Source: Candidatus Cloacimonadales bacterium (GTDB lineage: Bacteria > Cloacimonadota > Cloacimonadia > Cloacimonadales > JAFGVF01). Taken from it: a DNA stretch of 64,000 bases. Every line of letters starts with the position of its first letter. Position 1 is the first letter of the stretch. The position numbers were made by a program, and so were the translations under genes. The stretch is from contig CAXXOU010000002.1 in NCBI GenBank assembly GCA_963677495.2, forward strand, positions 230,523-294,522, read 5' to 3'. Shown here one piece after another: positions 1-64,000 of the stretch. Under the pieces are notes generated by a model. That model did no database searches and had not been told where the DNA came from. It saw only the letters and a list, made by a program, of their open reading frames with translations.

Positions 1-56
1 AAGTTTTCTCTCCAAAGAAGAGCTTTGTTGAAAAGCTAAAGAACTACTTCTTCTAA
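1..56 (+). CDS. 3' end of an upstream CDS running off the window (tail ...SPKKSFVEKLKNYFF*)
   Basis: Frame is open from the window edge to TAA at 54-56, and the stop overlaps the rsmE ATG (TAATG). The tail loosely resembles a DnaJ-type C-terminus, but 18 aa is too short to assign. Confidence 0.3.
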   Translation, partial: VFSPKKSFVEKLKNYFF

Positions 57-790
57 TGCCTTCTTTCTATACACCCGATTTAGACAATAGAAGTACTAAA
101 CTACTTATAACGGGTAGTGAATACAATCATATAGTAAATGTTTTTAGAAAGCGTCCCGGAGATGAGATAAAGCTCAACTCCGGGCATGGTTTTATTGGTA
201 AAGCAGTCATATCACAGATACGAAAAAAAGAAGTAGTAGTTGAATTAATATCTGTCAGAGAGTATAAGAAAAGTACACCTGAGATTGCAGTTGCTTTCTC
301 GCTTCTACGTAATAAGAATGATAACCTATTGGTTGAAAAACTCACGGAGTTAGGGGTTAAACATCTTTATCCTTTCACATCTGAGAATAGTGTAAGAAAG
401 CCTTCTAAGAACACAATAACTAAGTTCGAAGAGACATGCGTTAGTGCAATCAAGCAATGCGACAACCCTTTCTTACCGGAATGCCATGAAGTCCTTTCTT
501 TGAAGTCTACATTGAATACTGTTACAGAAAATGGCTATATCCCGCTAATTGCCTCAGAGTTGGAAGGAGAACCATTGTTAGGAGCTGTTGTTGAAAGTTA
601 TGACAAACCGTTTTGTATCTTCATAGGACCAGAAGGTGGATTCAGTCCGGATGAGTTTGAGATATTCAAGAAAAATAAGGTTGTAACATACAGTTTATGT
701 AATCGTGTTCTAAGGGCTGAGACTGCAGCAATTACTGCAATAGCTCAAATGATAGCAGAATATATGAAGCTTAATCCACAGTATCAATAG
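56..790 (+). CDS. rsmE: 16S rRNA (uracil1498-N3)-methyltransferase RsmE
   Basis: 244 aa. N-terminal PUA-like region, then the SPOUT knot motifs FIGPEGGFSPDE and LCNRVLRAETAAITAIA typical of RsmE. Confidence 0.9.
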   Translation: MPSFYTPDLDNRSTKLLITGSEYNHIVNVFRKRPGDEIKLNSGHGFIGKAVISQIRKKEVVVELISVREYKKSTPEIAVAFSLLRNKNDNLLVEKLTELGVKHLYPFTSENSVRKPSKNTITKFEETCVSAIKQCDNPFLPECHEVLSLKSTLNTVTENGYIPLIASELEGEPLLGAVVESYDKPFCIFIGPEGGFSPDEFEIFKKNKVVTYSLCNRVLRAETAAITAIAQMIAEYMKLNPQYQ

Positions 791-3626
791 TCTTAAGTTT
801 TTGTTGTAACTCTTTAACCTTATCCCTAAGTTCCTTGATTCTAAACTCTCTCCCAACAAAGAGGTTATTGAATCTTTCCAGCTCTTTGTTTTTTTCTTCC
901 AATTCAGCTGTTCGCTGTTTTATCATCTCTTCCAGATGCTGTTTATGCTTCTCAAGATCTGCTCTATACCTATTTCTATCTGTAACATCTATATGAGTGC
1001 CAACAACTCTATGCGGCTTTCCCTCTTCATCATAGATTATGATTGCTTTTGCTAATATATCCACCCATTTACCTTTCTTATGCTTCATTCTGAAATCAAG
1101 AGTGAACCTTTCTTGCCTATTAGCGAAAAGGTCATCAAACCGTCCCATAACCTTCTTAACATCTTCAGGGTCAGTTAGTCTTTCCCATTCTGAGAAATCA
1201 TTCTCAATTTCATTATCTTCATATCCAAGCATCTTCTTCCATTGGGCTGAATAGTAGACATTATTAGTCTTTAAATCCCAGTCAAAAAGCCCATCCTGTG
1301 AAGCTGCCATTGCTAAATCAAATCTTTCTTCACTAAGCTTAAGTTGCTTCTCAATCCTTTTACTCATAGATATATCAACATGAGTACCAACAACTCTTAC
1401 AGCTTTCCCTTCTTCATTAAATATTGGCTTAGCTCTAGAGAGAATATCAACCCAATGTCCATCTTTGTGTCTCATTTTGAACTCAATCTCAAACTTGTCC
1501 AATTCCCCCTGGATTGTTTTTTGTATCATTTCCCAGGATTTTTTTACATCTTCCGGTGCTGTTAGTTTCTCCCAAACAGAGAAGTCATTTGGTAATTCAT
1601 CATACTCATACCCAAGCATAGATTTCCAAGTGGGAGAATAGTAAATATCATTTGTTAGCAGATTCCAGTCCCATAATCCATCATTAGTAGCATTCACAGA
1701 GTAATCAAAGCGTTCCTTTTGTAGCTTTAGTTCATTTTCTGCATTTACACGTTCAGTAATGTCTAGCCCGGAACTAAGCAACCCGGTTATCTTCCCATTT
1801 TTTCTAAGAATTGTGTTGAACCAAGATACATTCTTTATTTCTCCTGATTTAGTTAGCACTGTATTCTCATACCTTTGTACATTCTCAAGATCGCCGTTCA
1901 TGAGCTTAGAAAAAACTTTTTTAATCTCAGCACGTATATCTTGTGGGATACATAAATCAAACCAATTTTTTCCAACAAACTCATCTCGATTATATTCTAA
2001 TATTTCTAGTCCTACACTATTGATAAGCGTAATAATCCCTTTACAGTCAATTGAGATTATAATCCCTCCGGCTAAATCAAGATATTGCAAAGCTTCTTCA
2101 CGTGCTTTTTGTAGTGCTTCCTGTTTTAGCTTCAGCTCTGTAATATCTCTGTGAGTGCACACAACTCTGTATGGTTTTCTATTCTTGTATAAGACAATTG
2201 AAGTTGATTGTACGTGGACAATCTTACCGGTATATGAAAAGAATTTGAGTTGATGATTGAATCTTTTTGAAGTTCCATCGAATCCTTGCTTTAACTCTTC
2301 TAAAAATGAGATACAGTCAGTATGTAATGCTTTCTTCAATTTCTCAATAGAACTAAAGTCAGTACTTCGAGAATACCCAAGCATTTTCTTCCATTGTGGA
2401 GAACAAAAAATTATATCTTTCTCAATATCCCAATCAATGAGACCATCGTGTGATGCATCTATAGCTAAATCATATCTCTCATTACTCTCACGTAATTTTA
2501 AGTCTAACTCCTTCTGTTTAGTGACATCAACTTCATGAGTTACAAGCCCCTCAACATCATTATGTATATTGTAAAATGGGTAGTAATTGAAGTTCACCCA
2601 TCTTCGACCTTTGTTAGGAACATAAACGTTCAAGGTGAAACTTACAGATTTCCCTTCCAGTGCTTGGAGCATTCTCTTCTCGATTTCATTCTTGAATGTT
2701 TCAGGGTTGACAACATTGCCAACATATACGTGCAATATGTTCTGATAATCAAGTCCCCAATATTCGAAAGCAGCTTTATTTGCTGCAAGTAGTGTAAGGT
2801 TTTTTGAGATTAATGTCATTGGCTCAGGTATGGTTTTGATTATCTGATTTAATCTTTTCTGTTCCTCTTTAGCTTCATAGGCATACAAAGCCAAACTAAG
2901 ATCATCAGCTATCATTTTGAAAATATTATGGTCTTTTATATAGAGATTCTCCGTTGAGTATTTTATCTCAAAACTGCCGTATGTATGACCGTTACAATGC
3001 AACTGTTCAGTATGTTTAACTGTTTTAGACTCACCCTTACTCTTATCGTTAAGTCTACTTTTAACTTCAGTCACCGGTTTATATACCTCTCCGTAGCCGG
3101 AGTTAAAGAAAGTTCTCTTGGGGCGATGCCAGTTTGTTATTTTTATTTCTGTACTCTGGAGTTTCATGATATGTGTTAAAGAATCACATATATTTTGAAG
3201 CTTACTATCCAATTTAGCATCACTATTTATTATCCCTCTGATTTCTGTTAAAAGTGTTTTATCATTCAAGTCAGACTTCATGATTTTGTTATTTTCAGTA
3301 GTTTGAGAGATATTCTTAAAAATTAACATTACTTTGTCGTCAAAGACAGTTTTGTCAATAGTGAGAAAATAATAGGGACTATAACCTTTCGATTCTTTTA
3401 AAGTTAGCTCTAAATCAATTGTGTGCATCTCATGAAACTGATCTATTAAGGCTTGATTGTTTTCTTTGAATAACTTGAAAAGCTTAAAGACAGAAACACC
3501 ATTTCTATTTTCATTACTATTGAAAAGCTCTCTGGATTTCTTGTTGCAACTAATAATTGTTCCATCTGAATCTGTTACTATTATCGCAACTACATCCCTT
3601 TTCTTTAAATCTTGTTCATCTGTCAT
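771..3626 (-). CDS. Multi-PAS/PAC sensor protein with C-terminal coiled coil and no recognisable output domain
   Basis: 951 aa with at least 5 repeated PAS-PAC units (recurring W(K/E)(K/S)MLGY...(H/R)VVGTH.D(I/V)T blocks). It ends in a K/E-rich heptad segment, and no HisKA/HATPase, GGDEF or HTH motifs were seen. Its 3' end overlaps rsmE convergently by 20 bp. Confidence 0.85.
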   Translation of the reverse strand: MTDEQDLKKRDVVAIIVTDSDGTIISCNKKSRELFNSNENRNGVSVFKLFKLFKENNQALIDQFHEMHTIDLELTLKESKGYSPYYFLTIDKTVFDDKVMLIFKNISQTTENNKIMKSDLNDKTLLTEIRGIINSDAKLDSKLQNICDSLTHIMKLQSTEIKITNWHRPKRTFFNSGYGEVYKPVTEVKSRLNDKSKGESKTVKHTEQLHCNGHTYGSFEIKYSTENLYIKDHNIFKMIADDLSLALYAYEAKEEQKRLNQIIKTIPEPMTLISKNLTLLAANKAAFEYWGLDYQNILHVYVGNVVNPETFKNEIEKRMLQALEGKSVSFTLNVYVPNKGRRWVNFNYYPFYNIHNDVEGLVTHEVDVTKQKELDLKLRESNERYDLAIDASHDGLIDWDIEKDIIFCSPQWKKMLGYSRSTDFSSIEKLKKALHTDCISFLEELKQGFDGTSKRFNHQLKFFSYTGKIVHVQSTSIVLYKNRKPYRVVCTHRDITELKLKQEALQKAREEALQYLDLAGGIIISIDCKGIITLINSVGLEILEYNRDEFVGKNWFDLCIPQDIRAEIKKVFSKLMNGDLENVQRYENTVLTKSGEIKNVSWFNTILRKNGKITGLLSSGLDITERVNAENELKLQKERFDYSVNATNDGLWDWNLLTNDIYYSPTWKSMLGYEYDELPNDFSVWEKLTAPEDVKKSWEMIQKTIQGELDKFEIEFKMRHKDGHWVDILSRAKPIFNEEGKAVRVVGTHVDISMSKRIEKQLKLSEERFDLAMAASQDGLFDWDLKTNNVYYSAQWKKMLGYEDNEIENDFSEWERLTDPEDVKKVMGRFDDLFANRQERFTLDFRMKHKKGKWVDILAKAIIIYDEEGKPHRVVGTHIDVTDRNRYRADLEKHKQHLEEMIKQRTAELEEKNKELERFNNLFVGREFRIKELRDKVKELQQKLKTIDTVD

Positions 3627-3880
3627 AAGATATACCTCGCATTATAATTATAGTATGATTATCTATGTTGTCAATCAAAAGAATCATATATAATTATAAA
3701 ATGACTTTGGTTCATTTTCATGAAAGGATTGTAGCATTATAATCAAGAAACTTTTCCAGAAACTTTTCCATTGATCTAATCCCTTATTGTCTGCAGTGTC
3801 CTGAATAAGTTTACCATAGTTTTAGTTACTCAGTTTACTTCAATTGAATGAAATAATTCTATCTTTTCTAAATTGATTTA

Positions 3881-4669
3881 CTAAGAAGCATATACACTTC
3901 CAGGAGTGTTGTAGTCAAGTGAAGAATGATATCTTTTATTATTATAGATATAAACTGCTTCTTCCGTTGCTTGCAAAGCGACCTTTTTGTTTGGGAATTT
4001 CAATTTCATTCCCAGATCATGTTTCAATGTTCTGTTTACTCTTTCAGCGACTGCATTATCATAGCAGTGATTCTTTCCTGTCATACTAACTCTTGCATGG
4101 CTTCTTTTAAGCAATCCGATGTATTCTTTACTACAGTACTGGACACCATGATCAGAGTGAAGTATTATACCTCGCGGGATTTTTGTTCCTCTTTTTGCTT
4201 TATTAAATGCCTTCACTGCTCCTTTTGTTTCCAGAGTATCAGATAAGTAGTGACCAACTATCTTTCTTGAATAGTAGTCTGTTACTAAAAACAGATACAT
4301 AAACCCCCTTCCAACTGAGATATATGTAATGTCTGTTACCCAAACTTGGTCTTTTTTTGTGATGTTCGTTTCCGGTAAAAGATTGGGGTATATCTTCAAT
4401 TTATGCTTCCAGTTTGTTGTAACTACATATCGCTTGGGAGGTCTTTGCAATAAGTTATTCATACGTAACAACTCTATTAGTTTATCTCTACTTATCTTTA
4501 GGTCAGGATCATTATGTTTTATAAGCATTTTCATTATCATTCGATAGCCTGTTGTCTCCTGTTCTCGCCGGAGCTCTTCCACGAGTCGCACTATCTCACG
4601 GTCTCTCGCAGCATCTCGTTCGAGTATTTTTACATGCTTATTATAGCCTTGTCTTGTATAACCGTACAC
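3881..4669 (-). CDS. IS3-family transposase OrfB (DDE/rve integrase core)
   Basis: 262 aa from the first Met. The WVTDITY, LHSDHGVQY and AERVNRTLK blocks match the DD(35)E rve core. The frame stays open upstream to the slippery site, so an OrfAB fusion by -1 frameshift is expected. Confidence 0.9.
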   Translation of the reverse strand: MYGYTRQGYNKHVKILERDAARDREIVRLVEELRREQETTGYRMIMKMLIKHNDPDLKISRDKLIELLRMNNLLQRPPKRYVVTTNWKHKLKIYPNLLPETNITKKDQVWVTDITYISVGRGFMYLFLVTDYYSRKIVGHYLSDTLETKGAVKAFNKAKRGTKIPRGIILHSDHGVQYCSKEYIGLLKRSHARVSMTGKNHCYDNAVAERVNRTLKHDLGMKLKFPNKKVALQATEEAVYIYNNKRYHSSLDYNTPGSVYAS

Positions 4670-4683
4670 CTTACAAATCCTCT

Positions 4684-5118
4684 CTAATCCTCTGTATCGG
4701 AGTCCGCATTCAATAGCTCTTTCTTGAGTTTTTCCTGCACTATCGAACCAAGCTTTTTTTTTAGATCCATACCTAGCTTATTACCGGATACTTCTATCAA
4801 TGTCTCTAATGCTAACTCTTTAAGATAGCTATCGTCCAATGCACGCTGAAGCCGTCTATTCTCCTTGCGTAAGCGGATTAATTCGGTCTTTTCATCTTTA
4901 GTCATATAGTGTACCACCTTATCAATCTTTTGATCCATTCCATATTTTTTGATCCAACCTCGAATGGTTGTCGTACTTGGTATTTTATAAAGCTGAGTTG
5001 CTTCACTAATAGTTAAATATCCACTCTCGATTTCGTCTACTACTTTCATCTTAAATACTACACTATAGTTTCTCAAAACTCTCTTTTCTTCTTTCTCTTT
5101 CATCTCTTTTCCTTTCAT
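4684..5118 (-). CDS. IS3-family transposase OrfA (HTH plus leucine-zipper-like region)
   Basis: 144 aa. An HTH-like segment (ISEATQLYKIPSTTTIRGWIKKY) is followed by a coiled-coil region. It lies directly upstream of OrfB in the 0 frame. Confidence 0.9.
   Translation of the reverse strand: MKGKEMKEKEEKRVLRNYSVVFKMKVVDEIESGYLTISEATQLYKIPSTTTIRGWIKKYGMDQKIDKVVHYMTKDEKTELIRLRKENRRLQRALDDSYLKELALETLIEVSGNKLGMDLKKKLGSIVQEKLKKELLNADSDTED
4753..4762 (-). promoter_or_regulatory. Programmed -1 ribosomal frameshift site (A9G slippery run) of the IS3 element
   Basis: The minus strand reads CTA AAA AAA AAG CTT in the OrfA frame (plus-strand T9 run at 4754-4762). The frame offset between OrfA and OrfB equals -1. 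A AAA AAG is the classical IS3 motif. Confidence 0.75.
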
Positions 5119-5148
5119 AGTTTAGGGTAACTATTTCAGGACAATACA

Positions 5149-5310
5149 GTCTCTTCATCTCCCTGCAGTAATTCTTGGTAGACACTTGGCAAACCCTTGG
5201 TAAACCCTTGGCCTATTCTTGGCCTAATCGCCAAGAATTTACCAACCTATCGCCAAGTTAAAACCTGTTTACAATCACTAGTTACTGCAGAGAGTAGCGA
5301 GATGAATGAA
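5149..5310. repeat. Phased-word hairpin element, copy 1 (its left 9 nt lie at 3783-3791, split off by the IS3 insertion)
   Basis: CTTGG starts at 5174, 5185, 5196, 5207 and 5218, then CCAAG/CCAAC/CCAAG at 5231, 5242 and 5253, all on an 11-nt phase. Outer arms CTGCAGTAA (5163-5171) and TTACTGCAG (5282-5290). Homologous to 36128-36305. Confidence 0.8.
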
Positions 5311-5464
5311 AGTAGAAACAATCGGATAAAGTCTGGAAGAATTGGTATTATCACGTTTGCATTTACCTAACACAAGTCATGATCTACCCTTAACTTACTT
5401 TTGTTTAGAAGACCCACAAGAGGATTCTCGATTTGGGGTAGTGATTCATTATTCATCACACGAA

Positions 5465-5538
5465 GTGATGTTTATGGGGTAATGGAGCATCAAACAATGA
5501 CTACTCTAAACAGTTTCATATTGCGAAGCTTTATGGTC
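5465..5538 (+). pseudogene. Relic fragment of an M1-peptidase gene (GAMEH region joined to the YCEALW region)
   Basis: 5482-5519 nearly matches 6561-6598 and 5520-5538 nearly matches 6721-6738 of the downstream M1 gene, so about 120 bp are missing between them. The upstream codons read VYGVMEH against VYGAMEH in the intact gene. Confidence 0.6.
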
Positions 5539-5684
5539 TTAGTATAAAAAGAAACTTACCGAGCAAAACAGCAAACTCACTACAAAGCTTAAACTGCTTC
5601 TATACCTTTTTCATTGTTTTTCGAATAATTGTTATTGACTATTCTAGTGCAGATACCAAAATCATAGACATTAAGGAGAATACG

Positions 5685-8570
5685 ATGAGACATAGGATAG
5701 TTATTACAGCTTTGTTATTGATGTTGTGTGTAGCTCTATTTGCACACCCTCGACTTGATAAACCAATCTCTAATGAATTAGCACAACGATATGCTAATAT
5801 GTATACAAGAGCTGATTCATTACATGGATTTGATGTTGAAAAATATGAGATATTCTTAACTATAAATGATCAAACACAATATTTAGACGGACATGTTATT
5901 GCCACTGTTAATGCAGAGGAAGCAATGTCTGTGATTGAGTGGGATTTGGTTGGTCTCACAGCTACTGCAATTGAAGTTAATGGAGTTATGCAGAATAACT
6001 TCTCACAGAACGATACACATGTGATAATCCCTCTTACAGGGATAAATGATGGTGATCAATTCACTACTACTGTTTACTATTCAGGAAATCCTACGATGAG
6101 TCCTGTTTATGGCTGTGGTATGTTTTTCCAGAATGGCTCAGTGTTTACTATCTCGGATCCTGATGCTTCCAGATATTGGTGGCCTTGTTATGACCACCCA
6201 TGGGATAAAGCAATTGTAGATTTACATGTAACTATCAGAGATGATTGGGTGGCAGCCTGTAATGGTCTAAGAGATTCTATTGTTGATAACGGTGATGGAA
6301 CAAAGACACATAACTGGTTGGGCTCAAATCCTATGACTACATACTTAGCTTGCATCACTGCCGGTAACTATCATGAGCTTCCTTTGCAGTATTATAATGG
6401 CATTCCGATTCAGGACTTTGTCCTACCTACTCAGATTGCAAATGCGACAGAGGACCTTTCCCGTTTACCTGACATGATGAGTGCTTTCTCACAAATGTTT
6501 GGTGAATACCCTTTCGAGAAATATGGTCAAACAACTGTGAGTATGGGTGTATATGGTGCTATGGAGCATCAAACAATGACAACTCTAAACAGTTACATGA
6601 TAACCGGTACACATCAGTATGATACAATATTTGCTCATGAACTTTCACATCAATGGTTTGGCAATTGCTTAAGTATACTTGAGTTTAAAGATGTATGGCT
6701 TAATGAGGGTTTTGCAACATATTGCGAAGCTTTATGGACAGAATATGACCAAGGTTATCAAGCAATGTGCGATTACTACCGTGATGAGATATCCGGATAC
6801 TATTTGAGCTATGCTAACAGTTATGGTCCCCATACTACTTATGACCCTCCTTTTAACGCTTTGTTTACGCCAGTTACTTATGAGAAGCCCGGTTCAGTAC
6901 TGCACATGCTTCGTGCGAGAGTTGGTACAGAAATGTTTTTTAATATACTTCAATCCTGGTTCCAGGAATATTATAACGGTAATGTGAAGAGCTCTGAGTT
7001 TGAGGAGAAGTGTGAAGAGCTAACTGGTGAGAACTTCGACCAGTTCTTTGACCAATGGATTTATGGTTCAGGTATCCCTGAATATGAATATTCTGTATTT
7101 TATAACTACAATTTAGCAATTCCAAGATATAAAGTTTACGCTAAAACTACATCAAATACAGACACTGAGTTTGTTCTCGATATACCTTTCCATCATTATA
7201 GCTCTACTCAGCGAGACAGTGCATTAATACAAGCCGGTCCTGATGTCACAGAGTCAGTAGTTATGCTTGAGTACTTGCCGGTTGGGTATGAGATGGATCC
7301 TGATGAATGGATGATGGTAAGAGGTAGAGAGGAGCATAAAGTTGAAATAGTGGATGTTTATGCAGGAACCAACAGTGCACGAGTTGTATGGGCTCCATTC
7401 TGGGAAGATGTAGAAACAGAAGGTTATTACATTTATCGTGCTACTTTTGATGGTCCATTTGTAATGCAAACATCTGAACCTGTTACTGGAACAGAATGGA
7501 CTGATACTAACCTTTCACCACAAACTGAGTATTCGTACTATGTTGTTGCAGTAGACTCACAGGGATACGAATCCATGCCTTCTGAAACGAGAGTGGTTTG
7601 GACTGTCGATATGCCTATGGATCAAGGGATGCTCATCGTTGATGAAACTCGTGATATGAATGGTAATGTGCTTACTCCGGATGATGCTCAAGTAGATGAT
7701 TTCTATAGAGAAGTGTTTGCAGGAATGATATATGATGAGTATGATTACGCAACGGAAGGAGAAATAAGTGCTACAACACTTGGTCAATACTCTATAGTAT
7801 TTTGGCATGATGATGACTTCGCTGAGTTATTTGTAGAGGACAATCTCAATGCATTAGGAAGTTATCTAATGAGTGGAGGTAATCTTATTCTCTCAGGCTT
7901 TAAGACAACCGGTCAGATGAATCAGGATTTCCTGAAACAATATTTCCCTAATCTCTCTCCTGTTTATACTAATAACGCAGTCTTCGAATCAGCGTTCAGT
8001 ACAACATATCCAAGTCTGATTCTCGACCAAACGAAAATTCCTGCTAATTGGAATCAGAGCTTGAGAATGACTTTCAGTTTCCCTAACTATGGTGATGGTG
8101 CACTATATTTTGCAGACTATACAGATGGAGAACTTGCTGATGGTAATGCAGTAATCATCACAACAGATACCGGTGGTTCTCTAACGCTGAGTGGTATTCC
8201 GCTATATATGTTTGAGGTAGAGGGTGTCACTACTTTCTTGAACAGTTATATAGAATCGATTGATGAGTTCGTAGATAACGAAGACCACCAGCAACAGGTT
8301 GTAAATCCTGAACTTGTAGCGTATCCTAATCCTTTCAATCCTGAGCTTAATGTAAAAGTAGAGGGAATATCTGAAGAGATTGAAGTCTCTGTCTACAATA
8401 TCAAAGGGCAGAAGGTTGTCACTCTTATCAATGAGAGAGTAAGTGGTAATAAAACCCTTGTTTGGGATGGTAGAGACAGCAATGGAACAAACTGTGCATC
8501 CGGAATATATATGATACATGCAAAAAGCAATTCATTGAACACTGTAAAGCGTGTGATGTTGCTTAAATAG
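5685..8570 (+). CDS. Secreted M1-family zinc metallopeptidase with T9SS-type C-terminal domain
   Basis: 961 aa with a signal peptide. GAMEH (a GAMEN-like motif), HELSHQWFGN (HExxH) and WLNEGFATY (third zinc ligand). C-terminal AYPNPFNPELNV...NIKGQKV...SGIYMI sorting-domain signature. AAGGAGA RBS. Confidence 0.85.
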   Translation: MRHRIVITALLLMLCVALFAHPRLDKPISNELAQRYANMYTRADSLHGFDVEKYEIFLTINDQTQYLDGHVIATVNAEEAMSVIEWDLVGLTATAIEVNGVMQNNFSQNDTHVIIPLTGINDGDQFTTTVYYSGNPTMSPVYGCGMFFQNGSVFTISDPDASRYWWPCYDHPWDKAIVDLHVTIRDDWVAACNGLRDSIVDNGDGTKTHNWLGSNPMTTYLACITAGNYHELPLQYYNGIPIQDFVLPTQIANATEDLSRLPDMMSAFSQMFGEYPFEKYGQTTVSMGVYGAMEHQTMTTLNSYMITGTHQYDTIFAHELSHQWFGNCLSILEFKDVWLNEGFATYCEALWTEYDQGYQAMCDYYRDEISGYYLSYANSYGPHTTYDPPFNALFTPVTYEKPGSVLHMLRARVGTEMFFNILQSWFQEYYNGNVKSSEFEEKCEELTGENFDQFFDQWIYGSGIPEYEYSVFYNYNLAIPRYKVYAKTTSNTDTEFVLDIPFHHYSSTQRDSALIQAGPDVTESVVMLEYLPVGYEMDPDEWMMVRGREEHKVEIVDVYAGTNSARVVWAPFWEDVETEGYYIYRATFDGPFVMQTSEPVTGTEWTDTNLSPQTEYSYYVVAVDSQGYESMPSETRVVWTVDMPMDQGMLIVDETRDMNGNVLTPDDAQVDDFYREVFAGMIYDEYDYATEGEISATTLGQYSIVFWHDDDFAELFVEDNLNALGSYLMSGGNLILSGFKTTGQMNQDFLKQYFPNLSPVYTNNAVFESAFSTTYPSLILDQTKIPANWNQSLRMTFSFPNYGDGALYFADYTDGELADGNAVIITTDTGGSLTLSGIPLYMFEVEGVTTFLNSYIESIDEFVDNEDHQQQVVNPELVAYPNPFNPELNVKVEGISEEIEVSVYNIKGQKVVTLINERVSGNKTLVWDGRDSNGTNCASGIYMIHAKSNSLNTVKRVMLLK

Positions 8571-8579
8571 GGAGTATTT

Positions 8580-9647
8580 ATGATGAGAAGAGTATTCATT
8601 TTATTGGTCTTGGTTCTACTTCTAGGTTGTGCTCAAGAATCAAATGTTTTTGTTCCTGAATCAGGAACAGGGGAGATGCCTATATCACTCAACCTGGCAC
8701 CTGCTTTCGAACAAGGTTTACGCATATCAAGAGTGCTTGTAACCATTACAAAAGATGAGTTTATAGAGTCATTGGAGCTCAATGTCGATGGGACAAATGC
8801 TCATGGTACTTTTACCGGGCTTGAACCAGGTGAGTACCAGATTACTGTAAACATCTATGAAGGTGATACAATCGTTGCAACAGGTACAGGAAGTGCTACA
8901 ATTGTTGAGAACGAAACAGCTACGGCATTAATAAACTTAGAGTTTGTTGAACCTACAGGTGATTTAGAGATAGTTGTAACATGGGGTGAAATCCCTGAGC
9001 GTATCCTCTTTATTGGAAACAGTTATACCTATGGAAACGGTGGTATGGATAACATCCTCGAACAGATAGTCTGGGGCGAGAACCCCCTAGCAGAGATTGA
9101 GATAGATGCAATAACCGGTGGTGGTATGACTCTGCAGAACCACTATAATAACCAATCTACCATCAATTCTATAATGGAAGGTGACTATGATGTTGTGATT
9201 CTTCAGGAACAGAGTCAGATGCCATATCTTGATCAAGCTACGTTCTTTCAATATGCAACACTCATGGATGAAGTGATTGATGCTTCCGGAGCTGATACTT
9301 GGTTCTTTATGACTTGGGCACGCCAGTATGAACCACCCCAGATTGTAGAATTGCAGAGCGCTTATGAGACTATTGCTACAACATTGAATGCAGATGTTAT
9401 TCCTGTTGGTGTAGCTTTTGATCTCGTGAACATGGACCATAATCAACCCTTAGCTTTGAATATTTATAACTCAGACCAAAGTCACCCATCACAAGAAGGT
9501 TCATATCTTGCAGGACTATGTTTCTATATGCGTCTTTTCAAGCAGTCCCCAATGAATATATCATGGAGTTTTGCTACAACTACAGATGAGTATAGGACCT
9601 ATCTTCAACAGAAAGCATGGGATGCTTGTTTTGGGTATGGAAATTGA
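8580..9647 (+). CDS. Lipoprotein with C-terminal SGNH/GDSL-like hydrolase domain
   Basis: 355 aa with a lipobox (LLLGCAQ). FIGNSYTYGNGG (block I-like) and DQSHPSQEGSYLAG (block V DxxH-like). Confidence 0.55.
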   Translation: MMRRVFILLVLVLLLGCAQESNVFVPESGTGEMPISLNLAPAFEQGLRISRVLVTITKDEFIESLELNVDGTNAHGTFTGLEPGEYQITVNIYEGDTIVATGTGSATIVENETATALINLEFVEPTGDLEIVVTWGEIPERILFIGNSYTYGNGGMDNILEQIVWGENPLAEIEIDAITGGGMTLQNHYNNQSTINSIMEGDYDVVILQEQSQMPYLDQATFFQYATLMDEVIDASGADTWFFMTWARQYEPPQIVELQSAYETIATTLNADVIPVGVAFDLVNMDHNQPLALNIYNSDQSHPSQEGSYLAGLCFYMRLFKQSPMNISWSFATTTDEYRTYLQQKAWDACFGYGN

Positions 9648-9669
9648 TATAATCTAATCTTTATACAAG

Positions 9670-9696
9670 AAAAGGCAGGTGTCAAACCTGCCTTTT
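9670..9696. terminator. Bidirectional intrinsic terminator between convergent genes
   Basis: AAAAGGCAGGT-GTCAA-ACCTGCCTTTT: an 11-bp stem with A/T tracts on both sides, lying between the stops at 9647 (+) and 9714 (-). Confidence 0.7.
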
Positions 9697-9713
9697 CTAA
9701 ATTGATAAAGACA

Positions 9714-10085
9714 CTATCTCAAAGATTCAATCACTTCCTTTGTGAAAGGTGCTACTTTGATGAATTCTTCCATCATCTTACATGGATATTCTGCACATTC
9801 AGAGCAGTTCTGGTATCCTTTTGATACAACGCATGCTCTCATTTTACATTCATTACAATGTCCAAGTTTAACACCATCAGCCATGCAACCTTCGCAGTTG
9901 ATATGCTCTGCTTTGATCTCAGCATTATACATCTTAGACCACTCTTTAGCTGTCTTTGCTCTCAGTTCATCATTATTTGCTTTTGTGGCTTTATACGCTG
10001 CACACTCTGTACAAATAATTCCACAAGCACCTATTAGTCTTTCCATTACGATTCCTCCTGTTGACAGTATAGTAGAATCAGCCAC
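9714..10085 (-). CDS. Cys-rich DUF3795-like protein
   Basis: 123 aa. The pattern CGIICTEC...CEGC...CNEC...C...NCSECAEYPC is typical of DUF3795. Confidence 0.65.
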   Translation of the reverse strand: MADSTILSTGGIVMERLIGACGIICTECAAYKATKANNDELRAKTAKEWSKMYNAEIKAEHINCEGCMADGVKLGHCNECKMRACVVSKGYQNCSECAEYPCKMMEEFIKVAPFTKEVIESLR

Positions 10086-10244
10086 TGCAAGGTCAATAGC
10101 TTTTTTCGTAGTTTAAATAAACCCATATATATACTTCAAAGATAAGTAATTATCACTTCCTTAAAGTCTACAAGTAGAATGTATAGCAGTTTTTGTGCAC
10201 AAGTTGTACACTCTCAATGTTTTTGGAGCTTAAAAAAACTGTTC

Positions 10245-13028
10245 CTATCTTATCACCATCATTCTGCCGGTTGCAGTGTCATTACCGCTACTTACTCGGT
10301 AGAAATATATACCGGATGTTACTGACTTACTGCTAGCATCCCTACAGTCCCAAGCTTTGGAATAGTGAATCTTTGTCTCTGAAATCTCGATTTCCTTAAC
10401 TTTCTGTCCTTTTATATTGAAAATCTCTAATCTTGGCTTTTCGCTTGAATGCTTAGGTAAAGAGAAATCAATACTTACACCACTATTTGTGTTGCTAAGG
10501 AATACCGGATTAGGGTAATGAGATAATGAGATTGAATTCGAAAGAGAAGGGGCAGTTTCATCATCAATAGCATTGTACTCTTCAAACAGAGCAGTTAACT
10601 CAATATCGGAAGTCAGATTTACAATGATACTATCACTCTCTGCGTCAATACCATTCCAACCTGAGAATATATAACCGGGATTTGGAATTGCCTTTATTGT
10701 GACTGGGATATCTTGGAAGTACTCTCCGGTAAATGGGGTTGGAATTGAACTCTCATTATTCCCTAACTCCAATGAGTTAAGCAATACCGAACCAAAACTT
10801 GATTGATTAATGCTTAGAGTTAGGTTGGCAGTACCAGAATTTAAGTTAAACTTGTTAGTTAACTGAGTAATGATACTTGCAGGTCGATTGTTTAAGAATG
10901 CTCTTACTCCATTCACATCTGCGTTCCATTCCTCAGTAGTTTCGGGATAAGTCCATCGTGCAATATGCTCAGGCATATATGGTGCGAAGTCAGATTCTAC
11001 ACTGTCTAGCTTTCCAACAGTGGTTGTAGGGGATAGATATGAATTCATTGCATCGCAATAGTAGTTTATGAACATATTACGGAATTGTGGTGAACCTGTA
11101 TTGTAAGGTCCATCAGCAAGAAGATTACCATTGGCATCAGAAGCTCCAATAAGCTTTCTGAATAGTAGGAAGAAGTTATCATTCCAAGTACCAATTGAAC
11201 TTGCACTTTGGATTGTATTTGCAGTGTAATTGTGGAATCTTCCTAATGCTTGGTCTAAATCGAAGAGTACCCATCTGAATCTACCATCTTCGACAGCTTC
11301 ATCAGGAGTATCATCATAGAATTGATTAGGAGTAAACAACTCTGGTTTATAACGCCACATACGCACATTATATGAGGGCCAATCAGAGTTGGCAATAAAG
11401 GTTTCAGCAATGTAGTACTTAATGTAGTTCTCAATATCCATCATCTGCGAAAGTACGTCATAGTTTTCTTGAATTGAAAGGTCGTTATCTTGGACAAAGT
11501 TTAGGAGACTCATGTAATAGTCTTCTGTTCCCTCAATCTCACTTGGATGTGAAGCTCCTCTTGTTTCCAAAAAATCCATCTCATCTGTATCTACATCATG
11601 AATACGAGAGATGTAATCTTCACGTGAACGTTCACGCAGATTATGCAACCCCCAGTATTCACCATTTATGAACAATACAACAGTTCGATAGGGAGCAGTT
11701 GATAAATCCTGTTCTTTGAACAAGGTCTGTCCGAATGCATCTCTAAAAAGTGTCTGCTGAACATCTTGTCCGGACGCTCTAACCAAGAAGGATTCAAAGC
11801 TCTCATCTGAGCCTGTATCAAACAAGTCGTAGTTTAACTCTGTAACTCCAATATTACTACCAAACTCTATTCTTAAGCCTTTACGCATAAGATTAGCTGA
11901 AGCAGAACCATGGATTTGAGCGATTGCATTTGTAGCAAATCCATCTGTTCTGTTTGGCTCCCAAAGCTGCAAATGAATAGGTCGTTCCCAGTCCTGACTA
12001 TAATTTGCTGTAGCTGAGGTTGTGTTTGGCTCACCATTTTCATCAGTACCGGGAATATATATACCTGTAGTGTTTCCAAAGAAGTTATCTCTAGATGTTA
12101 CCAATGATATGACAGGAATATCCTGATATTGTGCTTGTATCTCAGACCCAATGAAGTAAGTTAGACTCAAAGTCTTACTAGCCATTGCACCGGGTTTGAC
12201 TACCTTAGTACGTACTATAGTAGCCTTACTGATTAGCTCAGTAGGGGGATTCCAGTTGTATATCCAGCTACCTGAATCATCCAAAGTAGTACGTATCATT
12301 GAAATATCATTTGGATTTGAACTTATATCATCTATTGAAATAAAGTCACTGTTATTGAATTGATATGTATTAGGAGAGCCGGGAATAGGTTCTGAACAAT
12401 CAAGTGTATAGTATATTAATGCATCGGGTTCGGTTGTTGACAGTGATAATTGAATTGGGTTGTTATAGAATCCAGATTCATGATTAACTGTTGGTTGTTC
12501 CAAAAACTCTTGGAATCCTGTTTGAGTTTCATTCGGTAGGAAAGGAGTAGGTGTTGTGAAATAAGCCCAGTCTATAGCACCATCAGACAAACGACCGAAT
12601 GATTCATCCTGCATAAGCTCTGGCAACGTAATCTGGTTAATTATGTTTCCTGATGGTGAACTTAGAACAACGGTCTCACCATTACTAATCTTGAAGTTAG
12701 TATGTAACTCTCCCTCTGCTGTTACTAAATCACGGTCTGAAGCCCAAATCAATATTCTACCATGACTCGCAATAGCACCAGATGGAATCTGCCACTTCTG
12801 GGGATTGTTCACTCTGTCCGAGATGTAATACCCGGTTAAGTCAATAGCGGAATCAGTTGGATTATAAAGCTCAACCCAATCATTATAAGAACCAAACGAG
12901 TTAGCAATCGTGTTCTGATTTGATGCTTGGATTTCGTTTAGCATTGGTGTCTGTGCTAATACAGTTGTGATGCCTAATATGCTAAGTAATAAAAGGATTG
13001 TTTTCTTCAATGTTCCCTCTTCTATCAT
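10245..13028 (-). CDS. Secreted CotH kinase-family protein with N-terminal lamin-tail (LTD) domain and T9SS-type C-terminal domain
   Basis: 927 aa with a signal peptide. LTD-like LNEIQASN...DWVELYNPTDSAIDLTGYYISD. CotH-like core (FINGEYWGLHNLRER, IKYYIAETFIANSDW). C-terminal YPNPV...IFNIKGQKV...SGIYFYRV. Confidence 0.8.
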   Translation of the reverse strand: MIEEGTLKKTILLLLSILGITTVLAQTPMLNEIQASNQNTIANSFGSYNDWVELYNPTDSAIDLTGYYISDRVNNPQKWQIPSGAIASHGRILIWASDRDLVTAEGELHTNFKISNGETVVLSSPSGNIINQITLPELMQDESFGRLSDGAIDWAYFTTPTPFLPNETQTGFQEFLEQPTVNHESGFYNNPIQLSLSTTEPDALIYYTLDCSEPIPGSPNTYQFNNSDFISIDDISSNPNDISMIRTTLDDSGSWIYNWNPPTELISKATIVRTKVVKPGAMASKTLSLTYFIGSEIQAQYQDIPVISLVTSRDNFFGNTTGIYIPGTDENGEPNTTSATANYSQDWERPIHLQLWEPNRTDGFATNAIAQIHGSASANLMRKGLRIEFGSNIGVTELNYDLFDTGSDESFESFLVRASGQDVQQTLFRDAFGQTLFKEQDLSTAPYRTVVLFINGEYWGLHNLRERSREDYISRIHDVDTDEMDFLETRGASHPSEIEGTEDYYMSLLNFVQDNDLSIQENYDVLSQMMDIENYIKYYIAETFIANSDWPSYNVRMWRYKPELFTPNQFYDDTPDEAVEDGRFRWVLFDLDQALGRFHNYTANTIQSASSIGTWNDNFFLLFRKLIGASDANGNLLADGPYNTGSPQFRNMFINYYCDAMNSYLSPTTTVGKLDSVESDFAPYMPEHIARWTYPETTEEWNADVNGVRAFLNNRPASIITQLTNKFNLNSGTANLTLSINQSSFGSVLLNSLELGNNESSIPTPFTGEYFQDIPVTIKAIPNPGYIFSGWNGIDAESDSIIVNLTSDIELTALFEEYNAIDDETAPSLSNSISLSHYPNPVFLSNTNSGVSIDFSLPKHSSEKPRLEIFNIKGQKVKEIEISETKIHYSKAWDCRDASSKSVTSGIYFYRVSSGNDTATGRMMVIR

Positions 13029-13118
13029 GAGTTAATTCTTATGAAAGTAACACTGCCTACCTGTTTTTTAGCTGTCAAGAGTAATGTGCTTCACTCGGTT
13101 AGCTTTAGTTGAAATCTA

Positions 13119-13210
13119 TAGCAGTCACCATTACGACCAACGGGAGTTCGGGGAACCGACTGAAAGGAGCTCGTAAGCTGATAAGCGAACAACTTCTTGC
13201 GACTTCGAAG
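13119..13210 (+). repeat. Dispersed repeat family 'CAGTCACCATTACGACC', copy 1
   Basis: CAGTCACCATTACGACCAACGGGAG...GAGCTCGTAAGC...ACAACTTC also occurs at 53362-53440 (with a 22-nt deletion), 56283-56388 and, reverse-complemented, at 38822-38866. Confidence 0.75.
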
Positions 13211-13293
13211 TAAGATATAAGTTTCTCATTTACCCAAACTCGCATTGGTAACTGCATCCGTGGGATAAGAGTTGCTTTTGACTTAAACATATT

Positions 13294-13475
13294 CGACCCC
13301 GTTGGGGTCGTTGATTCTTAAGGGGACTTGACACCATGCATTGCATACATTGGCTACTCACATTTTATCCCTTTGGGATAATTCCTGCTAACCATGGAAT
13401 GGTTACCTATAAGTAGCCCCGAATGCAATTCGGGGTTTTGAAGCACCTTCCTATTTTGTAACCCCAACGGGGTTA
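13294..13475. repeat. Cluster of five short tri-loop hairpins
   Basis: CGACCCC-GTT-GGGGTCG (13294-13310), ATCCC-TTT-GGGAT (13367-13379), TAACCAT-GGA-ATGGTTA (13389-13405), CCCCGAAT-GCA-ATTCGGGG (13417-13435), TAACCCC-AAC-GGGGTTA (13459-13475). Confidence 0.7.
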
Positions 13476-13509
13476 AATCTGGTTAAAAGTTAATTCCAAG
13501 TTAATACTA

Positions 13510-13655
13510 CTCTCACTGCTCTATCACAATTCCCATGAGTCTCTAGAGGGTCTCCTATTGAAATCCTATTAATTTCCGGTTATGGGGGATAGGAGACTGA
13601 GTAGAATGTGGTAAGGTGAGTATAGTTTTTGAATCATTATTGTGATAGGGTAATG
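13510..13655. repeat. Phased-word hairpin element, copy 3
   Basis: Arms CTATCACAAT (13521-13530) and ATTGTGATAG (13639-13648). CCTAT/CCTAT/CCGGT start at 13554, 13565 and 13576 (11-nt phase). Inner stem GTCTCCTAT / ATAGGAGAC. Shares the AATTC(C/T)CATGAGTCTCT core with 16207-16300. Confidence 0.7.
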
Positions 13656-13862
13656 AAATGGGCATGTAGCTCCAATTTTACATTAAAATGTACGCCCTTT
13701 AAAAGCTATTTCTGCCTTCCTTATTTCTCAATAGATACTCGTTAGCTTCCCTTTAGATCCCCGTTTCGGAAGTAGGGAATTGGATACGCAATAGATGGGA
13801 TAAAGATGTAGACAAAATTCCAATTAAGAAAGAACAATTCTAAAGATATAAATCAGGGAAAT

Positions 13863-13901
13863 AGAAAAAGCCCCACACCTGGATGTATGAGGTCCTTTTT
13901 T
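13863..13901 (+). repeat. 38-nt box AGAAAAAGCCCCACACCTGGATGTATGAGG(T/C)CCTTTTTT, copy 1
   Basis: Near-identical (one mismatch) to 16372-16410. The two copies bracket the Reg_prop gene. Confidence 0.8.
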
Positions 13902-13979
13902 GCAATTCATTATTAGTAATAGTTTTATGGAACAAATATTGCATCTATATTATTAAATTAATGAAGGAGTTATACTATT

Positions 13980-16145
13980 ATGAAAAGGGATTCTATCATT
14001 TTACTTCTGATTCTATTGTTTTCATCTACTATTTTATTTGCCCAGGATATGCAATGGAAGCAATATACTAATGGTGATTATACTCGTTGCTCAGCTTTTG
14101 ATGGAGATTGTGTATGGGTTGGAACACAAGGTGGACTAGTAAAATATAATACTATCACTGAAAGCACTGAGTACTTCAATAATGCAAACTCAGAACTTCC
14201 ACATAACGATGTAACTTCGATTGTTGTATCTAGTGACGGTACGAAATGGATAGGAACAAGATATGGTGGACTAGCAAGCATTCACAACGGTAACTGGACT
14301 ATCTATAATAGCTCTAATTCAGGTCTTCCTTCAAACTCTATTGATTGCCTGGCAATAGATGATTCTGATGATCTTTGGATTGGCTCATACGGACTGACCA
14401 AATTCGATGGTGTAAACTGGACGACATGGAACTCAGAAAACAGTTCATTATCCAGTAATATGATTAAATCAATTGATTTTGATAGTCTGGGCAACATTTG
14501 GTTCGCATTGTTTTATAGAGGTCTCGTAAGCTTTGATGGCTCAACTTTTATTGAGTATTCTGCCCATGAAATAGATTTACCATTTAACTGCTCAAAGGGT
14601 ATAGCAATAGATGACAATAATGTTGTTTGGTTAGCTGCAGACTTTCATGGAGGTTTATATCGATTCGATGGTACCTGCTGGACTGAGTATCAAACGAACA
14701 ATAGTGGCATTCAGAGTGACTACTTAAGGGATGTTACAATTGATTCAGATGGAATAATCTGGCTCTCTGCAGCCAGTGGAGTAATAAAATATAATGGAAC
14801 GTCATGGGAACATTATAACACTACTAACTCAGGTTTACCTTATAGCAATGTTCTAGATATATCTGTTGCCGACGAAAAACTATTTGTTTGTACATCGTTT
14901 GGCTCTGTACTTTTTGACAAGATTGCGAACACATGGGTTAACTTGAATGAAAGCAACTCTCAACTAGATACAAATAGAATTAATGATATTGTTGTAGACT
15001 TAGATGGAGATGTTTGGTTTTCATCTCATGGTATTACTCGTATCGAAGGTGATACTTGGAATCAGTATCTAGAAGAAAATACTGGTGCTCCAATTGATTA
15101 TAACAGGGATATTGAGTTTGACTCTAATGGAGTTCTTTGGGTAGCAACTTCAAGTGATGGACTTGTTTCATTTGATGGCTCTGACTGGATAGAATTCAAT
15201 ACTAGTAATTCTGATATCCCTACAGATCATATGGAGTCTATGGAAATTGATAATAATGGCACTATCTGGTGCATCGGACACTATGACAAAGATAGAGTAT
15301 TGTTTAACTATGATGGCAATGGTTTTACAACTTATTGGGATCTATTTAACTACTATGACAGAGGGTTCAATCTTGTAATTGACTCTGATAACACAGTTTG
15401 GATAGAAGCAGATTATGAACTTGCACATTTTGTTAACAATCAGTGGATCCATTACACAGCTGATAACTCAGGATTGAGAGATGAATATATCTGTGACATA
15501 GCTGTAAACAATAATCTCATTTGGATTACTTACAGTGATGGATTTATTTCAAGCTATGATGGATTAAACTGGGTAGACTATGATCTGACACCATATGGTT
15601 TAACTTTCGGTTCCTTCCAAATCCATTACTTTGACTCAAATGATTGTATATGGTTATCAAACAAAAACTACGAACATACTGATTCATATCTGGCAAAGTT
15701 CAGTTTTAATGATGTACAGTACTTCAGGACTTCCAATTCCGGTTTGTCAAGTAACAAAGTTTCAGCAATGGTAGCAGATAATAATGAAACCTTGTGGTTC
15801 GCTACAGAAGGTGGAATCGCTATTTACGGTGAACAAGCAGTTTCATTACAAGATGATATTCAAGCTTTTGAACAGCTTAACTTTACTAATTACCCCAATC
15901 CTTTCAATCCTTCTACTAATATCTCATTCACTCTTAGTAAAGCACAAAAAGTGAAGCTTTCTGTTTATAATGTGAGAGGACAGCTTGTAAACTTGATTAC
16001 TGAAAACTCATTTAGTAAAGGTACACATTCAATCGAATGGGATGGTTTAGATAAGGATAACAGAACTGTTTCAAGTGGTGTATACTTCTTTAGGATTGAA
16101 TCTGAGAGTTCTATTGAATCTAGTAAAGCATTATTGTTAAAATAA
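13980..16145 (+). CDS. Secreted beta-propeller protein (two-component regulator propeller / Reg_prop-type repeats) with T9SS-type C-terminal domain
   Basis: 721 aa with a signal peptide. Many repeats of the form GGL..(F/Y)DG..W..Y...NSGL.SN.I..I..D..G.IW. C-terminal NYPNPFNPSTNISF...VYNVRGQLV...SGVYFFRI. Confidence 0.8.
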   Translation: MKRDSIILLLILLFSSTILFAQDMQWKQYTNGDYTRCSAFDGDCVWVGTQGGLVKYNTITESTEYFNNANSELPHNDVTSIVVSSDGTKWIGTRYGGLASIHNGNWTIYNSSNSGLPSNSIDCLAIDDSDDLWIGSYGLTKFDGVNWTTWNSENSSLSSNMIKSIDFDSLGNIWFALFYRGLVSFDGSTFIEYSAHEIDLPFNCSKGIAIDDNNVVWLAADFHGGLYRFDGTCWTEYQTNNSGIQSDYLRDVTIDSDGIIWLSAASGVIKYNGTSWEHYNTTNSGLPYSNVLDISVADEKLFVCTSFGSVLFDKIANTWVNLNESNSQLDTNRINDIVVDLDGDVWFSSHGITRIEGDTWNQYLEENTGAPIDYNRDIEFDSNGVLWVATSSDGLVSFDGSDWIEFNTSNSDIPTDHMESMEIDNNGTIWCIGHYDKDRVLFNYDGNGFTTYWDLFNYYDRGFNLVIDSDNTVWIEADYELAHFVNNQWIHYTADNSGLRDEYICDIAVNNNLIWITYSDGFISSYDGLNWVDYDLTPYGLTFGSFQIHYFDSNDCIWLSNKNYEHTDSYLAKFSFNDVQYFRTSNSGLSSNKVSAMVADNNETLWFATEGGIAIYGEQAVSLQDDIQAFEQLNFTNYPNPFNPSTNISFTLSKAQKVKLSVYNVRGQLVNLITENSFSKGTHSIEWDGLDKDNRTVSSGVYFFRIESESSIESSKALLLK

Positions 16146-16164
16146 AGATATCAATTTAAACAAA

Positions 16165-16192
16165 AAAGGGTACTCAATTCCGAGTACCCTTT
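16165..16192 (+). terminator. Intrinsic terminator after the Reg_prop gene
   Basis: AAAGGGTACTC-AATTCC-GAGTACCCTTT, 20 nt after the stop codon. Confidence 0.65.
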
Positions 16193-16206
16193 GCTCATAT
16201 CTTCTT

Positions 16207-16300
16207 CATTACTCCCTCACAATTCTCATGAGTCTCTTGGGCCTTTCTTGGGGATTTCAGGAAAATTAACTGATCTAATGTATAAGAGAGTGATAGGAAA
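16207..16300. repeat. Phased-word element, copy 4 (arms degenerate)
   Basis: Core CACAATTCTCATGAGTCTCTTGGGCC. CTTGG at 16236 and 16247 and CAGG at 16258 (11-nt phase). Confidence 0.55.
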
Positions 16301-16371
16301 ATGGCAAGGAAGGGACCATTAAGAAATCAGTATTAAGATAGAGCAATGTAGAAGGTATAAGTTATGGAAAC

Positions 16372-16410
16372 AGAAAAAGCCCCACACCTGGATGTATGAG
16401 GCCCTTTTTT
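16372..16410 (+). repeat. 38-nt box, copy 2
   Basis: See 13863-13901. Confidence 0.8.
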
Positions 16411-16586
16411 ATACGTCATTGGATGGATACTTATTTTATATGCATAAAGCGTTCCATTTGTTGTGAGTTTTACTAAATAAATTTAATTAACTGACTAGGC
16501 TATACTAGAACTAAATGCTTAAACACCACTTAAGTATGGATTCTAGGAGCAATATCAAAAATGAATAATATACATATCATTGTAAT

Positions 16587-16618
16587 ATAAAAAAGGATGA
16601 CTTTGTTTGTCATCCTTT
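16587..16618 (-). terminator. Intrinsic terminator of ansA
   Basis: On the minus strand, AAGGATGAC-AAACAAA-GTCATCCTT is followed by a T6 run, immediately after the ansA stop. Confidence 0.75.
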
Positions 16619-16623
16619 AAAGC

Positions 16624-17598
16624 TTAACTTTCACTGTTCTTAAAGAACTTTCTGACCAGTTCAGGATCCTTGTACTTACCAAAGAGTACCATCAGCTTAA
16701 TGCGTGCTTTCTGACCTTTAAGGTCTCCACCCATAAGACAACCCATCTCAACGAGTTTTGCTCCTCCACCAACATAACCATATTCAGACATGACACGTCC
16801 TGTCATTGATCTGGTTACGATTATTACAAGTATACCGGCATCCAATACTTCTTGAATCGCAGGGACTATTTCTTTTGGCACATTACCACGTCCGAATGCT
16901 TCAATAACAACAGCTTTAGCATTATGCTCAATAGAAGCTTTCAAGTATCTTCCATCCATACCTGCTGCGAGTTTAATTAAGTCAACGTTGGTATCAATGC
17001 TGTCAGTCCAAAAACTCTCATTAGTTGACAATGAGCGTTCGAAGATGATTTTATCAGGGTCTACCATACCAAGTTTACCATACCCGGGTGAGATAAAAGT
17101 GTTTACTTTGCTTGTATCCGATTTAATCACTTCGCGTGCAGCATGGATTTCATCATTCATTACTACAAGCACACCTTTGTCTGCAGCAGCATATGTACTG
17201 GCAACGCGAACAGCACCAATTATGTTTCTTGGTCCATCGAGACCAAGATCGTTGAAGTTACGCATTGCAGCTGTGAAAACAATTGGTTTTGAGGATGTAA
17301 TAACAAGGTCCAGTAAGTAAGCAGTTTCTTCAAGAGTATCAGTTCCATGAGTAATAACGATGCCGTCATAATCAGCAGACTTTATCTCAACTAATTTAGC
17401 AAGTTCAAACATCTTCTCAGGAGTCATCCAGGGACTGGGTATATCGAGCCAATCCAGTACATCAACTTTAGCCACCTTAGCTAATTGCGGGAAGGAGTGC
17501 AAGAACTCCTCTAACTCATGAGTAGGTACTACTCCTGAGTTTTCAACATTTCTCATGCCGATTGTACCACCGGTAAGTATGATTAATATATTCCTCAT
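16624..17598 (-). CDS. ansA: L-asparaginase, type I
   Basis: 324 aa. N-terminal ILTGGTIGM (catalytic Thr) and the second motif HGTDTLEETAYLL. Confidence 0.9.
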   Translation of the reverse strand: MRNILIILTGGTIGMRNVENSGVVPTHELEEFLHSFPQLAKVAKVDVLDWLDIPSPWMTPEKMFELAKLVEIKSADYDGIVITHGTDTLEETAYLLDLVITSSKPIVFTAAMRNFNDLGLDGPRNIIGAVRVASTYAAADKGVLVVMNDEIHAAREVIKSDTSKVNTFISPGYGKLGMVDPDKIIFERSLSTNESFWTDSIDTNVDLIKLAAGMDGRYLKASIEHNAKAVVIEAFGRGNVPKEIVPAIQEVLDAGILVIIVTRSMTGRVMSEYGYVGGGAKLVEMGCLMGGDLKGQKARIKLMVLFGKYKDPELVRKFFKNSES

Positions 17599-17692
17599 AT
17601 CAACCTCAAATTCATAATTTTCTTCTAACTAAAACCTTATCTGCTCGGGTGTGAAATGCGTCAACCAAAGAGTTGGTTAAGAGAAGCTTTTA

Positions 17693-17788
17693 CCTTTGGA
17701 ATGGTCCCCAGACCTTCCAAATGGTGAAAAACGATATGGATTTATTGTTAGTGATGAGACTACCATTCCGAAGGTCTGGGGACCATTC
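17693..17788. repeat. Long hairpin repeat (about 27-bp stem)
   Basis: GGAATGGTCCCCAGACCTTC (17698-17717) pairs perfectly over 19 bp with GAAGGTCTGGGGACCATTC (17770-17788), and pairing continues inward (CAAATGGT / ACCATTCCG). The left arm recurs at 61935-61968. Confidence 0.75.
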
Positions 17789-17882
17789 AGAAGGTAGATA
17801 TAACACCCCGTCGTTAAAACGGCACCCTCTACAGAGGGGAATAGGCAGCTCTATCGAGCTGTGGGCAAGCAGGGTACATGCC

Positions 17883-18334
17883 CTACGCGAACAGACATCT
17901 CACTAAAAGTTCAGGTTCAAGTCTATACTTCGAGCCTTTCCCTTCAAAGAAATTATGTTTTCGAATCATATGTATGTGTAATGGAGTCCAGGAGAACTCA
18001 ATTGCTTTCTCGTTATCCTTAAGCTTAATCACTGCTTTGGAGTAAACTCCCGGATCAGCAAACGGGCAGATAACCTTTCCTCGATAAGATAAATACTCCA
18101 ACGTAAAATTCTTATACTCAACTGGTCCCATCGGACTTTGGTAGGCAATATCGGTTAACTCTTCTAACTTATCTGCAATCTCTTCAGGGGTAATTCCGAG
18201 AACTTCAAGTGTTTTACATCTTCTGCGATAATGTCATGTACATGACGGGTATCATCACCAAGAAAACCTTCAGCAGAGATTGTGCCCGGTTGCATTCTTT
18301 TTTGAATCTGCAATTCTTTTTCAGTTTGTTTCAT
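17883..18334 (-). pseudogene. Hypothetical protein gene co-transcribed with nqr, interrupted by a single frameshift (or assembly indel)
   Basis: ATG at 18334, 11 nt after the nqrF stop, with an AAGGGGG RBS. The frame closes at 18164, but a second frame open from about 18230 to 17883 continues the sense (..HDIIAEDVK / TLEVLGITPEEIADKL..). The offset is fixed by one extra A in the A4 run (plus-strand T4 at 18212-18215). Confidence 0.6.
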
Positions 18335-18345
18335 TCTAACCCCCT

Positions 18346-19449
18346 TTAAGCGAAGCTATCAAAGTAGATCTTATCTTTAGGTACACCCATTTTCTCAAGT
18401 TCTTTGCACACAGCATCGAGCATTCTAGGACTACCGCAAAGGTAAGCTTCTGTATTCTTAGGATCTTTAATATACTCATTGAAATGAGGCATTACAAAAC
18501 CGGTACGCCCTTCCCAATTATCTCCATCTTGAGGATGAGACAGTACTGGATAATATGTGTAATCATCAAAGATATCTTTATAGCTCTCCATCTGCTCAGT
18601 TAAGTATAAATCACGTTTACTAACAGCACCAAAGAAATAAGCCATTCTTCTATCAGTTCCCTTCTCCTGGAAATCTTCAAGCATACTCTTAATAGGTGCT
18701 TTTCCTGAACCACCGGCAACATAGATAATGTCTGCTTTAGTATCTCTGATGTAGAAATCTCCATAAGGTCCTGTTAAGTCCACGATATCACCCTCTTTGA
18801 GGTGGTCATGTACCCAGGTTGTACAGATCCCATCAGGTACACGTCTGATGATTAATTGTACACGATTCTTCTCTGAAGGTTTTGATGAGATAGAATATGC
18901 CCTGGAAACAATTTGCTTCTGCTTAGCATATTTCTGAGTTATAAGTTGCATATATTGTCCGGCTTTGAAGTCAATCTCGGTAGGTGATATCAGCTTAAAG
19001 GTAATACCCTTTATATCATGAGTATAGTCGACAATCTTCTCAATCTCTGCTTTGAACTTACGAACATTAAAAATCTCTTCAGGGATATTGATATTGATAT
19101 CTTCTTTAACCTTTACCTGACATGATAGTCTAACATTTCCCGCTAACTCTTTCTTATCAAGAAACGGTTTCTCAGTTGGAAGTAACGGTCCGCCACCGGA
19201 GCTGACTTTACATTTACATGCTCCGCATGAACCTCTTCCACCACAAGCTGAAGGTACGAAAATATCGTTTTCAGCAAGACTACTGAGCAGTGATGAACCA
19301 CCCTTAACAGTGACTTCTCTTTTATTATTTATAGTTATCTTGCAATTACCATAATTACTGAATATCATCTTTGCAACAACAATCATAGCAGTCAAAACAC
19401 CGAATATTACAACAAGAAGGAGTATCTCTTTAAGTATTAACATTAACAT
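18346..19449 (-). CDS. nqrF: Na+-translocating NADH:quinone oxidoreductase subunit F-like (TM helix, 2Fe-2S ferredoxin, FAD/NAD(P)-binding)
   Basis: 367 aa. N-terminal TM helix, CGGRGSCGACKC...C ferredoxin cluster, RAYSIS (FAD) and GGSGKAP (NAD) motifs. Last gene of a B-C-D-E-F order. Confidence 0.8.
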   Translation of the reverse strand: MLMLILKEILLLVVIFGVLTAMIVVAKMIFSNYGNCKITINNKREVTVKGGSSLLSSLAENDIFVPSACGGRGSCGACKCKVSSGGGPLLPTEKPFLDKKELAGNVRLSCQVKVKEDININIPEEIFNVRKFKAEIEKIVDYTHDIKGITFKLISPTEIDFKAGQYMQLITQKYAKQKQIVSRAYSISSKPSEKNRVQLIIRRVPDGICTTWVHDHLKEGDIVDLTGPYGDFYIRDTKADIIYVAGGSGKAPIKSMLEDFQEKGTDRRMAYFFGAVSKRDLYLTEQMESYKDIFDDYTYYPVLSHPQDGDNWEGRTGFVMPHFNEYIKDPKNTEAYLCGSPRMLDAVCKELEKMGVPKDKIYFDSFA

Positions 19450-19461
19450 AAAATAAACTCC

Positions 19462-20049
19462 TTACTGAACATTCACAATACCGGAGAACCCGATAAACGC
19501 AAGTGCCATAATTCCTGTAATAATTAAACTCAGTCCTGCTCCTTGTAAGCCAACCGGTACAAGTCTCTCTTTAACTTTCTGTCTGATACCTGCAAGCATC
19601 ATGATTGCAAGCATCCAACCAAGCCCTGAACCTGCACCAAAGAGCACTGATTGTATAAAACTGTAGTTTCTGATTATCATGAATAAAGATACACCCAGAA
19701 TAGCACAATTCACTGTAATCAAAGGTAAGAATATACCTAGTGAATAGTACAGTACCGGTGAGAATCTTTCTATAATTATCTCAGTAAGCTGAACAAAGGC
19801 AGCTATAACAATGATAAAGACAATGTACTGCAAATATATCAGATCAAATGGTACAAGTATATAGTGATAAACCAACCAGTTCAACGCTGCTGAAACTGTA
19901 GAAACAAAGAACACAGCCATACCAAGACCAAATGATGATTCAATCTCCTTAGAAACTGACAGGTATGAACACATACCAAGGAAGTTACTCAGAAGTATGT
20001 TACTTGTGAAAATCGACGCGAAAAAGAGAACAAAAGGATTTATTTCCAT
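19462..20049 (-). CDS. nqrE: NqrE/RnfA-family membrane subunit
   Basis: 195 aa polytopic protein with the NqrE/RnfA pattern (NFLGMCSYL..., ITVNCAILG). Confidence 0.8.
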   Translation of the reverse strand: MEINPFVLFFASIFTSNILLSNFLGMCSYLSVSKEIESSFGLGMAVFFVSTVSAALNWLVYHYILVPFDLIYLQYIVFIIVIAAFVQLTEIIIERFSPVLYYSLGIFLPLITVNCAILGVSLFMIIRNYSFIQSVLFGAGSGLGWMLAIMMLAGIRQKVKERLVPVGLQGAGLSLIITGIMALAFIGFSGIVNVQ

Positions 20050-20052
20050 GAC

Positions 20053-20655
20053 CTACCCCTGCTTCTTTTTAAGATAAAAGTTGTTGTTTATAATCCAAAT
20101 CATAATCGCAAGAAGGAAGAATGCACTTGGAGCCATAATCATAATCGACCAGCTTACCCACCAGTCACCGAGTATCTGAAAACCAAACAGTGAACCGAAA
20201 CCGAATAACTCTCTAACGGTTGCAATTGCTAATAGCACAAGCGTATAACCTATTCCGGCACCCAAACCATCAATCATCGAATCGATTGGGCTATTCTTAG
20301 CAGCAAAGGCTTCTGCTCTACCCATAAGTATACAATTAGTGATAATTAAACCAATGTATGGTCCGAGATTCTTACTTATCTCAGGCATATAGGCTTTTAA
20401 GACAATATCTACAATAATCACATATGCTGCGATAATAAGTGTTTGCACCATCATACGTACACTTCGAGGGGTGTAATTTCGTATTATGGAGATAGTGAAG
20501 TTTGCCATAACTAAGGCGAAGATAACACCAAGTCCCATAATCAGACTGTTCATCATAAGATTAGTAACAGCAAGACTTGAGCAGATACCAAGAATTTGTT
20601 TCCAGATTGAGTTATCTGTGAAGGCACTGTTCATAAAGATCTGTTTTTTTGTCAT
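20053..20655 (-). CDS. nqrD: NqrD/RnfE-family membrane subunit
   Basis: 200 aa. WKQILGICSSLAVT and LIITNCILMGRAEAFA motifs. Confidence 0.8.
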   Translation of the reverse strand: MTKKQIFMNSAFTDNSIWKQILGICSSLAVTNLMMNSLIMGLGVIFALVMANFTISIIRNYTPRSVRMMVQTLIIAAYVIIVDIVLKAYMPEISKNLGPYIGLIITNCILMGRAEAFAAKNSPIDSMIDGLGAGIGYTLVLLAIATVRELFGFGSLFGFQILGDWWVSWSIMIMAPSAFFLLAIMIWIINNNFYLKKKQG

Positions 20656-21293
20656 TATTCAGTCCCTCCTTTCATCTCATTAAGTATTGCTTGAATCTCA
20701 TTGTAAAGCATGTTTCTAACACCTTCACTAGTTCTTGAAGCACCGGTAACTTGCATCATTTGGTTGTCACCAACCTCTTCTGAACCCTCAGGAATCAAGA
20801 CATATTCAATTGGGGTTCCATTAATGATGATTGCCTTATCAGTGAACTGTGTTTTAAACCATTCTTCATCGATACGACCACCTAAGCCAGGAGTTTCAAG
20901 ATGCTGGTAAACATCAAGGTTAATTATCTGTTCATAATCAGGAGTTAATGCAATAAGTGCTTTCATTGAACCCCATAATCCTTGTCCATTTATCACAAAA
21001 GCATAACCGACAAGTTGATTATCTTTTTTTACTTCATAATATGTTCTAGCATCAGTCTTAATCTCAGTGAAGAACATCTCATATACTGTTGAAGCAGGAC
21101 CTTTAGAAGGAATCTTATCTCTAAACAATCCGGTCAGCGTTGTCTGATACTGGCTTAACTCATTACCTTTTATTCTATCTAGGTTTATGTGATATATAAA
21201 CGATAATAATCCGATAAAGATTACAGTCAAAAGCACCATGAAGAAGATAGGGTAGATGTTGGTCTCAGAGAATGTTTTCTTTTCTTTAGACAT
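20655..21293 (-). CDS. nqrC: NqrC-like FMN-binding subunit
   Basis: 212 aa. N-terminal TM helix, GQGLWGSMKALIAL, ETPGLGGRI, and a flavinylation-type site VTGASRTSEG. Confidence 0.75.
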   Translation of the reverse strand: MSKEKKTFSETNIYPIFFMVLLTVIFIGLLSFIYHINLDRIKGNELSQYQTTLTGLFRDKIPSKGPASTVYEMFFTEIKTDARTYYEVKKDNQLVGYAFVINGQGLWGSMKALIALTPDYEQIINLDVYQHLETPGLGGRIDEEWFKTQFTDKAIIINGTPIEYVLIPEGSEEVGDNQMMQVTGASRTSEGVRNMLYNEIQAILNEMKGGTE

Positions 21294-21294
21294 C

Positions 21295-22236
21295 CTACAC
21301 CGCCTTCGCTTTTAATTTCTTCTTTTTCTCAGCTTCTAGGAAGAAGTAATCAATCAAAGGCATGAAACAGTTTGCTAAGAGGATTGCAAACATAAAACCT
21401 TCTGCAAAAAGAGAGAAACGTCTTATAAAGACAGTTAAAAAACCTATCATTATACCGTAAATCCATAGAGCTTTAGAGTTCTTAGGTTGAGATACTGGAT
21501 CAGTAGACATAAAAACAGTTCCAAACATAAGACCGGCACCTGCTAAGAAGTATGGCAGTTGTGAGACCGGGTAAAAAATAGCAGTGGTAACAATGAATCC
21601 AATCAACGTAGATACCATTGCCTGCCATTTAGCAGTCTTGGTAACTATAAGATATATCGCTGCTGCTAAAATTAGAAGTGTACTGGTTTCACCTATACTA
21701 CCCGGTATGAAACCTGCAAAGCTGTTCCACAAAGAGTATCCAAAATCACCTGTATTTCTATATTGAGCCAGCATGGTAGCAGAAGTAGTCAATTCAGGAG
21801 CAGGATTAAAGTGAGCAAAGCCACCCGGGAATCCTGTGTAAATGCTATTCCATGTCGTTGCTAACTGCTTTGGGAAAGAGATATAAACGAATGCTCTTCC
21901 AACAATTGCTGGATTAAAAATGTTAAGTCCAAAACCACCAAATACCATTTTACCGAATGCAACACCAAATGCCGCTGCAACAGCTGCTATCCATAATGGA
22001 ATTGCAGGAGGTAAAATAAGTCCCAGTAAAGTTCCGGTGACGAACACAGCCATAGAAACTTTACCCATTTTCTTCTTTCTAATAAACAAATACTCAGTTA
22101 GAAATCCAATACCGTTTGTTACAGCCAAAACTGCCAGAATCTTCCATCCAAACAGGTATACAGCCATAACTATAATCGGAACAAGGGAATAGAGAACTCT
22201 GTTCATCATCGCTTGTTTCAGGATTATTTGCTTCAT
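21295..22236 (-). CDS. nqrB: NqrB/RnfD-family membrane subunit (short, RnfD-sized)
   Basis: 313 aa. GKMVFGGFGLNIFNPAIVGRAF motif and a TSAT flavinylation-like site. Confidence 0.75.
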   Translation of the reverse strand: MKQIILKQAMMNRVLYSLVPIIVMAVYLFGWKILAVLAVTNGIGFLTEYLFIRKKKMGKVSMAVFVTGTLLGLILPPAIPLWIAAVAAAFGVAFGKMVFGGFGLNIFNPAIVGRAFVYISFPKQLATTWNSIYTGFPGGFAHFNPAPELTTSATMLAQYRNTGDFGYSLWNSFAGFIPGSIGETSTLLILAAAIYLIVTKTAKWQAMVSTLIGFIVTTAIFYPVSQLPYFLAGAGLMFGTVFMSTDPVSQPKNSKALWIYGIMIGFLTVFIRRFSLFAEGFMFAILLANCFMPLIDYFFLEAEKKKKLKAKAV

Positions 22237-22310
22237 AACGCTCCCTTCAATATTTATGTTTACAATCTATTCCATATTGTACACTGTACAAAGATTATTT
22301 CATAGAAATA

Positions 22311-22475
22311 TTATTGCTTATCATCTTTCTTGCCAATACCTCGTATCATTATCAATAATCCAATAGCTATTAGTATTATTCCCAATGGACCGTTAACTTG
22401 TAGGAATATCAGCATTAATGCTCCGGCAATGACAAGAATAAGTCCAGTTATTAATATATACAGTGATACTATCAT
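22311..22475 (-). CDS. Possible 54-aa two-helix membrane peptide upstream of nqrB
   Basis: ATG at 22475 to TAA at 22311. Translation MIVSLYILITGLILVIAGALMLIFLQVNGPLGIILIAIGLLIMIRGIGKKDDKQ. Below the ORF-track cut-off, with no RBS check possible, so speculative. Confidence 0.3.
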   Translation of the reverse strand: MIVSLYILITGLILVIAGALMLIFLQVNGPLGIILIAIGLLIMIRGIGKKDDKQ

Positions 22476-22926
22476 GTTACTTCCTCTTCATTAAGTTTAG
22501 GAATGGGTGTTTTTAGTGTCAATCAAAAGTTGTGATTAGTTTGACTGTTTAGTATATATTTCAGCTCTAGTCCATACGATCTACAGGAACAAGGCTTCCA
22601 CCGAAATATTGTATCACTATAGTTGATAAACGTAATTTACGTACTCGGTATGGAAGTGAGTTTAAGTCTATTAATTGTCACTATGAAATTGACTTAACTT
22701 GTCACCTTGTAGTGATAGTATGACGTGAGAATGATCTAAACATAGAGTAACGGACTTAGTGATTCAAGAGGCTTGGATAAAGCTAGAACACAACCCAAAA
22801 AAGCCACCAACTTATCGAAGTAATAATCCCATTCGTCGAAAAGATACCAAGATACATCTAACTAATTTGAAATCGAAGTTTAAATAGTATATGTTGTAAC
22901 CAGAAATGAATGAAAGAGGAAGTTTT

Positions 22927-24267
22927 ATGAAAAGATATGGAGCAATGAATGGATTCTTCTTACTTGTTCTGGTAATATTGTCATCAAACTTGATTGCAGA
23001 ATCGACAGCATATTCACTTGAACAATGTATTGACTTTGCTTGGGAACATAGTACGACTATGAGTAGAGTTAACAACTCCCTTGAAAGTAAACAGGCTAAT
23101 TTAGAACAGTCAAAGGCTGCGCTGCTACCCAATCTGTCTGCGTCAGTTAATCAATCTTATAGTACAGATGAAAACTATGTTGATTCAACATCAGGTGGTT
23201 ATTGGGATGGTAGTGATAACTCCAATACAAACCTTGCCTTGAGCTCGAGTCTAACGCTTTTCAATGGGTTAAAGCTGATAAACACAATCCGCCAAAGCAA
23301 GGTGGAGCTTTCTGCAACTGAGCAAGAAACACATTTTGAACAAGATTTGCTTAGCTTAGATGTTTTGAAAGCATATATCAATGTCCTGATAGCTAAAGAG
23401 AGATTAACAAATAGCGAAACCCAACTCAAATCATCTGAAGAGCAAGTAGAACTTTCTGAAGCGAGGAAGGAAGCAGGGATTATCTCCAATTCAGACTACT
23501 TGAATATCAAATCGCAGTATGCATCTGATAGAGCAACTATGATTGCTGCAATGAGCACATTTAGAATTAACACAGTTTCCCTAATGCAGACAATGAACAT
23601 GCCACTTAGGGATACTTTCGAGATTATAGAACCGGATTTAAACACACTGTTGAATAACCAAATTGATGTAGATTCAAATCTTATCTATGAAACAGCTTTG
23701 GGAGTTAGACCTGAACTTAAGACTGCTGAATTAAATGCTGAAAGTGCACAAATGGAAGTTAAGATAGCTAAGGCAGATTATCTGCCAAGTCTGACTCTCA
23801 ATGGAAGTCTGGAATCAAGTTATTCAGATGCATTGGATAGTGTAGATTTTGCCGAACAGATGGAGAATCAGTTCAAAACATCAGTAGGCCTCAGGCTTTC
23901 AATCCCTATCTTCCAGAACTTAAAGGTCAAAAACCAGGTAACTCAGGCATCTATACAAGCTAAAAACACACAGCTTGAGTTGATCGATTTAAAGAATAAC
24001 CTTCGAAAGAGTGTTGAGCAAGTTTGTACTGATCTTGAGACAGCATATATGAACTATCAAGCCTCATTAGATCAATTCAACGCTGAGCAAGAAGCATACA
24101 AACTCGCAGATGAGATGTTTGAACAAGGGATGATTAATTCAGTAGATTATCAAACAGCAAAGAATAACTATGTTAATGCAGAGAACAGCTTAAATCAAGC
24201 GAAATACAGTGTCTTACTGCAAAGCAGAATCTTAAGTTTCTACAAAGGTGAATCAATAACATTTTAA
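22927..24267 (+). CDS. TolC-family outer-membrane efflux protein
   Basis: The track ORF starts at 22906, but Met at 22927 has an AGAGGAAG RBS and is followed by a signal peptide. Two-repeat TolC architecture (LSLEQCIDFAWEHS..., coiled helices). Confidence 0.85.
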   Translation: MKRYGAMNGFFLLVLVILSSNLIAESTAYSLEQCIDFAWEHSTTMSRVNNSLESKQANLEQSKAALLPNLSASVNQSYSTDENYVDSTSGGYWDGSDNSNTNLALSSSLTLFNGLKLINTIRQSKVELSATEQETHFEQDLLSLDVLKAYINVLIAKERLTNSETQLKSSEEQVELSEARKEAGIISNSDYLNIKSQYASDRATMIAAMSTFRINTVSLMQTMNMPLRDTFEIIEPDLNTLLNNQIDVDSNLIYETALGVRPELKTAELNAESAQMEVKIAKADYLPSLTLNGSLESSYSDALDSVDFAEQMENQFKTSVGLRLSIPIFQNLKVKNQVTQASIQAKNTQLELIDLKNNLRKSVEQVCTDLETAYMNYQASLDQFNAEQEAYKLADEMFEQGMINSVDYQTAKNNYVNAENSLNQAKYSVLLQSRILSFYKGESITF

Positions 24268-24277
24268 GGGAGAAACC

Positions 24278-25564
24278 ATGAAAAAGATTAAGTTTACAAA
24301 GAAATCAGTAGTAGTGATGATCATAGTCCTAATAGTTGCTTCAGTTGCAACATATCTGTTCAGTTCAAAGAGTGAGAGTGGTTTCACAATTGAAACTGTG
24401 AAAGTAGAAAAGGGTTCAGTTAGTAATACAATAACAGCAACCGGAACGCTTCAGGCAACCGATACAGTAGTTGTTGGTACACAAGTATCGGGGGTGATTC
24501 AGAAGTTGTATGTGGATTTCAATTCAAATGTAAGGAAAGGACAGCTAATTGCTGAGCTTGATAAATCAACCCTTCAATACAGTTTGGAGAATGCTGAAGC
24601 GGATGTAGATAACTCAGAAGCCGAGTACAACTATCAGAAGTCAAACTATGAAAGGATGCAGGAGCTATATAATAAGGGATTCCTTTCTCAAAGTGATTAT
24701 GATTTAGCTGAATACACTTATAAAAAAAGTGAAGCAAATCTTAAGTCTGCTAAAGCTAACCAGAAGCGAGCAGAACAAGATTTATCATATGCGACAATCT
24801 ACTCTCCGATAGATGGAGTAGTTCTCAATTGTGCTGTGGAAGAGGGACAAACAGTAGCTGCAAGCATGAGTACACCGGAGCTTTTTACAATTGTGAATGA
24901 CCTTACAACCATGCAAGTGGAAGCCAATATTGATGAAGCTGATATTGGCATGGTAGAAGAAGGACAAAGAGTCGAGTTCACAGTTGATGCTTTTCCGGAT
25001 GAAACATTTGATGGTGTTATATCTGAAGTTAGGTTGCAACCAACTTCAGCATCTAATGTGATTACATATCCTGTGATTATAAAAGTCTCTAATCCCGAAC
25101 TTAAGCTTAAACCCGGCCTTACTGCAAGTATTACTACTTATGTTGAAGAGGCAAATGATGTACTTGTTATATCAGAAAAAGCAACAAGTTTTGAACCAAG
25201 CCCTGATGTTTTACATAGTTATATGAGCCAATTTGAAGCAAATAAATCTCTAAGACCTAATAGAATACCGGATGGTGATAGAAATCAAGGAAATCCCCCA
25301 GAAATGGATGATTCTCATAAGATTGTGTGGGTGAAGACAAATAATGATATCAGACCTGTAGAGATAGAAACAGGTATTGCAGATGGCTCAAATGTAGAAG
25401 TATTATCAGGAATAGAGGAGAATAGTGAAGTGCTCGTAGTTTTAAGTAGTGTATCCGGTACTAAGACGAAGAAAGAGAGCAACGATGCGAAGAGTCCATT
25501 TGTTCAGGAAAGAAAACGAGGTTCAGGGAATGGTGGTCCGCAGGGTCCTCCACCACAGAATTAA
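24278..25564 (+). CDS. Efflux periplasmic adaptor (MacA/HlyD family)
   Basis: 428 aa. TM anchor, lipoyl-like VSGVIQKLYVDFNSNVRKGQLIAELD ... IYSPIDGVV hairpin architecture, and a Gly/Pro-rich tail. Confidence 0.85.
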   Translation: MKKIKFTKKSVVVMIIVLIVASVATYLFSSKSESGFTIETVKVEKGSVSNTITATGTLQATDTVVVGTQVSGVIQKLYVDFNSNVRKGQLIAELDKSTLQYSLENAEADVDNSEAEYNYQKSNYERMQELYNKGFLSQSDYDLAEYTYKKSEANLKSAKANQKRAEQDLSYATIYSPIDGVVLNCAVEEGQTVAASMSTPELFTIVNDLTTMQVEANIDEADIGMVEEGQRVEFTVDAFPDETFDGVISEVRLQPTSASNVITYPVIIKVSNPELKLKPGLTASITTYVEEANDVLVISEKATSFEPSPDVLHSYMSQFEANKSLRPNRIPDGDRNQGNPPEMDDSHKIVWVKTNNDIRPVEIETGIADGSNVEVLSGIEENSEVLVVLSSVSGTKTKKESNDAKSPFVQERKRGSGNGGPQGPPPQN

Positions 25565-25574
25565 GGAGAGTAGC

Positions 25575-26336
25575 ATGAATATCAAAGAAATAATAAGAAT
25601 AGAGAATATGCATAAGCACTATACTTTAGGTGACGAAACTATCAAAGCTTTGAATGGAATAAGCCTGTCAGTGCCGGAAGGTGATTTTGTTGCAATCATG
25701 GGTTCAAGTGGCTCAGGTAAATCAACAATGTTGAACATACTTGGATGCTTGGATTTACCAACAAGTGGAGAGTATTTTCTCGATGGCATAAATGTGAAAT
25801 CATTGAGAAAAAACCGTTTGGCTGAAATCAGAAATCTGAAACTGGGATTTGTTTTTCAATCATATAACCTGTTGCCTAAAACATCAGCTATAGACAATGT
25901 ACAACTACCATTACTTTATAATCCAAAGATAAGCAAAGTAGAGCGTAGAGAACGAGCAGAGCAAGCATTAATAGCTGTAGGCTTGAAGGATAGGATGAAG
26001 CATCTGTCAAACCAAATGTCAGGCGGTCAACAACAAAGAGTAGCAATTGCCCGTTCTATTGTAAATAATCCGATTGTTATATTCGCAGATGAAGCAACCG
26101 GTAATTTAGATACAAAGACATCATACGAGATTATGGCTCTCTTTCAGGAACTGAATGAAAATGGTATGACTATCTGCTTTGTTACACATGAACCGGATAT
26201 TGCCTCTTTTACTAAGCGGAATGTTGTCTTTAGAGATGGTGTGATTATCGAGGACAATGTCAATTATGAAATGCGTAATGTGATGGATGTTCTCGCTGAC
26301 TATAACAAAGTAACTAACGAATATCAGGTGGGATAA
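25575..26336 (+). CDS. ABC transporter ATP-binding protein (MacB/LolD type)
   Basis: Walker A GSSGSGKST, signature LSGGQQQRVAIAR, Walker B IVIFADEATG. Start moved from the track's 25449 to the ATG at 25575 (AAGGAGA RBS, no overlap with the adaptor). Confidence 0.9.
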   Translation: MNIKEIIRIENMHKHYTLGDETIKALNGISLSVPEGDFVAIMGSSGSGKSTMLNILGCLDLPTSGEYFLDGINVKSLRKNRLAEIRNLKLGFVFQSYNLLPKTSAIDNVQLPLLYNPKISKVERRERAEQALIAVGLKDRMKHLSNQMSGGQQQRVAIARSIVNNPIVIFADEATGNLDTKTSYEIMALFQELNENGMTICFVTHEPDIASFTKRNVVFRDGVIIEDNVNYEMRNVMDVLADYNKVTNEYQVG

Positions 26337-26337
26337 A

Positions 26338-27558
26338 ATGAAACTAACAAATATAATTATGATAGCGATTACAGCTATTAAACGGAACAAGACACGTTCC
26401 ATCCTGACAATCTTAGGTATTGTAATTGGTGTTGCAGCTGTTATTGCAATGTTAGCAATAGGGTATGGCTCTAATCAAAACATCAAAGATACAATATCTT
26501 CCATGGGTACTAACCTAATAAATGTTATGCCTGCACATCAGGTTGTAGGTGGTGTGAAGCAAAGCAGAACCAGTTCACCGACCTTAACTGAAGAGGATGT
26601 TGCATATCTTCAAGAACATAGTGAGTTGATTGATGCAGTATCTCCTGAACTTGATGGTCAGGGACAGATAGTGTATGGCTCGAACAATTGGCCTACTTCA
26701 ATATATAGTGGTGATGAGGACTACTATTTTATAAAGAAGTTTACAGTTGAATCAGGGCGAATGTACACAGCAAAGGAGATAAAGAGTGCTTCAAAAGTAT
26801 GCCTTATTGGGCAGACAATAGTAGAGAATGTCTTTGCAGAGAATGAAGACCCTATAGGAAAAGTTATTCGCTTCAACAATATCCCATTCAAGGTCATTGG
26901 TATATTAGCCGAAAAGGGTGACAACACTTTCGGGCAAGATCAAGATGATATGGTATTAGCTCCATACACTACAGTCATGAAGCGATTATTCAGACAAACA
27001 CATCTTAGAGCAATTGTGATTTCAGCAAAATCAGAAGATGCCATAGAGGAAACAAGTGCTGAGATTACAACTTTACTTAGAAAGTCACATAAACTTAAAA
27101 GTGATGAAGATGATGATTTTGAGATAAGAACTCAAGAAGAGCTGATCAGTAACTTCACCTCAATATCAGAGATGATGCTTGTGTTATTAGGTTCTATTGC
27201 TGCAATCTCATTGGTTGTTGGTGGCATAGGTATTATGAATGTGATGTATATGTCTGTTACTGAGAGAACACGTGAAATCGGACTTAGAATGGCGATTGGT
27301 GGTAAAAGTAAGTTCATCTTGCAACAATTTCTTTGCGAAGCGATGCTCTTAAGTATATTGGGTGGAATTGTAGGTGTACTCGTTGGAATAGTGGCCTCAA
27401 ACATAGTGGAGAAAGTATTGGGATGGCCAATATTGATTACATCTAACTCAATAATCATTTCATTTCTCTTCTGCACTTTTATTGGAATATTCTTTGGTTG
27501 GTATCCTGCAAGAAAAGCATCTGCATTAAATCCTATTGACGCTTTAAGACATGAGTAG
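26338..27558 (+). CDS. ABC transporter permease (MacB/FtsX type)
   Basis: 406 aa. N-terminal TM helix, large periplasmic domain and C-terminal FtsX-like 3-TM bundle (GIGIMNVMYMSVTERTREIGLRMAIG). Confidence 0.85.
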   Translation: MKLTNIIMIAITAIKRNKTRSILTILGIVIGVAAVIAMLAIGYGSNQNIKDTISSMGTNLINVMPAHQVVGGVKQSRTSSPTLTEEDVAYLQEHSELIDAVSPELDGQGQIVYGSNNWPTSIYSGDEDYYFIKKFTVESGRMYTAKEIKSASKVCLIGQTIVENVFAENEDPIGKVIRFNNIPFKVIGILAEKGDNTFGQDQDDMVLAPYTTVMKRLFRQTHLRAIVISAKSEDAIEETSAEITTLLRKSHKLKSDEDDDFEIRTQEELISNFTSISEMMLVLLGSIAAISLVVGGIGIMNVMYMSVTERTREIGLRMAIGGKSKFILQQFLCEAMLLSILGGIVGVLVGIVASNIVEKVLGWPILITSNSIIISFLFCTFIGIFFGWYPARKASALNPIDALRHE

Positions 27559-27583
27559 ATAGTTTAAACTTGAAGAGGTGATT

Positions 27584-28663
27584 ATGATAAATAGAGAGAA
27601 AGTCTGGCGGGTATTACCCCATATAATCGGAGTATTGCTCATAGCGATTATGCCAATGTTTTTGTTCGATGAGTCCGATGAGAGAATTAGAACCTGGACA
27701 TACAGATATTATTATCAACTATTCTTTTTGATTATAGCATTTTATGGTAATTATCTGTTCATTGTACCCCAATTCTTTCTCAAGAACAAACGGATCAGAT
27801 TCTTCCTAATCTTGATAATGTTTGCCGTCTCTTTGACATGGATCTCTCAATCAATATCGAAGAAACTCGATATTTATAAACCACCTCGCCGTGAGATGAA
27901 CACAACCAATGAAGTTAATGAAATAACTGAAGAGAAACGTATCTTGGGTTTACATCCAAGAATTATGGACGATTTACTATTCCTAGTCTTAGTTTTTGGT
28001 TTTAGTACCGGAATGAGCATTCTTCAAAAGCAGAGGAAAGATAAGGAAAAACAGCAGAAGCTTGAGAAGGCTAATGTTGAGAATGAGCTCGCTTTTTTAA
28101 AGAATCAAATTAATCCTCATTTCTTTTTTAACTCTCTCAACAATATCTATGCTTTAATAGATATAGATGGCACCAAAGCCCAGCAGGGTATTGAGAAACT
28201 TTCAGGGCTCATGCGTTATCTTATCTATGAGTCTAACAGCCCCTATGTGCCCGTCAGCAAGGAGTTTGAATTTACACGAAACTATATCGAGTTAATGCGT
28301 CAGAGATTGACTAAGAAGGTAAAGCTTGATGTTGATATTAGCGATGAAAACAGTGGTGCAAACATACCTCCCTTACTCTTCATATCCTTCATTGAAAATG
28401 CTTTTAAACACGGGATTAGTTATAGAAGTGATTCGTTCATTGAGATAAAACTACACACGACTGAGGATACTGTTCATTTCAGTTGTAAAAACAGTATCCC
28501 GGCAGCTCAAGATAAGCAAACCAATAATCAGGGTGGGGTAGGAATTACCAATATCAGGAAAAGGCTCAATATTCTTTATGGTAATGAGGAGCGATTGATT
28601 ATTAACGAGGACAAGAATGAATACTTTGTAACTATGAAGATACCCTATGAGGTGAAATCATGA
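27584..28663 (+). CDS. LytS/YehU-type sensor histidine kinase
   Basis: N-terminal TM helices. His_kinase motif NQINPHFFFNSLNNI and HATPase region (FIENAFKHG, GGVGITNIRKRL). ATG at 27584 is preferred (GAAGAGG RBS) over the GTG at 27578. Confidence 0.85.
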   Translation: MINREKVWRVLPHIIGVLLIAIMPMFLFDESDERIRTWTYRYYYQLFFLIIAFYGNYLFIVPQFFLKNKRIRFFLILIMFAVSLTWISQSISKKLDIYKPPRREMNTTNEVNEITEEKRILGLHPRIMDDLLFLVLVFGFSTGMSILQKQRKDKEKQQKLEKANVENELAFLKNQINPHFFFNSLNNIYALIDIDGTKAQQGIEKLSGLMRYLIYESNSPYVPVSKEFEFTRNYIELMRQRLTKKVKLDVDISDENSGANIPPLLFISFIENAFKHGISYRSDSFIEIKLHTTEDTVHFSCKNSIPAAQDKQTNNQGGVGITNIRKRLNILYGNEERLIINEDKNEYFVTMKIPYEVKS

Positions 28664-29340
28664 ATAAAATAACCTGTATTGCCATTGATGATGAGCCGTT
28701 AGCTCTTGGATTGATAGCCGGACATATAAAGAAAACCCCCTTTCTTGAGCTGAAGGGTGAATTTGATAATCCTATTGATGCAATGGAATTCTTAGAAGAA
28801 AATCCGGTACAACTTCTGTTTATGGATATTCAGATGCCGGATTTGACTGGGATTAAATTCGCTAAAGTACTTGATCGAAAGTACAAAGTTATCTTTACAA
28901 CTGCTTATGAAAAGTATGCTCTGGATGGGTTCAAAGTCGAAGCTCTTGATTACCTCCTCAAGCCGATTAGCTATGAAGTTTTCTTGAAATCAGCCAATCG
29001 GGCAAAACGCTATTTCGATGAGCAAAGTGATAGTAATGAAAGTAACTCTGAAATACCCTTAAAACTTGATAAAGAATTCCTATTCGTTAAGTCTGACTTC
29101 CAAATCAGACGCTTTGAATACAAAGATATCCTCTATTTTGAGGGATTGAAGGACTATATTAAGCTCTATGTGAAATCCTCAAAGGAAGCAGTCGTTTTCC
29201 ATGCAACTCTGAAGGCTGTTGAAGCCAAACTACCAACCGACAGATTCATGCGTACTCATAAATCTTATATTGTGAACCTCCAGAATGTAAGACTTATCGA
29301 AAAATATAGAATCATATTTGGCACTAAATATATCCGGTAA
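28660..29340 (+). CDS. LytTR-family response regulator (C-terminus apparently truncated by a frameshift)
   Basis: Receiver domain (IDDEP...LLFMDIQMPDLTG...LLKP) plus a LytTR domain. The start overlaps the kinase stop (ATGA). The shifted frame 29337-29393 encodes a typical LytTR tail. Confidence 0.85.
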   Translation: MNKITCIAIDDEPLALGLIAGHIKKTPFLELKGEFDNPIDAMEFLEENPVQLLFMDIQMPDLTGIKFAKVLDRKYKVIFTTAYEKYALDGFKVEALDYLLKPISYEVFLKSANRAKRYFDEQSDSNESNSEIPLKLDKEFLFVKSDFQIRRFEYKDILYFEGLKDYIKLYVKSSKEAVVFHATLKAVEAKLPTDRFMRTHKSYIVNLQNVRLIEKYRIIFGTKYIR

Positions 29341-29404
29341 GCGATAAATATAAAGCGACTTTCGATAATTTTGTTAAGACCCAATTCCTGTAACCTATTG
29401 TTTA

Positions 29405-29545
29405 GAACCGGTTAAATCCATATTCTTTGGATTGCATTTACTATGTAAATGCAACAGCCACATGACGCTGAAAGCATTCACTCAACTAAAATGAGCCACT
29501 AAACTAGGCACCGCAAGGCAAACCGACATAGTCGGTTAACTCCAT
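29405..29545 (-). repeat. REP-like unit (same family as the RAYT-flanking array), reverse orientation
   Basis: The reverse complement reads ATGGAGTTAACCGACTATGTCGGTTTGCC...GTTGCATTTACATAGTAAATGCAATCCAAAGAATATGGATTTAACCGG. Confidence 0.8.
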
Positions 29546-29594
29546 GAACAAAAGAGACACTAACCGTAGTCAGTGTCCTAATCTTGAATACAGA

Positions 29595-30170
29595 TTATCG
29601 AAAATTTTTGGGTAATACTTTCTCCTTCAAGTTTTCAACAATCTTCCGTATCCTCTTCGTTTTAGTTGCAGGGCGCTTAGCCATAGCTATCCAAGCCAAC
29701 AGACCTCTCTTCAATGACTTTGATAGGGAATTATAATAGGTCTTTGAACCGGGGTGGGATTTAAAAGCTTGTTCGAGTTCATCCGGTATCTGCAATGCTT
29801 CTACTGAATCAAGTATTGTCCAGGAACCGTTCTCTTTAGCAAGCTCAATTACGTTTAATCCTGCATTTGTCATTAGATTTGCTTTAACAAGTGTTTGGAC
29901 CTTATTCTTATTCACTTTAGACCAAGTGCTGTTAGGCTTGCGTTTAGAATAATATTGCATATATCTGTCTTTATCTATTGATTTCTTTGTACTATCAATC
30001 CAGCCAAAGCAAAGGGCTTCATCTACAGCATCACTCCAAGTGATTGTTGGGGTTGCTGAACTTTGCTTGTAAACTACAATCCATATAGCATCTTTTGTCT
30101 GATGGTTTTGTTTTAACCATTCTCGCCATTCTTTCCGATTCTTAGGGCAGATCTTTTCCGTTGTTTTCAT
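29595..30170 (-). CDS. YdeI/OmpD-associated family protein
   Basis: 191 aa. REWREWL..NH....IW......S....ITWSDAVDEALCFGWIDS pattern and the C-terminal half are typical of the YdeI (OmdA) family. Confidence 0.7.
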   Translation of the reverse strand: MKTTEKICPKNRKEWREWLKQNHQTKDAIWIVVYKQSSATPTITWSDAVDEALCFGWIDSTKKSIDKDRYMQYYSKRKPNSTWSKVNKNKVQTLVKANLMTNAGLNVIELAKENGSWTILDSVEALQIPDELEQAFKSHPGSKTYYNSLSKSLKRGLLAWIAMAKRPATKTKRIRKIVENLKEKVLPKNFR

Positions 30171-30234
30171 GTTTTGATATTGATAGGCAGTTTGTATATG
30201 TCAACATAATAGTGCTCAATCCAGCTTCAATGAG

Positions 30235-30331
30235 ATATCTAACCACGGATGATCCACGGGTAAACCAGGCCTAAACGACGGGAGCTGTGGTTAACCCGCG
30301 GTTTACCTGTGGTCAACCCGTGGTTAGATAT
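30235..30331. repeat. Phased-word element, copy 8 (palindrome-bounded CCNNGG array)
   Basis: 14-bp perfect terminal inverted repeat ATATCTAACCACGG / CCGTGGTTAGATAT. GG dinucleotides start at 30247, 30258, 30268, 30280, 30289, 30300, 30311 and 30322 (spacing 9-12, mostly 11). Confidence 0.75.
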
Positions 30332-30497
30332 GCTTTTAGTATGCCAGTTGAAGGCAACGAATTTATATATATCTTGCAGAAAAGTTAATATATCTTTAAT
30401 TATGTGCAGGATATTTTTACCGATGTTGTCATAGAATGAGTAAGAATAATCGGAGCCGATAAACAAACAACACACACTAACTATAAGCGAGAGAATT

Positions 30498-31334
30498 ATG
30501 TCAGATAATCTAACATTTAAACGTAAGGAACGTAAATACATAATCTTAGAAAATACTTTCGAACAGGTTGTGGATTCAATTAAAGAGAAGCTTCCAATTC
30601 ATATATTTGATGGGGTTAATCCTTATACAGAACTAGAGACTATTTATCTTGATACTAAAGAACTTATGCTATTTAAGGAGTACTTGAATGGGCGCAGCTT
30701 CAGATTCAAAATCAGACTCAGACGATATGGCCATGACGGTGTCTTTGATAATAAATATCTGGTAGAACTGAAAGTAAAGCATAATGGCATTTCAAGAAAA
30801 AAACGCTTTATATTACCGGCGGAATGCTTAGATGATTTCCTGAAAGGTGAGAAGATAAAACCTGCTATCAAAGAAGCAAACAAAGGCTTTGTGGGAGCAC
30901 AAAAGACCTATAAGTTGATTGCAATACTTATTGAAATGAACCAGTTTGTACCTGTTATGAAAACAAGTTATGAGAGAATTGCATTTCAAAAGAAATCTAA
31001 AAAGAACAGACTTACAATAGATCGGAATATTACTCATACGAGACTTATAGGTAAACCTTGCGAAGAGAAATTAGACACTTATGTCTTAGAATCAAAGGTA
31101 ATCGGTAAGACACCAAAATGGTATAAGAAGATGGTGAACAGACTATCTCTTCTAAAGCAAAACCGTTTCTCCAAGTTTGCGACCGGGATGAACTCACTTT
31201 ATTTCCCTCAAAGAGGAAAGTATAATTTCTCAAATGACGACTTCGAGATAGATGAGATGCCGGAAGTGATAAAAGAATCATTTGACCTTATGAAATCATA
31301 TCTTAAACTTAGTGACGATATTGAAGTGAGGTAA
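30498..31334 (+). CDS. VTC-domain (polyphosphate-polymerase-like, CYTH/triphosphate-tunnel fold) protein
   Basis: 278 aa. FKRKERKYII start, ETIYLDT, FKIRLRRYG and LVELKVKHNGISRKKRF are the hallmark strands of bacterial VTC-domain proteins. Confidence 0.75.
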   Translation: MSDNLTFKRKERKYIILENTFEQVVDSIKEKLPIHIFDGVNPYTELETIYLDTKELMLFKEYLNGRSFRFKIRLRRYGHDGVFDNKYLVELKVKHNGISRKKRFILPAECLDDFLKGEKIKPAIKEANKGFVGAQKTYKLIAILIEMNQFVPVMKTSYERIAFQKKSKKNRLTIDRNITHTRLIGKPCEEKLDTYVLESKVIGKTPKWYKKMVNRLSLLKQNRFSKFATGMNSLYFPQRGKYNFSNDDFEIDEMPEVIKESFDLMKSYLKLSDDIEVR

Positions 31335-31339
31335 CAAAT

Positions 31340-31882
31340 ATGCAGGAACTATTTGAGGTAATTCAGAACAGTGCTAGCGGAGGAATAAGTCAATCCCCAC
31401 TACAGATTCTTCTCAATCTTACAATGGCAATGATACTTGGTCTTATCTATGCTTATGTCTATCGACTGACCTATGTGTATAGCGGAAGTTTTGCTAAAGA
31501 AAAAGATAAGAAAGTACTTAAGTTGGAGATGAAAAGTATACAATACACTCTTCTTCTTCTTTCAATTGGTGGTGCCTTTATCTGGATAGTTGTTGCAGAT
31601 AACTTGGTGAGAGCTTTTGGTCTTGCCGGTGCACTCAGCTTGATTAGGTTCCGTACGGTTGTGAAAGATCCAATGAATACGATTAAAGTGTTCTATGCAA
31701 TTATCATCGGTATGTCCTGTGGATTGAGCCAGTACTATACAGCAATTATTGGTACTGCTTTCATTTGTTTTGTCTTAACTGTAATATATTTCATCAAAAA
31801 CCGAGAGAAAGAACAAAAAGCACTAAAGAAAAGCCTTGAGACACAAGATGTTGAGGAAGTAGTTGATGAGAGTAAAGAATAG
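31340..31882 (+). CDS. DUF4956-family membrane protein
   Basis: 180 aa with 3-4 TM helices. The FGLAGALSLIRFRTVVKDPMNTIKVFYAIIIGMSCG motif is characteristic of DUF4956, the usual partner of bacterial VTC-domain genes. Confidence 0.7.
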   Translation: MQELFEVIQNSASGGISQSPLQILLNLTMAMILGLIYAYVYRLTYVYSGSFAKEKDKKVLKLEMKSIQYTLLLLSIGGAFIWIVVADNLVRAFGLAGALSLIRFRTVVKDPMNTIKVFYAIIIGMSCGLSQYYTAIIGTAFICFVLTVIYFIKNREKEQKALKKSLETQDVEEVVDESKE

Positions 31883-33184
31883 ACTATATCTGATAGTACT
31901 TATCCTCTACATAAGCTTTTCTTTAAGAGCACAGACACTTGATGATTTTATGTCTGAGATGCTCTTGAAGAATAGTGATTACCAGGAAGCAGTATATAGA
32001 TTACATCAGGAGAAAGCTTCGCATGATATTGATTCATCATCGGAGTTTGGGGAGCTGAGTCTTAGTTACAGTAAGAATGATAACGAGATTGAGCGTAGTA
32101 TTACTAAATCATCTGTCGAAGATACAGAGATTAATGAAGAGGATGAACGCTGAAGGTTGAGTATACTAAGCAATTCTTTCCTAAAGACTTTGATGCTACT
32201 GAAGATGCCATTAGTTATAAGATCAACAAATTCCGCTATCAACAGAGCTTGCTAAATGTCCGTTTGAAGAGTATGAATGATATACTTGAGGATATGATCG
32301 AATGGTATGAGATAAGCGAGAAACTTACTTTATATAAAGAAGAGCTAGGCATGTTGCATGCCGAAAATGTTATCCTTGATGAATATGAGAAGCAGAACAT
32401 TGTAAGCCCCAATAAGCTACTAAAGAATCTGAAAGCGATAGATAAACTTGAAGATAGAGTATACTACTCACAGAGTGAAATTAAGAAGTACGAAGCGAAT
32501 TATGGCGAAAGATTAGAAGAGTTTAGGCAAGTTTTTAATCAATACATGCTTACTCAACCGCAAGCCGATACTTTGAGTTTTACTAGTTACAGTATCGATT
32601 TACTTAATAGTGTTGAGAGGAAGATGGAGAGAATTAGTAACTCAATCAAGCTTCATACTCTTTTCGCATTCTTACCGGAAGTGAATCTGTCAGTCTCATA
32701 TAATCAGCGAGATATTGATCAGGATTGGGTGACCACAGAAGATGGAGATGTTGATGAACTTACCCGTGTCCAATCAGAAGTCTATCCTGAAGCAGAACTG
32801 GAACTATCAATACCTTTGAATCTGTTTTCCAATATTCGAGGTAAGAATAGAATGCTGAAATCGTTTAAACAAGAATTGAGGTATCGAAAAAATGAGCTTC
32901 AACTTGATTTAAACGAGTTTGTTATAGAACTAAAAACTGCATTATTAAGTAACAGCACCTCAGTTACCCGTAAAGAGCGAATCCACGAACTTTCGCAAGA
33001 ACAGCTAAATGGTGTTAGAGCTATGTTTAATGAGAACCCGGAACTTCTTGGTGCTGCTCCGGAAGATAGACTCCAGGAGGAGATTATTTCAGCTTCTAAA
33101 GCAGAAATCAATTATAATGTTAGTAGAATGAATCTCTTTAAGACAATATATATCATGAACCGATTTGATGAGGGGAGAGAATGA
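31866..33184 (+). pseudogene. Divergent TolC-like outer-membrane factor, split by one frameshift at about 32147-32153 (or an assembly indel)
   Basis: The 31863-32153 ORF carries a signal peptide plus LDDFMSEMLLKNSDYQEA. The frame of ORF 32249-33184 is open back to 32147, and the junction reads ..EEDER|(W)KVEYTKQFFPKDF if one base is added. Two-repeat helical architecture. Confidence 0.55.
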
Positions 33185-34287
33185 AGAAGCAAAAGATAAA
33201 AGTTATATTTGTACTTACACTTTTGGTGATAACAGGAACAATTATTGTATCATATTTCATAGATTCCAATTCTCAGAAGCTACCGGCAGTTGTTAGAAGC
33301 AATAAAGTGTTTGTGAGTACAGAAGTTTCCGGCACGATTGCTAACTATTTTGTTGCCTCGATGCAGGAAGTTAAGAAAGGACAAGCAATTGCAAAGCTTG
33401 AGAATCCACGACTTACAGAAAAGCTCAAAGCTCTCAGAAGTGAGTATGATAATTATAATAAGCTTGTTAAGTCAGCAGAAGATGGAGATATTTTAAAACT
33501 TGAGCTTTTCAAGATAGAGAAGGATATTCTTGAAACTTTTGAAGATATTCAGAAAGCTGAGTATAAACTAAACAAGCTTTATCAAGAGCTTGATATTCAA
33601 ACCCTTGATAACCAAAGTGCAATCAAAAAATACAATTCCATTAAGAAACTCTATGAAGAAGGTAAAATCTCCCAAACTGAATATGACCTGAAAGCTAAAG
33701 AGTATCTTTCCATTATAAACAAATACGCCAACTGGCAAGCTGAATCGTCAATGATAACAAAAGAGCTTGAAGCTAGTAAAACTGTTTTGAAGATGCAGAA
33801 AGCACAACGAGACATAATCAATTCAAATACGGCTATACTTGCTTCTAAGAACTTAATAGAGTTAGACAAGATTAGAGTGGACATTGCTGATCTAGAGCAT
33901 GATATTGAGAATCTGACTATTCTATCACCCTTAGATGGAGTGGTAACAGGTTTACGCAATCGCCCGGGTGAACGAGTAAAGAATGGTGATGTAATTGCCG
34001 AAATCTCTGATATAAGCGATGTCTGGCTTACTGCTTATGGGAGTTCATACTCCAATCGTGAACTTAAAGAAGGCAACAAAGTTACCATCTACTCTAACAA
34101 TAAAGAGAAGATTGCCGGTGTTGTATTCTCAATCTCACCTGTTATGGAGAAAGTGAAATCATTGAGTGCAACTTCTGAAACGGTTAATACTTATACTAAG
34201 ATTAAGATTGGCTTTATTGACCACAATGAAGCTATGAAGCACTTGACTCCGGGAGAGAGGTTGTTTGTTAGGATAAGCTTGGATTAA
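33181..34287 (+). CDS. HlyD-family membrane-fusion (periplasmic adaptor) protein
   Basis: 368 aa. TM anchor, VSTEVSGTIANYFV..VKKGQAIAKLE, a long coiled coil, and ILSPLDGVVTGL..PGERVKNGDVIAEI. The start overlaps the previous stop (ATGA). Confidence 0.8.
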   Translation: MKKQKIKVIFVLTLLVITGTIIVSYFIDSNSQKLPAVVRSNKVFVSTEVSGTIANYFVASMQEVKKGQAIAKLENPRLTEKLKALRSEYDNYNKLVKSAEDGDILKLELFKIEKDILETFEDIQKAEYKLNKLYQELDIQTLDNQSAIKKYNSIKKLYEEGKISQTEYDLKAKEYLSIINKYANWQAESSMITKELEASKTVLKMQKAQRDIINSNTAILASKNLIELDKIRVDIADLEHDIENLTILSPLDGVVTGLRNRPGERVKNGDVIAEISDISDVWLTAYGSSYSNRELKEGNKVTIYSNNKEKIAGVVFSISPVMEKVKSLSATSETVNTYTKIKIGFIDHNEAMKHLTPGERLFVRISLD

Positions 34288-34725
34288 ATATGGATTTATG
34301 GAATTAACCGACTATGTCGGTTTGTCGTGTCACATTTCGTTGAGTAGCTGATAATAGTTTAGTTATGCTTTTTTAATGTCGCGTGGCAGTTGCATCTACA
34401 CAGTATATGCAGTCCAAAGGAATATGGAATTAACCGACTATGTCGGTTTGTCGTGTCACATTTCGTTGAGTAGCTGATAATAGTTTAGTTATGCTTTTTT
34501 AATGTCGCGTGGCAGTTGCATCTACACAGTATATGCAGTCCAAAGGAATATGGAATTAACCGACTGTGTCGGTTTGTCATGTGGCACTTAGTTTAGTGGC
34601 TCATTTTTGTTTAGTTGATGCTCTCAAAGTCGCGTGGTAGTTGCATCTACACAGTAAATGCAGTCCAAAGGAATATGGAATTAACCGACTGTGTCGGTTT
34701 TTCATGTGGTACTTAGTTAATTTGT
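34288..34725 (+). repeat. Tandem array of a 125-126-bp REP-like unit (3 full units plus 1 partial) upstream of the RAYT gene
   Basis: Units start (TATGGAATTAACCGAC) at 34297, 34423, 34549 and 34674. Units 1 and 2 look identical by eye. Each carries hairpin AACCGAC-NNN-GTCGGTT and a second stem TGCAT...ATGCA. Confidence 0.9.
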
Positions 34726-34749
34726 AATAAGTTCAAGTAAGGATGTAAT

Positions 34750-35286
34750 ATGTATAAAGAGTATAAGCATAATCCCCCGCACCTTTTTCTTGCAGACACA
34801 AAATACTTTATCACAACTTCAACCTTAGGAAGGTATAAATATCTTGGAACTAAAGAAGCCAAAGATGCTATTTTGCATTATCTCGTGAAAACAATCAACC
34901 ACTTCAATTGGATATTAGAAGATTGGGTCATTTTAGATAATCATCTACACTTAATGATGACAGCTCCAGAGGACGCTACTAATCTTCCAGAATTAATGCA
35001 TAACATCACTCGATTTTCTGCCAATTGGCTTTCTAAACATGGTGTCAAAAAGATAGAAAGACAATATTTCCATAACTATTGGGATACCTGTATAACATAC
35101 GAAAGGTCATATTATTGTCGTCTAAACTATATTTGGAATAACCCTGTAAAACATGGATATGTTGAATACCCGGAAGATTGGGAGTATGGGAGTTATTTCT
35201 ACAGAATAAGAGAACTTGAAAACGACACTCATAAGATAATGAACAACTATCCCATTGACAGAATTCATGTTGAAGATGACTTTTAA
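34750..35286 (+). CDS. REP-associated tyrosine transposase (RAYT; IS200/Y1 HUH family)
   Basis: 178 aa. HUH motif in LDNHLHLMM, and catalytic Tyr region RLNYIWNNPVKHGYV typical of RAYT/Y1 transposases. Embedded in the REP-like array. Confidence 0.8.
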   Translation: MYKEYKHNPPHLFLADTKYFITTSTLGRYKYLGTKEAKDAILHYLVKTINHFNWILEDWVILDNHLHLMMTAPEDATNLPELMHNITRFSANWLSKHGVKKIERQYFHNYWDTCITYERSYYCRLNYIWNNPVKHGYVEYPEDWEYGSYFYRIRELENDTHKIMNNYPIDRIHVEDDF

Positions 35287-35287
35287 A

Positions 35288-35413
35288 TATGGAATTAACC
35301 GACTGCGTCGGTTTGTCTTGTCACACATAGTTTAGTGGCATATTTTTATTTAGTTGATGCTCTCAAAGTCGCGTGGCAGTTGCATTTACATAGTATATGC
35401 AGTCCAAAGGAAT
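35288..35413 (+). repeat. REP-like unit downstream of the RAYT gene
   Basis: TATGGAATTAACCGACTGCGTCGGTTTGTC...GTTGCATTTACATAGTATATGCAGTCCAAAGGAAT, in the same orientation as the upstream array. Confidence 0.9.
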
Positions 35414-35427
35414 AGAAGGAAACGAAC

Positions 35428-36081
35428 ATGAAACCATTAATACTTTTCGATGTGAACGGAACATTGATTAAGAGAGATAGCAGAACTGATCTGCCATATG
35501 AATATGCAGTAAACGAGCTTTTAAGTATCGAGAATAGCCTTGAGGGTGTTAATACTTCAGCAAGATCAGATGTAGATGTCCTCATGGAAATACTTGAAAA
35601 GCGAGGGTTGGAATATACAGATAAGCTTTGGAATAAGTTCATGACATTATATATGAAACAGCTCGAAGCATACAAATCCACCGATGTCTGGAGAGAGAAT
35701 AGCACAGCGGTTGAGTTTGTTACAAAGCTTGCGGATGCTGGTTACCCCTTAGCGTTAATAACCGGAGAGCTGAGTATTGGTGCAAAATATAAGCTTACAA
35801 AACTAGGAGTTTGGCAGTATTTCCCTACAGGTGGTTTCGGTGAAGATGGGCTCAAACGCTTTGAAATTGCTGATAAAGCTGTAGATAATTCAATCAAGCA
35901 TTTCGGTCATGAATTTGAGAATATCTTCCTCATCGGTGATACTATTCTTGATATAAAGACAGCAAGACACCTTGGAGCTAAAGTAATCTCCATTACTACC
36001 GGCTCAAATACACGTGAAGAGCTTGCTGAGTGCAATCCAGATTATCTAATAGATGACTTTCAAGAATTAGACCTATTTTAA
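35428..36081 (+). CDS. HAD-superfamily hydrolase (phosphatase-like)
   Basis: 217 aa. Motif I variant LFDVNGTL (second Asp replaced by Asn), motif II ITGE region, motif IV LIGDTILDI. Confidence 0.7.
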   Translation: MKPLILFDVNGTLIKRDSRTDLPYEYAVNELLSIENSLEGVNTSARSDVDVLMEILEKRGLEYTDKLWNKFMTLYMKQLEAYKSTDVWRENSTAVEFVTKLADAGYPLALITGELSIGAKYKLTKLGVWQYFPTGGFGEDGLKRFEIADKAVDNSIKHFGHEFENIFLIGDTILDIKTARHLGAKVISITTGSNTREELAECNPDYLIDDFQELDLF

Positions 36082-36127
36082 AACTTAATCCCATTTTCTC
36101 CACCTACAAGATGTTATATTTTCAACT

Positions 36128-36305
36128 TTTACCCTTATTCCCCCTCATTGCCCTGCAGTAATCCTTGAAAGACCCCTGTGAAACCCTTGGGAAACACTTG
36201 GGTAACCCTTGGGTTAAATACCAGGGAGTAAACAATTTATTAATAATTTAGAATTTAGTTGAAGGCATTTGTTACTGCTGAGAGAAGAGAGGGAATGAGA
36301 GAGTA
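36128..36305. repeat. Phased-word hairpin element, copy 2 (closest paralogue of copy 1)
   Basis: CCCTTATT..CTCATTGCCCTGCAGTAATCCTTG aligns with the reconstructed copy 1. CTTGG at 36186, 36197 and 36208, with related words at 36164 and 36176. Right arm TTACTGCTG...AATGAGAG. Confidence 0.75.
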
Positions 36306-36399
36306 CTGTTTAGGATTGGAGTGATTATATCCTTTTTAGTGGACTATTGATATTCTATAAGTTAGTTGGAATAAGTGATCTAAATTATATTGACATATT

Positions 36400-36415
36400 A
36401 AGCATGCGCATGCTT
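36400..36415. promoter_or_regulatory. Perfect 16-bp palindrome AAGCATGCGCATGCTT, a candidate operator about 25 nt upstream of the kinase-like gene
   Basis: Self-complementary over 16 bp. It lies just downstream of a TTGACA hexamer (36390-36395) and upstream of the GGGAG RBS and the ATG at 36440. Confidence 0.4.
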
Positions 36416-36439
36416 TTATGGTATTAATTGGGAGTAAAA

Positions 36440-37501
36440 ATGCTACATAATTTCTATAACAAACTTATAGCGGGAGATCTCACTTCTGAACATGAGTACT
36501 TACATAATAGGCTTTGTCTTAGTCAGAGGGACAAAATTGTTAATCTTGAAGTGAAGGAGACTATAAAGACAAATACTGCGAATCTGATCTTTCTTGACGT
36601 TGAGATACTAAAGCCTGAAAATGAGACGGTGCATGAAAAGCTTTTGCTAAAACATTTTAAAGCAAACGATTCTAACAGAAACTACTTAAACCATTGTATT
36701 AGAGAAATAGAGTTCTACAATCTGGAGAGGAAGACTCTTTCCTTGCCGGTTGCAACTTGCTATGATACATATGTCTCCGAAGATAAAAGTATGACTTGTC
36801 TTCTTTTAAAAGACCTATCAGCAGATTATAGTTCTGAGCTCAGATCTAAATGCCTATGTTATTGGCTAAGTGCAGCTAAGTGTTTAGCAGAGTTACATGG
36901 AAAATTCTGGAATAAGAGATATACAGCTGATGAGTTAGTGGAAGAGCAAGTATCTAAGAAAGTGCAAGAACATAGAAATAATCTTGATTCTGCTTTTAAG
37001 AAGTTCGAGAAGTATGTAAAGAATCATTTAGATCACAGATTTTTAAGTATTTACTCTGATGTGCTAACAATTTCTAATGATTTGATGAGAGAAAGACTTA
37101 GCAGATTGTCTGAAGAGGAAAACATTACATTAATACATGGAGACTCACATATCCATAACTTCTTGTTTAACAAGATTAATCATAATGCATTACTAACAGA
37201 TTTTCAGTTTTGGAACGAAGGTATAGGAGTAGCTGATTTAGCTCATTTAACAAGAGTATCATTTCCAAATGAATTTGGAGCTAAGGAGCATAAATTGATA
37301 GTCGAAACTTATCATGATTCACTATTGGAGCAAGGTGTTTCAGGTTATACATTTGAGCAATGCTGGAAGGATTACCAAAAACATGTTGCGTGCATGCTAC
37401 TAATCCCAATGTGGCAATATACTATCTTCGGACTGGAGTTTGAGAAGTGGGGAAAGGATGTTAAAACTTTGATTAAACACTATATGGATGTGCTGGTGTA
37501 A
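36440..37501 (+). CDS. Aminoglycoside/choline-kinase-like phosphotransferase (APH / EcKL-type fold)
   Basis: LIHGDSHIHNFLF (HGDxxxxN catalytic loop) and TDFQFW (DFG-like). ATG at 36440 is preferred over the track's TTG at 36428. Confidence 0.7.
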   Translation: MLHNFYNKLIAGDLTSEHEYLHNRLCLSQRDKIVNLEVKETIKTNTANLIFLDVEILKPENETVHEKLLLKHFKANDSNRNYLNHCIREIEFYNLERKTLSLPVATCYDTYVSEDKSMTCLLLKDLSADYSSELRSKCLCYWLSAAKCLAELHGKFWNKRYTADELVEEQVSKKVQEHRNNLDSAFKKFEKYVKNHLDHRFLSIYSDVLTISNDLMRERLSRLSEEENITLIHGDSHIHNFLFNKINHNALLTDFQFWNEGIGVADLAHLTRVSFPNEFGAKEHKLIVETYHDSLLEQGVSGYTFEQCWKDYQKHVACMLLIPMWQYTIFGLEFEKWGKDVKTLIKHYMDVLV

Positions 37502-37503
37502 TT

Positions 37504-38064
37504 ATGAAGCTGATTGAAATGAGTTTACCGGAGTACAATATTGAATCAAAACCTGATTATGCAAAACTTGGTAATATTGTAGATAACGTAATTGCTCAGA
37601 ACCTAGATGATGGGGAGTATATTCTTAGAGCAATAAGCTCATATGATCATGACGGTTTATCTCTTGATAACTTAGTATCAAAGATTACTGAACTCGGAAC
37701 AGATCATTATGATCCCAATCGAAAGCAAGTATGTCAAGCTGAGTTTGCTGATTATGATTTCGACATTCATGCCGGAAGACTTAAAATTGAGAATGGAAAG
37801 GTTATTGTCCCAAAAGATAACATAGTAGATTCTGAATTTGGTGATATAATATATCATTTTTATGAGCATACCTTGCTTGATAGAGGTTATCCTCTAAGAA
37901 TAGATGTTTTGATGATTTATGACTCCAAACTAGTTGTCCCAGCTACAAGAGTTCGGACAGATCTGCCTGATGTTAATCCCAACCTTAGTAATTGCCTATA
38001 TAGGTTTGTTAATCCTGACAAGAAAAGGGATGCTTTAATTGCCGTAGTGAAAATATTGAAGTAA
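37504..38064 (+). CDS. Hypothetical protein (186 aa), adjacent to the kinase-like gene (2-nt gap) and probably co-transcribed
   Basis: ORF begins 2 nt after the previous stop. No motif recognised. Confidence 0.55.
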   Translation: MKLIEMSLPEYNIESKPDYAKLGNIVDNVIAQNLDDGEYILRAISSYDHDGLSLDNLVSKITELGTDHYDPNRKQVCQAEFADYDFDIHAGRLKIENGKVIVPKDNIVDSEFGDIIYHFYEHTLLDRGYPLRIDVLMIYDSKLVVPATRVRTDLPDVNPNLSNCLYRFVNPDKKRDALIAVVKILK

Positions 38065-38091
38065 GAAATGTTAGGACAATTAGATGTGCTT

Positions 38092-38264
38092 TTTTCATCC
38101 TCAATTCTCTATCACTGCACTATCATAATTCCCAATTGAAGGTACTCTGATTCAAGGGAGTCTCTTGGGCCTCACTGGGAAAAATAGACAAGTGACTGAT
38201 TGGAAATGGACAGGATGTTCTAGGTTAAAGAACCATTATTATGATAGTGCAGTGAAGATGAAAA
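38092..38264. repeat. Phased-word hairpin element, copy 5
   Basis: Perfect 17-bp arms CACTGCACTATCATAAT (38113-38129) and ATTATGATAGTGCAGTG (38238-38254), plus outer TTTTCATC / GATGAAAA. GGG at 38156, 38167 and 38177. Core GAGTCTCTTGGGCC is shared with copies 3 and 4. Confidence 0.8.
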
Positions 38265-38327
38265 GTGTGGGTGGTTTTTATATTGACAATATGGATAGGA
38301 CAAAACTGATAAAATGAAATAACCTAA

Positions 38328-38732
38328 ATGGAGATGATAATGGAAGAACTTAACAAAGTAATGGAATCATTAACACTTGAATTTCTCGGTTCAGGTACAT
38401 ATAGAGTGTCACCGCAACAGTTCATTGCAGAAAAAGACGCAATATTTCTTGATATACGCACCAATGAAGAGATTGAAACGATTAGTTTAAACCTTAAATA
38501 CCACCAAACTGTACTAAGAATTCCTCTAAATGAGCTTCCTAAAAGGCTTGGTGAGATACCAAAGGATAAGATAGTAGGTCTGTTCTGCTCATCCGGCGTT
38601 AGAATTGCTATGGCATACCTTTATCTAAGAACTGCGGGGTTCGAGAATGTTTTGATGATTTCCGGTGGTCTTGATGCTATTATCAGTGAACTAAAACCCG
38701 GTGGAGTGCTTAAGGCAGTTCAAACTTTGTAG
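38328..38732 (+). CDS. Rhodanese-domain protein
   Basis: 134 aa. FLDIRTNEE and active-site loop CSSGVR. The start is ambiguous (38328 or 38340). Confidence 0.75.
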   Translation: MEMIMEELNKVMESLTLEFLGSGTYRVSPQQFIAEKDAIFLDIRTNEEIETISLNLKYHQTVLRIPLNELPKRLGEIPKDKIVGLFCSSGVRIAMAYLYLRTAGFENVLMISGGLDAIISELKPGGVLKAVQTL

Positions 38733-38741
38733 TCCAATTAC

Positions 38742-38925
38742 CAAGCTCGCGTCCATGCGAACTTGTGAGTACGACGCCAAGCGAAGGCTGTCAGGTTCAA
38801 CTTGAGTTAGTGGCCAATTTACGCATTTCCCCGAACTCACTATCGTTCGTAATGGTGACTGCTTCTGAATTAAGTTCGTACTGAACAATCAAGGGAGTCC
38901 GTTTTATATCGTAAACTCCCTTCTG
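38742..38925. repeat. Mosaic of dispersed repeats between convergent genes
   Basis: 38742-38790 matches the reverse complement of 62215-62275. 38822-38866 is the reverse complement of the CAGTCACCATTACGA family. 38891-38922 is a hairpin AAGGGAGTCCGT...CGTAAACTCCCTT of the GAGTCCGT family. Confidence 0.7.
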
Positions 38926-38949
38926 ACAAAATCCCTTAATTGTTTTTAA

Positions 38950-39813
38950 TCACTCTGATAATGACTTTCTGTTATTGAACCTAAAGATATAGATCGAAGT
39001 TATTATAATCAGCACTGAGCCGATTAGGCTCATAGTATCAGGAATCTCTTTCCAGATTGATAAACCAAGAATTGCAGCAAATACAATGTTAGTATAGTTA
39101 TAGATTGAGACTTCTGAAGCTTTTGCGTATTTATAGGCATAGGTTAATCCAAACTGTCCGCCTGCTGCGAAGACTCCAATTGCTATGAGAGATAAAAGCT
39201 CTAACCATGTAGGTTTAACAAATACAAAGAACATTGCAGGTAACAATGCAAGTACTGAAATCAATGAGAAGTAGAAAACAATAGTCTTAGGTTTCTCTCC
39301 CTTTGTTCCAAGATATCTTACAGTTGTGTATGCAGCACCGGCACATATTGCTGAGAGAAAACCTGATAACGAAGGTAAAACCGATAAGTCAAACTTAGGC
39401 TTTATAATCAAAAGTGCAGAGAGGAACACTACAACCAATGCCACTACCTGCTGTTTGTATATCTTCTCGCTCAAGAAAAGAAAAGCAAACAAAGTGACAA
39501 AGAATGGGGATAGCTTGTTTAGCATTGCCGAGTCAGCGAGGTAAAGGTTGTTAATAGCGTAGAAATAGAGGAATACACCTGTTAAACCTAATAATGATCG
39601 CAGGATAAGGAACTTCCGGTTCTCAGGATTCCCTTTAAAGCTACCGGATGCCTTTCTAAACATAAAGAATGTTACGATTAAACTCACAAGATTTCGGAAG
39701 AATACCTTCTCTAGCACGGGAATCCCAGGAAGAAGCTTTACAAATACCGACATCAATGCAAAGGACAATGATGACAGCAGGATAAATATTACTGAACGTG
39801 ATTTGTTTGTCAT
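38950..39813 (-). CDS. DMT-superfamily (EamA-like) transporter
   Basis: 287 aa, 10 predicted TM helices in two EamA-like halves. Confidence 0.75.
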   Translation of the reverse strand: MTNKSRSVIFILLSSLSFALMSVFVKLLPGIPVLEKVFFRNLVSLIVTFFMFRKASGSFKGNPENRKFLILRSLLGLTGVFLYFYAINNLYLADSAMLNKLSPFFVTLFAFLFLSEKIYKQQVVALVVVFLSALLIIKPKFDLSVLPSLSGFLSAICAGAAYTTVRYLGTKGEKPKTIVFYFSLISVLALLPAMFFVFVKPTWLELLSLIAIGVFAAGGQFGLTYAYKYAKASEVSIYNYTNIVFAAILGLSIWKEIPDTMSLIGSVLIIITSIYIFRFNNRKSLSE

Positions 39814-39914
39814 GGGAGTAGAGGATTGTAGGAAAGTGTTCCGGTCAACATCATTTTCATTGACACACTCATTTTAATCTTTAAAACTCTAAACATATCT
39901 CCTAAGGAGGAACC

Positions 39915-41159
39915 ATGTTAGAGAATAGATTTAAAGAATGGGGTAACAACCCCTCGAAGCTGGAAGAAGTTTTCAGAACTGATGAAAAAGCTTTTAAGAA
40001 GGATTTCTATGAGTATATAGATGGGGTGGAGGAGACAGATTTAATCCGCTATTGGAGAGCGAGACTTGAGTATAAGAAGCTCAAATCTGTTGTTAAGAAA
40101 CCGATACCTCATCAAGTAATTTCTACACTTATCATTTGTGTTATTCTATATCTGCTTACAAAGATACCGGATATTATAGGAGTTCCCGATAAATCATTCT
40201 TTTTCGAGAAGAACCTTGCTTTAATTATTATATCAGGTTTACTACTGGTTGTATTTCATAAGAACAGGTCCAAAATATTACCGGTGGCTCTTACAGGACT
40301 ATTCATGGCAGGATGTGTCGTGTATATAAACACGATTCCTGAGTTAATGACAGAAAGTGTATCGCACCTGCTTAAGCTACATCTTCCCTTCTTACTCTGG
40401 TTCGTTTGGTGCTTTAGTTATGAGGATTTTAGCCTGACTGACATTGATACAAGAAACAAGTTTATAAGGAATAATGGAAATATTGCGATAATTTCAATAG
40501 TTACATGTCTGGGACTTTTCGCCTTAGCCGGGCTCTCAATAGCACTCTTTTCACTTATTCAAATAGATATTGAGGAGTTCATGGAAGAGAATATCTTCAT
40601 GTGGATAGTAGTCTCTTCACCAATTATTGCATTTGTTATCACTGAGAACTACCCTAATATAGCCGGTAAGATAGCCACTATTATGGTAAGGGTGTTCAGT
40701 CCGATAACACTTACAACTCTTTTAATCTATTTAGCTCTACTTCCATTCTCCACTCACAATCTTTATGAAAACCGTGGTTCATTACTTGTCTTTAATCTGT
40801 CACTCTTCCTTGTACTTGCAATAATGGCATTTGGATTACTTGATACAGAAGGTTTAAAAAGCAGATTTTATAAGTATATATACTTGTTTTTGGGAATCGT
40901 AGCGTTTGTGATAAATGTTGTAGCGTTATCAGCAATCTTCTATCGTGTTAATGAATATGGCCTTTCACCCAATAGATTGGCTGTATTAGGCTCAAACTTG
41001 GTTGTCTCAGTTCATCTTGCAATGTTGATATTAGCATTACACAAGTACAAACGCAATAAATGTGAACAGGAGTTTGTTTCAAGAACAGTTGGACTTTATC
41101 TGCCGGTATACGCTATTTGGCTGATGCTGGTACTTTCTATGTTCCCAATTCTGTTTTAA
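39915..41159 (+). CDS. Hypothetical polytopic membrane protein with about 60-aa cytoplasmic N-terminal domain
   Basis: 414 aa, about 10 hydrophobic segments, strong AAGGAGG RBS. Family not recognised. Confidence 0.6.
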   Translation: MLENRFKEWGNNPSKLEEVFRTDEKAFKKDFYEYIDGVEETDLIRYWRARLEYKKLKSVVKKPIPHQVISTLIICVILYLLTKIPDIIGVPDKSFFFEKNLALIIISGLLLVVFHKNRSKILPVALTGLFMAGCVVYINTIPELMTESVSHLLKLHLPFLLWFVWCFSYEDFSLTDIDTRNKFIRNNGNIAIISIVTCLGLFALAGLSIALFSLIQIDIEEFMEENIFMWIVVSSPIIAFVITENYPNIAGKIATIMVRVFSPITLTTLLIYLALLPFSTHNLYENRGSLLVFNLSLFLVLAIMAFGLLDTEGLKSRFYKYIYLFLGIVAFVINVVALSAIFYRVNEYGLSPNRLAVLGSNLVVSVHLAMLILALHKYKRNKCEQEFVSRTVGLYLPVYAIWLMLVLSMFPILF

Positions 41160-41160
41160 T

Positions 41161-41350
41161 ATGGAGTTAACCGACTGTGTCGGTTTGTCTTGTCACACTT
41201 AGTTTCGTGGTTTATCCTAGCTGATATATGCTATTTTACATCGCTTGGCAGTTGCATTTACATAGTATATGCAGTCCAGATGAATATGGAATTAACCGAC
41301 TGTGTCGGTTTGTCTTGTCACACTTAGTTTAGCGAATCATCCGTGGTTAG
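41161..41350 (+). repeat. REP-like units (one full, one partial), same family as the RAYT array
   Basis: TATGGAGTTAACCGACTGTGTCGGTTTGTCTTGTCACAC...GTTGCATTTACATAGTATATGCAGTCC, then TATGGAATTAACCGACTGTGTCGGTTTGTCTTGTCACAC. Confidence 0.85.
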
Positions 41351-41489
41351 AAGTCAATCAAATACTAAGCATTATAAAGTTTGTTTAGGAGCAACTAAGC
41401 TTGATAACATAAAGAAAATCGCAATTAGTGTTTGACATTTCGACCTCAATGTTCATTATATATATGTAGTTGATTAATTGGAGGTGATT

Positions 41490-42590
41490 ATGCAGATTGA
41501 CATACATTATTATGCAACATATGTGATTGCTCGCGTTGCAGGAATAAAAGCAGAACATGCACAAATCATAGCTTCAGCAGCTCAGTATGTTGATGATGGA
41601 GTCACTAAGGAGTTAAGAAAAGAGTTCGAAAACGGAGCTCAGATTTCACCAATAATTACAGCTCATCATGGAGATTCAGCCAAGAATCTAGATAGGCATG
41701 ATCAGAGATATGTCTGGATTCCTTTTCATTTCTTACCCGGTGATATTGGGGATGAGCTTGAAGAGAGGCTAATATGCGTTAAAGATAGTACTATCGCATT
41801 GGAGATGGTTCACAACGCTTTAAGATGTCATTGGATGCATAATAGTGATTTTCTGATAGGAATAACTGCACATGTCTATGCTGACACTTTTGCTCATACC
41901 GGATTCTCAGGTATAAGTTCATCTTTGAATAAGGTTAAGTACTCATCTCTCCAATTGAATATGAATGATAGACAAGAACAAGAGCGAGTTGAAAATAAAA
42001 CCAAAGCTTTTATCGAAAATACAGGAAACTTTCTTGTGAGATGTTTTCGAGCTATAGGTTCAACTCTAATTGAAGCTGCATCAGGAGCATTGGGGCATGG
42101 GGCTGTATATACACTTCCGGATAAACCTTTCCTCAATTGGGCTTTTTCATATGAAGAGAGTAGAAACCCACGTCTGGATTTTAGTGTTAGAGATAATCAA
42201 ACATTATTCTTAGAAGCATTGGAAGCCCTATTCGATATGTTCAGAGAATACGTAGAACTTAAGCCCGAGATTAAAGATAACACAATAGACCTTGAATTCT
42301 GGCAGATAAGAGAACAGTTGAGGGATTGTTTAAAGGTAGAAGGAGACAAAGAAACAAGATCTGAATACTGGAAAACTATCTTTAGAGATCACAAATTTTG
42401 CCGATGTTCTGAACATGTAATTCCTGAGTATCTTGGTCATACCTGGGAAGAGGAATTACGGAACATTGATCAATCAGAGATTATTAAAAGGGATACATTA
42501 GATATTCATAAGTTTTATTCAGCTGCATATTACCATCGTTCTTATATTTTAAATCAGTTACTTCCAAATCATGACATCATCGTTACATAA
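41490..42590 (+). CDS. Hypothetical His-rich protein (possible metal-dependent hydrolase fold)
   Basis: Starts MQIDIHYYATYVIARVAGI...AAQYVDD, later HVYADTFAHTGFSG. ATG at 41490 (GGAGG RBS) is preferred over the track's TTG at 41478. Family not confidently recognised. Confidence 0.55.
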   Translation: MQIDIHYYATYVIARVAGIKAEHAQIIASAAQYVDDGVTKELRKEFENGAQISPIITAHHGDSAKNLDRHDQRYVWIPFHFLPGDIGDELEERLICVKDSTIALEMVHNALRCHWMHNSDFLIGITAHVYADTFAHTGFSGISSSLNKVKYSSLQLNMNDRQEQERVENKTKAFIENTGNFLVRCFRAIGSTLIEAASGALGHGAVYTLPDKPFLNWAFSYEESRNPRLDFSVRDNQTLFLEALEALFDMFREYVELKPEIKDNTIDLEFWQIREQLRDCLKVEGDKETRSEYWKTIFRDHKFCRCSEHVIPEYLGHTWEEELRNIDQSEIIKRDTLDIHKFYSAAYYHRSYILNQLLPNHDIIVT

Positions 42591-42754
42591 GGTCTAACAA
42601 ATACATATAGTCTGAATACACATTAAAGCTTAACGTATAAACATAATATCTGTACGAATCTGTTATTGGAACGAATCTTTCATATTACAAATACGGTTAG
42701 TCTAATTGAGAAAATTGTTAATTGTAATTTACAGTTCTAGGAAGAGGTATTGAT

Positions 42755-45700
42755 ATGCGTTGCAAATTACTGTTTCTTTATTTATTATTTATTGTTTGTG
42801 TAACTCCCTTAATCTCAATTAACAACATAACTCGTGATCCAAATAGAGCCTTTGAGATTACAGAATCAAATCCAACTGGTATTATAGTCAAATTCACATT
42901 GCCAGAGTTTCAAGTAGAGGGTAGTATTGTAGATGGGAATGAGAAGGTCAGAATCCTTTCTGAATCAGATAATAGGGTTTCTCTGGCCAGTGGTATTGAC
43001 GTACCATATTATTCTACAACACTTGCCATCCCAAATACTGGAAAAGTATCATTGGAAGTACTAGAAGAGAGGACTGAGACTATTAAACTCACGTCCTTTG
43101 GTTCTAAGCATCTTGATAGAAACTCTGAAGAACTTCCAGTTATTACAGAAGAGTTAGAAACTGTTAATCTCTCAACTCCTGCAATCATGAGAGACTTAAG
43201 AGTTGTAACTCTTTCAGTATCTCCTTTCAACTATGATAAGCAGACAAAAAATCTTAGTACTGTGAACGAAGTTACGTACAAAATCAGTATCCTACCGGAA
43301 AGAGGTGAGAATGAGTTGGAGTTAGGAAATAAAAAGCTTTCTGCTTCTTTCTTACCTCTTTACCAAAATGTAGTGGATAACTTTAATGAGGTAGTTGGTA
43401 GACATGAGATTGACTACGAGAAGAGACTATTAATTCTCTATGCTGATTCAGACAATCAACAATACTTGGATAAACTAGATGAGCTTATTCAGTGGAAGCG
43501 TCAGAAGGGATTTATTGTTTCAGGTATTGAAGTAGCAGGCTTAGGTCTTTCTGAGATAAAAACCATTATACAGAATCACTATAATAATGAGAATACAAGA
43601 CCTGATTATGTCATGCTAATTGGTAATCCAATGGGAGCTTATGATATAACATGTTACAATTATAATTCTGGAGCATCTGACTATGAGTATTCCTGTTTGG
43701 ATGGAAACGATAGTTTAGGTGATGTAATTATCGGTAGAGTTCCAATGGATAGTGTTGTGGGTTTTCTAACAATGACAGAGAAGATTTTCGCTGTGGAAAG
43801 GAACCTTGATAGGAGTAATGCCGTTTGGTTGAATCATATAATTCTTGATGCATTAACCCAATATTGTGGTAAATCGGTTCTATATGTGAATTATTACGTT
43901 AAGCTAATTGCAGGCTTAGCGAACAATGAATATAGCTTTTCTGAAATATATGATAACCAACTCCCTCCTGAAGAAATATTTAATCAAGGTTCGATGTTAT
44001 ATCACTTCAGGGGGGGTAATTACAATTGGATTGAGAATGCAACTTTTTCGAACGCAAACAAATTACCTCATTGTATAATGATTTCAAGTAACTCCGGAAA
44101 CTTCAACACAATGTGCCCAACTAAAACAGTTGTAAACTATGGTACTCCTGATTCTTTAGGAGGTGCTTTAACAGCTATTGGACTATCATCTTCACCATCT
44201 CATACAATATATCGAAATATCTATAGTGCTAACGTTGCTGAGGGTGTTTTTGTGAACGGTCTTCGGGATATGGGCTCAGCTTTACTCTATTCTAAATGGC
44301 AATCAACACAATTGTTACCTACCTATACTCCTGATTACATTAGTCTTAATCATCAATGCAACCTTTTAGGTGATCCAACTGCAGAAGTATTTATTGGTAT
44401 ACCCTCTGAATTGCAGCTCTCATGTCGTGAATCAATTACTATTAACGAAAACCAATATGCAGTCTTAGTTACAGATGCAAATGGAGTTGGTGTTGAAGAT
44501 GTTTGTGTTACACTCGTAAATGATTCGTTACAAGAGATAGCGTTTACAGATATCACCGGAAGGGCAATGGTCGATGTACCTGTTGGCTCAGCAATTGCTG
44601 ATAGTTTGATAGTCACAGCGAGTAAGCAAGACTTTGTCCCTACAGTACAGTATCTCCAAATTCAGGCTGAAGGCCAAGTCTCTATAACTCAAGCGATATT
44701 TTTTGATGATAGCGGGAATAATGATAATGTCCCAGATGCCGGAGAAGTACTGGAACTTAGTGTTGAGTTGCAGAATAACACTGACATTATGCTAAATCAG
44801 CTCAATCTTTCTCTTACTACTCAGGATCCGTACATAACAATTATCAATAATCAAGCGACTATTCCCTGCATTCCTGAATCGGGAACCGCAAGTATTAATA
44901 CACCATTTACACTGAGCACAGATCCTAATACTCCAGATGGGCATACAGCAGAGCTGTTAGTTCACTGCAATGATTCAGTCTATCCTGTAATTTTAACAGT
45001 GCACAATGCTATGGTTTGTGTAAGTGAATGTATTTTGATTAACAGTGATCAATATTTGTCTCCTGAGCAGGAGGTAAGTCTTAGTCTAACCATCCTTAAT
45101 TCAGGCTCTTCTCGGGCTGAAGATATTTATGTTTGTCTATCTTCTGAATCTAATCTGGTTAGCTTTAGTGATTCAGAAGCATTTATTGGAGATATTTTAC
45201 CTCAACAAGCAGTTACTAATTTAACTGATACTCTAATGATTGTTACATCTGAAAATTATCTAACAGAATCTGCAAGAACAATATATGCTACTTTTAGTAA
45301 CAACTCAGGTTTCTTACAAACTTGTCATTTCACCCTTGAAGGAGAACCTGAGAACGCAAATACTCCAACCGGACCTGATGCATTTGGTCATTATATCTAT
45401 CATAATAATGATTCTGAACATTTTGATACTCCAATCTATGAATGGATAGAAATTGCTGTACCGGAGGGTGGAAATGGTTCTCAGTTCTATTTTGCTGACC
45501 ACACACACGATGCAGATAACACAGACCAGTTGTATAGTATCACAATTGATGAAGTTGATTTACCTTTCAACTTTACGTTCTATGGGCAGATATATGATAA
45601 AGCTTACGTTTGTTCAAACGGATTCATTACATTTAACGAAACTCAGTTTGGTGCATCCAGGAACTATGAGATACCCGGTGCTATGTCCCCTAACCCTGTG

Positions 45701-47617
45701 ATTGCTGCATTTTGGGATAACCTGGAGATTCATACGGATGGTGGAGTTTACTACTATTATGATTCTACAAACAACTACTTTGTTATTGAGTGGTATAACG
45801 TATGTAATAGTGCTGATCCACAGGCTCGAGAGACTTTTGAGATTATCCTGTATGACCCTGAATACTACCCAACATCAACAGGAGATGGGTTAGTGAAGAT
45901 TCAATACCAGGAGTTTAATGATATCGATAGTGGTAGTAATAGTGAATTGGTTCACGGGCATTACAGCACAGTGGGGATTGGTGACCATACCGGTTTAGAT
46001 GGTATGACATACCTATTCGATAATAACTATCAAACTACAGCAAATCCTATTACTGATGGTACTGCTCTATTGATTACATCTGAACCTTTCTATGAACCAT
46101 TTATCAGATTCGAGGAACATCAGATTATTGAAAGTAACAGTAACGGTTTCTTAGAGCCTGATGAAACTATTTATATGAGCTTAACAATGAGCAATGTAGG
46201 TACTCGGAGTGGTGAGAATATTCAAGTAACTATCAATGCTAATTCTCCATATCTAAACTTTATTAATAATACAATAGATGGGATAAGCATTGATCCGAAT
46301 GATACTTTTACAACTCAGGAGTATTTCCTTCTTCAGATTGAACCATCCATTCCGGGGTCAATGTGGATACCGATCTATATATTGATGACGGATGGTACTC
46401 ATGAGTGGTATGGGGAGACACAAATCTTTGCTTCATCAGCCGGTCTTAATCATTTTGCTTATCGTATTTGTGACTTCCAAAGTGGCAATGGTAATGGTTT
46501 ACCTGATGCCGGTGAAACTCTCTATCTAATTCATGAACTTCACAGTTATGGGCTTACAGATATTGAAGGTATATCTGTTGGGATTACATCTGACAACAAT
46601 AGTGTTATGTTTGGTGAGACAGTTAATAATATTGCAAAATTCCCTGCTCAATCTAGTATGCAAACATGGTATGAAGTAACTCTGCCAAGCAACCTCAATA
46701 TTGGTGATGAAGTCCAGATTATGACTAATTATAGCAAAGAAGGTTGGTTTGATGAGACTTTTAATGCTACTCTGGAGATTGGAATTCATTCTTATCAAAA
46801 CTTTGGTTTAATAGAAGGGATTGTAACAGCTTCTCATCCTTATACAGAACCGGAAATGGGACTTGTTAATATCGATACAAGATACTGTAGTGTGGATGAA
46901 TCTAGTACTTTTAAAGCTTTTGCCGGTATCGGAAACCATGCTTTAGACTTAGCTCTTCCACATTATCAGCCGACAGTGATCGAAGGTCTTGAGCTTAGTA
47001 ACCCTGATAATATGGTACTAAGTGATATTGAATTTACACCAGAGATACTTCCGGTTGCAACTGAAGTTACTGGTATTTATGAATATCCATATCTCTCAAT
47101 AAACTGGCAAGCACCAATAACTACCGTTTACAATGTTGTTGGTTACAATGTTTACAAAGCAATTGGACAAGATGATTTCACTCTTGTCGGGTTCAGTGAA
47201 TACAACCAATACATTGATGGAATTGGCAATACTGGAACATACAACTATCAAATTGAAGTTGTGTATGAAGATGATACTAGCTTCCATTCTGAAACTCTAA
47301 TGATGGATATAACAGGTGCTGAGGATAACAGCAATGCACTCAGAACAGAGTTGTTAGGAAATTATCCAAATCCTTTTAACCCTACTACAACAATTGCTTA
47401 CAGTATTGCCAAACAAATGCATGTTGCAATTGATATCTACAATATAAAAGGGCAGCTGGTCAAATCATTAGTAAATCAGATTGTACAACCGGGGAATCAT
47501 ACAATTGAGTGGGATGGATTCAATTCAAAAGGTAAAGAGTGTGCATCCGGATTATACTTCTATAAGTTAAAAGCAGATAGTAAAACTACTATAAAGAAGG
47601 CGTTACTAATCAAGTAA
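42755..47617 (+). CDS. Giant gingipain-like (peptidase C25 family) T9SS cargo protein, paralogue 1; both catalytic residues substituted
   Basis: 1620 aa with a signal peptide. C25 propeptide and catalytic-domain architecture, but FRGGNYNW (His to Gly, codon 44015-44017) and MISSNSGNF (Cys to Ser, codon 44087-44089). C-terminal NYPNPFNPTTTIAY...IYNIKGQLV...SGLYFYKL. Confidence 0.8.
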   Translation: MRCKLLFLYLLFIVCVTPLISINNITRDPNRAFEITESNPTGIIVKFTLPEFQVEGSIVDGNEKVRILSESDNRVSLASGIDVPYYSTTLAIPNTGKVSLEVLEERTETIKLTSFGSKHLDRNSEELPVITEELETVNLSTPAIMRDLRVVTLSVSPFNYDKQTKNLSTVNEVTYKISILPERGENELELGNKKLSASFLPLYQNVVDNFNEVVGRHEIDYEKRLLILYADSDNQQYLDKLDELIQWKRQKGFIVSGIEVAGLGLSEIKTIIQNHYNNENTRPDYVMLIGNPMGAYDITCYNYNSGASDYEYSCLDGNDSLGDVIIGRVPMDSVVGFLTMTEKIFAVERNLDRSNAVWLNHIILDALTQYCGKSVLYVNYYVKLIAGLANNEYSFSEIYDNQLPPEEIFNQGSMLYHFRGGNYNWIENATFSNANKLPHCIMISSNSGNFNTMCPTKTVVNYGTPDSLGGALTAIGLSSSPSHTIYRNIYSANVAEGVFVNGLRDMGSALLYSKWQSTQLLPTYTPDYISLNHQCNLLGDPTAEVFIGIPSELQLSCRESITINENQYAVLVTDANGVGVEDVCVTLVNDSLQEIAFTDITGRAMVDVPVGSAIADSLIVTASKQDFVPTVQYLQIQAEGQVSITQAIFFDDSGNNDNVPDAGEVLELSVELQNNTDIMLNQLNLSLTTQDPYITIINNQATIPCIPESGTASINTPFTLSTDPNTPDGHTAELLVHCNDSVYPVILTVHNAMVCVSECILINSDQYLSPEQEVSLSLTILNSGSSRAEDIYVCLSSESNLVSFSDSEAFIGDILPQQAVTNLTDTLMIVTSENYLTESARTIYATFSNNSGFLQTCHFTLEGEPENANTPTGPDAFGHYIYHNNDSEHFDTPIYEWIEIAVPEGGNGSQFYFADHTHDADNTDQLYSITIDEVDLPFNFTFYGQIYDKAYVCSNGFITFNETQFGASRNYEIPGAMSPNPVIAAFWDNLEIHTDGGVYYYYDSTNNYFVIEWYNVCNSADPQARETFEIILYDPEYYPTSTGDGLVKIQYQEFNDIDSGSNSELVHGHYSTVGIGDHTGLDGMTYLFDNNYQTTANPITDGTALLITSEPFYEPFIRFEEHQIIESNSNGFLEPDETIYMSLTMSNVGTRSGENIQVTINANSPYLNFINNTIDGISIDPNDTFTTQEYFLLQIEPSIPGSMWIPIYILMTDGTHEWYGETQIFASSAGLNHFAYRICDFQSGNGNGLPDAGETLYLIHELHSYGLTDIEGISVGITSDNNSVMFGETVNNIAKFPAQSSMQTWYEVTLPSNLNIGDEVQIMTNYSKEGWFDETFNATLEIGIHSYQNFGLIEGIVTASHPYTEPEMGLVNIDTRYCSVDESSTFKAFAGIGNHALDLALPHYQPTVIEGLELSNPDNMVLSDIEFTPEILPVATEVTGIYEYPYLSINWQAPITTVYNVVGYNVYKAIGQDDFTLVGFSEYNQYIDGIGNTGTYNYQIEVVYEDDTSFHSETLMMDITGAEDNSNALRTELLGNYPNPFNPTTTIAYSIAKQMHVAIDIYNIKGQLVKSLVNQIVQPGNHTIEWDGFNSKGKECASGLYFYKLKADSKTTIKKALLIK

Positions 47618-47640
47618 ACTTTCACTTCTACTACCTAAGA

Positions 47641-47664
47641 AAGCCCCACCGTCTTGTGGGGCTT
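47641..47664 (+). terminator. Stem-loop after paralogue 1 (weak U tract)
   Basis: AAGCCCCAC-CGTCTT-GTGGGGCTT, 24 nt after the stop. Confidence 0.55.
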
Positions 47665-47922
47665 ATTATACCATTTTTCATCGCTCAGAGTAGTAAACCC
47701 TTTTTATGGAGTTTGTCACACCCAACGGGCGAACGGACTTCCTAAAAAGACCTAACCCTTGCAGTTACAAGAGCAACATAGCCCGGCTAAAGATACATAA
47801 TCCAGGACCTACCCGTCACCCTCCAAAGAATAAAGGAAGTCCGTTATCACTTAACTACCGTTAAACTTCGGTAAACTCCCTTAATCTTTTCAATATCTGC
47901 TTATAAACATCTGATCTATTGC

Positions 47923-48078
47923 TTCTCTTTATCTAATCCCTACAAGAACCTCTTTGCACCGTTAAATAAGTTATGCACACGATGTGGATAACTTTAGGGG
48001 TTCATAGGGAGGGTCTAGGGAGGCTAAAGGGTGGGACAAGCGAGATTCTAGGTTTTTGATGAGATTAGATAAAGAGAA
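47923..48078. repeat. Phased-word hairpin element, copy 6
   Basis: Perfect 16-bp arms TTCTCTTTATCTAATC (47923-47938) and GATTAGATAAAGAGAA (48063-48078). TAGGG at 47995, 48005 and 48016, and AAGGG at 48027. Confidence 0.8.
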
Positions 48079-48357
48079 CCAGTTAACAAAGAATGTTAAA
48101 TGTTAAATGGTAAACGAATGCAAAATGAATGATGAAAAATGTGAAGTAAGAAACGTATGACAAGCTTCTTAACAATTGGGATTATTTACTGGAAGGAGAT
48201 TTTACATTATTCTTGAGAAGCGATATATGAGATAGAATATTGCTCAAATACTCAACGAAACTTGGTATATAAACATATTTTAGGGTAAAAAAGACTATTG
48301 GAATAATTATTACATTTTGTGAAAAGTGGTTAGTCGAATTGGGAAAGTGAATTTTTA

Positions 48358-51300
48358 ATGAAAACACAAAAGATGAGAGGTTTTAAGATGTGTAAAAAGG
48401 TCACGACTTTAGTTCCCATATTTATGATGGTTCTTGTAGCATCGTTATTTGGTAGTAATGATTTTCTTGAGAACAAAAAGGGTTCATTTCAAGTTATGGA
48501 ATCAAATGATTCCGGATTAATTGTTAAATTTAGTTTACCTGAGTATGAACTCAGAACAGAAACAGTTTCAGGTAAACAAGTTAAAGTTATTGCATGTGAA
48601 TCTGAAGGTAAAGCATCTCTATCAGGAATAGATGAAGTTCCTTTATTCACATCAATGTTAGCAGTTCCCAATACAGGTAGCTTTGAGTTGGAAGTTATCG
48701 AGAAAAGTACTTCTACTATAAAGGGTGACTTCAAAATATCAAGAACAGCTCTTGAGAGTTTTGATGATAAAGATCCACTTGAAGATACAAGACTTACCTT
48801 AGGTAAACTCTCACAGCCGGTTATAATGAGAGATTTAAGGACTGTATCATTAACTCTCTCTCCTTTCCAATACAATGAGTCAAAGAATGAACTGGAAGTG
48901 GTTTCAGAAGTAACATATAGATTGAAGCGATCAGACAATCCTGGTGTCAATGAATTGAATTGTGCTGATAATACAATCTCAGCTTCATTTCTTCCATTGT
49001 ATCGATCTATTATTGATAACTTTGATTTAATTTCAGATAGGTATACTGTTAACTACGATAAAAAACTCTTAATTATTCATGGTCATTCTACAGACCAGCA
49101 GTACATTAATAAGTTGAACGAATTTATCAGATGGAAACGACAGAAAGGATTCAAGGTAACATCTGCTTCAACACAGACTATCGGTTCATCAAACACAGCT
49201 GTAAAAGCTTATATTCAGAATAAGTATAATAATGTCTATACTCGACCTGATTACGTACTTCTAATTGGTGATACCTCAGGTGCATTATCTATTAGTTGCT
49301 GGAATGGAAGTGGCGATACTGATTATCCATACTCCTATTTAGGTGGTAATGATACACTTGGTGATGTTTTTATTGGACGTATGCCTGCAGAAACAGTGTC
49401 TCATTTTCTTACTATGGCAGAGAAAGTTTTTATCTATGAAAGAGATATAGTCCCTATGCCTGATGCTTGGTATAATCAAATGCTTCTTGTAGGCGATACT
49501 CAACCTTCAGGTCAGTCATGTCAGTATGTGAATTACTATGCAAGAGATATATCTGAAAGAGTAAATCCTAATTATAATTACACTGAGCTTTATGGTCCTC
49601 AACCCTCCTCGTCTTCCATTACAAGTGCTATAAATCAAGGTGTAGCCATCTATAATTATCGAGGTCACATCGGTATGAGTGGATGGGATATGCCTAATGA
49701 AGGTAGTTTTAATAATGCCAATAAACTTCCTCATTGTATCTTGAATACATGTTCAACAGGTAATTTTAGCGGAACTGATGTAACAGATAGCTTTGTTAGA
49801 TTCGGATCTCCTGCTCTTCCTAAAGGTGGACTAACAGCTATAGGTATGGCTACGTCTTCCACTCATACACTTTTAAATAATGTACTAACTACAGGCACAC
49901 TAGAGGGAATATTTGTTCATGGGATGAGAGATATGAGTGCTCCTCTTCTTCATTCAAAGTGGTTATTACATGAAGTTTACCACGATTTGCTCCCGAGTCA
50001 TTCTATCTCCTTCCCTGAATGGTGCAACCTTATGGGAGATCCTACAGTAGAAGTCTTTGTTGGTACACCGGAAGCTATGCAGGTTTCGTGTAGGGAGAGT
50101 GTAAGAGTAGGGGATAGCATCTATTCAGTTATGGTTAGTGATTCTAATGCTACCAATCTAAAAGATGTGTGTGTGACCTTTATGTATAATAATGTTCAGA
50201 CAATTGCTTATACAAATGAGTTTGGCTATGCAACACTACCATTACCGAATGATATGGTAGAGGGTGAAACTATCACACTAACTGTATCTAACCATGACAG
50301 TATACCATTTATACATGAAATTGATGTTTTTTCTGCTGCTGATGTAGAGATAGATTCATATACATTTAGTGATGAAAATAACGGGAATAGTGATTCAATA
50401 TTCAATGCAGGTGAAGAGTTGCAGTTAACCATTTCTTTAAGAAATAATAGTCAATCAGATATATCTAATGCACCTGTGACTTTAGAATCAGTAGATCCAT
50501 ATATTTCTATTATAAATGGTGAAGCCGAAATTCAGAGTTTACCTGTTGAGGGAATAGGTGAGATAGCTGAACCTATCATTTTATCACTTGATCCACAATC
50601 ACCCGATGGGCATGTTGCTGAGTTAGTTTTATCTTATGATGATATTGATATGCCTATTGAGCTAACTATTGTGAATGGGGATGTTTGTATAAACAGTTAT
50701 CAATTGTATAACGAAAGTGGTGTTTTGGATGCAGGTGATTTAGTTAATCTATCATTGAGTGTTGAAAATATTGGTAGTTATCCATTGAGTAGATTGAGTG
50801 TTGAGTTATCCTCAGAATCTGAGCTTGTATATTTTCCTGATAGGGAAGCATTTTTTGGTAACACTAATCCGGGACAAGTTGTAACAAACATCACAGATGG
50901 GCTATCAATTGGTACTAGAGAGCAGTTCCTCACTGAAACTGATATACCGCTTGTTGCTACATTTACCGGAGATAATGGCTTCAATCAAGAGGTTGAGTTC
51001 ACGATTCAAGCAGCAACACCATCTTTAGGCAATCCTTCGGGTCCGGATGCCTTTGGTCATTACATCTACCATAGTAATGATACTGAATGGCCGGATGCAC
51101 CTGTTTATGATTGGGTGGAGATTGCACCTCAACAAGGTGGTTCAGGTACATTGGTATACTTAACTGATTCTACACATGATAGTGATAACAGTGATTTAGT
51201 TAACATCATCGCATTTGATAATGCCCAACTTCCATTTGACTTTACATTCTATGGTGTTGATTATGATGAAGTATATATCTGCTCAAACGGGTTTATCAGT

Positions 51301-53301
51301 TTCTTACCTACTGAAGTTAGCACTGCAAGGAACCTTCCGATACCCGGGCCAATGACACCTGATCCAATAATTGCCCCGTTCTGGGATAACTTAGAGGTAC
51401 ATTCAGATGGTGGAGTCTATTACTATCATGATACAGTAAATAGTACATTTATCATTGAATGGTATAATGTGAAGAACAGTTATAATACATCCTATTCAGA
51501 GACTTTCCAAATCATTCTTTACGATCCAGATCTATATCCAACCTCAACCGGAGATGGATTAGTGAAGATTCAGTATCAAGAATTCAATGATATAGACGCC
51601 GGTAATCCGGCTAGTTATACACCCGGGCACGGGCAATATTGTACTGTAGGAATTGGTGATCACACCGGAACAGATGGAATGAGTTATCTTTTTGACTTAG
51701 ATTACCTTCCAACTGCGCAACAAATTACCGATAATACCGCATTAATCATAACCGGTGAACCTTATGTCATGCTCACTCCTGATTTAGATATTGAAGATTT
51801 CCACTTTACGGAGACTAATGGCAACGGGTTCATCGAACCGGGTGAAACTGTTCAGTTTGGTGTGACAGTCACAAACAGCGGAACTGCAGATGCAACTAGT
51901 ATTCTTGGTACTGCCATAACTGAGAGTCCTTATGCTACTATCATAGAAGGAGCAATTCCTAGCATTACAATCAACATGGATGAGTCTATTACAACAACTA
52001 CCGGTTTCGAAATGCTGATTAGTGAAACAACACCTCTTGAAGAACATATTGTAGTAACAGTTAATCTGACAGATGGTATAGATACTTGGTCCGAAGATGT
52101 TGAGTTCTTTATCACTGCCCCAATGCTGGAACATTTAGCATTTAGAATCTGTGATTATGAAACCGGAAATGGAGATGGTGAGCCTAATGCAGGTGAAACT
52201 CTATATCTAGTTCACGAAGTTGTAAGTTATAGTACAGTTGATATGCACGATGTTACTGTTGATGTTGATACAGATGATTATAGCGTAACTCTCTTAGAGC
52301 ATGTTGATGAGTTAAAACTGATACCAGCCGGGGGAGTGATGCAGAGCTGGTTTAAATTAACCTTACCTGATAACTTAAATGTTGGAGATGAGACAACTAT
52401 TACGGTAACTTATGAGAAGGAAGATTGGTTCAATAACAGCTTCGATGCAACGCTAGAAACAGACATGCACACATATCAAAGTTATGGGATGATAACAGGT
52501 ACTGTTCATACTGAGCATGAAGATGCAATTCCCGGAGATGGATTAGTAAAGCTTTCTAATAGACATACAACCTTAGGTGATGGTTCAGTTTATAGAATGT
52601 TTAAGGGATTTGGTAATCATACAATAGAAGCTCATATGAACCATTATCTTCCTGCCTACATAGATGATGTGGAGCTGAATCTTTATGATGAAATGGTTGC
52701 TAGTGGGATTGATTTAAGTCCTCAACCACTTCCTTTGGCTTCTGAACTTGAAGGAAGCTACAATAATCCTGAGTTTACTTTAACATGGGTGGAACCAACT
52801 CATAGTGAGTATGATATTATAGAAAACAATGTCTATAAAGCTATTGGTGAGGGTGATTATAACCTTGTAGAGATTACTGATACAAATCAGTATGTAGAAA
52901 CTATTAACACTGATGGTGTTTACCACTATCGTGTAGAAGTTGTGTATAACTATAGTACAAGTTTCCTTTCTGATGTCTTTACTCATAATTTAACCGGTAG
53001 TGATGATAATAATCAAACTCAACTTGTTACAAAACTATATGGTAACTACCCTAATCCATTCAATCCAACAACCGATATTTCCTTCTGTATTGCCAAAAAA
53101 GGGCATGTTAAAATTGATATCTATAACGTGAAAGGACAGCATATTCATTCATTAGTTGATGATGTGAAAACTGCCGGAAACCATGTAGTTAAATGGGAAG
53201 GAACAGACAAGCACGGAAAGCCATGTGGCTCCGGCTTGTATATGTATAAATTTGAGACAATCAATTCGATCTCAATTGGAAAGGCTATGCTTTTGAAGTA
53301 A
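48358..53301 (+). CDS. Giant gingipain-like (peptidase C25 family) T9SS cargo protein, paralogue 2; His/Cys dyad intact
   Basis: 1647 aa. NYRGHIGMSGW (His codon 49666-49668) and LNTCSTGNF (Cys codon 49750-49752) align with the RgpB NYTGHGSETAW / DVACVNGDF motifs. C-terminal NYPNPFNPTTDISF...IYNVKGQHI...SGLYMYKF. The true start may be the ATG at 48388 (GAGAGG RBS). Confidence 0.85.
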   Translation: MKTQKMRGFKMCKKVTTLVPIFMMVLVASLFGSNDFLENKKGSFQVMESNDSGLIVKFSLPEYELRTETVSGKQVKVIACESEGKASLSGIDEVPLFTSMLAVPNTGSFELEVIEKSTSTIKGDFKISRTALESFDDKDPLEDTRLTLGKLSQPVIMRDLRTVSLTLSPFQYNESKNELEVVSEVTYRLKRSDNPGVNELNCADNTISASFLPLYRSIIDNFDLISDRYTVNYDKKLLIIHGHSTDQQYINKLNEFIRWKRQKGFKVTSASTQTIGSSNTAVKAYIQNKYNNVYTRPDYVLLIGDTSGALSISCWNGSGDTDYPYSYLGGNDTLGDVFIGRMPAETVSHFLTMAEKVFIYERDIVPMPDAWYNQMLLVGDTQPSGQSCQYVNYYARDISERVNPNYNYTELYGPQPSSSSITSAINQGVAIYNYRGHIGMSGWDMPNEGSFNNANKLPHCILNTCSTGNFSGTDVTDSFVRFGSPALPKGGLTAIGMATSSTHTLLNNVLTTGTLEGIFVHGMRDMSAPLLHSKWLLHEVYHDLLPSHSISFPEWCNLMGDPTVEVFVGTPEAMQVSCRESVRVGDSIYSVMVSDSNATNLKDVCVTFMYNNVQTIAYTNEFGYATLPLPNDMVEGETITLTVSNHDSIPFIHEIDVFSAADVEIDSYTFSDENNGNSDSIFNAGEELQLTISLRNNSQSDISNAPVTLESVDPYISIINGEAEIQSLPVEGIGEIAEPIILSLDPQSPDGHVAELVLSYDDIDMPIELTIVNGDVCINSYQLYNESGVLDAGDLVNLSLSVENIGSYPLSRLSVELSSESELVYFPDREAFFGNTNPGQVVTNITDGLSIGTREQFLTETDIPLVATFTGDNGFNQEVEFTIQAATPSLGNPSGPDAFGHYIYHSNDTEWPDAPVYDWVEIAPQQGGSGTLVYLTDSTHDSDNSDLVNIIAFDNAQLPFDFTFYGVDYDEVYICSNGFISFLPTEVSTARNLPIPGPMTPDPIIAPFWDNLEVHSDGGVYYYHDTVNSTFIIEWYNVKNSYNTSYSETFQIILYDPDLYPTSTGDGLVKIQYQEFNDIDAGNPASYTPGHGQYCTVGIGDHTGTDGMSYLFDLDYLPTAQQITDNTALIITGEPYVMLTPDLDIEDFHFTETNGNGFIEPGETVQFGVTVTNSGTADATSILGTAITESPYATIIEGAIPSITINMDESITTTTGFEMLISETTPLEEHIVVTVNLTDGIDTWSEDVEFFITAPMLEHLAFRICDYETGNGDGEPNAGETLYLVHEVVSYSTVDMHDVTVDVDTDDYSVTLLEHVDELKLIPAGGVMQSWFKLTLPDNLNVGDETTITVTYEKEDWFNNSFDATLETDMHTYQSYGMITGTVHTEHEDAIPGDGLVKLSNRHTTLGDGSVYRMFKGFGNHTIEAHMNHYLPAYIDDVELNLYDEMVASGIDLSPQPLPLASELEGSYNNPEFTLTWVEPTHSEYDIIENNVYKAIGEGDYNLVEITDTNQYVETINTDGVYHYRVEVVYNYSTSFLSDVFTHNLTGSDDNNQTQLVTKLYGNYPNPFNPTTDISFCIAKKGHVKIDIYNVKGQHIHSLVDDVKTAGNHVVKWEGTDKHGKPCGSGLYMYKFETINSISIGKAMLLK

Positions 53302-53322
53302 CCTTTCTTGAGGCTAACCACC

Positions 53323-53348
53323 AAGCCCCGTCAATCCCGACGGGGCTT
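53323..53348 (+). terminator. Intrinsic terminator after paralogue 2
   Basis: AAGCCCCGTC-AATCCC-GACGGGGCTT followed by ACTTTGTTTT. Confidence 0.7.
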
Positions 53349-53361
53349 ACTTTGTTTTATA

Positions 53362-53575
53362 GAAGCAGTCACCATTACGACCAACGGGAGGAGCTCGTAA
53401 GCCGATAGGCGCACAACTTCCGGGTCGCTCAGATGGCTTTAGGAGATTAGTATTAGTAGTATTGACTTATCTTTAGTATAATCTTTGCGGATAAGCTCTT
53501 CTTTAGTTGGGAGACTAAAGTTATCGGAGAGTTCTTTGGACTTCATTCACAAAACTCTCTTCGTTCAGAACAAGT
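53362..53575 (+). repeat. Mosaic repeat block (CAGTCACCATTACGACC family plus a block of about 150 nt shared with 56445-56600)
   Basis: 53366-53440 aligns with 13121-13205. 53421-53575 aligns with 56445-56600 (CGGGTCGCTCAG.TGGCTTTAG...TAGTAGTATTGAC.TATCT...ACTAAAG.TATC.GAGAG.TCTT..GACTTCATTC). Confidence 0.75.
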
Positions 53576-53635
53576 TGGGCTCTCGAAATTGCTAAGGTAA
53601 ATTCCATTAACATGTTCCCAATCTCGTAAACTCTC

Positions 53636-53666
53636 TAAAAAAGGGTCATGCTTTCGCATAACCCTT
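53636..53666 (-). terminator. Intrinsic terminator of coaD
   Basis: On the minus strand, AAGGGTTATGC-GAAA-GCATGACCCTT (one mismatch) is followed by a T-rich run ending in T6, about 18 nt after the coaD stop. Confidence 0.7.
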
Positions 53667-53683
53667 AAATTATATTTGAATTC

Positions 53684-54163
53684 TTATTTCCTAAATTTCG
53701 CTTCCATTGCTATCCTAACCGGCTCAGGAACCATGTCCATAAGATTCCCTCCCGCTTCGGCTACTTGCCTGATAATTGTTGAGGACAAGTAGAGATAGCG
53801 ATAGCTTGGAATTAGGAAAAATGTCTCGATACATTTCTCTAATCTCTTATTCGTTAGTGCTACTGAGAGCTCAAACTCAAAATCAGATAATGCTCTTAGT
53901 CCACGAATCATAACTTCGCAATCCTGTGACTTAGCAAACTCAACAGCTAATCCACCGAATGGCATTACTTTAACATTTGGTAGATGTTCAAGTGATTTCC
54001 TGCAAAGCTCAGTGCGTTCTTCGAGTGTAAACAAAGTATTTTTACCTGTAACTCCGGCGACAGCTAAGATAATCTCATCAAAATGAGCAGAAGCCTTCTC
54101 AATTATATTGATGTGACCGCTTGAAATTGGGTCGAAGGTTCCGGGATAGCATGCTCTTCTCAT
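53684..54163 (-). CDS. coaD: Phosphopantetheine adenylyltransferase
   Basis: 159 aa. N-terminal YPGTFDPISSGHINII (T/HxGH nucleotidyltransferase motif) and ISSTIIR near the C-terminus. Confidence 0.9.
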   Translation of the reverse strand: MRRACYPGTFDPISSGHINIIEKASAHFDEIILAVAGVTGKNTLFTLEERTELCRKSLEHLPNVKVMPFGGLAVEFAKSQDCEVMIRGLRALSDFEFELSVALTNKRLEKCIETFFLIPSYRYLYLSSTIIRQVAEAGGNLMDMVPEPVRIAMEAKFRK

Positions 54164-54167
54164 AAGA

Positions 54168-55400
54168 CTAACTCAAAGCTGCTGTGCGAATCTTCTCAAG
54201 CTCTTCCACTTCTTTCGGGATATTGATTGAGAGGTTCTTATAACCGTCTTCAGTTACAAGTATATCATCTTCGATTCTAACACCAATAGCTTCTTCCGGT
54301 ATATAGAGTCCCGGTTCAACTGTAATTACATTACCAACTTCGAGAACTGAATCTCTGGCTCCAACATCATGTGTGTCAAGTCCAAGGTGGTGACCTATGC
54401 TATGCATGTAGTACTTTCTGAAATCCTTTGCATCATCAATGAGTTTAAGCTCAAGCATTGCATTTGCTAAACCTTCAGTAGCAGTTGCATTAAGTTCTGT
54501 CATTGAAACACCGGGTTTAATCATCGCAATAACTTCTTTCTGAACTTTGAGCACGGCATTATAAATATCCTTCTGGCGAGGAGTAAACTTACCACTTATT
54601 GGGAAAGTTCTGGTAATATCAGCACTGTATCCATTGCATGCAGCACCAACATCAAGTAGAACTAGTACGTCTTCTTCTACAGGACAGTTATTTTCTTCAT
54701 AATGTAGTGTTGTAGCATTCTTTCCACCAGCAATTATAGGACTGAATCCCCAATGACGAAAACCGTTTGAAAGCATCTCGTTATAAAGCATAGATTCGAG
54801 TGCATACTCATGCATTCCAACTCTGGAATCATCAATAATCTTGCGTATCCCTTGTTCTGTAATATCAATAGCTTTCTGCATCTGTTCGATTTCCCAATCC
54901 TCTTTTACAGAACGGAGTGGGCTGACAATCTTATTTATACCTGCAAACTCTATGTTTGGATAATGCTTTCTGATTTCTTGAATCCACATAGCAGAACGAG
55001 TTAATGGTGTTCCGAGAGGAATCTGGAAGTTCTGCGAGTATACTCTTTTTAAAGCAGGTCCATATCCTGAGATAACTCTTTCAAATTCATCAAGATAATG
55101 TACTGATGTGATACCTGAAAGCTCAGTGGCTTCCTCTTTATACATCTTAGCACCTTCCCAAACAATGCGTTCTGGGATATTACGTTCGATGAAAAGAATA
55201 GTTTGGTTAGTCTTTCCAAAGTTTATTTGTAAAAGAATCGCATTAGGAGTTTCCAGTCCTGTAAAATAGAGGAAATTCTTCTCCTGAATAAAGTTATATA
55301 TTCCTCCAGGTAGTGGATTAGCAAAAATAAGCATTCCTTCACCCGGTTCTAAGTGCTTAAGAGCCTTTTCTCTACGTGCAATGTACATCTCTTTGTTCAT
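54168..55400 (-). CDS. Xaa-Pro aminopeptidase / M24B family metallopeptidase
   Basis: 410 aa. Creatinase-like N-domain plus pita-bread fold with metal ligands in LLDVGAACNGYSADITRTF, HSIGHHLGLDTHD, VEPGLY and RIEDDILV. Confidence 0.85.
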   Translation of the reverse strand: MNKEMYIARREKALKHLEPGEGMLIFANPLPGGIYNFIQEKNFLYFTGLETPNAILLQINFGKTNQTILFIERNIPERIVWEGAKMYKEEATELSGITSVHYLDEFERVISGYGPALKRVYSQNFQIPLGTPLTRSAMWIQEIRKHYPNIEFAGINKIVSPLRSVKEDWEIEQMQKAIDITEQGIRKIIDDSRVGMHEYALESMLYNEMLSNGFRHWGFSPIIAGGKNATTLHYEENNCPVEEDVLVLLDVGAACNGYSADITRTFPISGKFTPRQKDIYNAVLKVQKEVIAMIKPGVSMTELNATATEGLANAMLELKLIDDAKDFRKYYMHSIGHHLGLDTHDVGARDSVLEVGNVITVEPGLYIPEEAIGVRIEDDILVTEDGYKNLSINIPKEVEELEKIRTAALS

Positions 55401-55427
55401 GTTGACTCCCTTTATCGAGATTGAAAA

Positions 55428-64000: not shown

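Follow-up and report, generated by a model that had tools for sequence, protein, structure and literature searches.

Bacterial MITEs such as Correia, ERIC and RUP are small, non-coding, multi-copy elements that lie in intergenic regions, end in terminal inverted repeats and form stem-loops (review PMC3184786). The BrickBuilt MITE of Porphyromonas gingivalis is likewise intergenic with small inverted-repeat ends, and it carries an internal minisatellite whose 23-nt units run in one direction between leader and tail subunits (PMC4596501). The Drosophila foldback transposons FB and Galileo, which are kilobase-sized and use P or MULE transposases, have inverted arms made of short tandem sub-repeats (PMC3573991), and the REP and REPIN sequences associated with RAYT genes are dispersed intergenic hairpin palindromes without target duplications, the REPs being 20-40 nt long with a GTAG or CGTC head (PMC3733652). 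Direct repeats of 11 bp that each hold one protein subunit are known from the pMV158 RepB bind locus (PMC10288648) and from R1 parC, a plasmid locus next to parR and parM where 159 bp contain two five-iteron blocks of 11-bp direct repeats that flank a promoter and take up one ParR dimer per iteron, the DNA being U-shaped (PMC2241845).

The element at 5149 (E1) of the 64-kb stretch of DNA analysed here, which we call the window, is also built from 11-nt units, in two inverted arrays. CTTGG starts at 5174, 5185, 5196, 5207 and 5218, and after a 13-nt step the right half has CCAAG at 5231, CCAAC at 5242 and CCAAG at 5253, again 11 nt apart. All these word positions agree exactly with the original prediction, and so do the arms, CTGCAGTAA (5163-5171) with TTACTGCAG (5282-5290) and TTCATC (5154-5159) with GATGAA (5301-5306), every one of which is present at 5154-5171 and 5282-5306. 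The extent first proposed, 5149-5310, is correct in its letters but not in its boundaries, because its left edge is the junction with an IS3-family insertion sequence and the element also occupies 3748-3791 and continues to ~5343. The two ORFs left of E1 are the OrfA and OrfB of this IS3 element (rve and HTH Pfam matches; NCBIfam transpos_IS3), which is bordered by a perfect 3-bp target duplication, GTC, at 3789-3791 and 5149-5151; since it ends at 5148 and the GTC duplication flanks it, 5149 is an IS junction. The parts of E1 and its interruption are as follows.

3748..3791, plus strand: outer left arm of E1, severed by the IS3 element; contains a 12-nt duplication, AGAAACTTTTCC twice (Tandem Repeats Finder row 3746-3770)
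3792..5148, minus strand: IS3-family insertion sequence with TG...CA ends, interrupting E1 and not part of it
5152..5343, plus strand: main body of E1, with the inner left arm, both 11-nt arrays, the inner right arm and the outer right arm
5168..5222, plus strand: left array of E1, five 11-nt units, each a variable 6-nt spacer and the invariant core CTTGG
5231..5274, minus strand: right array of E1, 3-4 inverted units, with plus-strand cores CCAAG, CCAAC, CCAAG and CCTGT

When the IS3 element and one GTC copy are deleted, 3748-3791 aligns with the left end of the copy at 36128 and pairs with 5311-5343. The restored E1, 235 nt long, forms a foldback over its entire length (z = -6.5; minimum free energy as DNA, -37.8 kcal/mol). 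Each of its arms, of ~70 nt, has three parts, namely an outer inverted repeat, CTGCAGTAA or TTACTGCAG, and an array of 11-nt units, and a short loop separates the two arrays, which face each other head to head. Between E1 and the downstream M1 peptidase gene, a 51-nt segment (5469-5519) is 88% identical to 6548-6598, the part of this gene for the GAMEH motif region, and may be the remnant of a decayed paralogue ahead of the intact gene.

The 11-nt phasing is real and far beyond chance. A lag scan with 44-nt windows and at least 62% self-identity finds 7 lag-11 segments in the window compared with 0-2 for lags 8-14, and unrelated genomes (649 kb) average 0.39 lag-11 segments per 64 kb in the same test. 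At least three identical in-phase 5-mers occur at 4 loci for spacing 11, compared with 0.05 in dinucleotide shuffles, and at no more than 1 locus for each other spacing from 6 to 24 except the harmonic 22. The only rhythm of the window as a whole is the 3-nt coding one, and lag 11 stands out locally; Tandem Repeats Finder reports period-11 arrays at 5174-5212, 16235-16258, 36172-36213, 48006-48031 and 55951-56048. The predicted lag-11 excess over controls and a period shared by copies whose words differ are thus both borne out. The claim that all eight loci, E1 to E8 in order of position (5149, 13510, 16207, 30235, 36128, 38092, 47923 and 55950), carry 11-nt phased words stands for the five with a lag-11 signal of their own (E1, E4, E5, E7 and E8), but not for E2, E3 and E6, which have only two in-phase words apiece and no such signal; these three are kept in the set because of homology and not periodicity. 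A weak lag-11 segment of GTTAA words is also seen directly left of E2 (13466-13509), adjoining the inverted repeat 13283-13308 / 13461-13486. The other seven copies are listed below.

13510..13656, plus strand: E2, family B; 18-nt terminal inverted repeat TCACTGCTCTATCACAAT; two in-phase words only (CCTAT)
16207..16348, plus strand: E3, family B, decayed; two in-phase CTTGGG words; right terminus 16332-16348
30235..30331, no strand assigned: E4; 97-nt near-palindrome with 4+4 units
36118..36335, plus strand: E5, family A, homologue of E1; left array of five units, CTTGA, CCTGT and three times CTTGG
38092..38264, plus strand: E6, family B; perfect 18-nt terminal inverted repeat, outer TTTTCATC/GATGAAAA; two in-phase words
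47920..48081, plus strand: E7; terminal inverted repeat of 32 nt; inner palindrome at 47968-47994
55906..56112, no strand assigned: E8; near-palindrome with 4+5 units, core CACTG/CAGTG at 11-nt spacing

The elements range from 97 to 235 nt. In E4, the CCACGG-type cores start at 30243, 30254, 30265 and 30276, and their complements at 30285, 30296, 30307 and 30318. E7 has four TAGGGAGG-type units in its right half only, and its DnaA boxes occur at chance frequency. E8 is closed by an outer 12-nt inverted repeat (55906-55917 and 56101-56112). In E5, the left array is kept whereas the right array has decayed to A/T-rich sequence and lost the complementary words. For E3, the predicted locus (16207-16300) is right but its right end is not; because the 18-nt terminal repeat of family B recurs at 16332-16348, we place the end there.

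Kinship among the copies extends well beyond the period. The two members of family A (E1 and E5) align over their whole length with 78% identity, and the three members of family B (E2, E3 and E6) align at 70% and share the 18-nt terminal repeat TCACTGC(A/T)CTATCA(C/T)AAT. An alignment of all termini gives the loose motif CTCTyCAyTGCa-CTATCAyAAT, shortened in family A as CCCTGCAGTAATTC, which links families A and B with E8 and, less clearly, with E7, and the unit consensus (G/T)AAACC-NN-GG (TAAACC-NN-GG) is common to the arrays of E1, E5 and E4. Much of the set is therefore related by ordinary homology, and the proposal that structure rather than sequence had been conserved is not upheld as it was put. 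Weak HMM cross-matches connect family A with family B and with E4 (E between 0.4 and 4); an nhmmer/HMM search of the window found no further family A or B copies. By these alignments, the eight loci look like one diversified superfamily and not like unrelated sequences that share a period. Besides the elements, an 89-nt repeat (82% identical) occurs at 13823-13911 and 16332-16420; it begins with sequence resembling a family B terminus and flanks the gene 13980-16145 on both sides, each time downstream of a family B element of the same orientation, and the pair may have arisen by segmental duplication or may form a composite arrangement.

Comparison of E1 and E5, by eye from their alignment, shows ~77% identity in the left array, ~80% in the termini and ~50% in the right array. 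Because the array is shared unit by unit between E1 and E5, it was copied together with the element and did not arise locally, and because the copies are only 70-80% identical, any activity must be old. Footprints left by repeated insertion of an IS that duplicates 11 bp were considered as well, and can give neither arrays that dispersed copies share unit by unit nor inverted halves. Among the 13 units of family A, mismatches per position are 8, 6, 4, 2, 6 and 7 in the spacer and 1, 1, 0, 0 and 2 in the CTTGG core (P = 0.005 against a uniform spread, with the phase picked from the conserved word so that some ascertainment bias remains); those in the CACTG core of E8 are 0, 0, 1, 0 and 0 (P = 0.054). 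A conserved core with a free spacer counts against plain recent slippage. This bears on the view that the arrays are functionless minisatellites, grown by slippage inside selfish or neutral palindromes with the length of 11 an accident of the founding unit. Such a history would account for a difference in unit number between homologous copies (nine in E8, ~4 in its homologue described below), family A, family B and E4 have a unit consensus in common so that a single ancestral 11-mer could account for much of the shared period, and 11-nt minisatellites of like unit do exist in unrelated, partly eukaryotic metagenome contigs. However, within units the core is kept and the spacer is free, the words of E8 and E7 are unrelated while their period is equal, and no other period is enriched in the window, so we regard functionless arrays as decidedly improbable.

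The capacity to fold back differs among the copies. On either strand, the hairpins of E1, E4 and E8 are highly stable (z = -4.7 to -7.8 vs shuffles), whereas shuffles of E5, E2, E3, E6 and E7 fold as well as the real sequences or nearly so (z = +0.8 to -2.5). The predicted fold-back ability is accordingly supported for E1, also in its restored form, E4 and E8, but not for E5 with its decayed right half; as E5 lost the complementary words and kept the left array, foldback has not been uniformly maintained. The elements have central loops of 3-8 nt, the central stems of E1 and E5 differ by one compensatory and one wobble change in the alignment, and the family B termini show a concerted C>T / G>A change. 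These three observations, together with the very stable folds of E1 (restored or not), E4 and E8, would suit hairpins that act as nucleic acid in the manner of REP/REPIN or Correia/ERIC sequences, either in mRNA stability or termination when transcribed with their neighbours or in single-stranded DNA mobilisation; the 11-nt period would then be the A-form helical repeat, and the G/C cores short helices between internal loops. The presence of a RAYT gene in the window and the missing target duplications, typical of single-stranded DNA transposition, also favour such hairpins. Against them stand the poor folding of the other five copies, the loss of one array in E5 while the other was kept, the repeats around the RAYT gene, which are unrelated to the elements, the lack of an Rfam match, and the lack of terminator-like sites in the two element regions scanned. 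On balance the hairpin explanation, including an A-form origin of the period, seems to us rather unlikely.

The RAYT gene itself (34750-35286; 92.7 bits vs NCBIfam NF047646, cutoff 80) is flanked by 3.3 tandem copies of a hairpin-containing 126-nt repeat unrelated to the 11-nt elements. Apart from these tandem copies the repeat has three other sites in the window; in all it is found at 34297-34707, 35237-35414 and 41158-41350, inverted at 29425-29554, and again in contig L129 (185-254) of the closest available relative, ENA sample ERZ27317826. The same contig has an IS3 element 80% identical to that of the window, 18 nt from a copy of the 126-nt REP-like repeat; the flank of another IS3 relative (L135) contains nothing related to the elements. 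IS1397 in E. coli prefers hairpin-forming repeats, and by analogy these positions hint at a similar preference of the IS3 element.

All eight elements are intergenic and overlap no gene, as predicted for a non-coding element (the chance of 8/8 midpoints being intergenic is ~5×10−7), and they fill ~13% of the intergenic DNA in the window. Their neighbouring genes are functionally unrelated, those downstream encoding M1 peptidase, kinase-like, rhodanese, VTC and C25 peptidase proteins. All five copies of families A and B are in plus orientation, and four of the five have a plus-strand gene 64-375 nt downstream. This arrangement would also fit a cis-regulatory role, in which the repeats carry, or have been exapted as, host operators for a winged-helix (OmpR/PhoB-type or CarH-type) or ribbon-helix-helix regulator binding head to tail. 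For such regulators, direct repeats pitched at 11 bp are the usual layout, as in the direct repeat units of Streptomyces PhoP (PMC3561978) and in CarH operators (PMC9304148), ParR acts as a repressor at parC (PMC2241845), and it is the left array that is conserved in both E1 and E5. However, the downstream genes have no function in common, the sole response regulator in the window is LytTR-type, the orientation bias concerns 5 copies in a mostly plus-strand region, and the E8-type copy in the relative precedes a different gene. We therefore consider host operators unlikely.

The long intergenic regions between three giant paralogous ORFs in tandem (42755-47617, 48358-53301 and 56768-61834; 1620-1688 aa) contain E7, E8 and other repeats. 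A domain scan of the first ORF (42755-47617) identified a C25 peptidase domain together with a tail for type IX secretion. One of the other repeats, the short AGCAGTCACCATTACGACCAACGGGAG, occurs at 13120-13155, 53364-53399 and 56285-56320 and inverted at 38847-38870, in long intergenic regions adjoining genes for type IX-secreted proteins, with a second shared block beside it at 53421-53472 and 56444-56495; this repeat has no match in Rfam, and could represent either a further repeat family or an RNA leader not yet annotated. The position of several elements upstream of large type IX-secreted proteins, and the size of these inverted-repeat-bounded elements (100-235 bp), would be expected of invertible promoter switches, in which the terminal inverted repeats are recombinase sites and the interior flips neighbouring surface-protein genes on or off. 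Such switches are nevertheless very improbable here, because the window holds no recombinase gene, the elements show no promoter-like excess inside, the near-perfect palindromes E4 and E8 would be unchanged by inversion, and other copies precede housekeeping-type genes. Scans of two element regions for sigma-70 promoters and terminators gave no excess and no terminator-like sites, and a sigma-54-like TTGG-N7-TTGG was set aside on inspection as one base off the consensus spacing.

The window belongs to a Cloacimonadota bacterium without a close genome on record, the best non-self match of its kinase-like protein being 41% identical. In the relative ERZ27317826, asparaginase is 79% identical in amino acids and the syntenic nqr-asparaginase block is 73% identical in nucleotides. 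This relative contains a homologue of E8 (contig L131, 5040-5145) whose arms match at 80.8% over 52 nt and at 86% over 36 nt, higher than the 73% of the flanking coding DNA. This copy has ~4 GCACTG/CAGTG units compared with nine in E8 and is non-syntenic; it precedes a gene for a small membrane protein and the nqr operon, and the window lacks such an element in the orthologous region (22237-22905). In ~73 kb from four more distant Cloacimonadota genomes, no lag-11 arrays were found. Two further segments of the window have counterparts in the relative. One is an inverted repeat at 17691-17796 (35-nt arms, 89% complementary) with a partial homologue at L129 2227-2265. The other, next to it, consists of the short ORFs 17883-18131 and 18164-18334, which correspond to one intact 149-aa gene (L131 9502-9951), and 17883-18334 is by this comparison probably a pseudogene in the present genome.

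Database searches recovered no described counterpart of the elements. Rfam gave 0 matches at the gathering score, consistent with the original prediction, and an E-value scan only sub-threshold miRNA-hairpin models on E8. E1 has no blastn match among plasmids and phages, and four scans of viral contigs gave 0 matches. The 17-mer CCCTGCAGTAATYCTTG has 89 single matches in genome contigs of unrelated taxa, which are due to chance because none extends beyond the seed, and AAACCCTTGGNAAACNCTTGG hits 37 metagenome loci that are unrelated 11-nt minisatellites, none with the element termini and some eukaryotic, such as that on a contig (L097) with PAC3 and DEAH OB domains. Three unrelated metagenome contigs have long 11-nt minisatellites whose units resemble GGAAAACCCTT or GCAAATCCCTG, namely L110 (3251-3332 and 3804-3951, two inverted arrays ~500 nt apart), L096 (6980-7188) and L121 (11233-11325). 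In the window, no transposase has termini matching the elements; the only transposases are the IS3 element, with different ends, and the RAYT, flanked by the different 126-nt repeat, and recombinase and par genes are lacking. Inspection of the flanks of 8/8 copies found no direct repeats that would mark a target-site duplication; such duplications could have been lost from old copies.

The elements are small (<~400 bp), contain no transposase ORF, have terminal inverted repeats of 18-32 nt in E2, E6 and E7, and occur as dispersed homologous copies, strictly between genes and, in the relative, at a different locus. We think it quite probable that they are a MITE-like dispersed repeat family. 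With no target duplications, and no parent IS in the window, they are filed as MITE-like and not as demonstrated MITEs. One outcome that would have undone the original prediction, namely ordinary decayed MITEs, is approached in that the copies look MITE-type, but they are uncatalogued in the collections searched and do show a few concerted arm changes. Because the cores form phased inverted arrays and 11-bp direct repeats elsewhere are bound by proteins, we propose that the arrays are cooperative binding platforms for the protein that moves or organises the element, which is possible though somewhat less likely than not. Our preferred reading of the whole, offered tentatively, is that of a lineage-restricted MITE-like foldback superfamily whose arms are arrays of cores spaced by one helical turn, probably bound by protein and most probably mobile in a non-autonomous manner. 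Against it weigh the missing target duplications, the lack of a matching transposase in the window and the single array of E5.

In this MITE-like superfamily, each arm carries 11-bp units in an array inward of an outer terminal inverted repeat, and each unit has a conserved G/C-rich 5-6-bp core and a variable, often AAAC-containing spacer; as the arms are inverted, the whole element is a long imperfect palindrome. Cores placed one helical turn apart would lie on one face of B-DNA and offer a cooperative platform for a protein, which could be the element's transposase or recombinase, encoded elsewhere in the genome, or an architectural partner, each unit binding one subunit or dimer in the manner of the iterons of R1 parC. 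With both arms loaded, the ends would come together, and the unit number would drift by slippage. A bolder version is that the arrays constitute a modular recognition code, in which each core word (CTTGG, CCACGG, CACTG, TAGGGAGG) is read by its own member of a lineage-specific protein family and these proteins polymerise along duplex DNA, or along an A-form hairpin, with a fixed pitch of one turn. We regard this code as a long shot; if true, it would mean dispersed chromosomal centromere- or silencer-like filaments, which have no described bacterial counterpart.

Should the MITE-like reading be correct, this would be the first bacterial MITE-like family found described with helically phased iteron-array arms, a design that plasmid centromeres and the foldback transposons of eukaryotes already have. 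Within Cloacimonadota, an uncultured phylum important in anaerobic digesters, the elements would be the mark of a lineage, and they would attract other mobile DNA, as with the IS3 inside E1. They would further provide a compact natural system for studying how arrays evolve when the words change and the pitch stays fixed. Practical uses are modest, namely better repeat annotation and strain markers from unit-number variation.

It is then evident where the elements agree with, and depart from, the known systems. With Correia, ERIC and RUP (PMC3184786) they share small size, non-coding sequence, terminal inverted repeats, copy number, intergenic position and stem-loops, but they differ in having arms of helically phased 11-bp sub-repeats and in lacking target-site duplications and, in the window, a parent IS. 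BrickBuilt (PMC4596501) is the nearest described bacterial case that we found, being intergenic with an internal minisatellite and small inverted-repeat ends; the units of our elements are 11 nt instead of 23 nt and form two inverted arrays that fold back, and there is no sequence similarity between the two. The REPs (PMC3733652) are similarly dispersed hairpin palindromes without target duplications, with a RAYT gene in the window as well, but they are shorter than our elements and have no 11-nt phasing described, and the RAYT gene of the window is surrounded by the 126-nt repeats and not by 20-40-nt palindromes. E1, E4 and E8 resemble FB and Galileo (PMC3573991) in their inverted arms of short tandem sub-repeats, whereas they are bacterial, at most 235 nt long and have no known transposase, the window containing no P- or MULE-type candidate. 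For the arrays, R1 parC (PMC2241845) is the best mechanistic analogy, E1 having 5 + 3-4 units within 107 nt; in contrast to parC, the blocks are inverted and abutting, and occur in many chromosomal copies with no promoter excess and no par genes nearby. The elements can thus be described as MITE or foldback repeats with an internal minisatellite, of which the arm design is the unusual part.

Follow-up and report, generated by a model that had tools for sequence, protein, structure and literature searches.

In Cloacimonadota, a gene for a VTC-domain protein is followed by genes for a DUF4956 membrane protein, an outer-membrane factor (OMF) and a membrane-fusion adaptor (MFP). The four are best explained, with a probability of about 0.5, as one envelope-spanning module, conserved in the phylum. 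Gene context suggests, at even odds, that the module exports polyphosphate (polyP) across both membranes by coupling transport to polymerisation. The cluster was studied in a window, the whole stretch of DNA analysed, comprising 64,000 nt from a Candidatus Cloacimonadales bacterium (GCA_963677495.2, contig CAXXOU010000002.1, forward-strand positions 230,523-294,522). There the open reading frames (ORFs) on the + strand at 30498-34287 give the order VTC, DUF4956, OMF-like (split) and MFP:

30498..31334, + strand: VTC / triphosphate-tunnel (TTM) domain protein, 278 aa
31340..31882, + strand: DUF4956 / MgtC-like inner-membrane protein, 180 aa
31866..32153, + strand: OMF-like gene, 5' fragment, ending at a premature TGA
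32148..32153, + strand: frameshift site in the OMF-like gene, a TGG codon minus one G
32147..33184, + strand: OMF-like gene, 3' part, in the -1 frame relative to the 5' fragment
33181..34287, + strand: membrane-fusion (HlyD-type) adaptor, the MFP, 368 aa
10245..13028, - strand: secreted CotH kinase, 927 aa

An earlier, sequence-only reading of this DNA had described a tightly packed four-gene operon. The packing is as described: genes 1 and 2 are 5 nt apart, genes 2 and 3 overlap by 17 nt (taking the ATG at 31866 as the start of gene 3) and genes 3 and 4 by 4 nt. A scan with a simple consensus found no terminator-like site on the + strand within the operon. VTC, DUF4956 and MFP are single ORFs, but gene 3, the OMF, is split, which that reading had missed. 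All four of its domain identities (VTC, DUF4956, OMF and HlyD-type adaptor) hold. An IS200-like transposase gene and REP-like arrays abut the operon.

The VTC protein, which has no signal peptide, matches the Pfam VTC profile (PF09359) over its full length (positions 1-235 of 235) at 136.5 bits, where the cutoff is 23. A profile of 16 homologues matches structures of yeast Vtc4 (3g3q, E 4.7e-16), and in the alignment Vtc4 residues K200, R264, R266, K281, E426, S457 and K458 correspond to K13, R73, R75, K92, E198, S225 and K226 of the window protein, all seven invariant across the 16 homologues. The catalytic part played by K200, K281, S457 and K458 was reportedly described by Hothorn et al. 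in 2009. The Vtc4 mutant R264A/R266A/E426N is catalytically impaired (PMC9911596). By its sequence, then, the VTC protein is a candidate polyphosphate polymerase. The eukaryotic VTC complex (Vtc4/Vtc3/Vtc1), the vacuolar polyP polymerase-translocase, has the same catalytic domain and residues and likewise has a small membrane partner of several helices beside its polymerase, and in both systems the proposal is that membrane transit is coupled to synthesis. The operon differs in that it has no SPX sensor domain, carries the catalytic and membrane parts on separate proteins, uses a DUF4956/MgtC-like partner rather than the three-helix domain of the Vtc1 type, and adds an MFP and an OMF, which would extend the path over the periplasm and the outer membrane.

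That partner matches Pfam DUF4956 (PF16316) at 31.7 bits, just over the cutoff of 30.6, across profile positions 21-109 of 169. Its match to Pfam MgtC, 25.4 bits, falls below the cutoff of 31.4, and its relatives have precomputed hits to both families. With about five helices and a short charged tail, it is a TM-only version of DUF4956: it lacks the soluble, ACT-like C-terminal part that most members have, and the window protein stops some 25 residues past the last helix. Homologues in two other loci, L104 and L109, are longer by about 90 aa, a stretch judged ACT-like by eye and from PMC12345266. Of the four operon proteins DUF4956 is the best conserved (57-81% identity). A core of about 55 residues is conserved almost without a break, and within it, among 18 species, GGA.IWIVVADNLVRAFGLAGALSLIR.RT is constant but for two variable sites. 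N88, R91, R103, R105 and T106 are retained across phyla. A VTC gene adjoins DUF4956 in all Cloacimonadota loci and in the majority of the other DUF4956 loci examined, where Pfam VTC was found in 13 neighbouring ORFs and tblastn placed VTC beside DUF4956 in about 30 of 52. Within the cluster, DUF4956 is the only conserved candidate for an integral inner-membrane protein.

The adaptor is of the HlyD type (Pfam HlyD_D23, 62.3 bits; HlyD_3, 51.5 bits), with a TM anchor at its N-terminus and no membrane-proximal domain. Its lipoyl domain is split (Biotin_lipoyl_2 at 43-74, Biotin_lipoyl at 236-275), and the insertion of about 160 aa between the halves is presumably an alpha-hairpin. It gives full-length but sub-threshold matches to the EmrA, YbhG (PRK03598) and DevB models; 17 of 17 NCBIfam matches fall under their curated cutoffs, and no named subfamily (EmrA, MacA, DevB, RND_mfp or others) was assigned.

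Gene 3 has diverged further. The window fragment matches Pfam OEP (PF02321) at 29 bits (cutoff 22) in one partial stretch, not in both repeats, and the match is marginal in the homologues as well (6 of 9 at E<=0.1, the best 4e-7). The profile of the OMF family found no canonical OMF in the PDB or among 1.84 billion proteins. An AF2 model of one homologue, P0077 (pLDDT 72), shows helices of 67-70 residues and one predicted hairpin, the first beta region being of low confidence. When the model was compared with the PDB by Foldseek, the best 42 matches were all OMFs, among them OprJ, TolC, OprM, CusC, SilC, CmeC and MtrE (E down to 7.5e-6; TM 0.32-0.46; probability 1.0 in the best 41 and 0.99 in the 42nd). 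Judged by this predicted structure, gene 3 is a very divergent TolC-fold outer-membrane factor. The family has 42 representatives among the 1.84 billion proteins, and all members whose context was examined lie within a VTC-DUF4956-OMF-MFP cluster.

In the window the gene is interrupted. Frame 0 meets a TGA stop at 32151-32153 after 96 codons, the remainder is open in the -1 frame alone (32147-33184), and at 1319 nt the span 31866-33184 is not divisible by three. A conserved Trp codon near 32151 has lost one G (CGC TGG AAG has become CGC TGA AG). With the G restored, the product has 439 aa, aligns over its whole length with relatives of 431-443 aa and reads EEDERWKVEY at the site, where homologues have EEDERWKIE; Trp is found there in 8 of 9 homologues, and Tyr, Arg or Gly otherwise. 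Since there is no slippery heptamer at the site, a programmed shift is unlikely. The 5' fragment encodes what appears by eye to be a signal peptide, together with the opening helices and the first beta-strand region. In the public annotation of the source contig the gene is called as a fragment of 303 aa (P0075). Either the 1-nt deletion has broken the duct or the assembly is in error at that base.

Perhaps, then, the module is a decaying remnant in this genome, the frameshift real and the duct non-functional, a reading that is plausible though on the doubtful side. Besides the stop and frame change at 32151 and the fragmentary public call, it could draw on the abutting transposase and REP-like arrays, the distance of the CotH gene (17.5 kb), and the roughly 15 kb of giant ORFs that are intact elsewhere in the window, from which it follows that assembly indel errors are rare. 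However, the lesion is a single-base change with no others beside it, the restored OMF keeps all family-invariant residues (so that any inactivation must be very recent), and a consensus error at the frameshift base is possible. In this window the frameshift sets a limit on the polyP-export reading. The gene is not a dead pseudogene in all relatives, which the earlier reading had named as grounds for refuting its proposal: each relative examined gives one unbroken match, and the ORF is full-length in 23 of 24 genome or look-up loci. It is shorter in one, L004, where the first 100 or so residues have no ORF.

The order VTC, DUF4956, OMF, MFP was found in 24 of 24 genome or look-up Cloacimonadota loci with enough DNA, among which VTC identity falls to 43-44% and the flanks vary; in 13 loci the OMF and MFP genes overlap by 4 nt. 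Among metagenome contigs of the Cloacimonadota type, all 23 that reach far enough downstream have an OMF-like gene after DUF4956, and the MFP comes next wherever the contig extends to it. The linkage is thus not unique to the window genome, a possibility that had been raised against its significance. It also recurs in one other, unrelated lineage (L108 and L109; GC 0.52), in the order VTC, DUF4956, MFP, OMF, the last two being swapped. There DUF4956 is 31-34% identical to the Cloacimonadota protein, the MFP is non-orthologous (24% identity over 116 aa only), and the OMF, a canonical one (OEP, 67 bits), shows no detectable relation to the OMF family of Cloacimonadota. That the MFP/OMF pair is non-orthologous suggests that a duct was recruited independently. 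In two further contig families, a gene for a Porin_5-like outer-membrane protein overlaps DUF4956. The VTC-DUF4956 pairs in Verrucomicrobiota-like diderm loci have no MFP or OMF beside them, a point against polyP export. We found no description in the literature of a link between VTC-DUF4956 and MFP/OMF.

An adaptor and an OMF would ordinarily call for a pump, and the claim that the operon has no canonical one is correct within its boundaries: Pfam finds no inner-membrane ABC, RND, MFS or PET transporter there. It does not extend to the surroundings, as a complete OMF-MFP-MacB system (ABC plus FtsX) lies 3-8 kb upstream (22906-27558). Nevertheless, in the flanks of 23 related loci no ABC, RND or MFS efflux family recurs beside the cluster, so the objection that a pump might sit just outside the operon finds no consistently adjacent gene to support it. 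It might be argued that the MFP and OMF are an ordinary duct for a pump elsewhere, such as the MacB 3 kb upstream, and that they adjoin VTC-DUF4956 through co-regulation or chance. A complete MacB-type pump does lie on the same strand (25449-27558), and MFP/OMF pairs of TolC systems can share pumps. This explanation is nonetheless very improbable, because the MacB system comes with an OMF and MFP of its own and is unlinked to the cluster in relatives, the gene order and the 4-nt overlaps persist in more than 40 loci with different flanks, the tiny OMF family is seen only in the VTC-DUF4956 context, and in the second lineage VTC-DUF4956 has recruited another MFP/OMF pair. Tripartite systems without an RND pump (HlyBD-TolC, MacAB-TolC, EmrAB-TolC, DevBCA-HgdD) likewise have a TM-anchored adaptor with a long hairpin insertion and no membrane-proximal domain, a TolC-fold OMF, and translational coupling of the two genes. 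The operon differs from them in having no ABC, MFS, RND or PET transporter in it or recurring beside it, in an OMF so divergent that no canonical TolC is recovered by sequence profiles, and in its presumed cargo, an inorganic polymer made on site.

The neighbours that do recur are of another kind. The CotH gene noted earlier at 10245-13028 (- strand) is real and its product secreted, with LTD, CHB_HEX_C, CotH and T9SS C-terminal sorting domains (Pfam). Of 23 related loci, 13 have a CotH/LTD/Por_Secre_tail gene within three ORFs 5' of VTC and 2 more have one downstream (upstream plus downstream: CotH 13+2, LTD 15+3, Por_Secre_tail 15+5), and a T9SS-sorted CotH kinase adjoins the cluster in about half of the loci. 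The CotH kinase is a likely functional partner of the operon, displaced by 17.5 kb in the window genome. Other neighbours relate to phosphate: seven Dockerin-Metallophos genes, for secreted phosphoesterases, lie directly upstream on the same strand in four loci (L017-L019 and L024), a Ppx-GppA gene lies 224 nt downstream of the cluster in L009, and PHO4 and PhoU_div are near the cluster in three loci.

These neighbours bear on a different use of the same parts, in which DUF4956, MFP and OMF would carry out efflux of some other substrate (a cation, a metabolite or a surface polymer precursor) driven by the proton-motive force, while VTC would make cytoplasmic polyP or act as a triphosphatase, merely regulating or energising the efflux. 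Residues D87, N88, R91, R103 and R105 of DUF4956 are invariant and lie in predicted helices, as in proton-coupled carriers, and DUF4956 occurs at times with no adjoining VTC gene (L027, L060). Furthermore, in Streptococcus intermedius, deletion of the VTC gene gave no aggregation phenotype, while deletions of the neighbouring DUF4956 and CotH genes did (PMC12345266), a difference that fits such efflux and counts against polyP export. We nevertheless consider the idea improbable, given that VTC stands directly 5' of DUF4956 in all Cloacimonadota loci with its catalytic residues intact, that the phosphate-related neighbours are there, and that the flanks hold no other conserved substrate-synthesis gene.

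In polymerisation-coupled export as we infer it, from the substrate and the use of DUF4956 as a channel to the contacts between the proteins and the way in which transport runs, the cytoplasmic VTC/TTM enzyme would make polyP from the gamma-phosphate of ATP, like yeast Vtc4. It would dock on an oligomer of the MgtC-like DUF4956, which would pass the growing chain through the inner membrane. The TM-anchored HlyD-type adaptor would form a periplasmic tube onto the divergent TolC-fold trimer, through which the chain would cross the outer membrane, and chain growth, possibly aided by the proton-motive force, would substitute for the absent ABC, RND or MFS pump. At the surface the polymer may meet the T9SS-sorted CotH kinase and, in some relatives, dockerin-bearing calcineurin-like phosphoesterases as well. 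The logic has a precedent in synthase-dependent secretion (cellulose BcsA/B/C, alginate Alg8/44/K/E, Pel), where a chain growing at the inner membrane is pushed by its own polymerisation along a dedicated path that spans the envelope, pump-free. The likeness is one of logic only, for the proteins are wholly different (a glycosyltransferase synthase, a TPR scaffold and a beta-barrel porin), as is the product, a polysaccharide.

The sequence-only reading had already proposed a polyP-export machine, and the proposal survives in part: the domains, the conserved MFP/OMF linkage, the catalytic residues and the phosphate-related neighbours favour it, but the OMF is frameshifted here and the Verrucomicrobiota-like pairs go without MFP/OMF. 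Further points against it are that DUF4956 gives a mediocre AF2 model (pLDDT 68) without structural neighbours, that MgtC, the nearest named relative of DUF4956, is held to be a regulator rather than a transporter, and that the interiors of TolC-type ducts are typically electronegative and so unfavourable to a polyanion.

The linkage in Cloacimonadota, together with the different pair in the second lineage, offers a first directional clue, that VTC-DUF4956 handles cargo leaving the cell. If polymerisation-coupled export is confirmed, a pump-less, polymerisation-driven type would join the tripartite export systems, and secreted kinases would have a source of phosphoryl donor. A bolder proposal, tentative and rather unlikely, is a new class of secretion system in which a VTC/TTM enzyme docked on an MgtC-like channel replaces the pump and extrudes polyP to the surface for T9SS-sorted CotH kinases and secreted phosphoesterases. 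PolyP might then act as an ATP-independent phosphoryl donor outside the cell, say, or as a polymer with a matrix or chelating role, and the widespread bacterial CotH-VTC-DUF4956 module would gain a function.

CotH, VTC and DUF4956 are also genetically linked in Gram-positive Pel loci (Streptococcus, Clostridium, Bifidobacterium), where the three, CotH being secreted, form an accessory module whose hosts are monoderms and which has no MFP or OMF (10.1101/768473, PMC12345266). Its DUF4956 has the C-terminal ACT domain that the Cloacimonadota protein lacks, and the Pel genes linked to it are absent from the Cloacimonadota locus. A monoderm CotH-VTC-DUF4956 module with neither MFP nor OMF is what one would expect if the two extra genes serve to cross the outer membrane.

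Three of the operon's four ORFs are uninterrupted:

30498-31334, plus strand, VTC-domain protein, 278 aa
31340-31882, plus strand, DUF4956 protein, 180 aa
33181-34287, plus strand, HlyD-type adaptor (MFP), 368 aa

Gene 3, encoding a protein like an outer-membrane factor (OMF), lies between the second and third of these. The tight packing claimed by the sequence-only reading is borne out by the ORF coordinates: a 5-nt gap, then overlaps of 17 nt (taking ATG 31866 as the start of gene 3) and 4 nt. The domains it named are also found. The first protein covers the entire Pfam VTC profile (136.5 bits), the second passes the DUF4956 cutoff of 30.6 bits with a score of 31.7 and matches MgtC more weakly, gene 3 matches OEP along a single partial stretch (29 bits), and gene 4 matches HlyD_D23 (62 bits) and HlyD_3 (51 bits). 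No NCBIfam model was found for the VTC, DUF4956, or OMF proteins. An Rfam search of 29000-36500 found nothing, and a scan for promoters and terminators was uninformative (20 promoter-like sites, where 22 are expected).

Gene 3, however, is not the single ORF it had been taken for, its frameshift having been missed. Frame 0 ends at a TGA (32151-32153) after 96 codons, and what remains of the gene is open solely in the -1 frame (from 32147). With one G added (CGC TG[G] AAG), a Trp shared by 8 of 9 homologues returns, and the product is a protein of 439 aa that aligns over its full length with relatives of 431-443 aa. The lesion is present in the deposited assembly, since the public annotation of the source contig (374 kb) gives the gene as a fragment of 303 aa. 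A programmed frameshift was considered and rejected as unlikely, because there is no slippery heptamer, the shift could occur only within a window of 4-7 nt, and a single G suffices to bring back the conserved Trp. The gene is unbroken in relatives, so the frameshift is peculiar to the window. Indel errors are evidently rare here, as giant ORFs in other parts of the window, totalling ~15 kb, run without interruption; the lesion may be either a real recent mutation or a single consensus error. Perhaps it is real and the module a decaying remnant in this genome, a reading to which we give somewhat less than even odds.

Gene 3 belongs to a very small family that stands apart from others: at E<=0.001 its profile gathers 42 representatives from 1.84 billion proteins, no canonical TolC among them, and it finds no meaningful match in the PDB. 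The AF2 model of P0077, a homologue of the gene 3 product, has helices of 67-70 residues and a beta-hairpin (pLDDT 72). Its top 42 Foldseek matches in the PDB, with E-values down to 7.5e-6 and probabilities of 1.0 (0.99 for the 42nd), include OprJ, TolC, OprM, CusC, SilC, CmeC, MtrE, and VceC. Since all 42 are outer-membrane factors, the gene 3 product has the TolC fold, in a very divergent form. Gene 4 encodes a TM-anchored adaptor, whose lipoyl halves (residues 43-74 and 236-275) flank an insertion of ~160 aa, presumably an alpha-hairpin. Over the whole sequence it is similar to the EmrA, YbhG, and DevB models, at scores under every curated subfamily cutoff.

A profile of 16 homologues of the VTC protein matches the catalytic domain of yeast Vtc4 (3g3q, E 4.7e-16), aligning Vtc4 K200/R264/R266/K281/E426/S457/K458 with K13/R73/R75/K92/E198/S225/K226 of the window protein, and these seven residues are invariant in all 16 sequences. 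Three of the Vtc4 residues are those changed in R264A/R266A/E426N, the catalytically impaired form used for cryo-EM (PMC9911596). Past the Pfam domain, the Cloacimonadota proteins share a conserved C-terminal extension of ~45 residues (31235-31334 in the window, residues about 236-278), in which the motif P.RG.YNF precedes a predicted amphipathic stretch. The extension could be a docking segment for membrane partners.

Of the four proteins, DUF4956 shows the strongest conservation, with identities among relatives of 57-81%, compared to 44-72% for VTC, 33-54% for MFP, and 24-41% for OMF. Its core of ~55 residues is almost unbroken, the segment GGA.IWIVVADNLVRAFGLAGALSLIR.RT being constant in 18 species but for two variable sites, and N88, R91, R103, R105, and T106 are retained across phyla. 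The AF2 model (pLDDT 68) has about five helices; it finds no Foldseek match in the PDB at E<=0.001, and no fold could be assigned. Homologues outside Cloacimonadota carry a soluble C-terminal extension of ~90 aa that the Cloacimonadota protein lacks, and in Streptococcus intermedius an ACT domain occupies that position (PMC12345266).

Close homologues of the VTC protein all come from Cloacimonadota. We compared four loci found by look-up and 22 from GTDB species representatives, leaving two on incomplete contigs (L016 and L018) out of the count of gene order. In all 24 loci with sufficient DNA the order is VTC, DUF4956, OMF-like, MFP, with VTC identity falling to 43-44% and the flanks varying. 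Thirteen loci share the 4-nt overlap between the last two genes. All but one of the 24 have gene 3 as a full-length ORF; the exception is L004, whose ORF of just 331 aa is missing the initial ~100 residues. Metagenomes agree: an OMF-like gene directly follows DUF4956 in 23 of 23 contigs of the Cloacimonadota type with enough downstream DNA, with MFP next where the DNA reaches, and the match is always single and unbroken. The linkage is thus not unique to this genome, nor is the OMF gene dead in its relatives.

In 23 loci we scanned the flanks of the cluster, three ORFs to a side. Upstream are found LTD (15), Por_Secre_tail (15), CotH (13), Dockerin (8), and Metallophos (7), and downstream PHO4 (3), PhoU_div (3), CotH (2), and Ppx-GppA (1). 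Neither flank has a recurrent efflux family of the ABC, RND, or MFS type. The window itself does have such a transporter nearby:

22906-29340, plus strand, complete OMF-MFP-MacB operon and, after it, a histidine kinase/response regulator pair of the LytTR type, 1-8 kb upstream of the VTC genes

Its OMF is canonical (453 aa, OEP 200 bits), and it includes a MacB-type ABC ATPase and a MacB_PCD/FtsX permease. The sequence-only reading, largely right in its domains and spacing, overlooked this system as it did the frameshift. One might suppose that the MFP and OMF of our operon use a distant pump, but the MacB system brings an adaptor and a channel of its own and is unlinked to the cluster in relatives, and we consider a distant pump very improbable.

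The secreted CotH gene named in the sequence-only reading is real, with LTD, CotH, and a T9SS sorting domain, and lies 17.5 kb from the window operon. In four related loci (L017-L019 and L024) the association is closer: CotH, one or two dockerin-Metallophos genes, VTC, and the remaining cluster form a series on the same strand. The dockerin-bearing, calcineurin-like phosphoesterase genes (~370 aa, with almost no spacing) lie at 5862-6968 in L017, 2653-4880 in L018, 5780-6907 in L019, and 4748-6978 in L024, and their placement between CotH and VTC is seen in one Cloacimonadota subclade. By likeness to yeast Ppn2, they could be secreted polyphosphatases. In another locus (L009), MFP is followed on the same strand, after 224 nt, by a Ppx/GppA gene (6178-7104). 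Downstream of the L004 cluster, a PHO4 transporter gene and a PhoU_div gene are convergent to it (11920-14050), and ORFs of 503 and 214 aa in L022 (5723-7854) match these two, judging from size and layout.

Beyond Cloacimonadota, a DUF4956 profile search found 783 proteins. Among the other DUF4956 loci, Pfam VTC appears in 13 adjoining ORFs, and tblastn places a VTC gene next to DUF4956 in about 30 of 52. An apparent VTC-DUF4956 fusion (L104/L105) proved an artefact of a spurious high-GC frame; in-frame translation has a stop between the genes. Verrucomicrobiota-like loci (L028-L030) have the pair without MFP or OMF. Of the loci examined outside Cloacimonadota, OEP and MFP occur in only one lineage (L108/L109), in the order VTC, DUF4956, MFP, OMF, with a 3-nt gap. 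This lineage has a canonical OMF (both repeats match OEP, 67 bits), for which hhalign found no relation to the Cloacimonadota OMF family, and its MFP shares no more than 24% identity with ours over 116 aa. It appears that a duct was recruited independently to this pair of genes. Two other contig families (L027 and L060/L064) have DUF4956 overlapped by a gene for an outer-membrane protein with a weak Porin_5 match (439-464 aa, 23-32 nt overlap; 7001-8885 in L027, 6064-7942 in L060 and L064). No VTC gene adjoins DUF4956 there. This pairs DUF4956 with an outer-membrane protein in another way, and the 439-aa gene of L027 was rejected as homologous to the OMF of Cloacimonadota (hhalign probability 0.6%).

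These comparisons strengthen the earlier proposal of polyphosphate export, which withstands all three refuting checks that the sequence-only reading set for it. A tripartite system lacking a pump is the best-supported reading, with a probability of about 0.5, in which the substrate, the role of DUF4956 as a channel, the contacts, and the transport direction are inferred. Cytoplasmic VTC would polymerise phosphate from ATP, the chain would cross the inner membrane through DUF4956, and the anchored adaptor and TolC-fold trimer would carry it out, driven by chain growth and perhaps also by proton-motive force. Outside, secreted CotH and phosphoesterases would act on the polymer. The distribution fits pump-less export: monoderms lack MFP and OMF, Cloacimonadota invariably have a duct, and L108/L109 have a different one. 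Against export stand the diderm VTC-DUF4956 loci with no duct and the broken OMF gene in the window genome. Furthermore, the closest named family to DUF4956, MgtC, is considered a regulator, and the interior of TolC ducts is usually acidic.

Each part belongs to a known kind; their combination appears to be undescribed. Literature searches on DUF4956, on CotH with VTC or polyphosphate, and on bacterial VTC found no paper tying these genes to MFP/OMF, and a search on Cloacimonadota with polyphosphate found none on its export. A trio of CotH, VTC ("polyphosphate polymerase"), and DUF4956 is known as an accessory gene set in Gram-positive Pel loci (10.1101/768473; PMC12345266) and from a locus of C. 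perfringens (PMC2879425). In S. intermedius, deletion of the DUF4956 and CotH genes changed Pel levels and aggregation, while deletion of the VTC gene left aggregation unchanged (PMC12345266), which also counts against export. Perhaps, then, DUF4956 transports some other substrate and VTC is a regulator. The deletions would agree with this, the invariant catalytic residues of VTC less so, and we think it unlikely.

The window has other features apart from the operon:

3881-4669, minus strand, rve-type integrase
5685-8570, M1 peptidase, T9SS cargo
13980-16145, Reg_prop protein, T9SS cargo
18346-22236, minus strand, cluster with an Fe-S/FAD/NAD oxidoreductase (18346-19449) and an RnfD/NqrB-family subunit (21295-22236)
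34295-34720, 35286-35414, 29521, 41169, and 41294, plus strand, REP-like element, hairpin AACCGACNNNGTCGGTT
35428-37501, plus strand, HAD hydrolase, then an EcKL/APH-type small-molecule kinase, just downstream of a transposase gene
42755-47617, 48358-53301, and 56768-61834, three paralogous giant proteins (1620-1688 aa), likewise T9SS cargo, with Propeptide_C25, gingipain-like Peptidase_C25, NIDO, and a FlgD_ig/Por_Secre_tail C-terminus

The REP-like hairpin occurs in eight copies, all on the plus strand, where none is expected by chance. Four tandem units, spaced by ~126 nt, begin 8 nt past the MFP stop codon, and the first hairpin may double as the operon's terminator. One further unit follows the gene of an IS200-like Y1 transposase (34750-35286), so that units flank this gene on both sides, in what looks like a REP/RAYT-type arrangement.

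Follow-up and report, generated by a model that had tools for sequence, protein, structure and literature searches.

A 148-bp foldback repeat with words phased at 11 nt in a Candidatus Cloacimonadales genome: paired arm changes between lineages but not within subfamily A

A gap between two genes in a genome of Candidatus Cloacimonadales contains a long inverted repeat, and the question raised by this locus is whether its arms are kept complementary because they pair, and if so in which molecule. The locus (positions 38092-38264, referred to below as copy 5) lies in the window, the whole stretch of 64,000 nucleotides that was analysed (C2:230523-294522); the source genome (G000) is 3.41 Mb long, has 37% G+C and is assembled in four contigs. 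A first-pass annotation of the window had assigned copy 5 and five further copies to one family of phased-word elements, in which the arms would differ between copies and the closing helices would be maintained by paired changes, the classical signature of a structured RNA or of ssDNA recognised as a hairpin.

Copy 5 lies within a 263-bp gap flanked on either side by ORFs of the same strand (37504-38064 and 38328-38732). The perfect 17-bp stem previously reported for it is present and is actually 18 bp long: the sequences TCACTGCACTATCATAAT (38112-38129) and ATTATGATAGTGCAGTGA (38238-38255) form an inverted repeat of 18 nt that is 100% complementary, with an arm-to-arm spacing of 108 nt. In the alignment of related copies described below (A1), each arm extends over 21 nt on the + strand: the left arm CTATCACTGCACTATCATAAT occupies 38109-38129 (A1 columns 6-26, delimited with the help of pair counts) and the right arm ATTATGATAGTGCAGTGAAGA occupies 38238-38258 (inverted-repeat search, A1 and pair counts). 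The arm and foot sequence of the element includes CATTGCTCTATCATAAT. The left arm is followed by a variable segment (38130-38152, +) with column entropies of 1.3-1.9 bits, the sequence of which is almost free among copies while its length is fixed (ungapped in 43 of 44 copies). Three words read from the sequence, CAAGGGAGTCT, CTTGGGCCTCA and CTGGGAAAAAT, then follow each other at about 11 nt (38153-38185, +), and the core AGTCTCTTG (38159-38167, A1 columns 56-64) is, on this strand only, invariant in 44/44 copies. An imperfect complement of the core, CAAGTGACT (38189-38197, +; helix 2 in the pair counts), varies freely and without compensation, whereas the core itself stays unchanged. A degenerate right variable segment, again of fixed length (38198-38237, +; A1 and column entropies), leads to the right arm. 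Relative to the consensus of its subfamily, copy 5 carries two double changes, at A1 pairs 12:149 and 16:145. The 134-aa ORF located 3' of copy 5 (38328-38732) has orthologues that are 55-63% identical in five relatives, and the upstream neighbour (37504-38064, 186 aa) adjoins that orthologue in none of the five. As the orthologues of this rhodanese-like downstream gene in the five relatives are accompanied neither by an element nor by a conserved upstream neighbour, copy 5 is without a clean empty site.

Iterated nhmmer searches seeded with copy 5 identified 140 loci of about 148 nt in G000. The profile matches 125 of them on both strands and the elements are therefore whole-length imperfect palindromes. 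The superfamily amounts to about 140-180 foldback elements with words phased at 11 nt in this genome and has a common layout: an arm, then a series of 3-5 words at an 11-nt phase, a central hairpin formed by the last of these words and its complement, a degenerate mirror half and a second arm. Subfamilies are distinguished by their words, which are GAGTCTCTTGGG / CTGGGG in subfamily A, CGGGA(A/C)TC in B, CTTGG(T/C)AAAC in C, TTGATAC in D, CCGTTA in E and CCTATTGAA in F.

Copy 5 belongs to subfamily A, for which a strand-specific profile detected 48 copies in the 3.4-Mb genome, with scores of about 100 bits on one strand and about 55 bits on the other; the subfamily A element thus has a polarity. 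Forty-four of the 48 copies are exactly 148 nt long and the remaining four are rearranged by 11 or 22 nt, that is by one or two words. Alignment A1 consists of these 44 copies (MAFFT) and contains a single 1-nt gap in total, at a mean pairwise identity of 60%, or 55% over the 108 columns between the arms. The closest pair is merely 92% identical, which argues against a recent burst. What subfamily A conserves is the spacing, the core AGTCTCTTG and two arms of about 21 nt each, CTCTCATTGCTCTATCATAAT (A1 columns 6-26) and ATTATGATAGAGCAATGAGAG (columns 135-155). The two ends are mutual inverted repeats with no separate end hairpins, and their match is explained by a single end sequence present in inverted copies; arms of the type CTCTCATTGCTCTATCATAAT are not palindromic themselves and the sole small hairpin is the central one.

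The six copies of the window turned out to be split over three families or subfamilies: subfamily A includes copies 3, 4 and 5, subfamily C includes copies 1 and 2, and copy 6 is from a separate family, so that the six cannot be treated as a single family in which a helix drifts by paired changes. The arms quoted for copies 1, 2, 3 and 6 were found as given. Copy 3 (13510-13656, +; inverted repeat and profile matches) is a variant of subfamily A carrying CTATCACAAT and ATTGTGATAG at 13513-13530 and 13639-13656; these arms are only 83% complementary, and the core is displaced by two words (22 nt) while the arm spacing is still 108 nt. Copy 4 (16204-16348, +; profile matches), likewise a subfamily A variant, lacks 22 nt and has arms that complement each other poorly. 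As previously noted, copies 3, 4 and 5 share the core GAGTCTCT(T/A)G(G/A)G, at 13537, 16230 and 38158. Profile matches place copy 1 (5154-5293, +; CTTGG words) and copy 2 (36140-36274, +) in subfamily C; both have the left arm CTGCAGTAA, and the right arm reported as TTACTGC(A/T)G corresponds to TTACTGCAG in copy 1 and TTACTGCTG in copy 2. Copy 6 (47920-48081, - strand; genome census) has phased CCCT words on the minus strand and the arms TTCTCTTTATCTAATC and GATTAGATAAAGAGAA at 47920-47951 and 48050-48081. The caveat of the first-pass annotation that the arms might be TIRs of unrelated elements was therefore partly true, in that the quoted copies come from different subfamilies, each with its own arm type.

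The young family of copy 6 comprises 38 loci, 36 of which are close copies. Its 90-nt core is 93% identical, its arms are mosaic among copies (about 14 copies have another right arm, GCAGCACGTACCAGACTYGTAG) and its indels are of exactly 11 or 22 nt. Mosaic arms on a near-identical core indicate that arm modules and interiors are shuffled between elements. This family also carries, at positions 47970-47992 of the window, two DnaA-box-like 9-mers arranged as a near-palindrome, GTTATGCACACGATGTGGATAAC; within it lies TGTGGATAA, the reverse complement of TTATCCACA. In subfamily D, copies such as the one at C4:778346-778473 of G000 have GTTATCCACAAC. Some 45 such copies are dispersed in the genome and might titrate DnaA.

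The presence of paired changes within subfamily A was assessed on A1 over the 21 pairs of the closing helix and the 9 pairs of the core helix, with 500 column shuffles. Paired cells represented 83.9% in the real alignment and 83.8% in the shuffled ones, the real value being reached by 208/500 shuffles, and 25 cells were double-changed compared to 21.9 in shuffles (reached by 129/500). The core helix showed 0 double changes, and pair 57:93, for example, is unpaired in 21/44 copies; as the left strand of the core is invariant and the right strand drifts to mismatches, it is the sequence of the core that is conserved and not its pairing. RNAalifold predicted a consensus of 0 pairs on the 44 copies, and a mutual-information scan with APC over all column pairs, performed on 63 copies from four species, revealed no helix and no direct-repeat coupling, with a lone helix pair (23:138) at about rank 37. 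Copy 5 is the sole copy with 18 Watson-Crick pairs among the 44, when shuffles predict 0.67 and a typical copy has 2-3 arm mismatches; its perfect stem is therefore within chance for subfamily A. No Rfam family matched the 64-kb window, which holds five copies, at the gathering score, and at E = 10 only two chance-level matches and no family were found around copy 5.

These results bear directly on the possibility that copy 5 is a structured ncRNA or a cis-acting RNA whose closing helix is kept by compensatory substitutions. Folding of copy 5 does beat that of shuffled sequences on either strand (z = -4.4 and -3.8), as expected from the inverted repeat alone, and the excess of G-T over A-C cells in the arms of subfamily A (35 to 15) is a weak hint of top-strand pairing. 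This excess is absent in subfamilies B (58:55) and C (30:34), pairing and double changes do not rise above shuffles, copies are oriented at random with respect to flanking genes, the surroundings of copy 5 show no conspicuous promoter or terminator and copies shared at the same site with a sister species differ in one arm without compensation. We consider an RNA of this kind barely credible. The covariation test that had been proposed for the family gave no support within subfamily A, and with neither a consensus fold nor an Rfam match, the interpretation of the arm changes as a structured-RNA signature is not upheld there. As RNA-type covariation fails the test, the copy 5 locus does not belong in a catalogue of candidate RNA genes.

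Genuine paired change is seen only when lineages are compared, and it is located in the innermost 5 bp of the arms. For all 140 loci taken together, 4.01 of the 5 positions of a left inner block pair with the right arm of the same copy, compared to 3.35 with the right arms of other copies (z = 8.7; 0/2000 permutations reach the observed value), a signal that corresponds to a handful of lineage switches and not to many independent events. The outer 10 bp show no own-arm association (8.29 vs 8.27). In subfamilies B and C, own arms also pair better than the arms of other copies (P = 0.003 and 0.0005, respectively). The inner block exists as ATCAT/ATGAT in 18 copies, CTTTC/GAAAG in 4, CTCTT/AAGAG, CTCAT/ATGAG and CATTC/GAATG in 3 each, and ATCTT/AAGAT and GCTAC/GTGGC in 2 each, and its neighbours on either side are constant: an outer block, CATTGCTCT/AGAGCAATG, and an AAT/ATT foot. 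The earlier proposal that helices are maintained by paired changes thus stands for this inner block between lineages and fails within subfamily A.

Arm types might also have arisen by foldback (inverted) duplication or by hairpin-templated correction in which, at replication, one arm is copied from the other; in that case complementarity would be inherited and not selected. Such a mutational symmetry would fit the structure of the whole element, an imperfect palindrome in which the right half is a decayed mirror of the left words, as well as the indels in 11-nt word units, which indicate slippage, and the uncompensated changes of resident copies. It would account for the symmetry but not for spread or conservation: arms and length are conserved beside decaying right-half words, and seven arm types have spread to several loci each. 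For these reasons we regard it as very unlikely.

The genomic context of the copies was analyzed for marks of insertion. Subfamily A copies are intergenic in 48/48 cases, and no preferred orientation relative to neighbouring genes was seen among them (in tandem contexts, 14 copies point the same way and 13 the opposite way; divergent gaps contain 12 copies and convergent gaps 9); likewise, orientation shows no bias with respect to GC skew. A search for target-site duplications over 14 x 18 boundary offsets with k = 2-8 gave matches in at most 1-2 of 44 copies. G000 yielded only scattered arm matches with 3 mismatches, and no longer element with these arms at its ends and a gene inside. Scans of public genome and metagenome contigs, which demand an exact arm match and would miss diverged partners, gave chance matches, with a family member at 0/63 metagenome loci, and Logan contigs of the source-sample runs (kind not on record) contained no variant or joint.

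These observations constrain the interpretation of the element as a classical MITE, the arms of which would be TIRs bound as dsDNA by a DDE transposase acting in trans, each arm type deriving from a different insertion sequence. Conserved TIRs of about 21 bp, a small constant size, an intergenic location and many non-coding copies are what such an element would display. Its insertion would be expected to leave a duplication, and none of 2-8 bp was detected at any boundary; no longer element with the same arms exists in G000, the exact-arm scans of public data yielded only chance matches and the inner-block dialects lying between constant arm blocks would demand many transposase specificities. 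A DDE-type MITE is therefore decidedly unlikely.

Subfamily A is restricted to one genus. A covariance-model search, in which both strands were counted, gave 72 matches in G000 and 36, 13 and 14 in three other genomes of the genus (G001, G002 and G003, respectively), and 0 of 37 other relatives had matches. The sister genome G001 (OY762964.1) is a Candidatus Cloacimonadales MAG, and targeted regions of it were compared to G000. Six of its copies match the site of a G000 copy on at least one flank: L036 (C1_241238 in G000), L056 (C1_780959), L172, L184, L181 and L182. In the L036 pair, the left arm is identical and the right arm has several uncompensated differences; the L056 pair (83% identity) again shows single-sided changes, and neither pair contains an indel. 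Same-site copies of the two genomes retain their arms, their core and the precise length of 148 nt at an identity of 69-83%, a pattern closer to in-place constraint than to selfish decay. For one G001 copy (L175), the G000 counterpart is a 123-bp spacer without an element, too diverged to define ends; neither an intermediate of excision or insertion nor a clean empty site with defined ends was found.

Many copies sit where gene order differs between G000 and G001. The flanks of G001 loci L040, L052, L058, L173, L180, L181, L182 and L186 map 36-400 kb apart in G000, where they often adjoin a G000 element. This split mapping indicates that the repeats mark synteny breakpoints between the two species. 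In the window, copies 3 and 4 bracket a gene region, and the G001 locus L172 is a single copy-3-like element with CCGTTA-type words that adjoins the orthologue of the DNA located right of copy 4; this suggests that the segment between copies 3 and 4 was gained or lost by recombination between both copies.

In-place constraint would be expected if the element were a double-stranded platform of the host, with arms, core and words serving as protein binding sites at fixed spacing, for example for a nucleoid-structuring or partition-like complex assembled on 11-bp iterons; the complementarity of the arms would then follow solely from the binding of two inverted sites by a dimeric protein. Precedents exist on plasmids: in parC of R1 and in the dso bind locus of pMV158, 11-bp direct repeats in arrays serve as protein platforms. 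Several properties of the elements agree with this interpretation: the length of 148 nt in 44/48 copies in spite of 55% inner identity, with indels of 11 or 22 nt, unlike the young copy-6 family, which is already gapped at 93% identity; the 9-nt core, invariant on one strand while its complement is free; the retention of arms and core in same-site copies of G000 and G001; the absence of strand bias relative to genes or replication; and the uncompensated arm mismatches. The inner block is more difficult to accommodate. If it were read by a protein on dsDNA, seven or more specificities would be required and the 6-7 arm dialects and at least 6 word dialects would call for as many cognate proteins, and if it were not read there would be no reason for both ends to change together and they would drift apart. 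Furthermore, copy numbers differ between sister species and copies are present at breakpoints, as for mobile or recombining repeats, and no candidate protein is linked to the elements. On balance, we regard a host platform as unlikely.

Single-strand transposases of the Y1/HUH type are candidates to act on hairpins, and the presence of Y1 genes was therefore compared with that of the elements. G000 contains 14 matches to Y1_Tnp (PF01797), 13 of which are over the Pfam cut-off, in several diverged groups; the loci include C1:783126, C3:348091, C4:910234, C4:675782, C2:97516 and C4:22109, and five paralogues are about 147 aa long. Relatives across the order carry 3-15 Y1_Tnp genes each, including relatives without subfamily A, so that the presence of Y1 genes is not specific, and their order-wide multiplicity compared to the genus-limited subfamily A counts against a REPIN-like reading of the elements. 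Phased-word elements are present at 2.5 kb or less from 9/14 Y1 genes when 3.9 are expected (P about 0.006), the nearest element lying at 594-2286 bp from those nine; this enrichment may merely reflect repeat-rich islands. No phased-word element directly flanks any of the Y1 genes examined. These genes are flanked by repeats of their own that recur in the genome; in the flanks that were read, these repeats are classical short-loop REP hairpins in arrays, a REP type different from the phased-word elements, for which reason Y1 genes were set aside as adjoining partners.

The window itself contains a Y1_Tnp (RAYT-like) gene of 178 aa (34750-35286). Three to four tandem units of about 126 bp precede it (34290-34720) and one more follows (35288-35413), each unit carrying a hairpin AACCGACTATGTCGGTT and a second hairpin TGCATCTACACAGTATATGCA; the ensemble corresponds to a classical cluster of REPs around their transposase and has no relation to the phased-word elements. 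Genes of PF05635 (23S rRNA IVP / Avd-like four-helix-bundle proteins) at C4:488200-489200 and C4:777000-778330 of G000 were also considered. They are bracketed by inverted arrays of 7-nt words (TAGCCTA... / ...TAGGCTA; TTAGCAT...) and a hairpin TGCACCAACGGTGCA, arrays whose grammar is as in the 11-nt elements with a different period. As their flanks are 7-nt word arrays and not 11-nt elements, PF05635 genes were ruled out as partners.

Copy 5 is a resident copy of a non-coding 148-bp foldback repeat, REPIN-like or MITE-like. Its arms are terminal inverted copies of one end sequence of about 21 nt, bracketing an interior of fixed length that contains the strand-specific core AGTCTCTTG and the phased words. 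The most probable single account, to which we would not give quite an even chance, is that the repeat behaves as a REPIN or another miniature non-autonomous mobile DNA and multiplies by a single-strand mechanism, in line with the ssDNA-hairpin alternative of the first-pass annotation. When a lineage multiplies, one strand would fold into a long hairpin on which a trans-acting enzyme operates; given the 13-14 Y1 genes of the genome, the first candidate for it is a single-strand transposase of the Y1/HUH type. Recognition by this enzyme would concern the conserved outer block of the arms together with the AAT/ATT foot and the core. For the inner 5 bp, pairing alone would be required, and a switch between lineages through two-sided changes could thus occur. 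Once inserted, copies would not be maintained as hairpins, and independent decay of resident arms would explain the lack of covariation within a subfamily. Movement as single-stranded DNA, like the class of the enzyme, is what we infer from a pattern in which a fixed outer block and foot, an inner block that switches by pairs, a palindromic structure and no target-site duplication are found together; a hairpin forming at multiplication would be its simplest explanation. Also in favour of this account are the intergenic location and random orientation of the copies, the proximity of elements to 9/14 Y1 genes, the restriction to one genus and the L175 site, occupied in G001 only.

Some observations fit this REPIN-like account poorly. 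The inner block is fully paired in only 43/108 copies, and a sublineage of 9 copies that inherited an uncompensated mismatch (ATCAT/AAGAT) and a replaced outer right arm has still multiplied, which counts against a hairpin-dependent process. The absence of a recent burst and the failure to find intermediates or an empty site with defined ends also speak against the account. Its weak points are that no cognate Y1 gene adjoins the elements and that there are signs of constraint in place: a length that stays exact at 55% inner identity, a core without variation and copies retained at shared sites, which selfish decay alone does not explain. We rank the readings as follows: a REPIN-like element, then a host platform on dsDNA, a DDE-type MITE, mutational symmetry and, last, an RNA. 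A rather unlikely further option is that phased-word elements are undescribed modules of fixed geometry, neither decaying selfish DNA nor an RNA gene: 148 bp with an inverted box at each end, a core invariant on a single strand and words spaced by one helical turn would be kept in place across species of the genus by a complex of host or element proteins that assembles on them, and the dialects would be generated by hairpin-mediated copying. The 7-nt arrays at PF05635 genes would then represent a related grammar.

The preferred, REPIN-like reading invites comparison with known systems. REPINs are REP doublets that form hairpins and are associated with RAYT / TnpA-REP Y1 transposases (Bertels and Rainey 2011, PMC3116915); in their spacer, sequence varies freely but length and the ability to pair are preserved, and variants differ by compensatory changes (PMC3116915). 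Phased-word elements resemble them in being non-coding, intergenic, dispersed and hairpin-forming, with two conserved inverted ends, a spacer that is likewise free in sequence but constant in length and able to pair, paired changes between lineages, no target-site duplication and several dialects in a genome that has several distinct Y1 genes. However, their ends do not look like short GTAG-tagged REP palindromes, their interior combines an invariant 9-nt core with 3-5 words at an 11-nt phase, the 148-nt element is longer than typical REPINs and it does not directly flank the Y1 genes, which have classical REP arrays of their own. Unlike PATE derived from IS200/IS605, the ends of phased-word elements are mutual inverted repeats without a distinct subterminal hairpin at each end.

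Bacterial MITEs such as Correia/NEMIS, ERIC and RUP are intergenic elements of 100-160 bp with terminal inverted repeats, present in tens to hundreds of copies; Correia elements duplicate TA, and ERIC is a whole-length imperfect palindrome. The elements described here are similar in size, TIRs, intergenic location and copy number, and share the palindromic structure of ERIC. They differ from these MITEs by the lack of target-site duplication and of an autonomous partner, by the phased words, by a strict length at 60% identity and by lineage-specific inner arm blocks. In the BIME / RIP of enterobacteria, inverted end modules form mosaics with internal protein-binding motifs (an IHF site). Arm types and interior modules are likewise shuffled between copies of phased-word elements, but there is no sequence relation and the words are 11-nt iterons and not an IHF site. 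Lastly, the pMV158 dso bind locus contains three 11-bp repeats and plasmid R1 parC contains 11-bp iterons. As in such HUH Rep iteron-hairpin or partition sites, direct repeats at one helical turn are followed by a hairpin that repeats the word (CTCGGGGCTTTGCCCGAG in subfamily B, CTTGGCCTAATTACCAAG in subfamily C). Those sites are single and located on plasmids beside the gene of the protein, whereas phased-word elements number at least 140 chromosomal copies in several dialects and have no adjacent protein gene.

We did not find this superfamily described, and searches of the literature on Cloacimonadota REP elements or on phased subterminal repeats in bacterial MITEs returned nothing relevant. 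It comprises about 140-180 copies in the 3.4-Mb genome of an uncultured lineage from anaerobic digesters, and it combines features that are unusual for bacterial MITEs: words at helical-turn spacing, a strict length at 60% identity and a 9-mer that is both invariant and strand-specific. Should they be handled by a Y1 transposase, the known substrates of REP-associated transposases would extend beyond short REP hairpins, and if a DNA-binding complex sits on them, they would constitute a new kind of chromosomal landmark. As they mark synteny breakpoints, the elements bear on genome rearrangement in this group.
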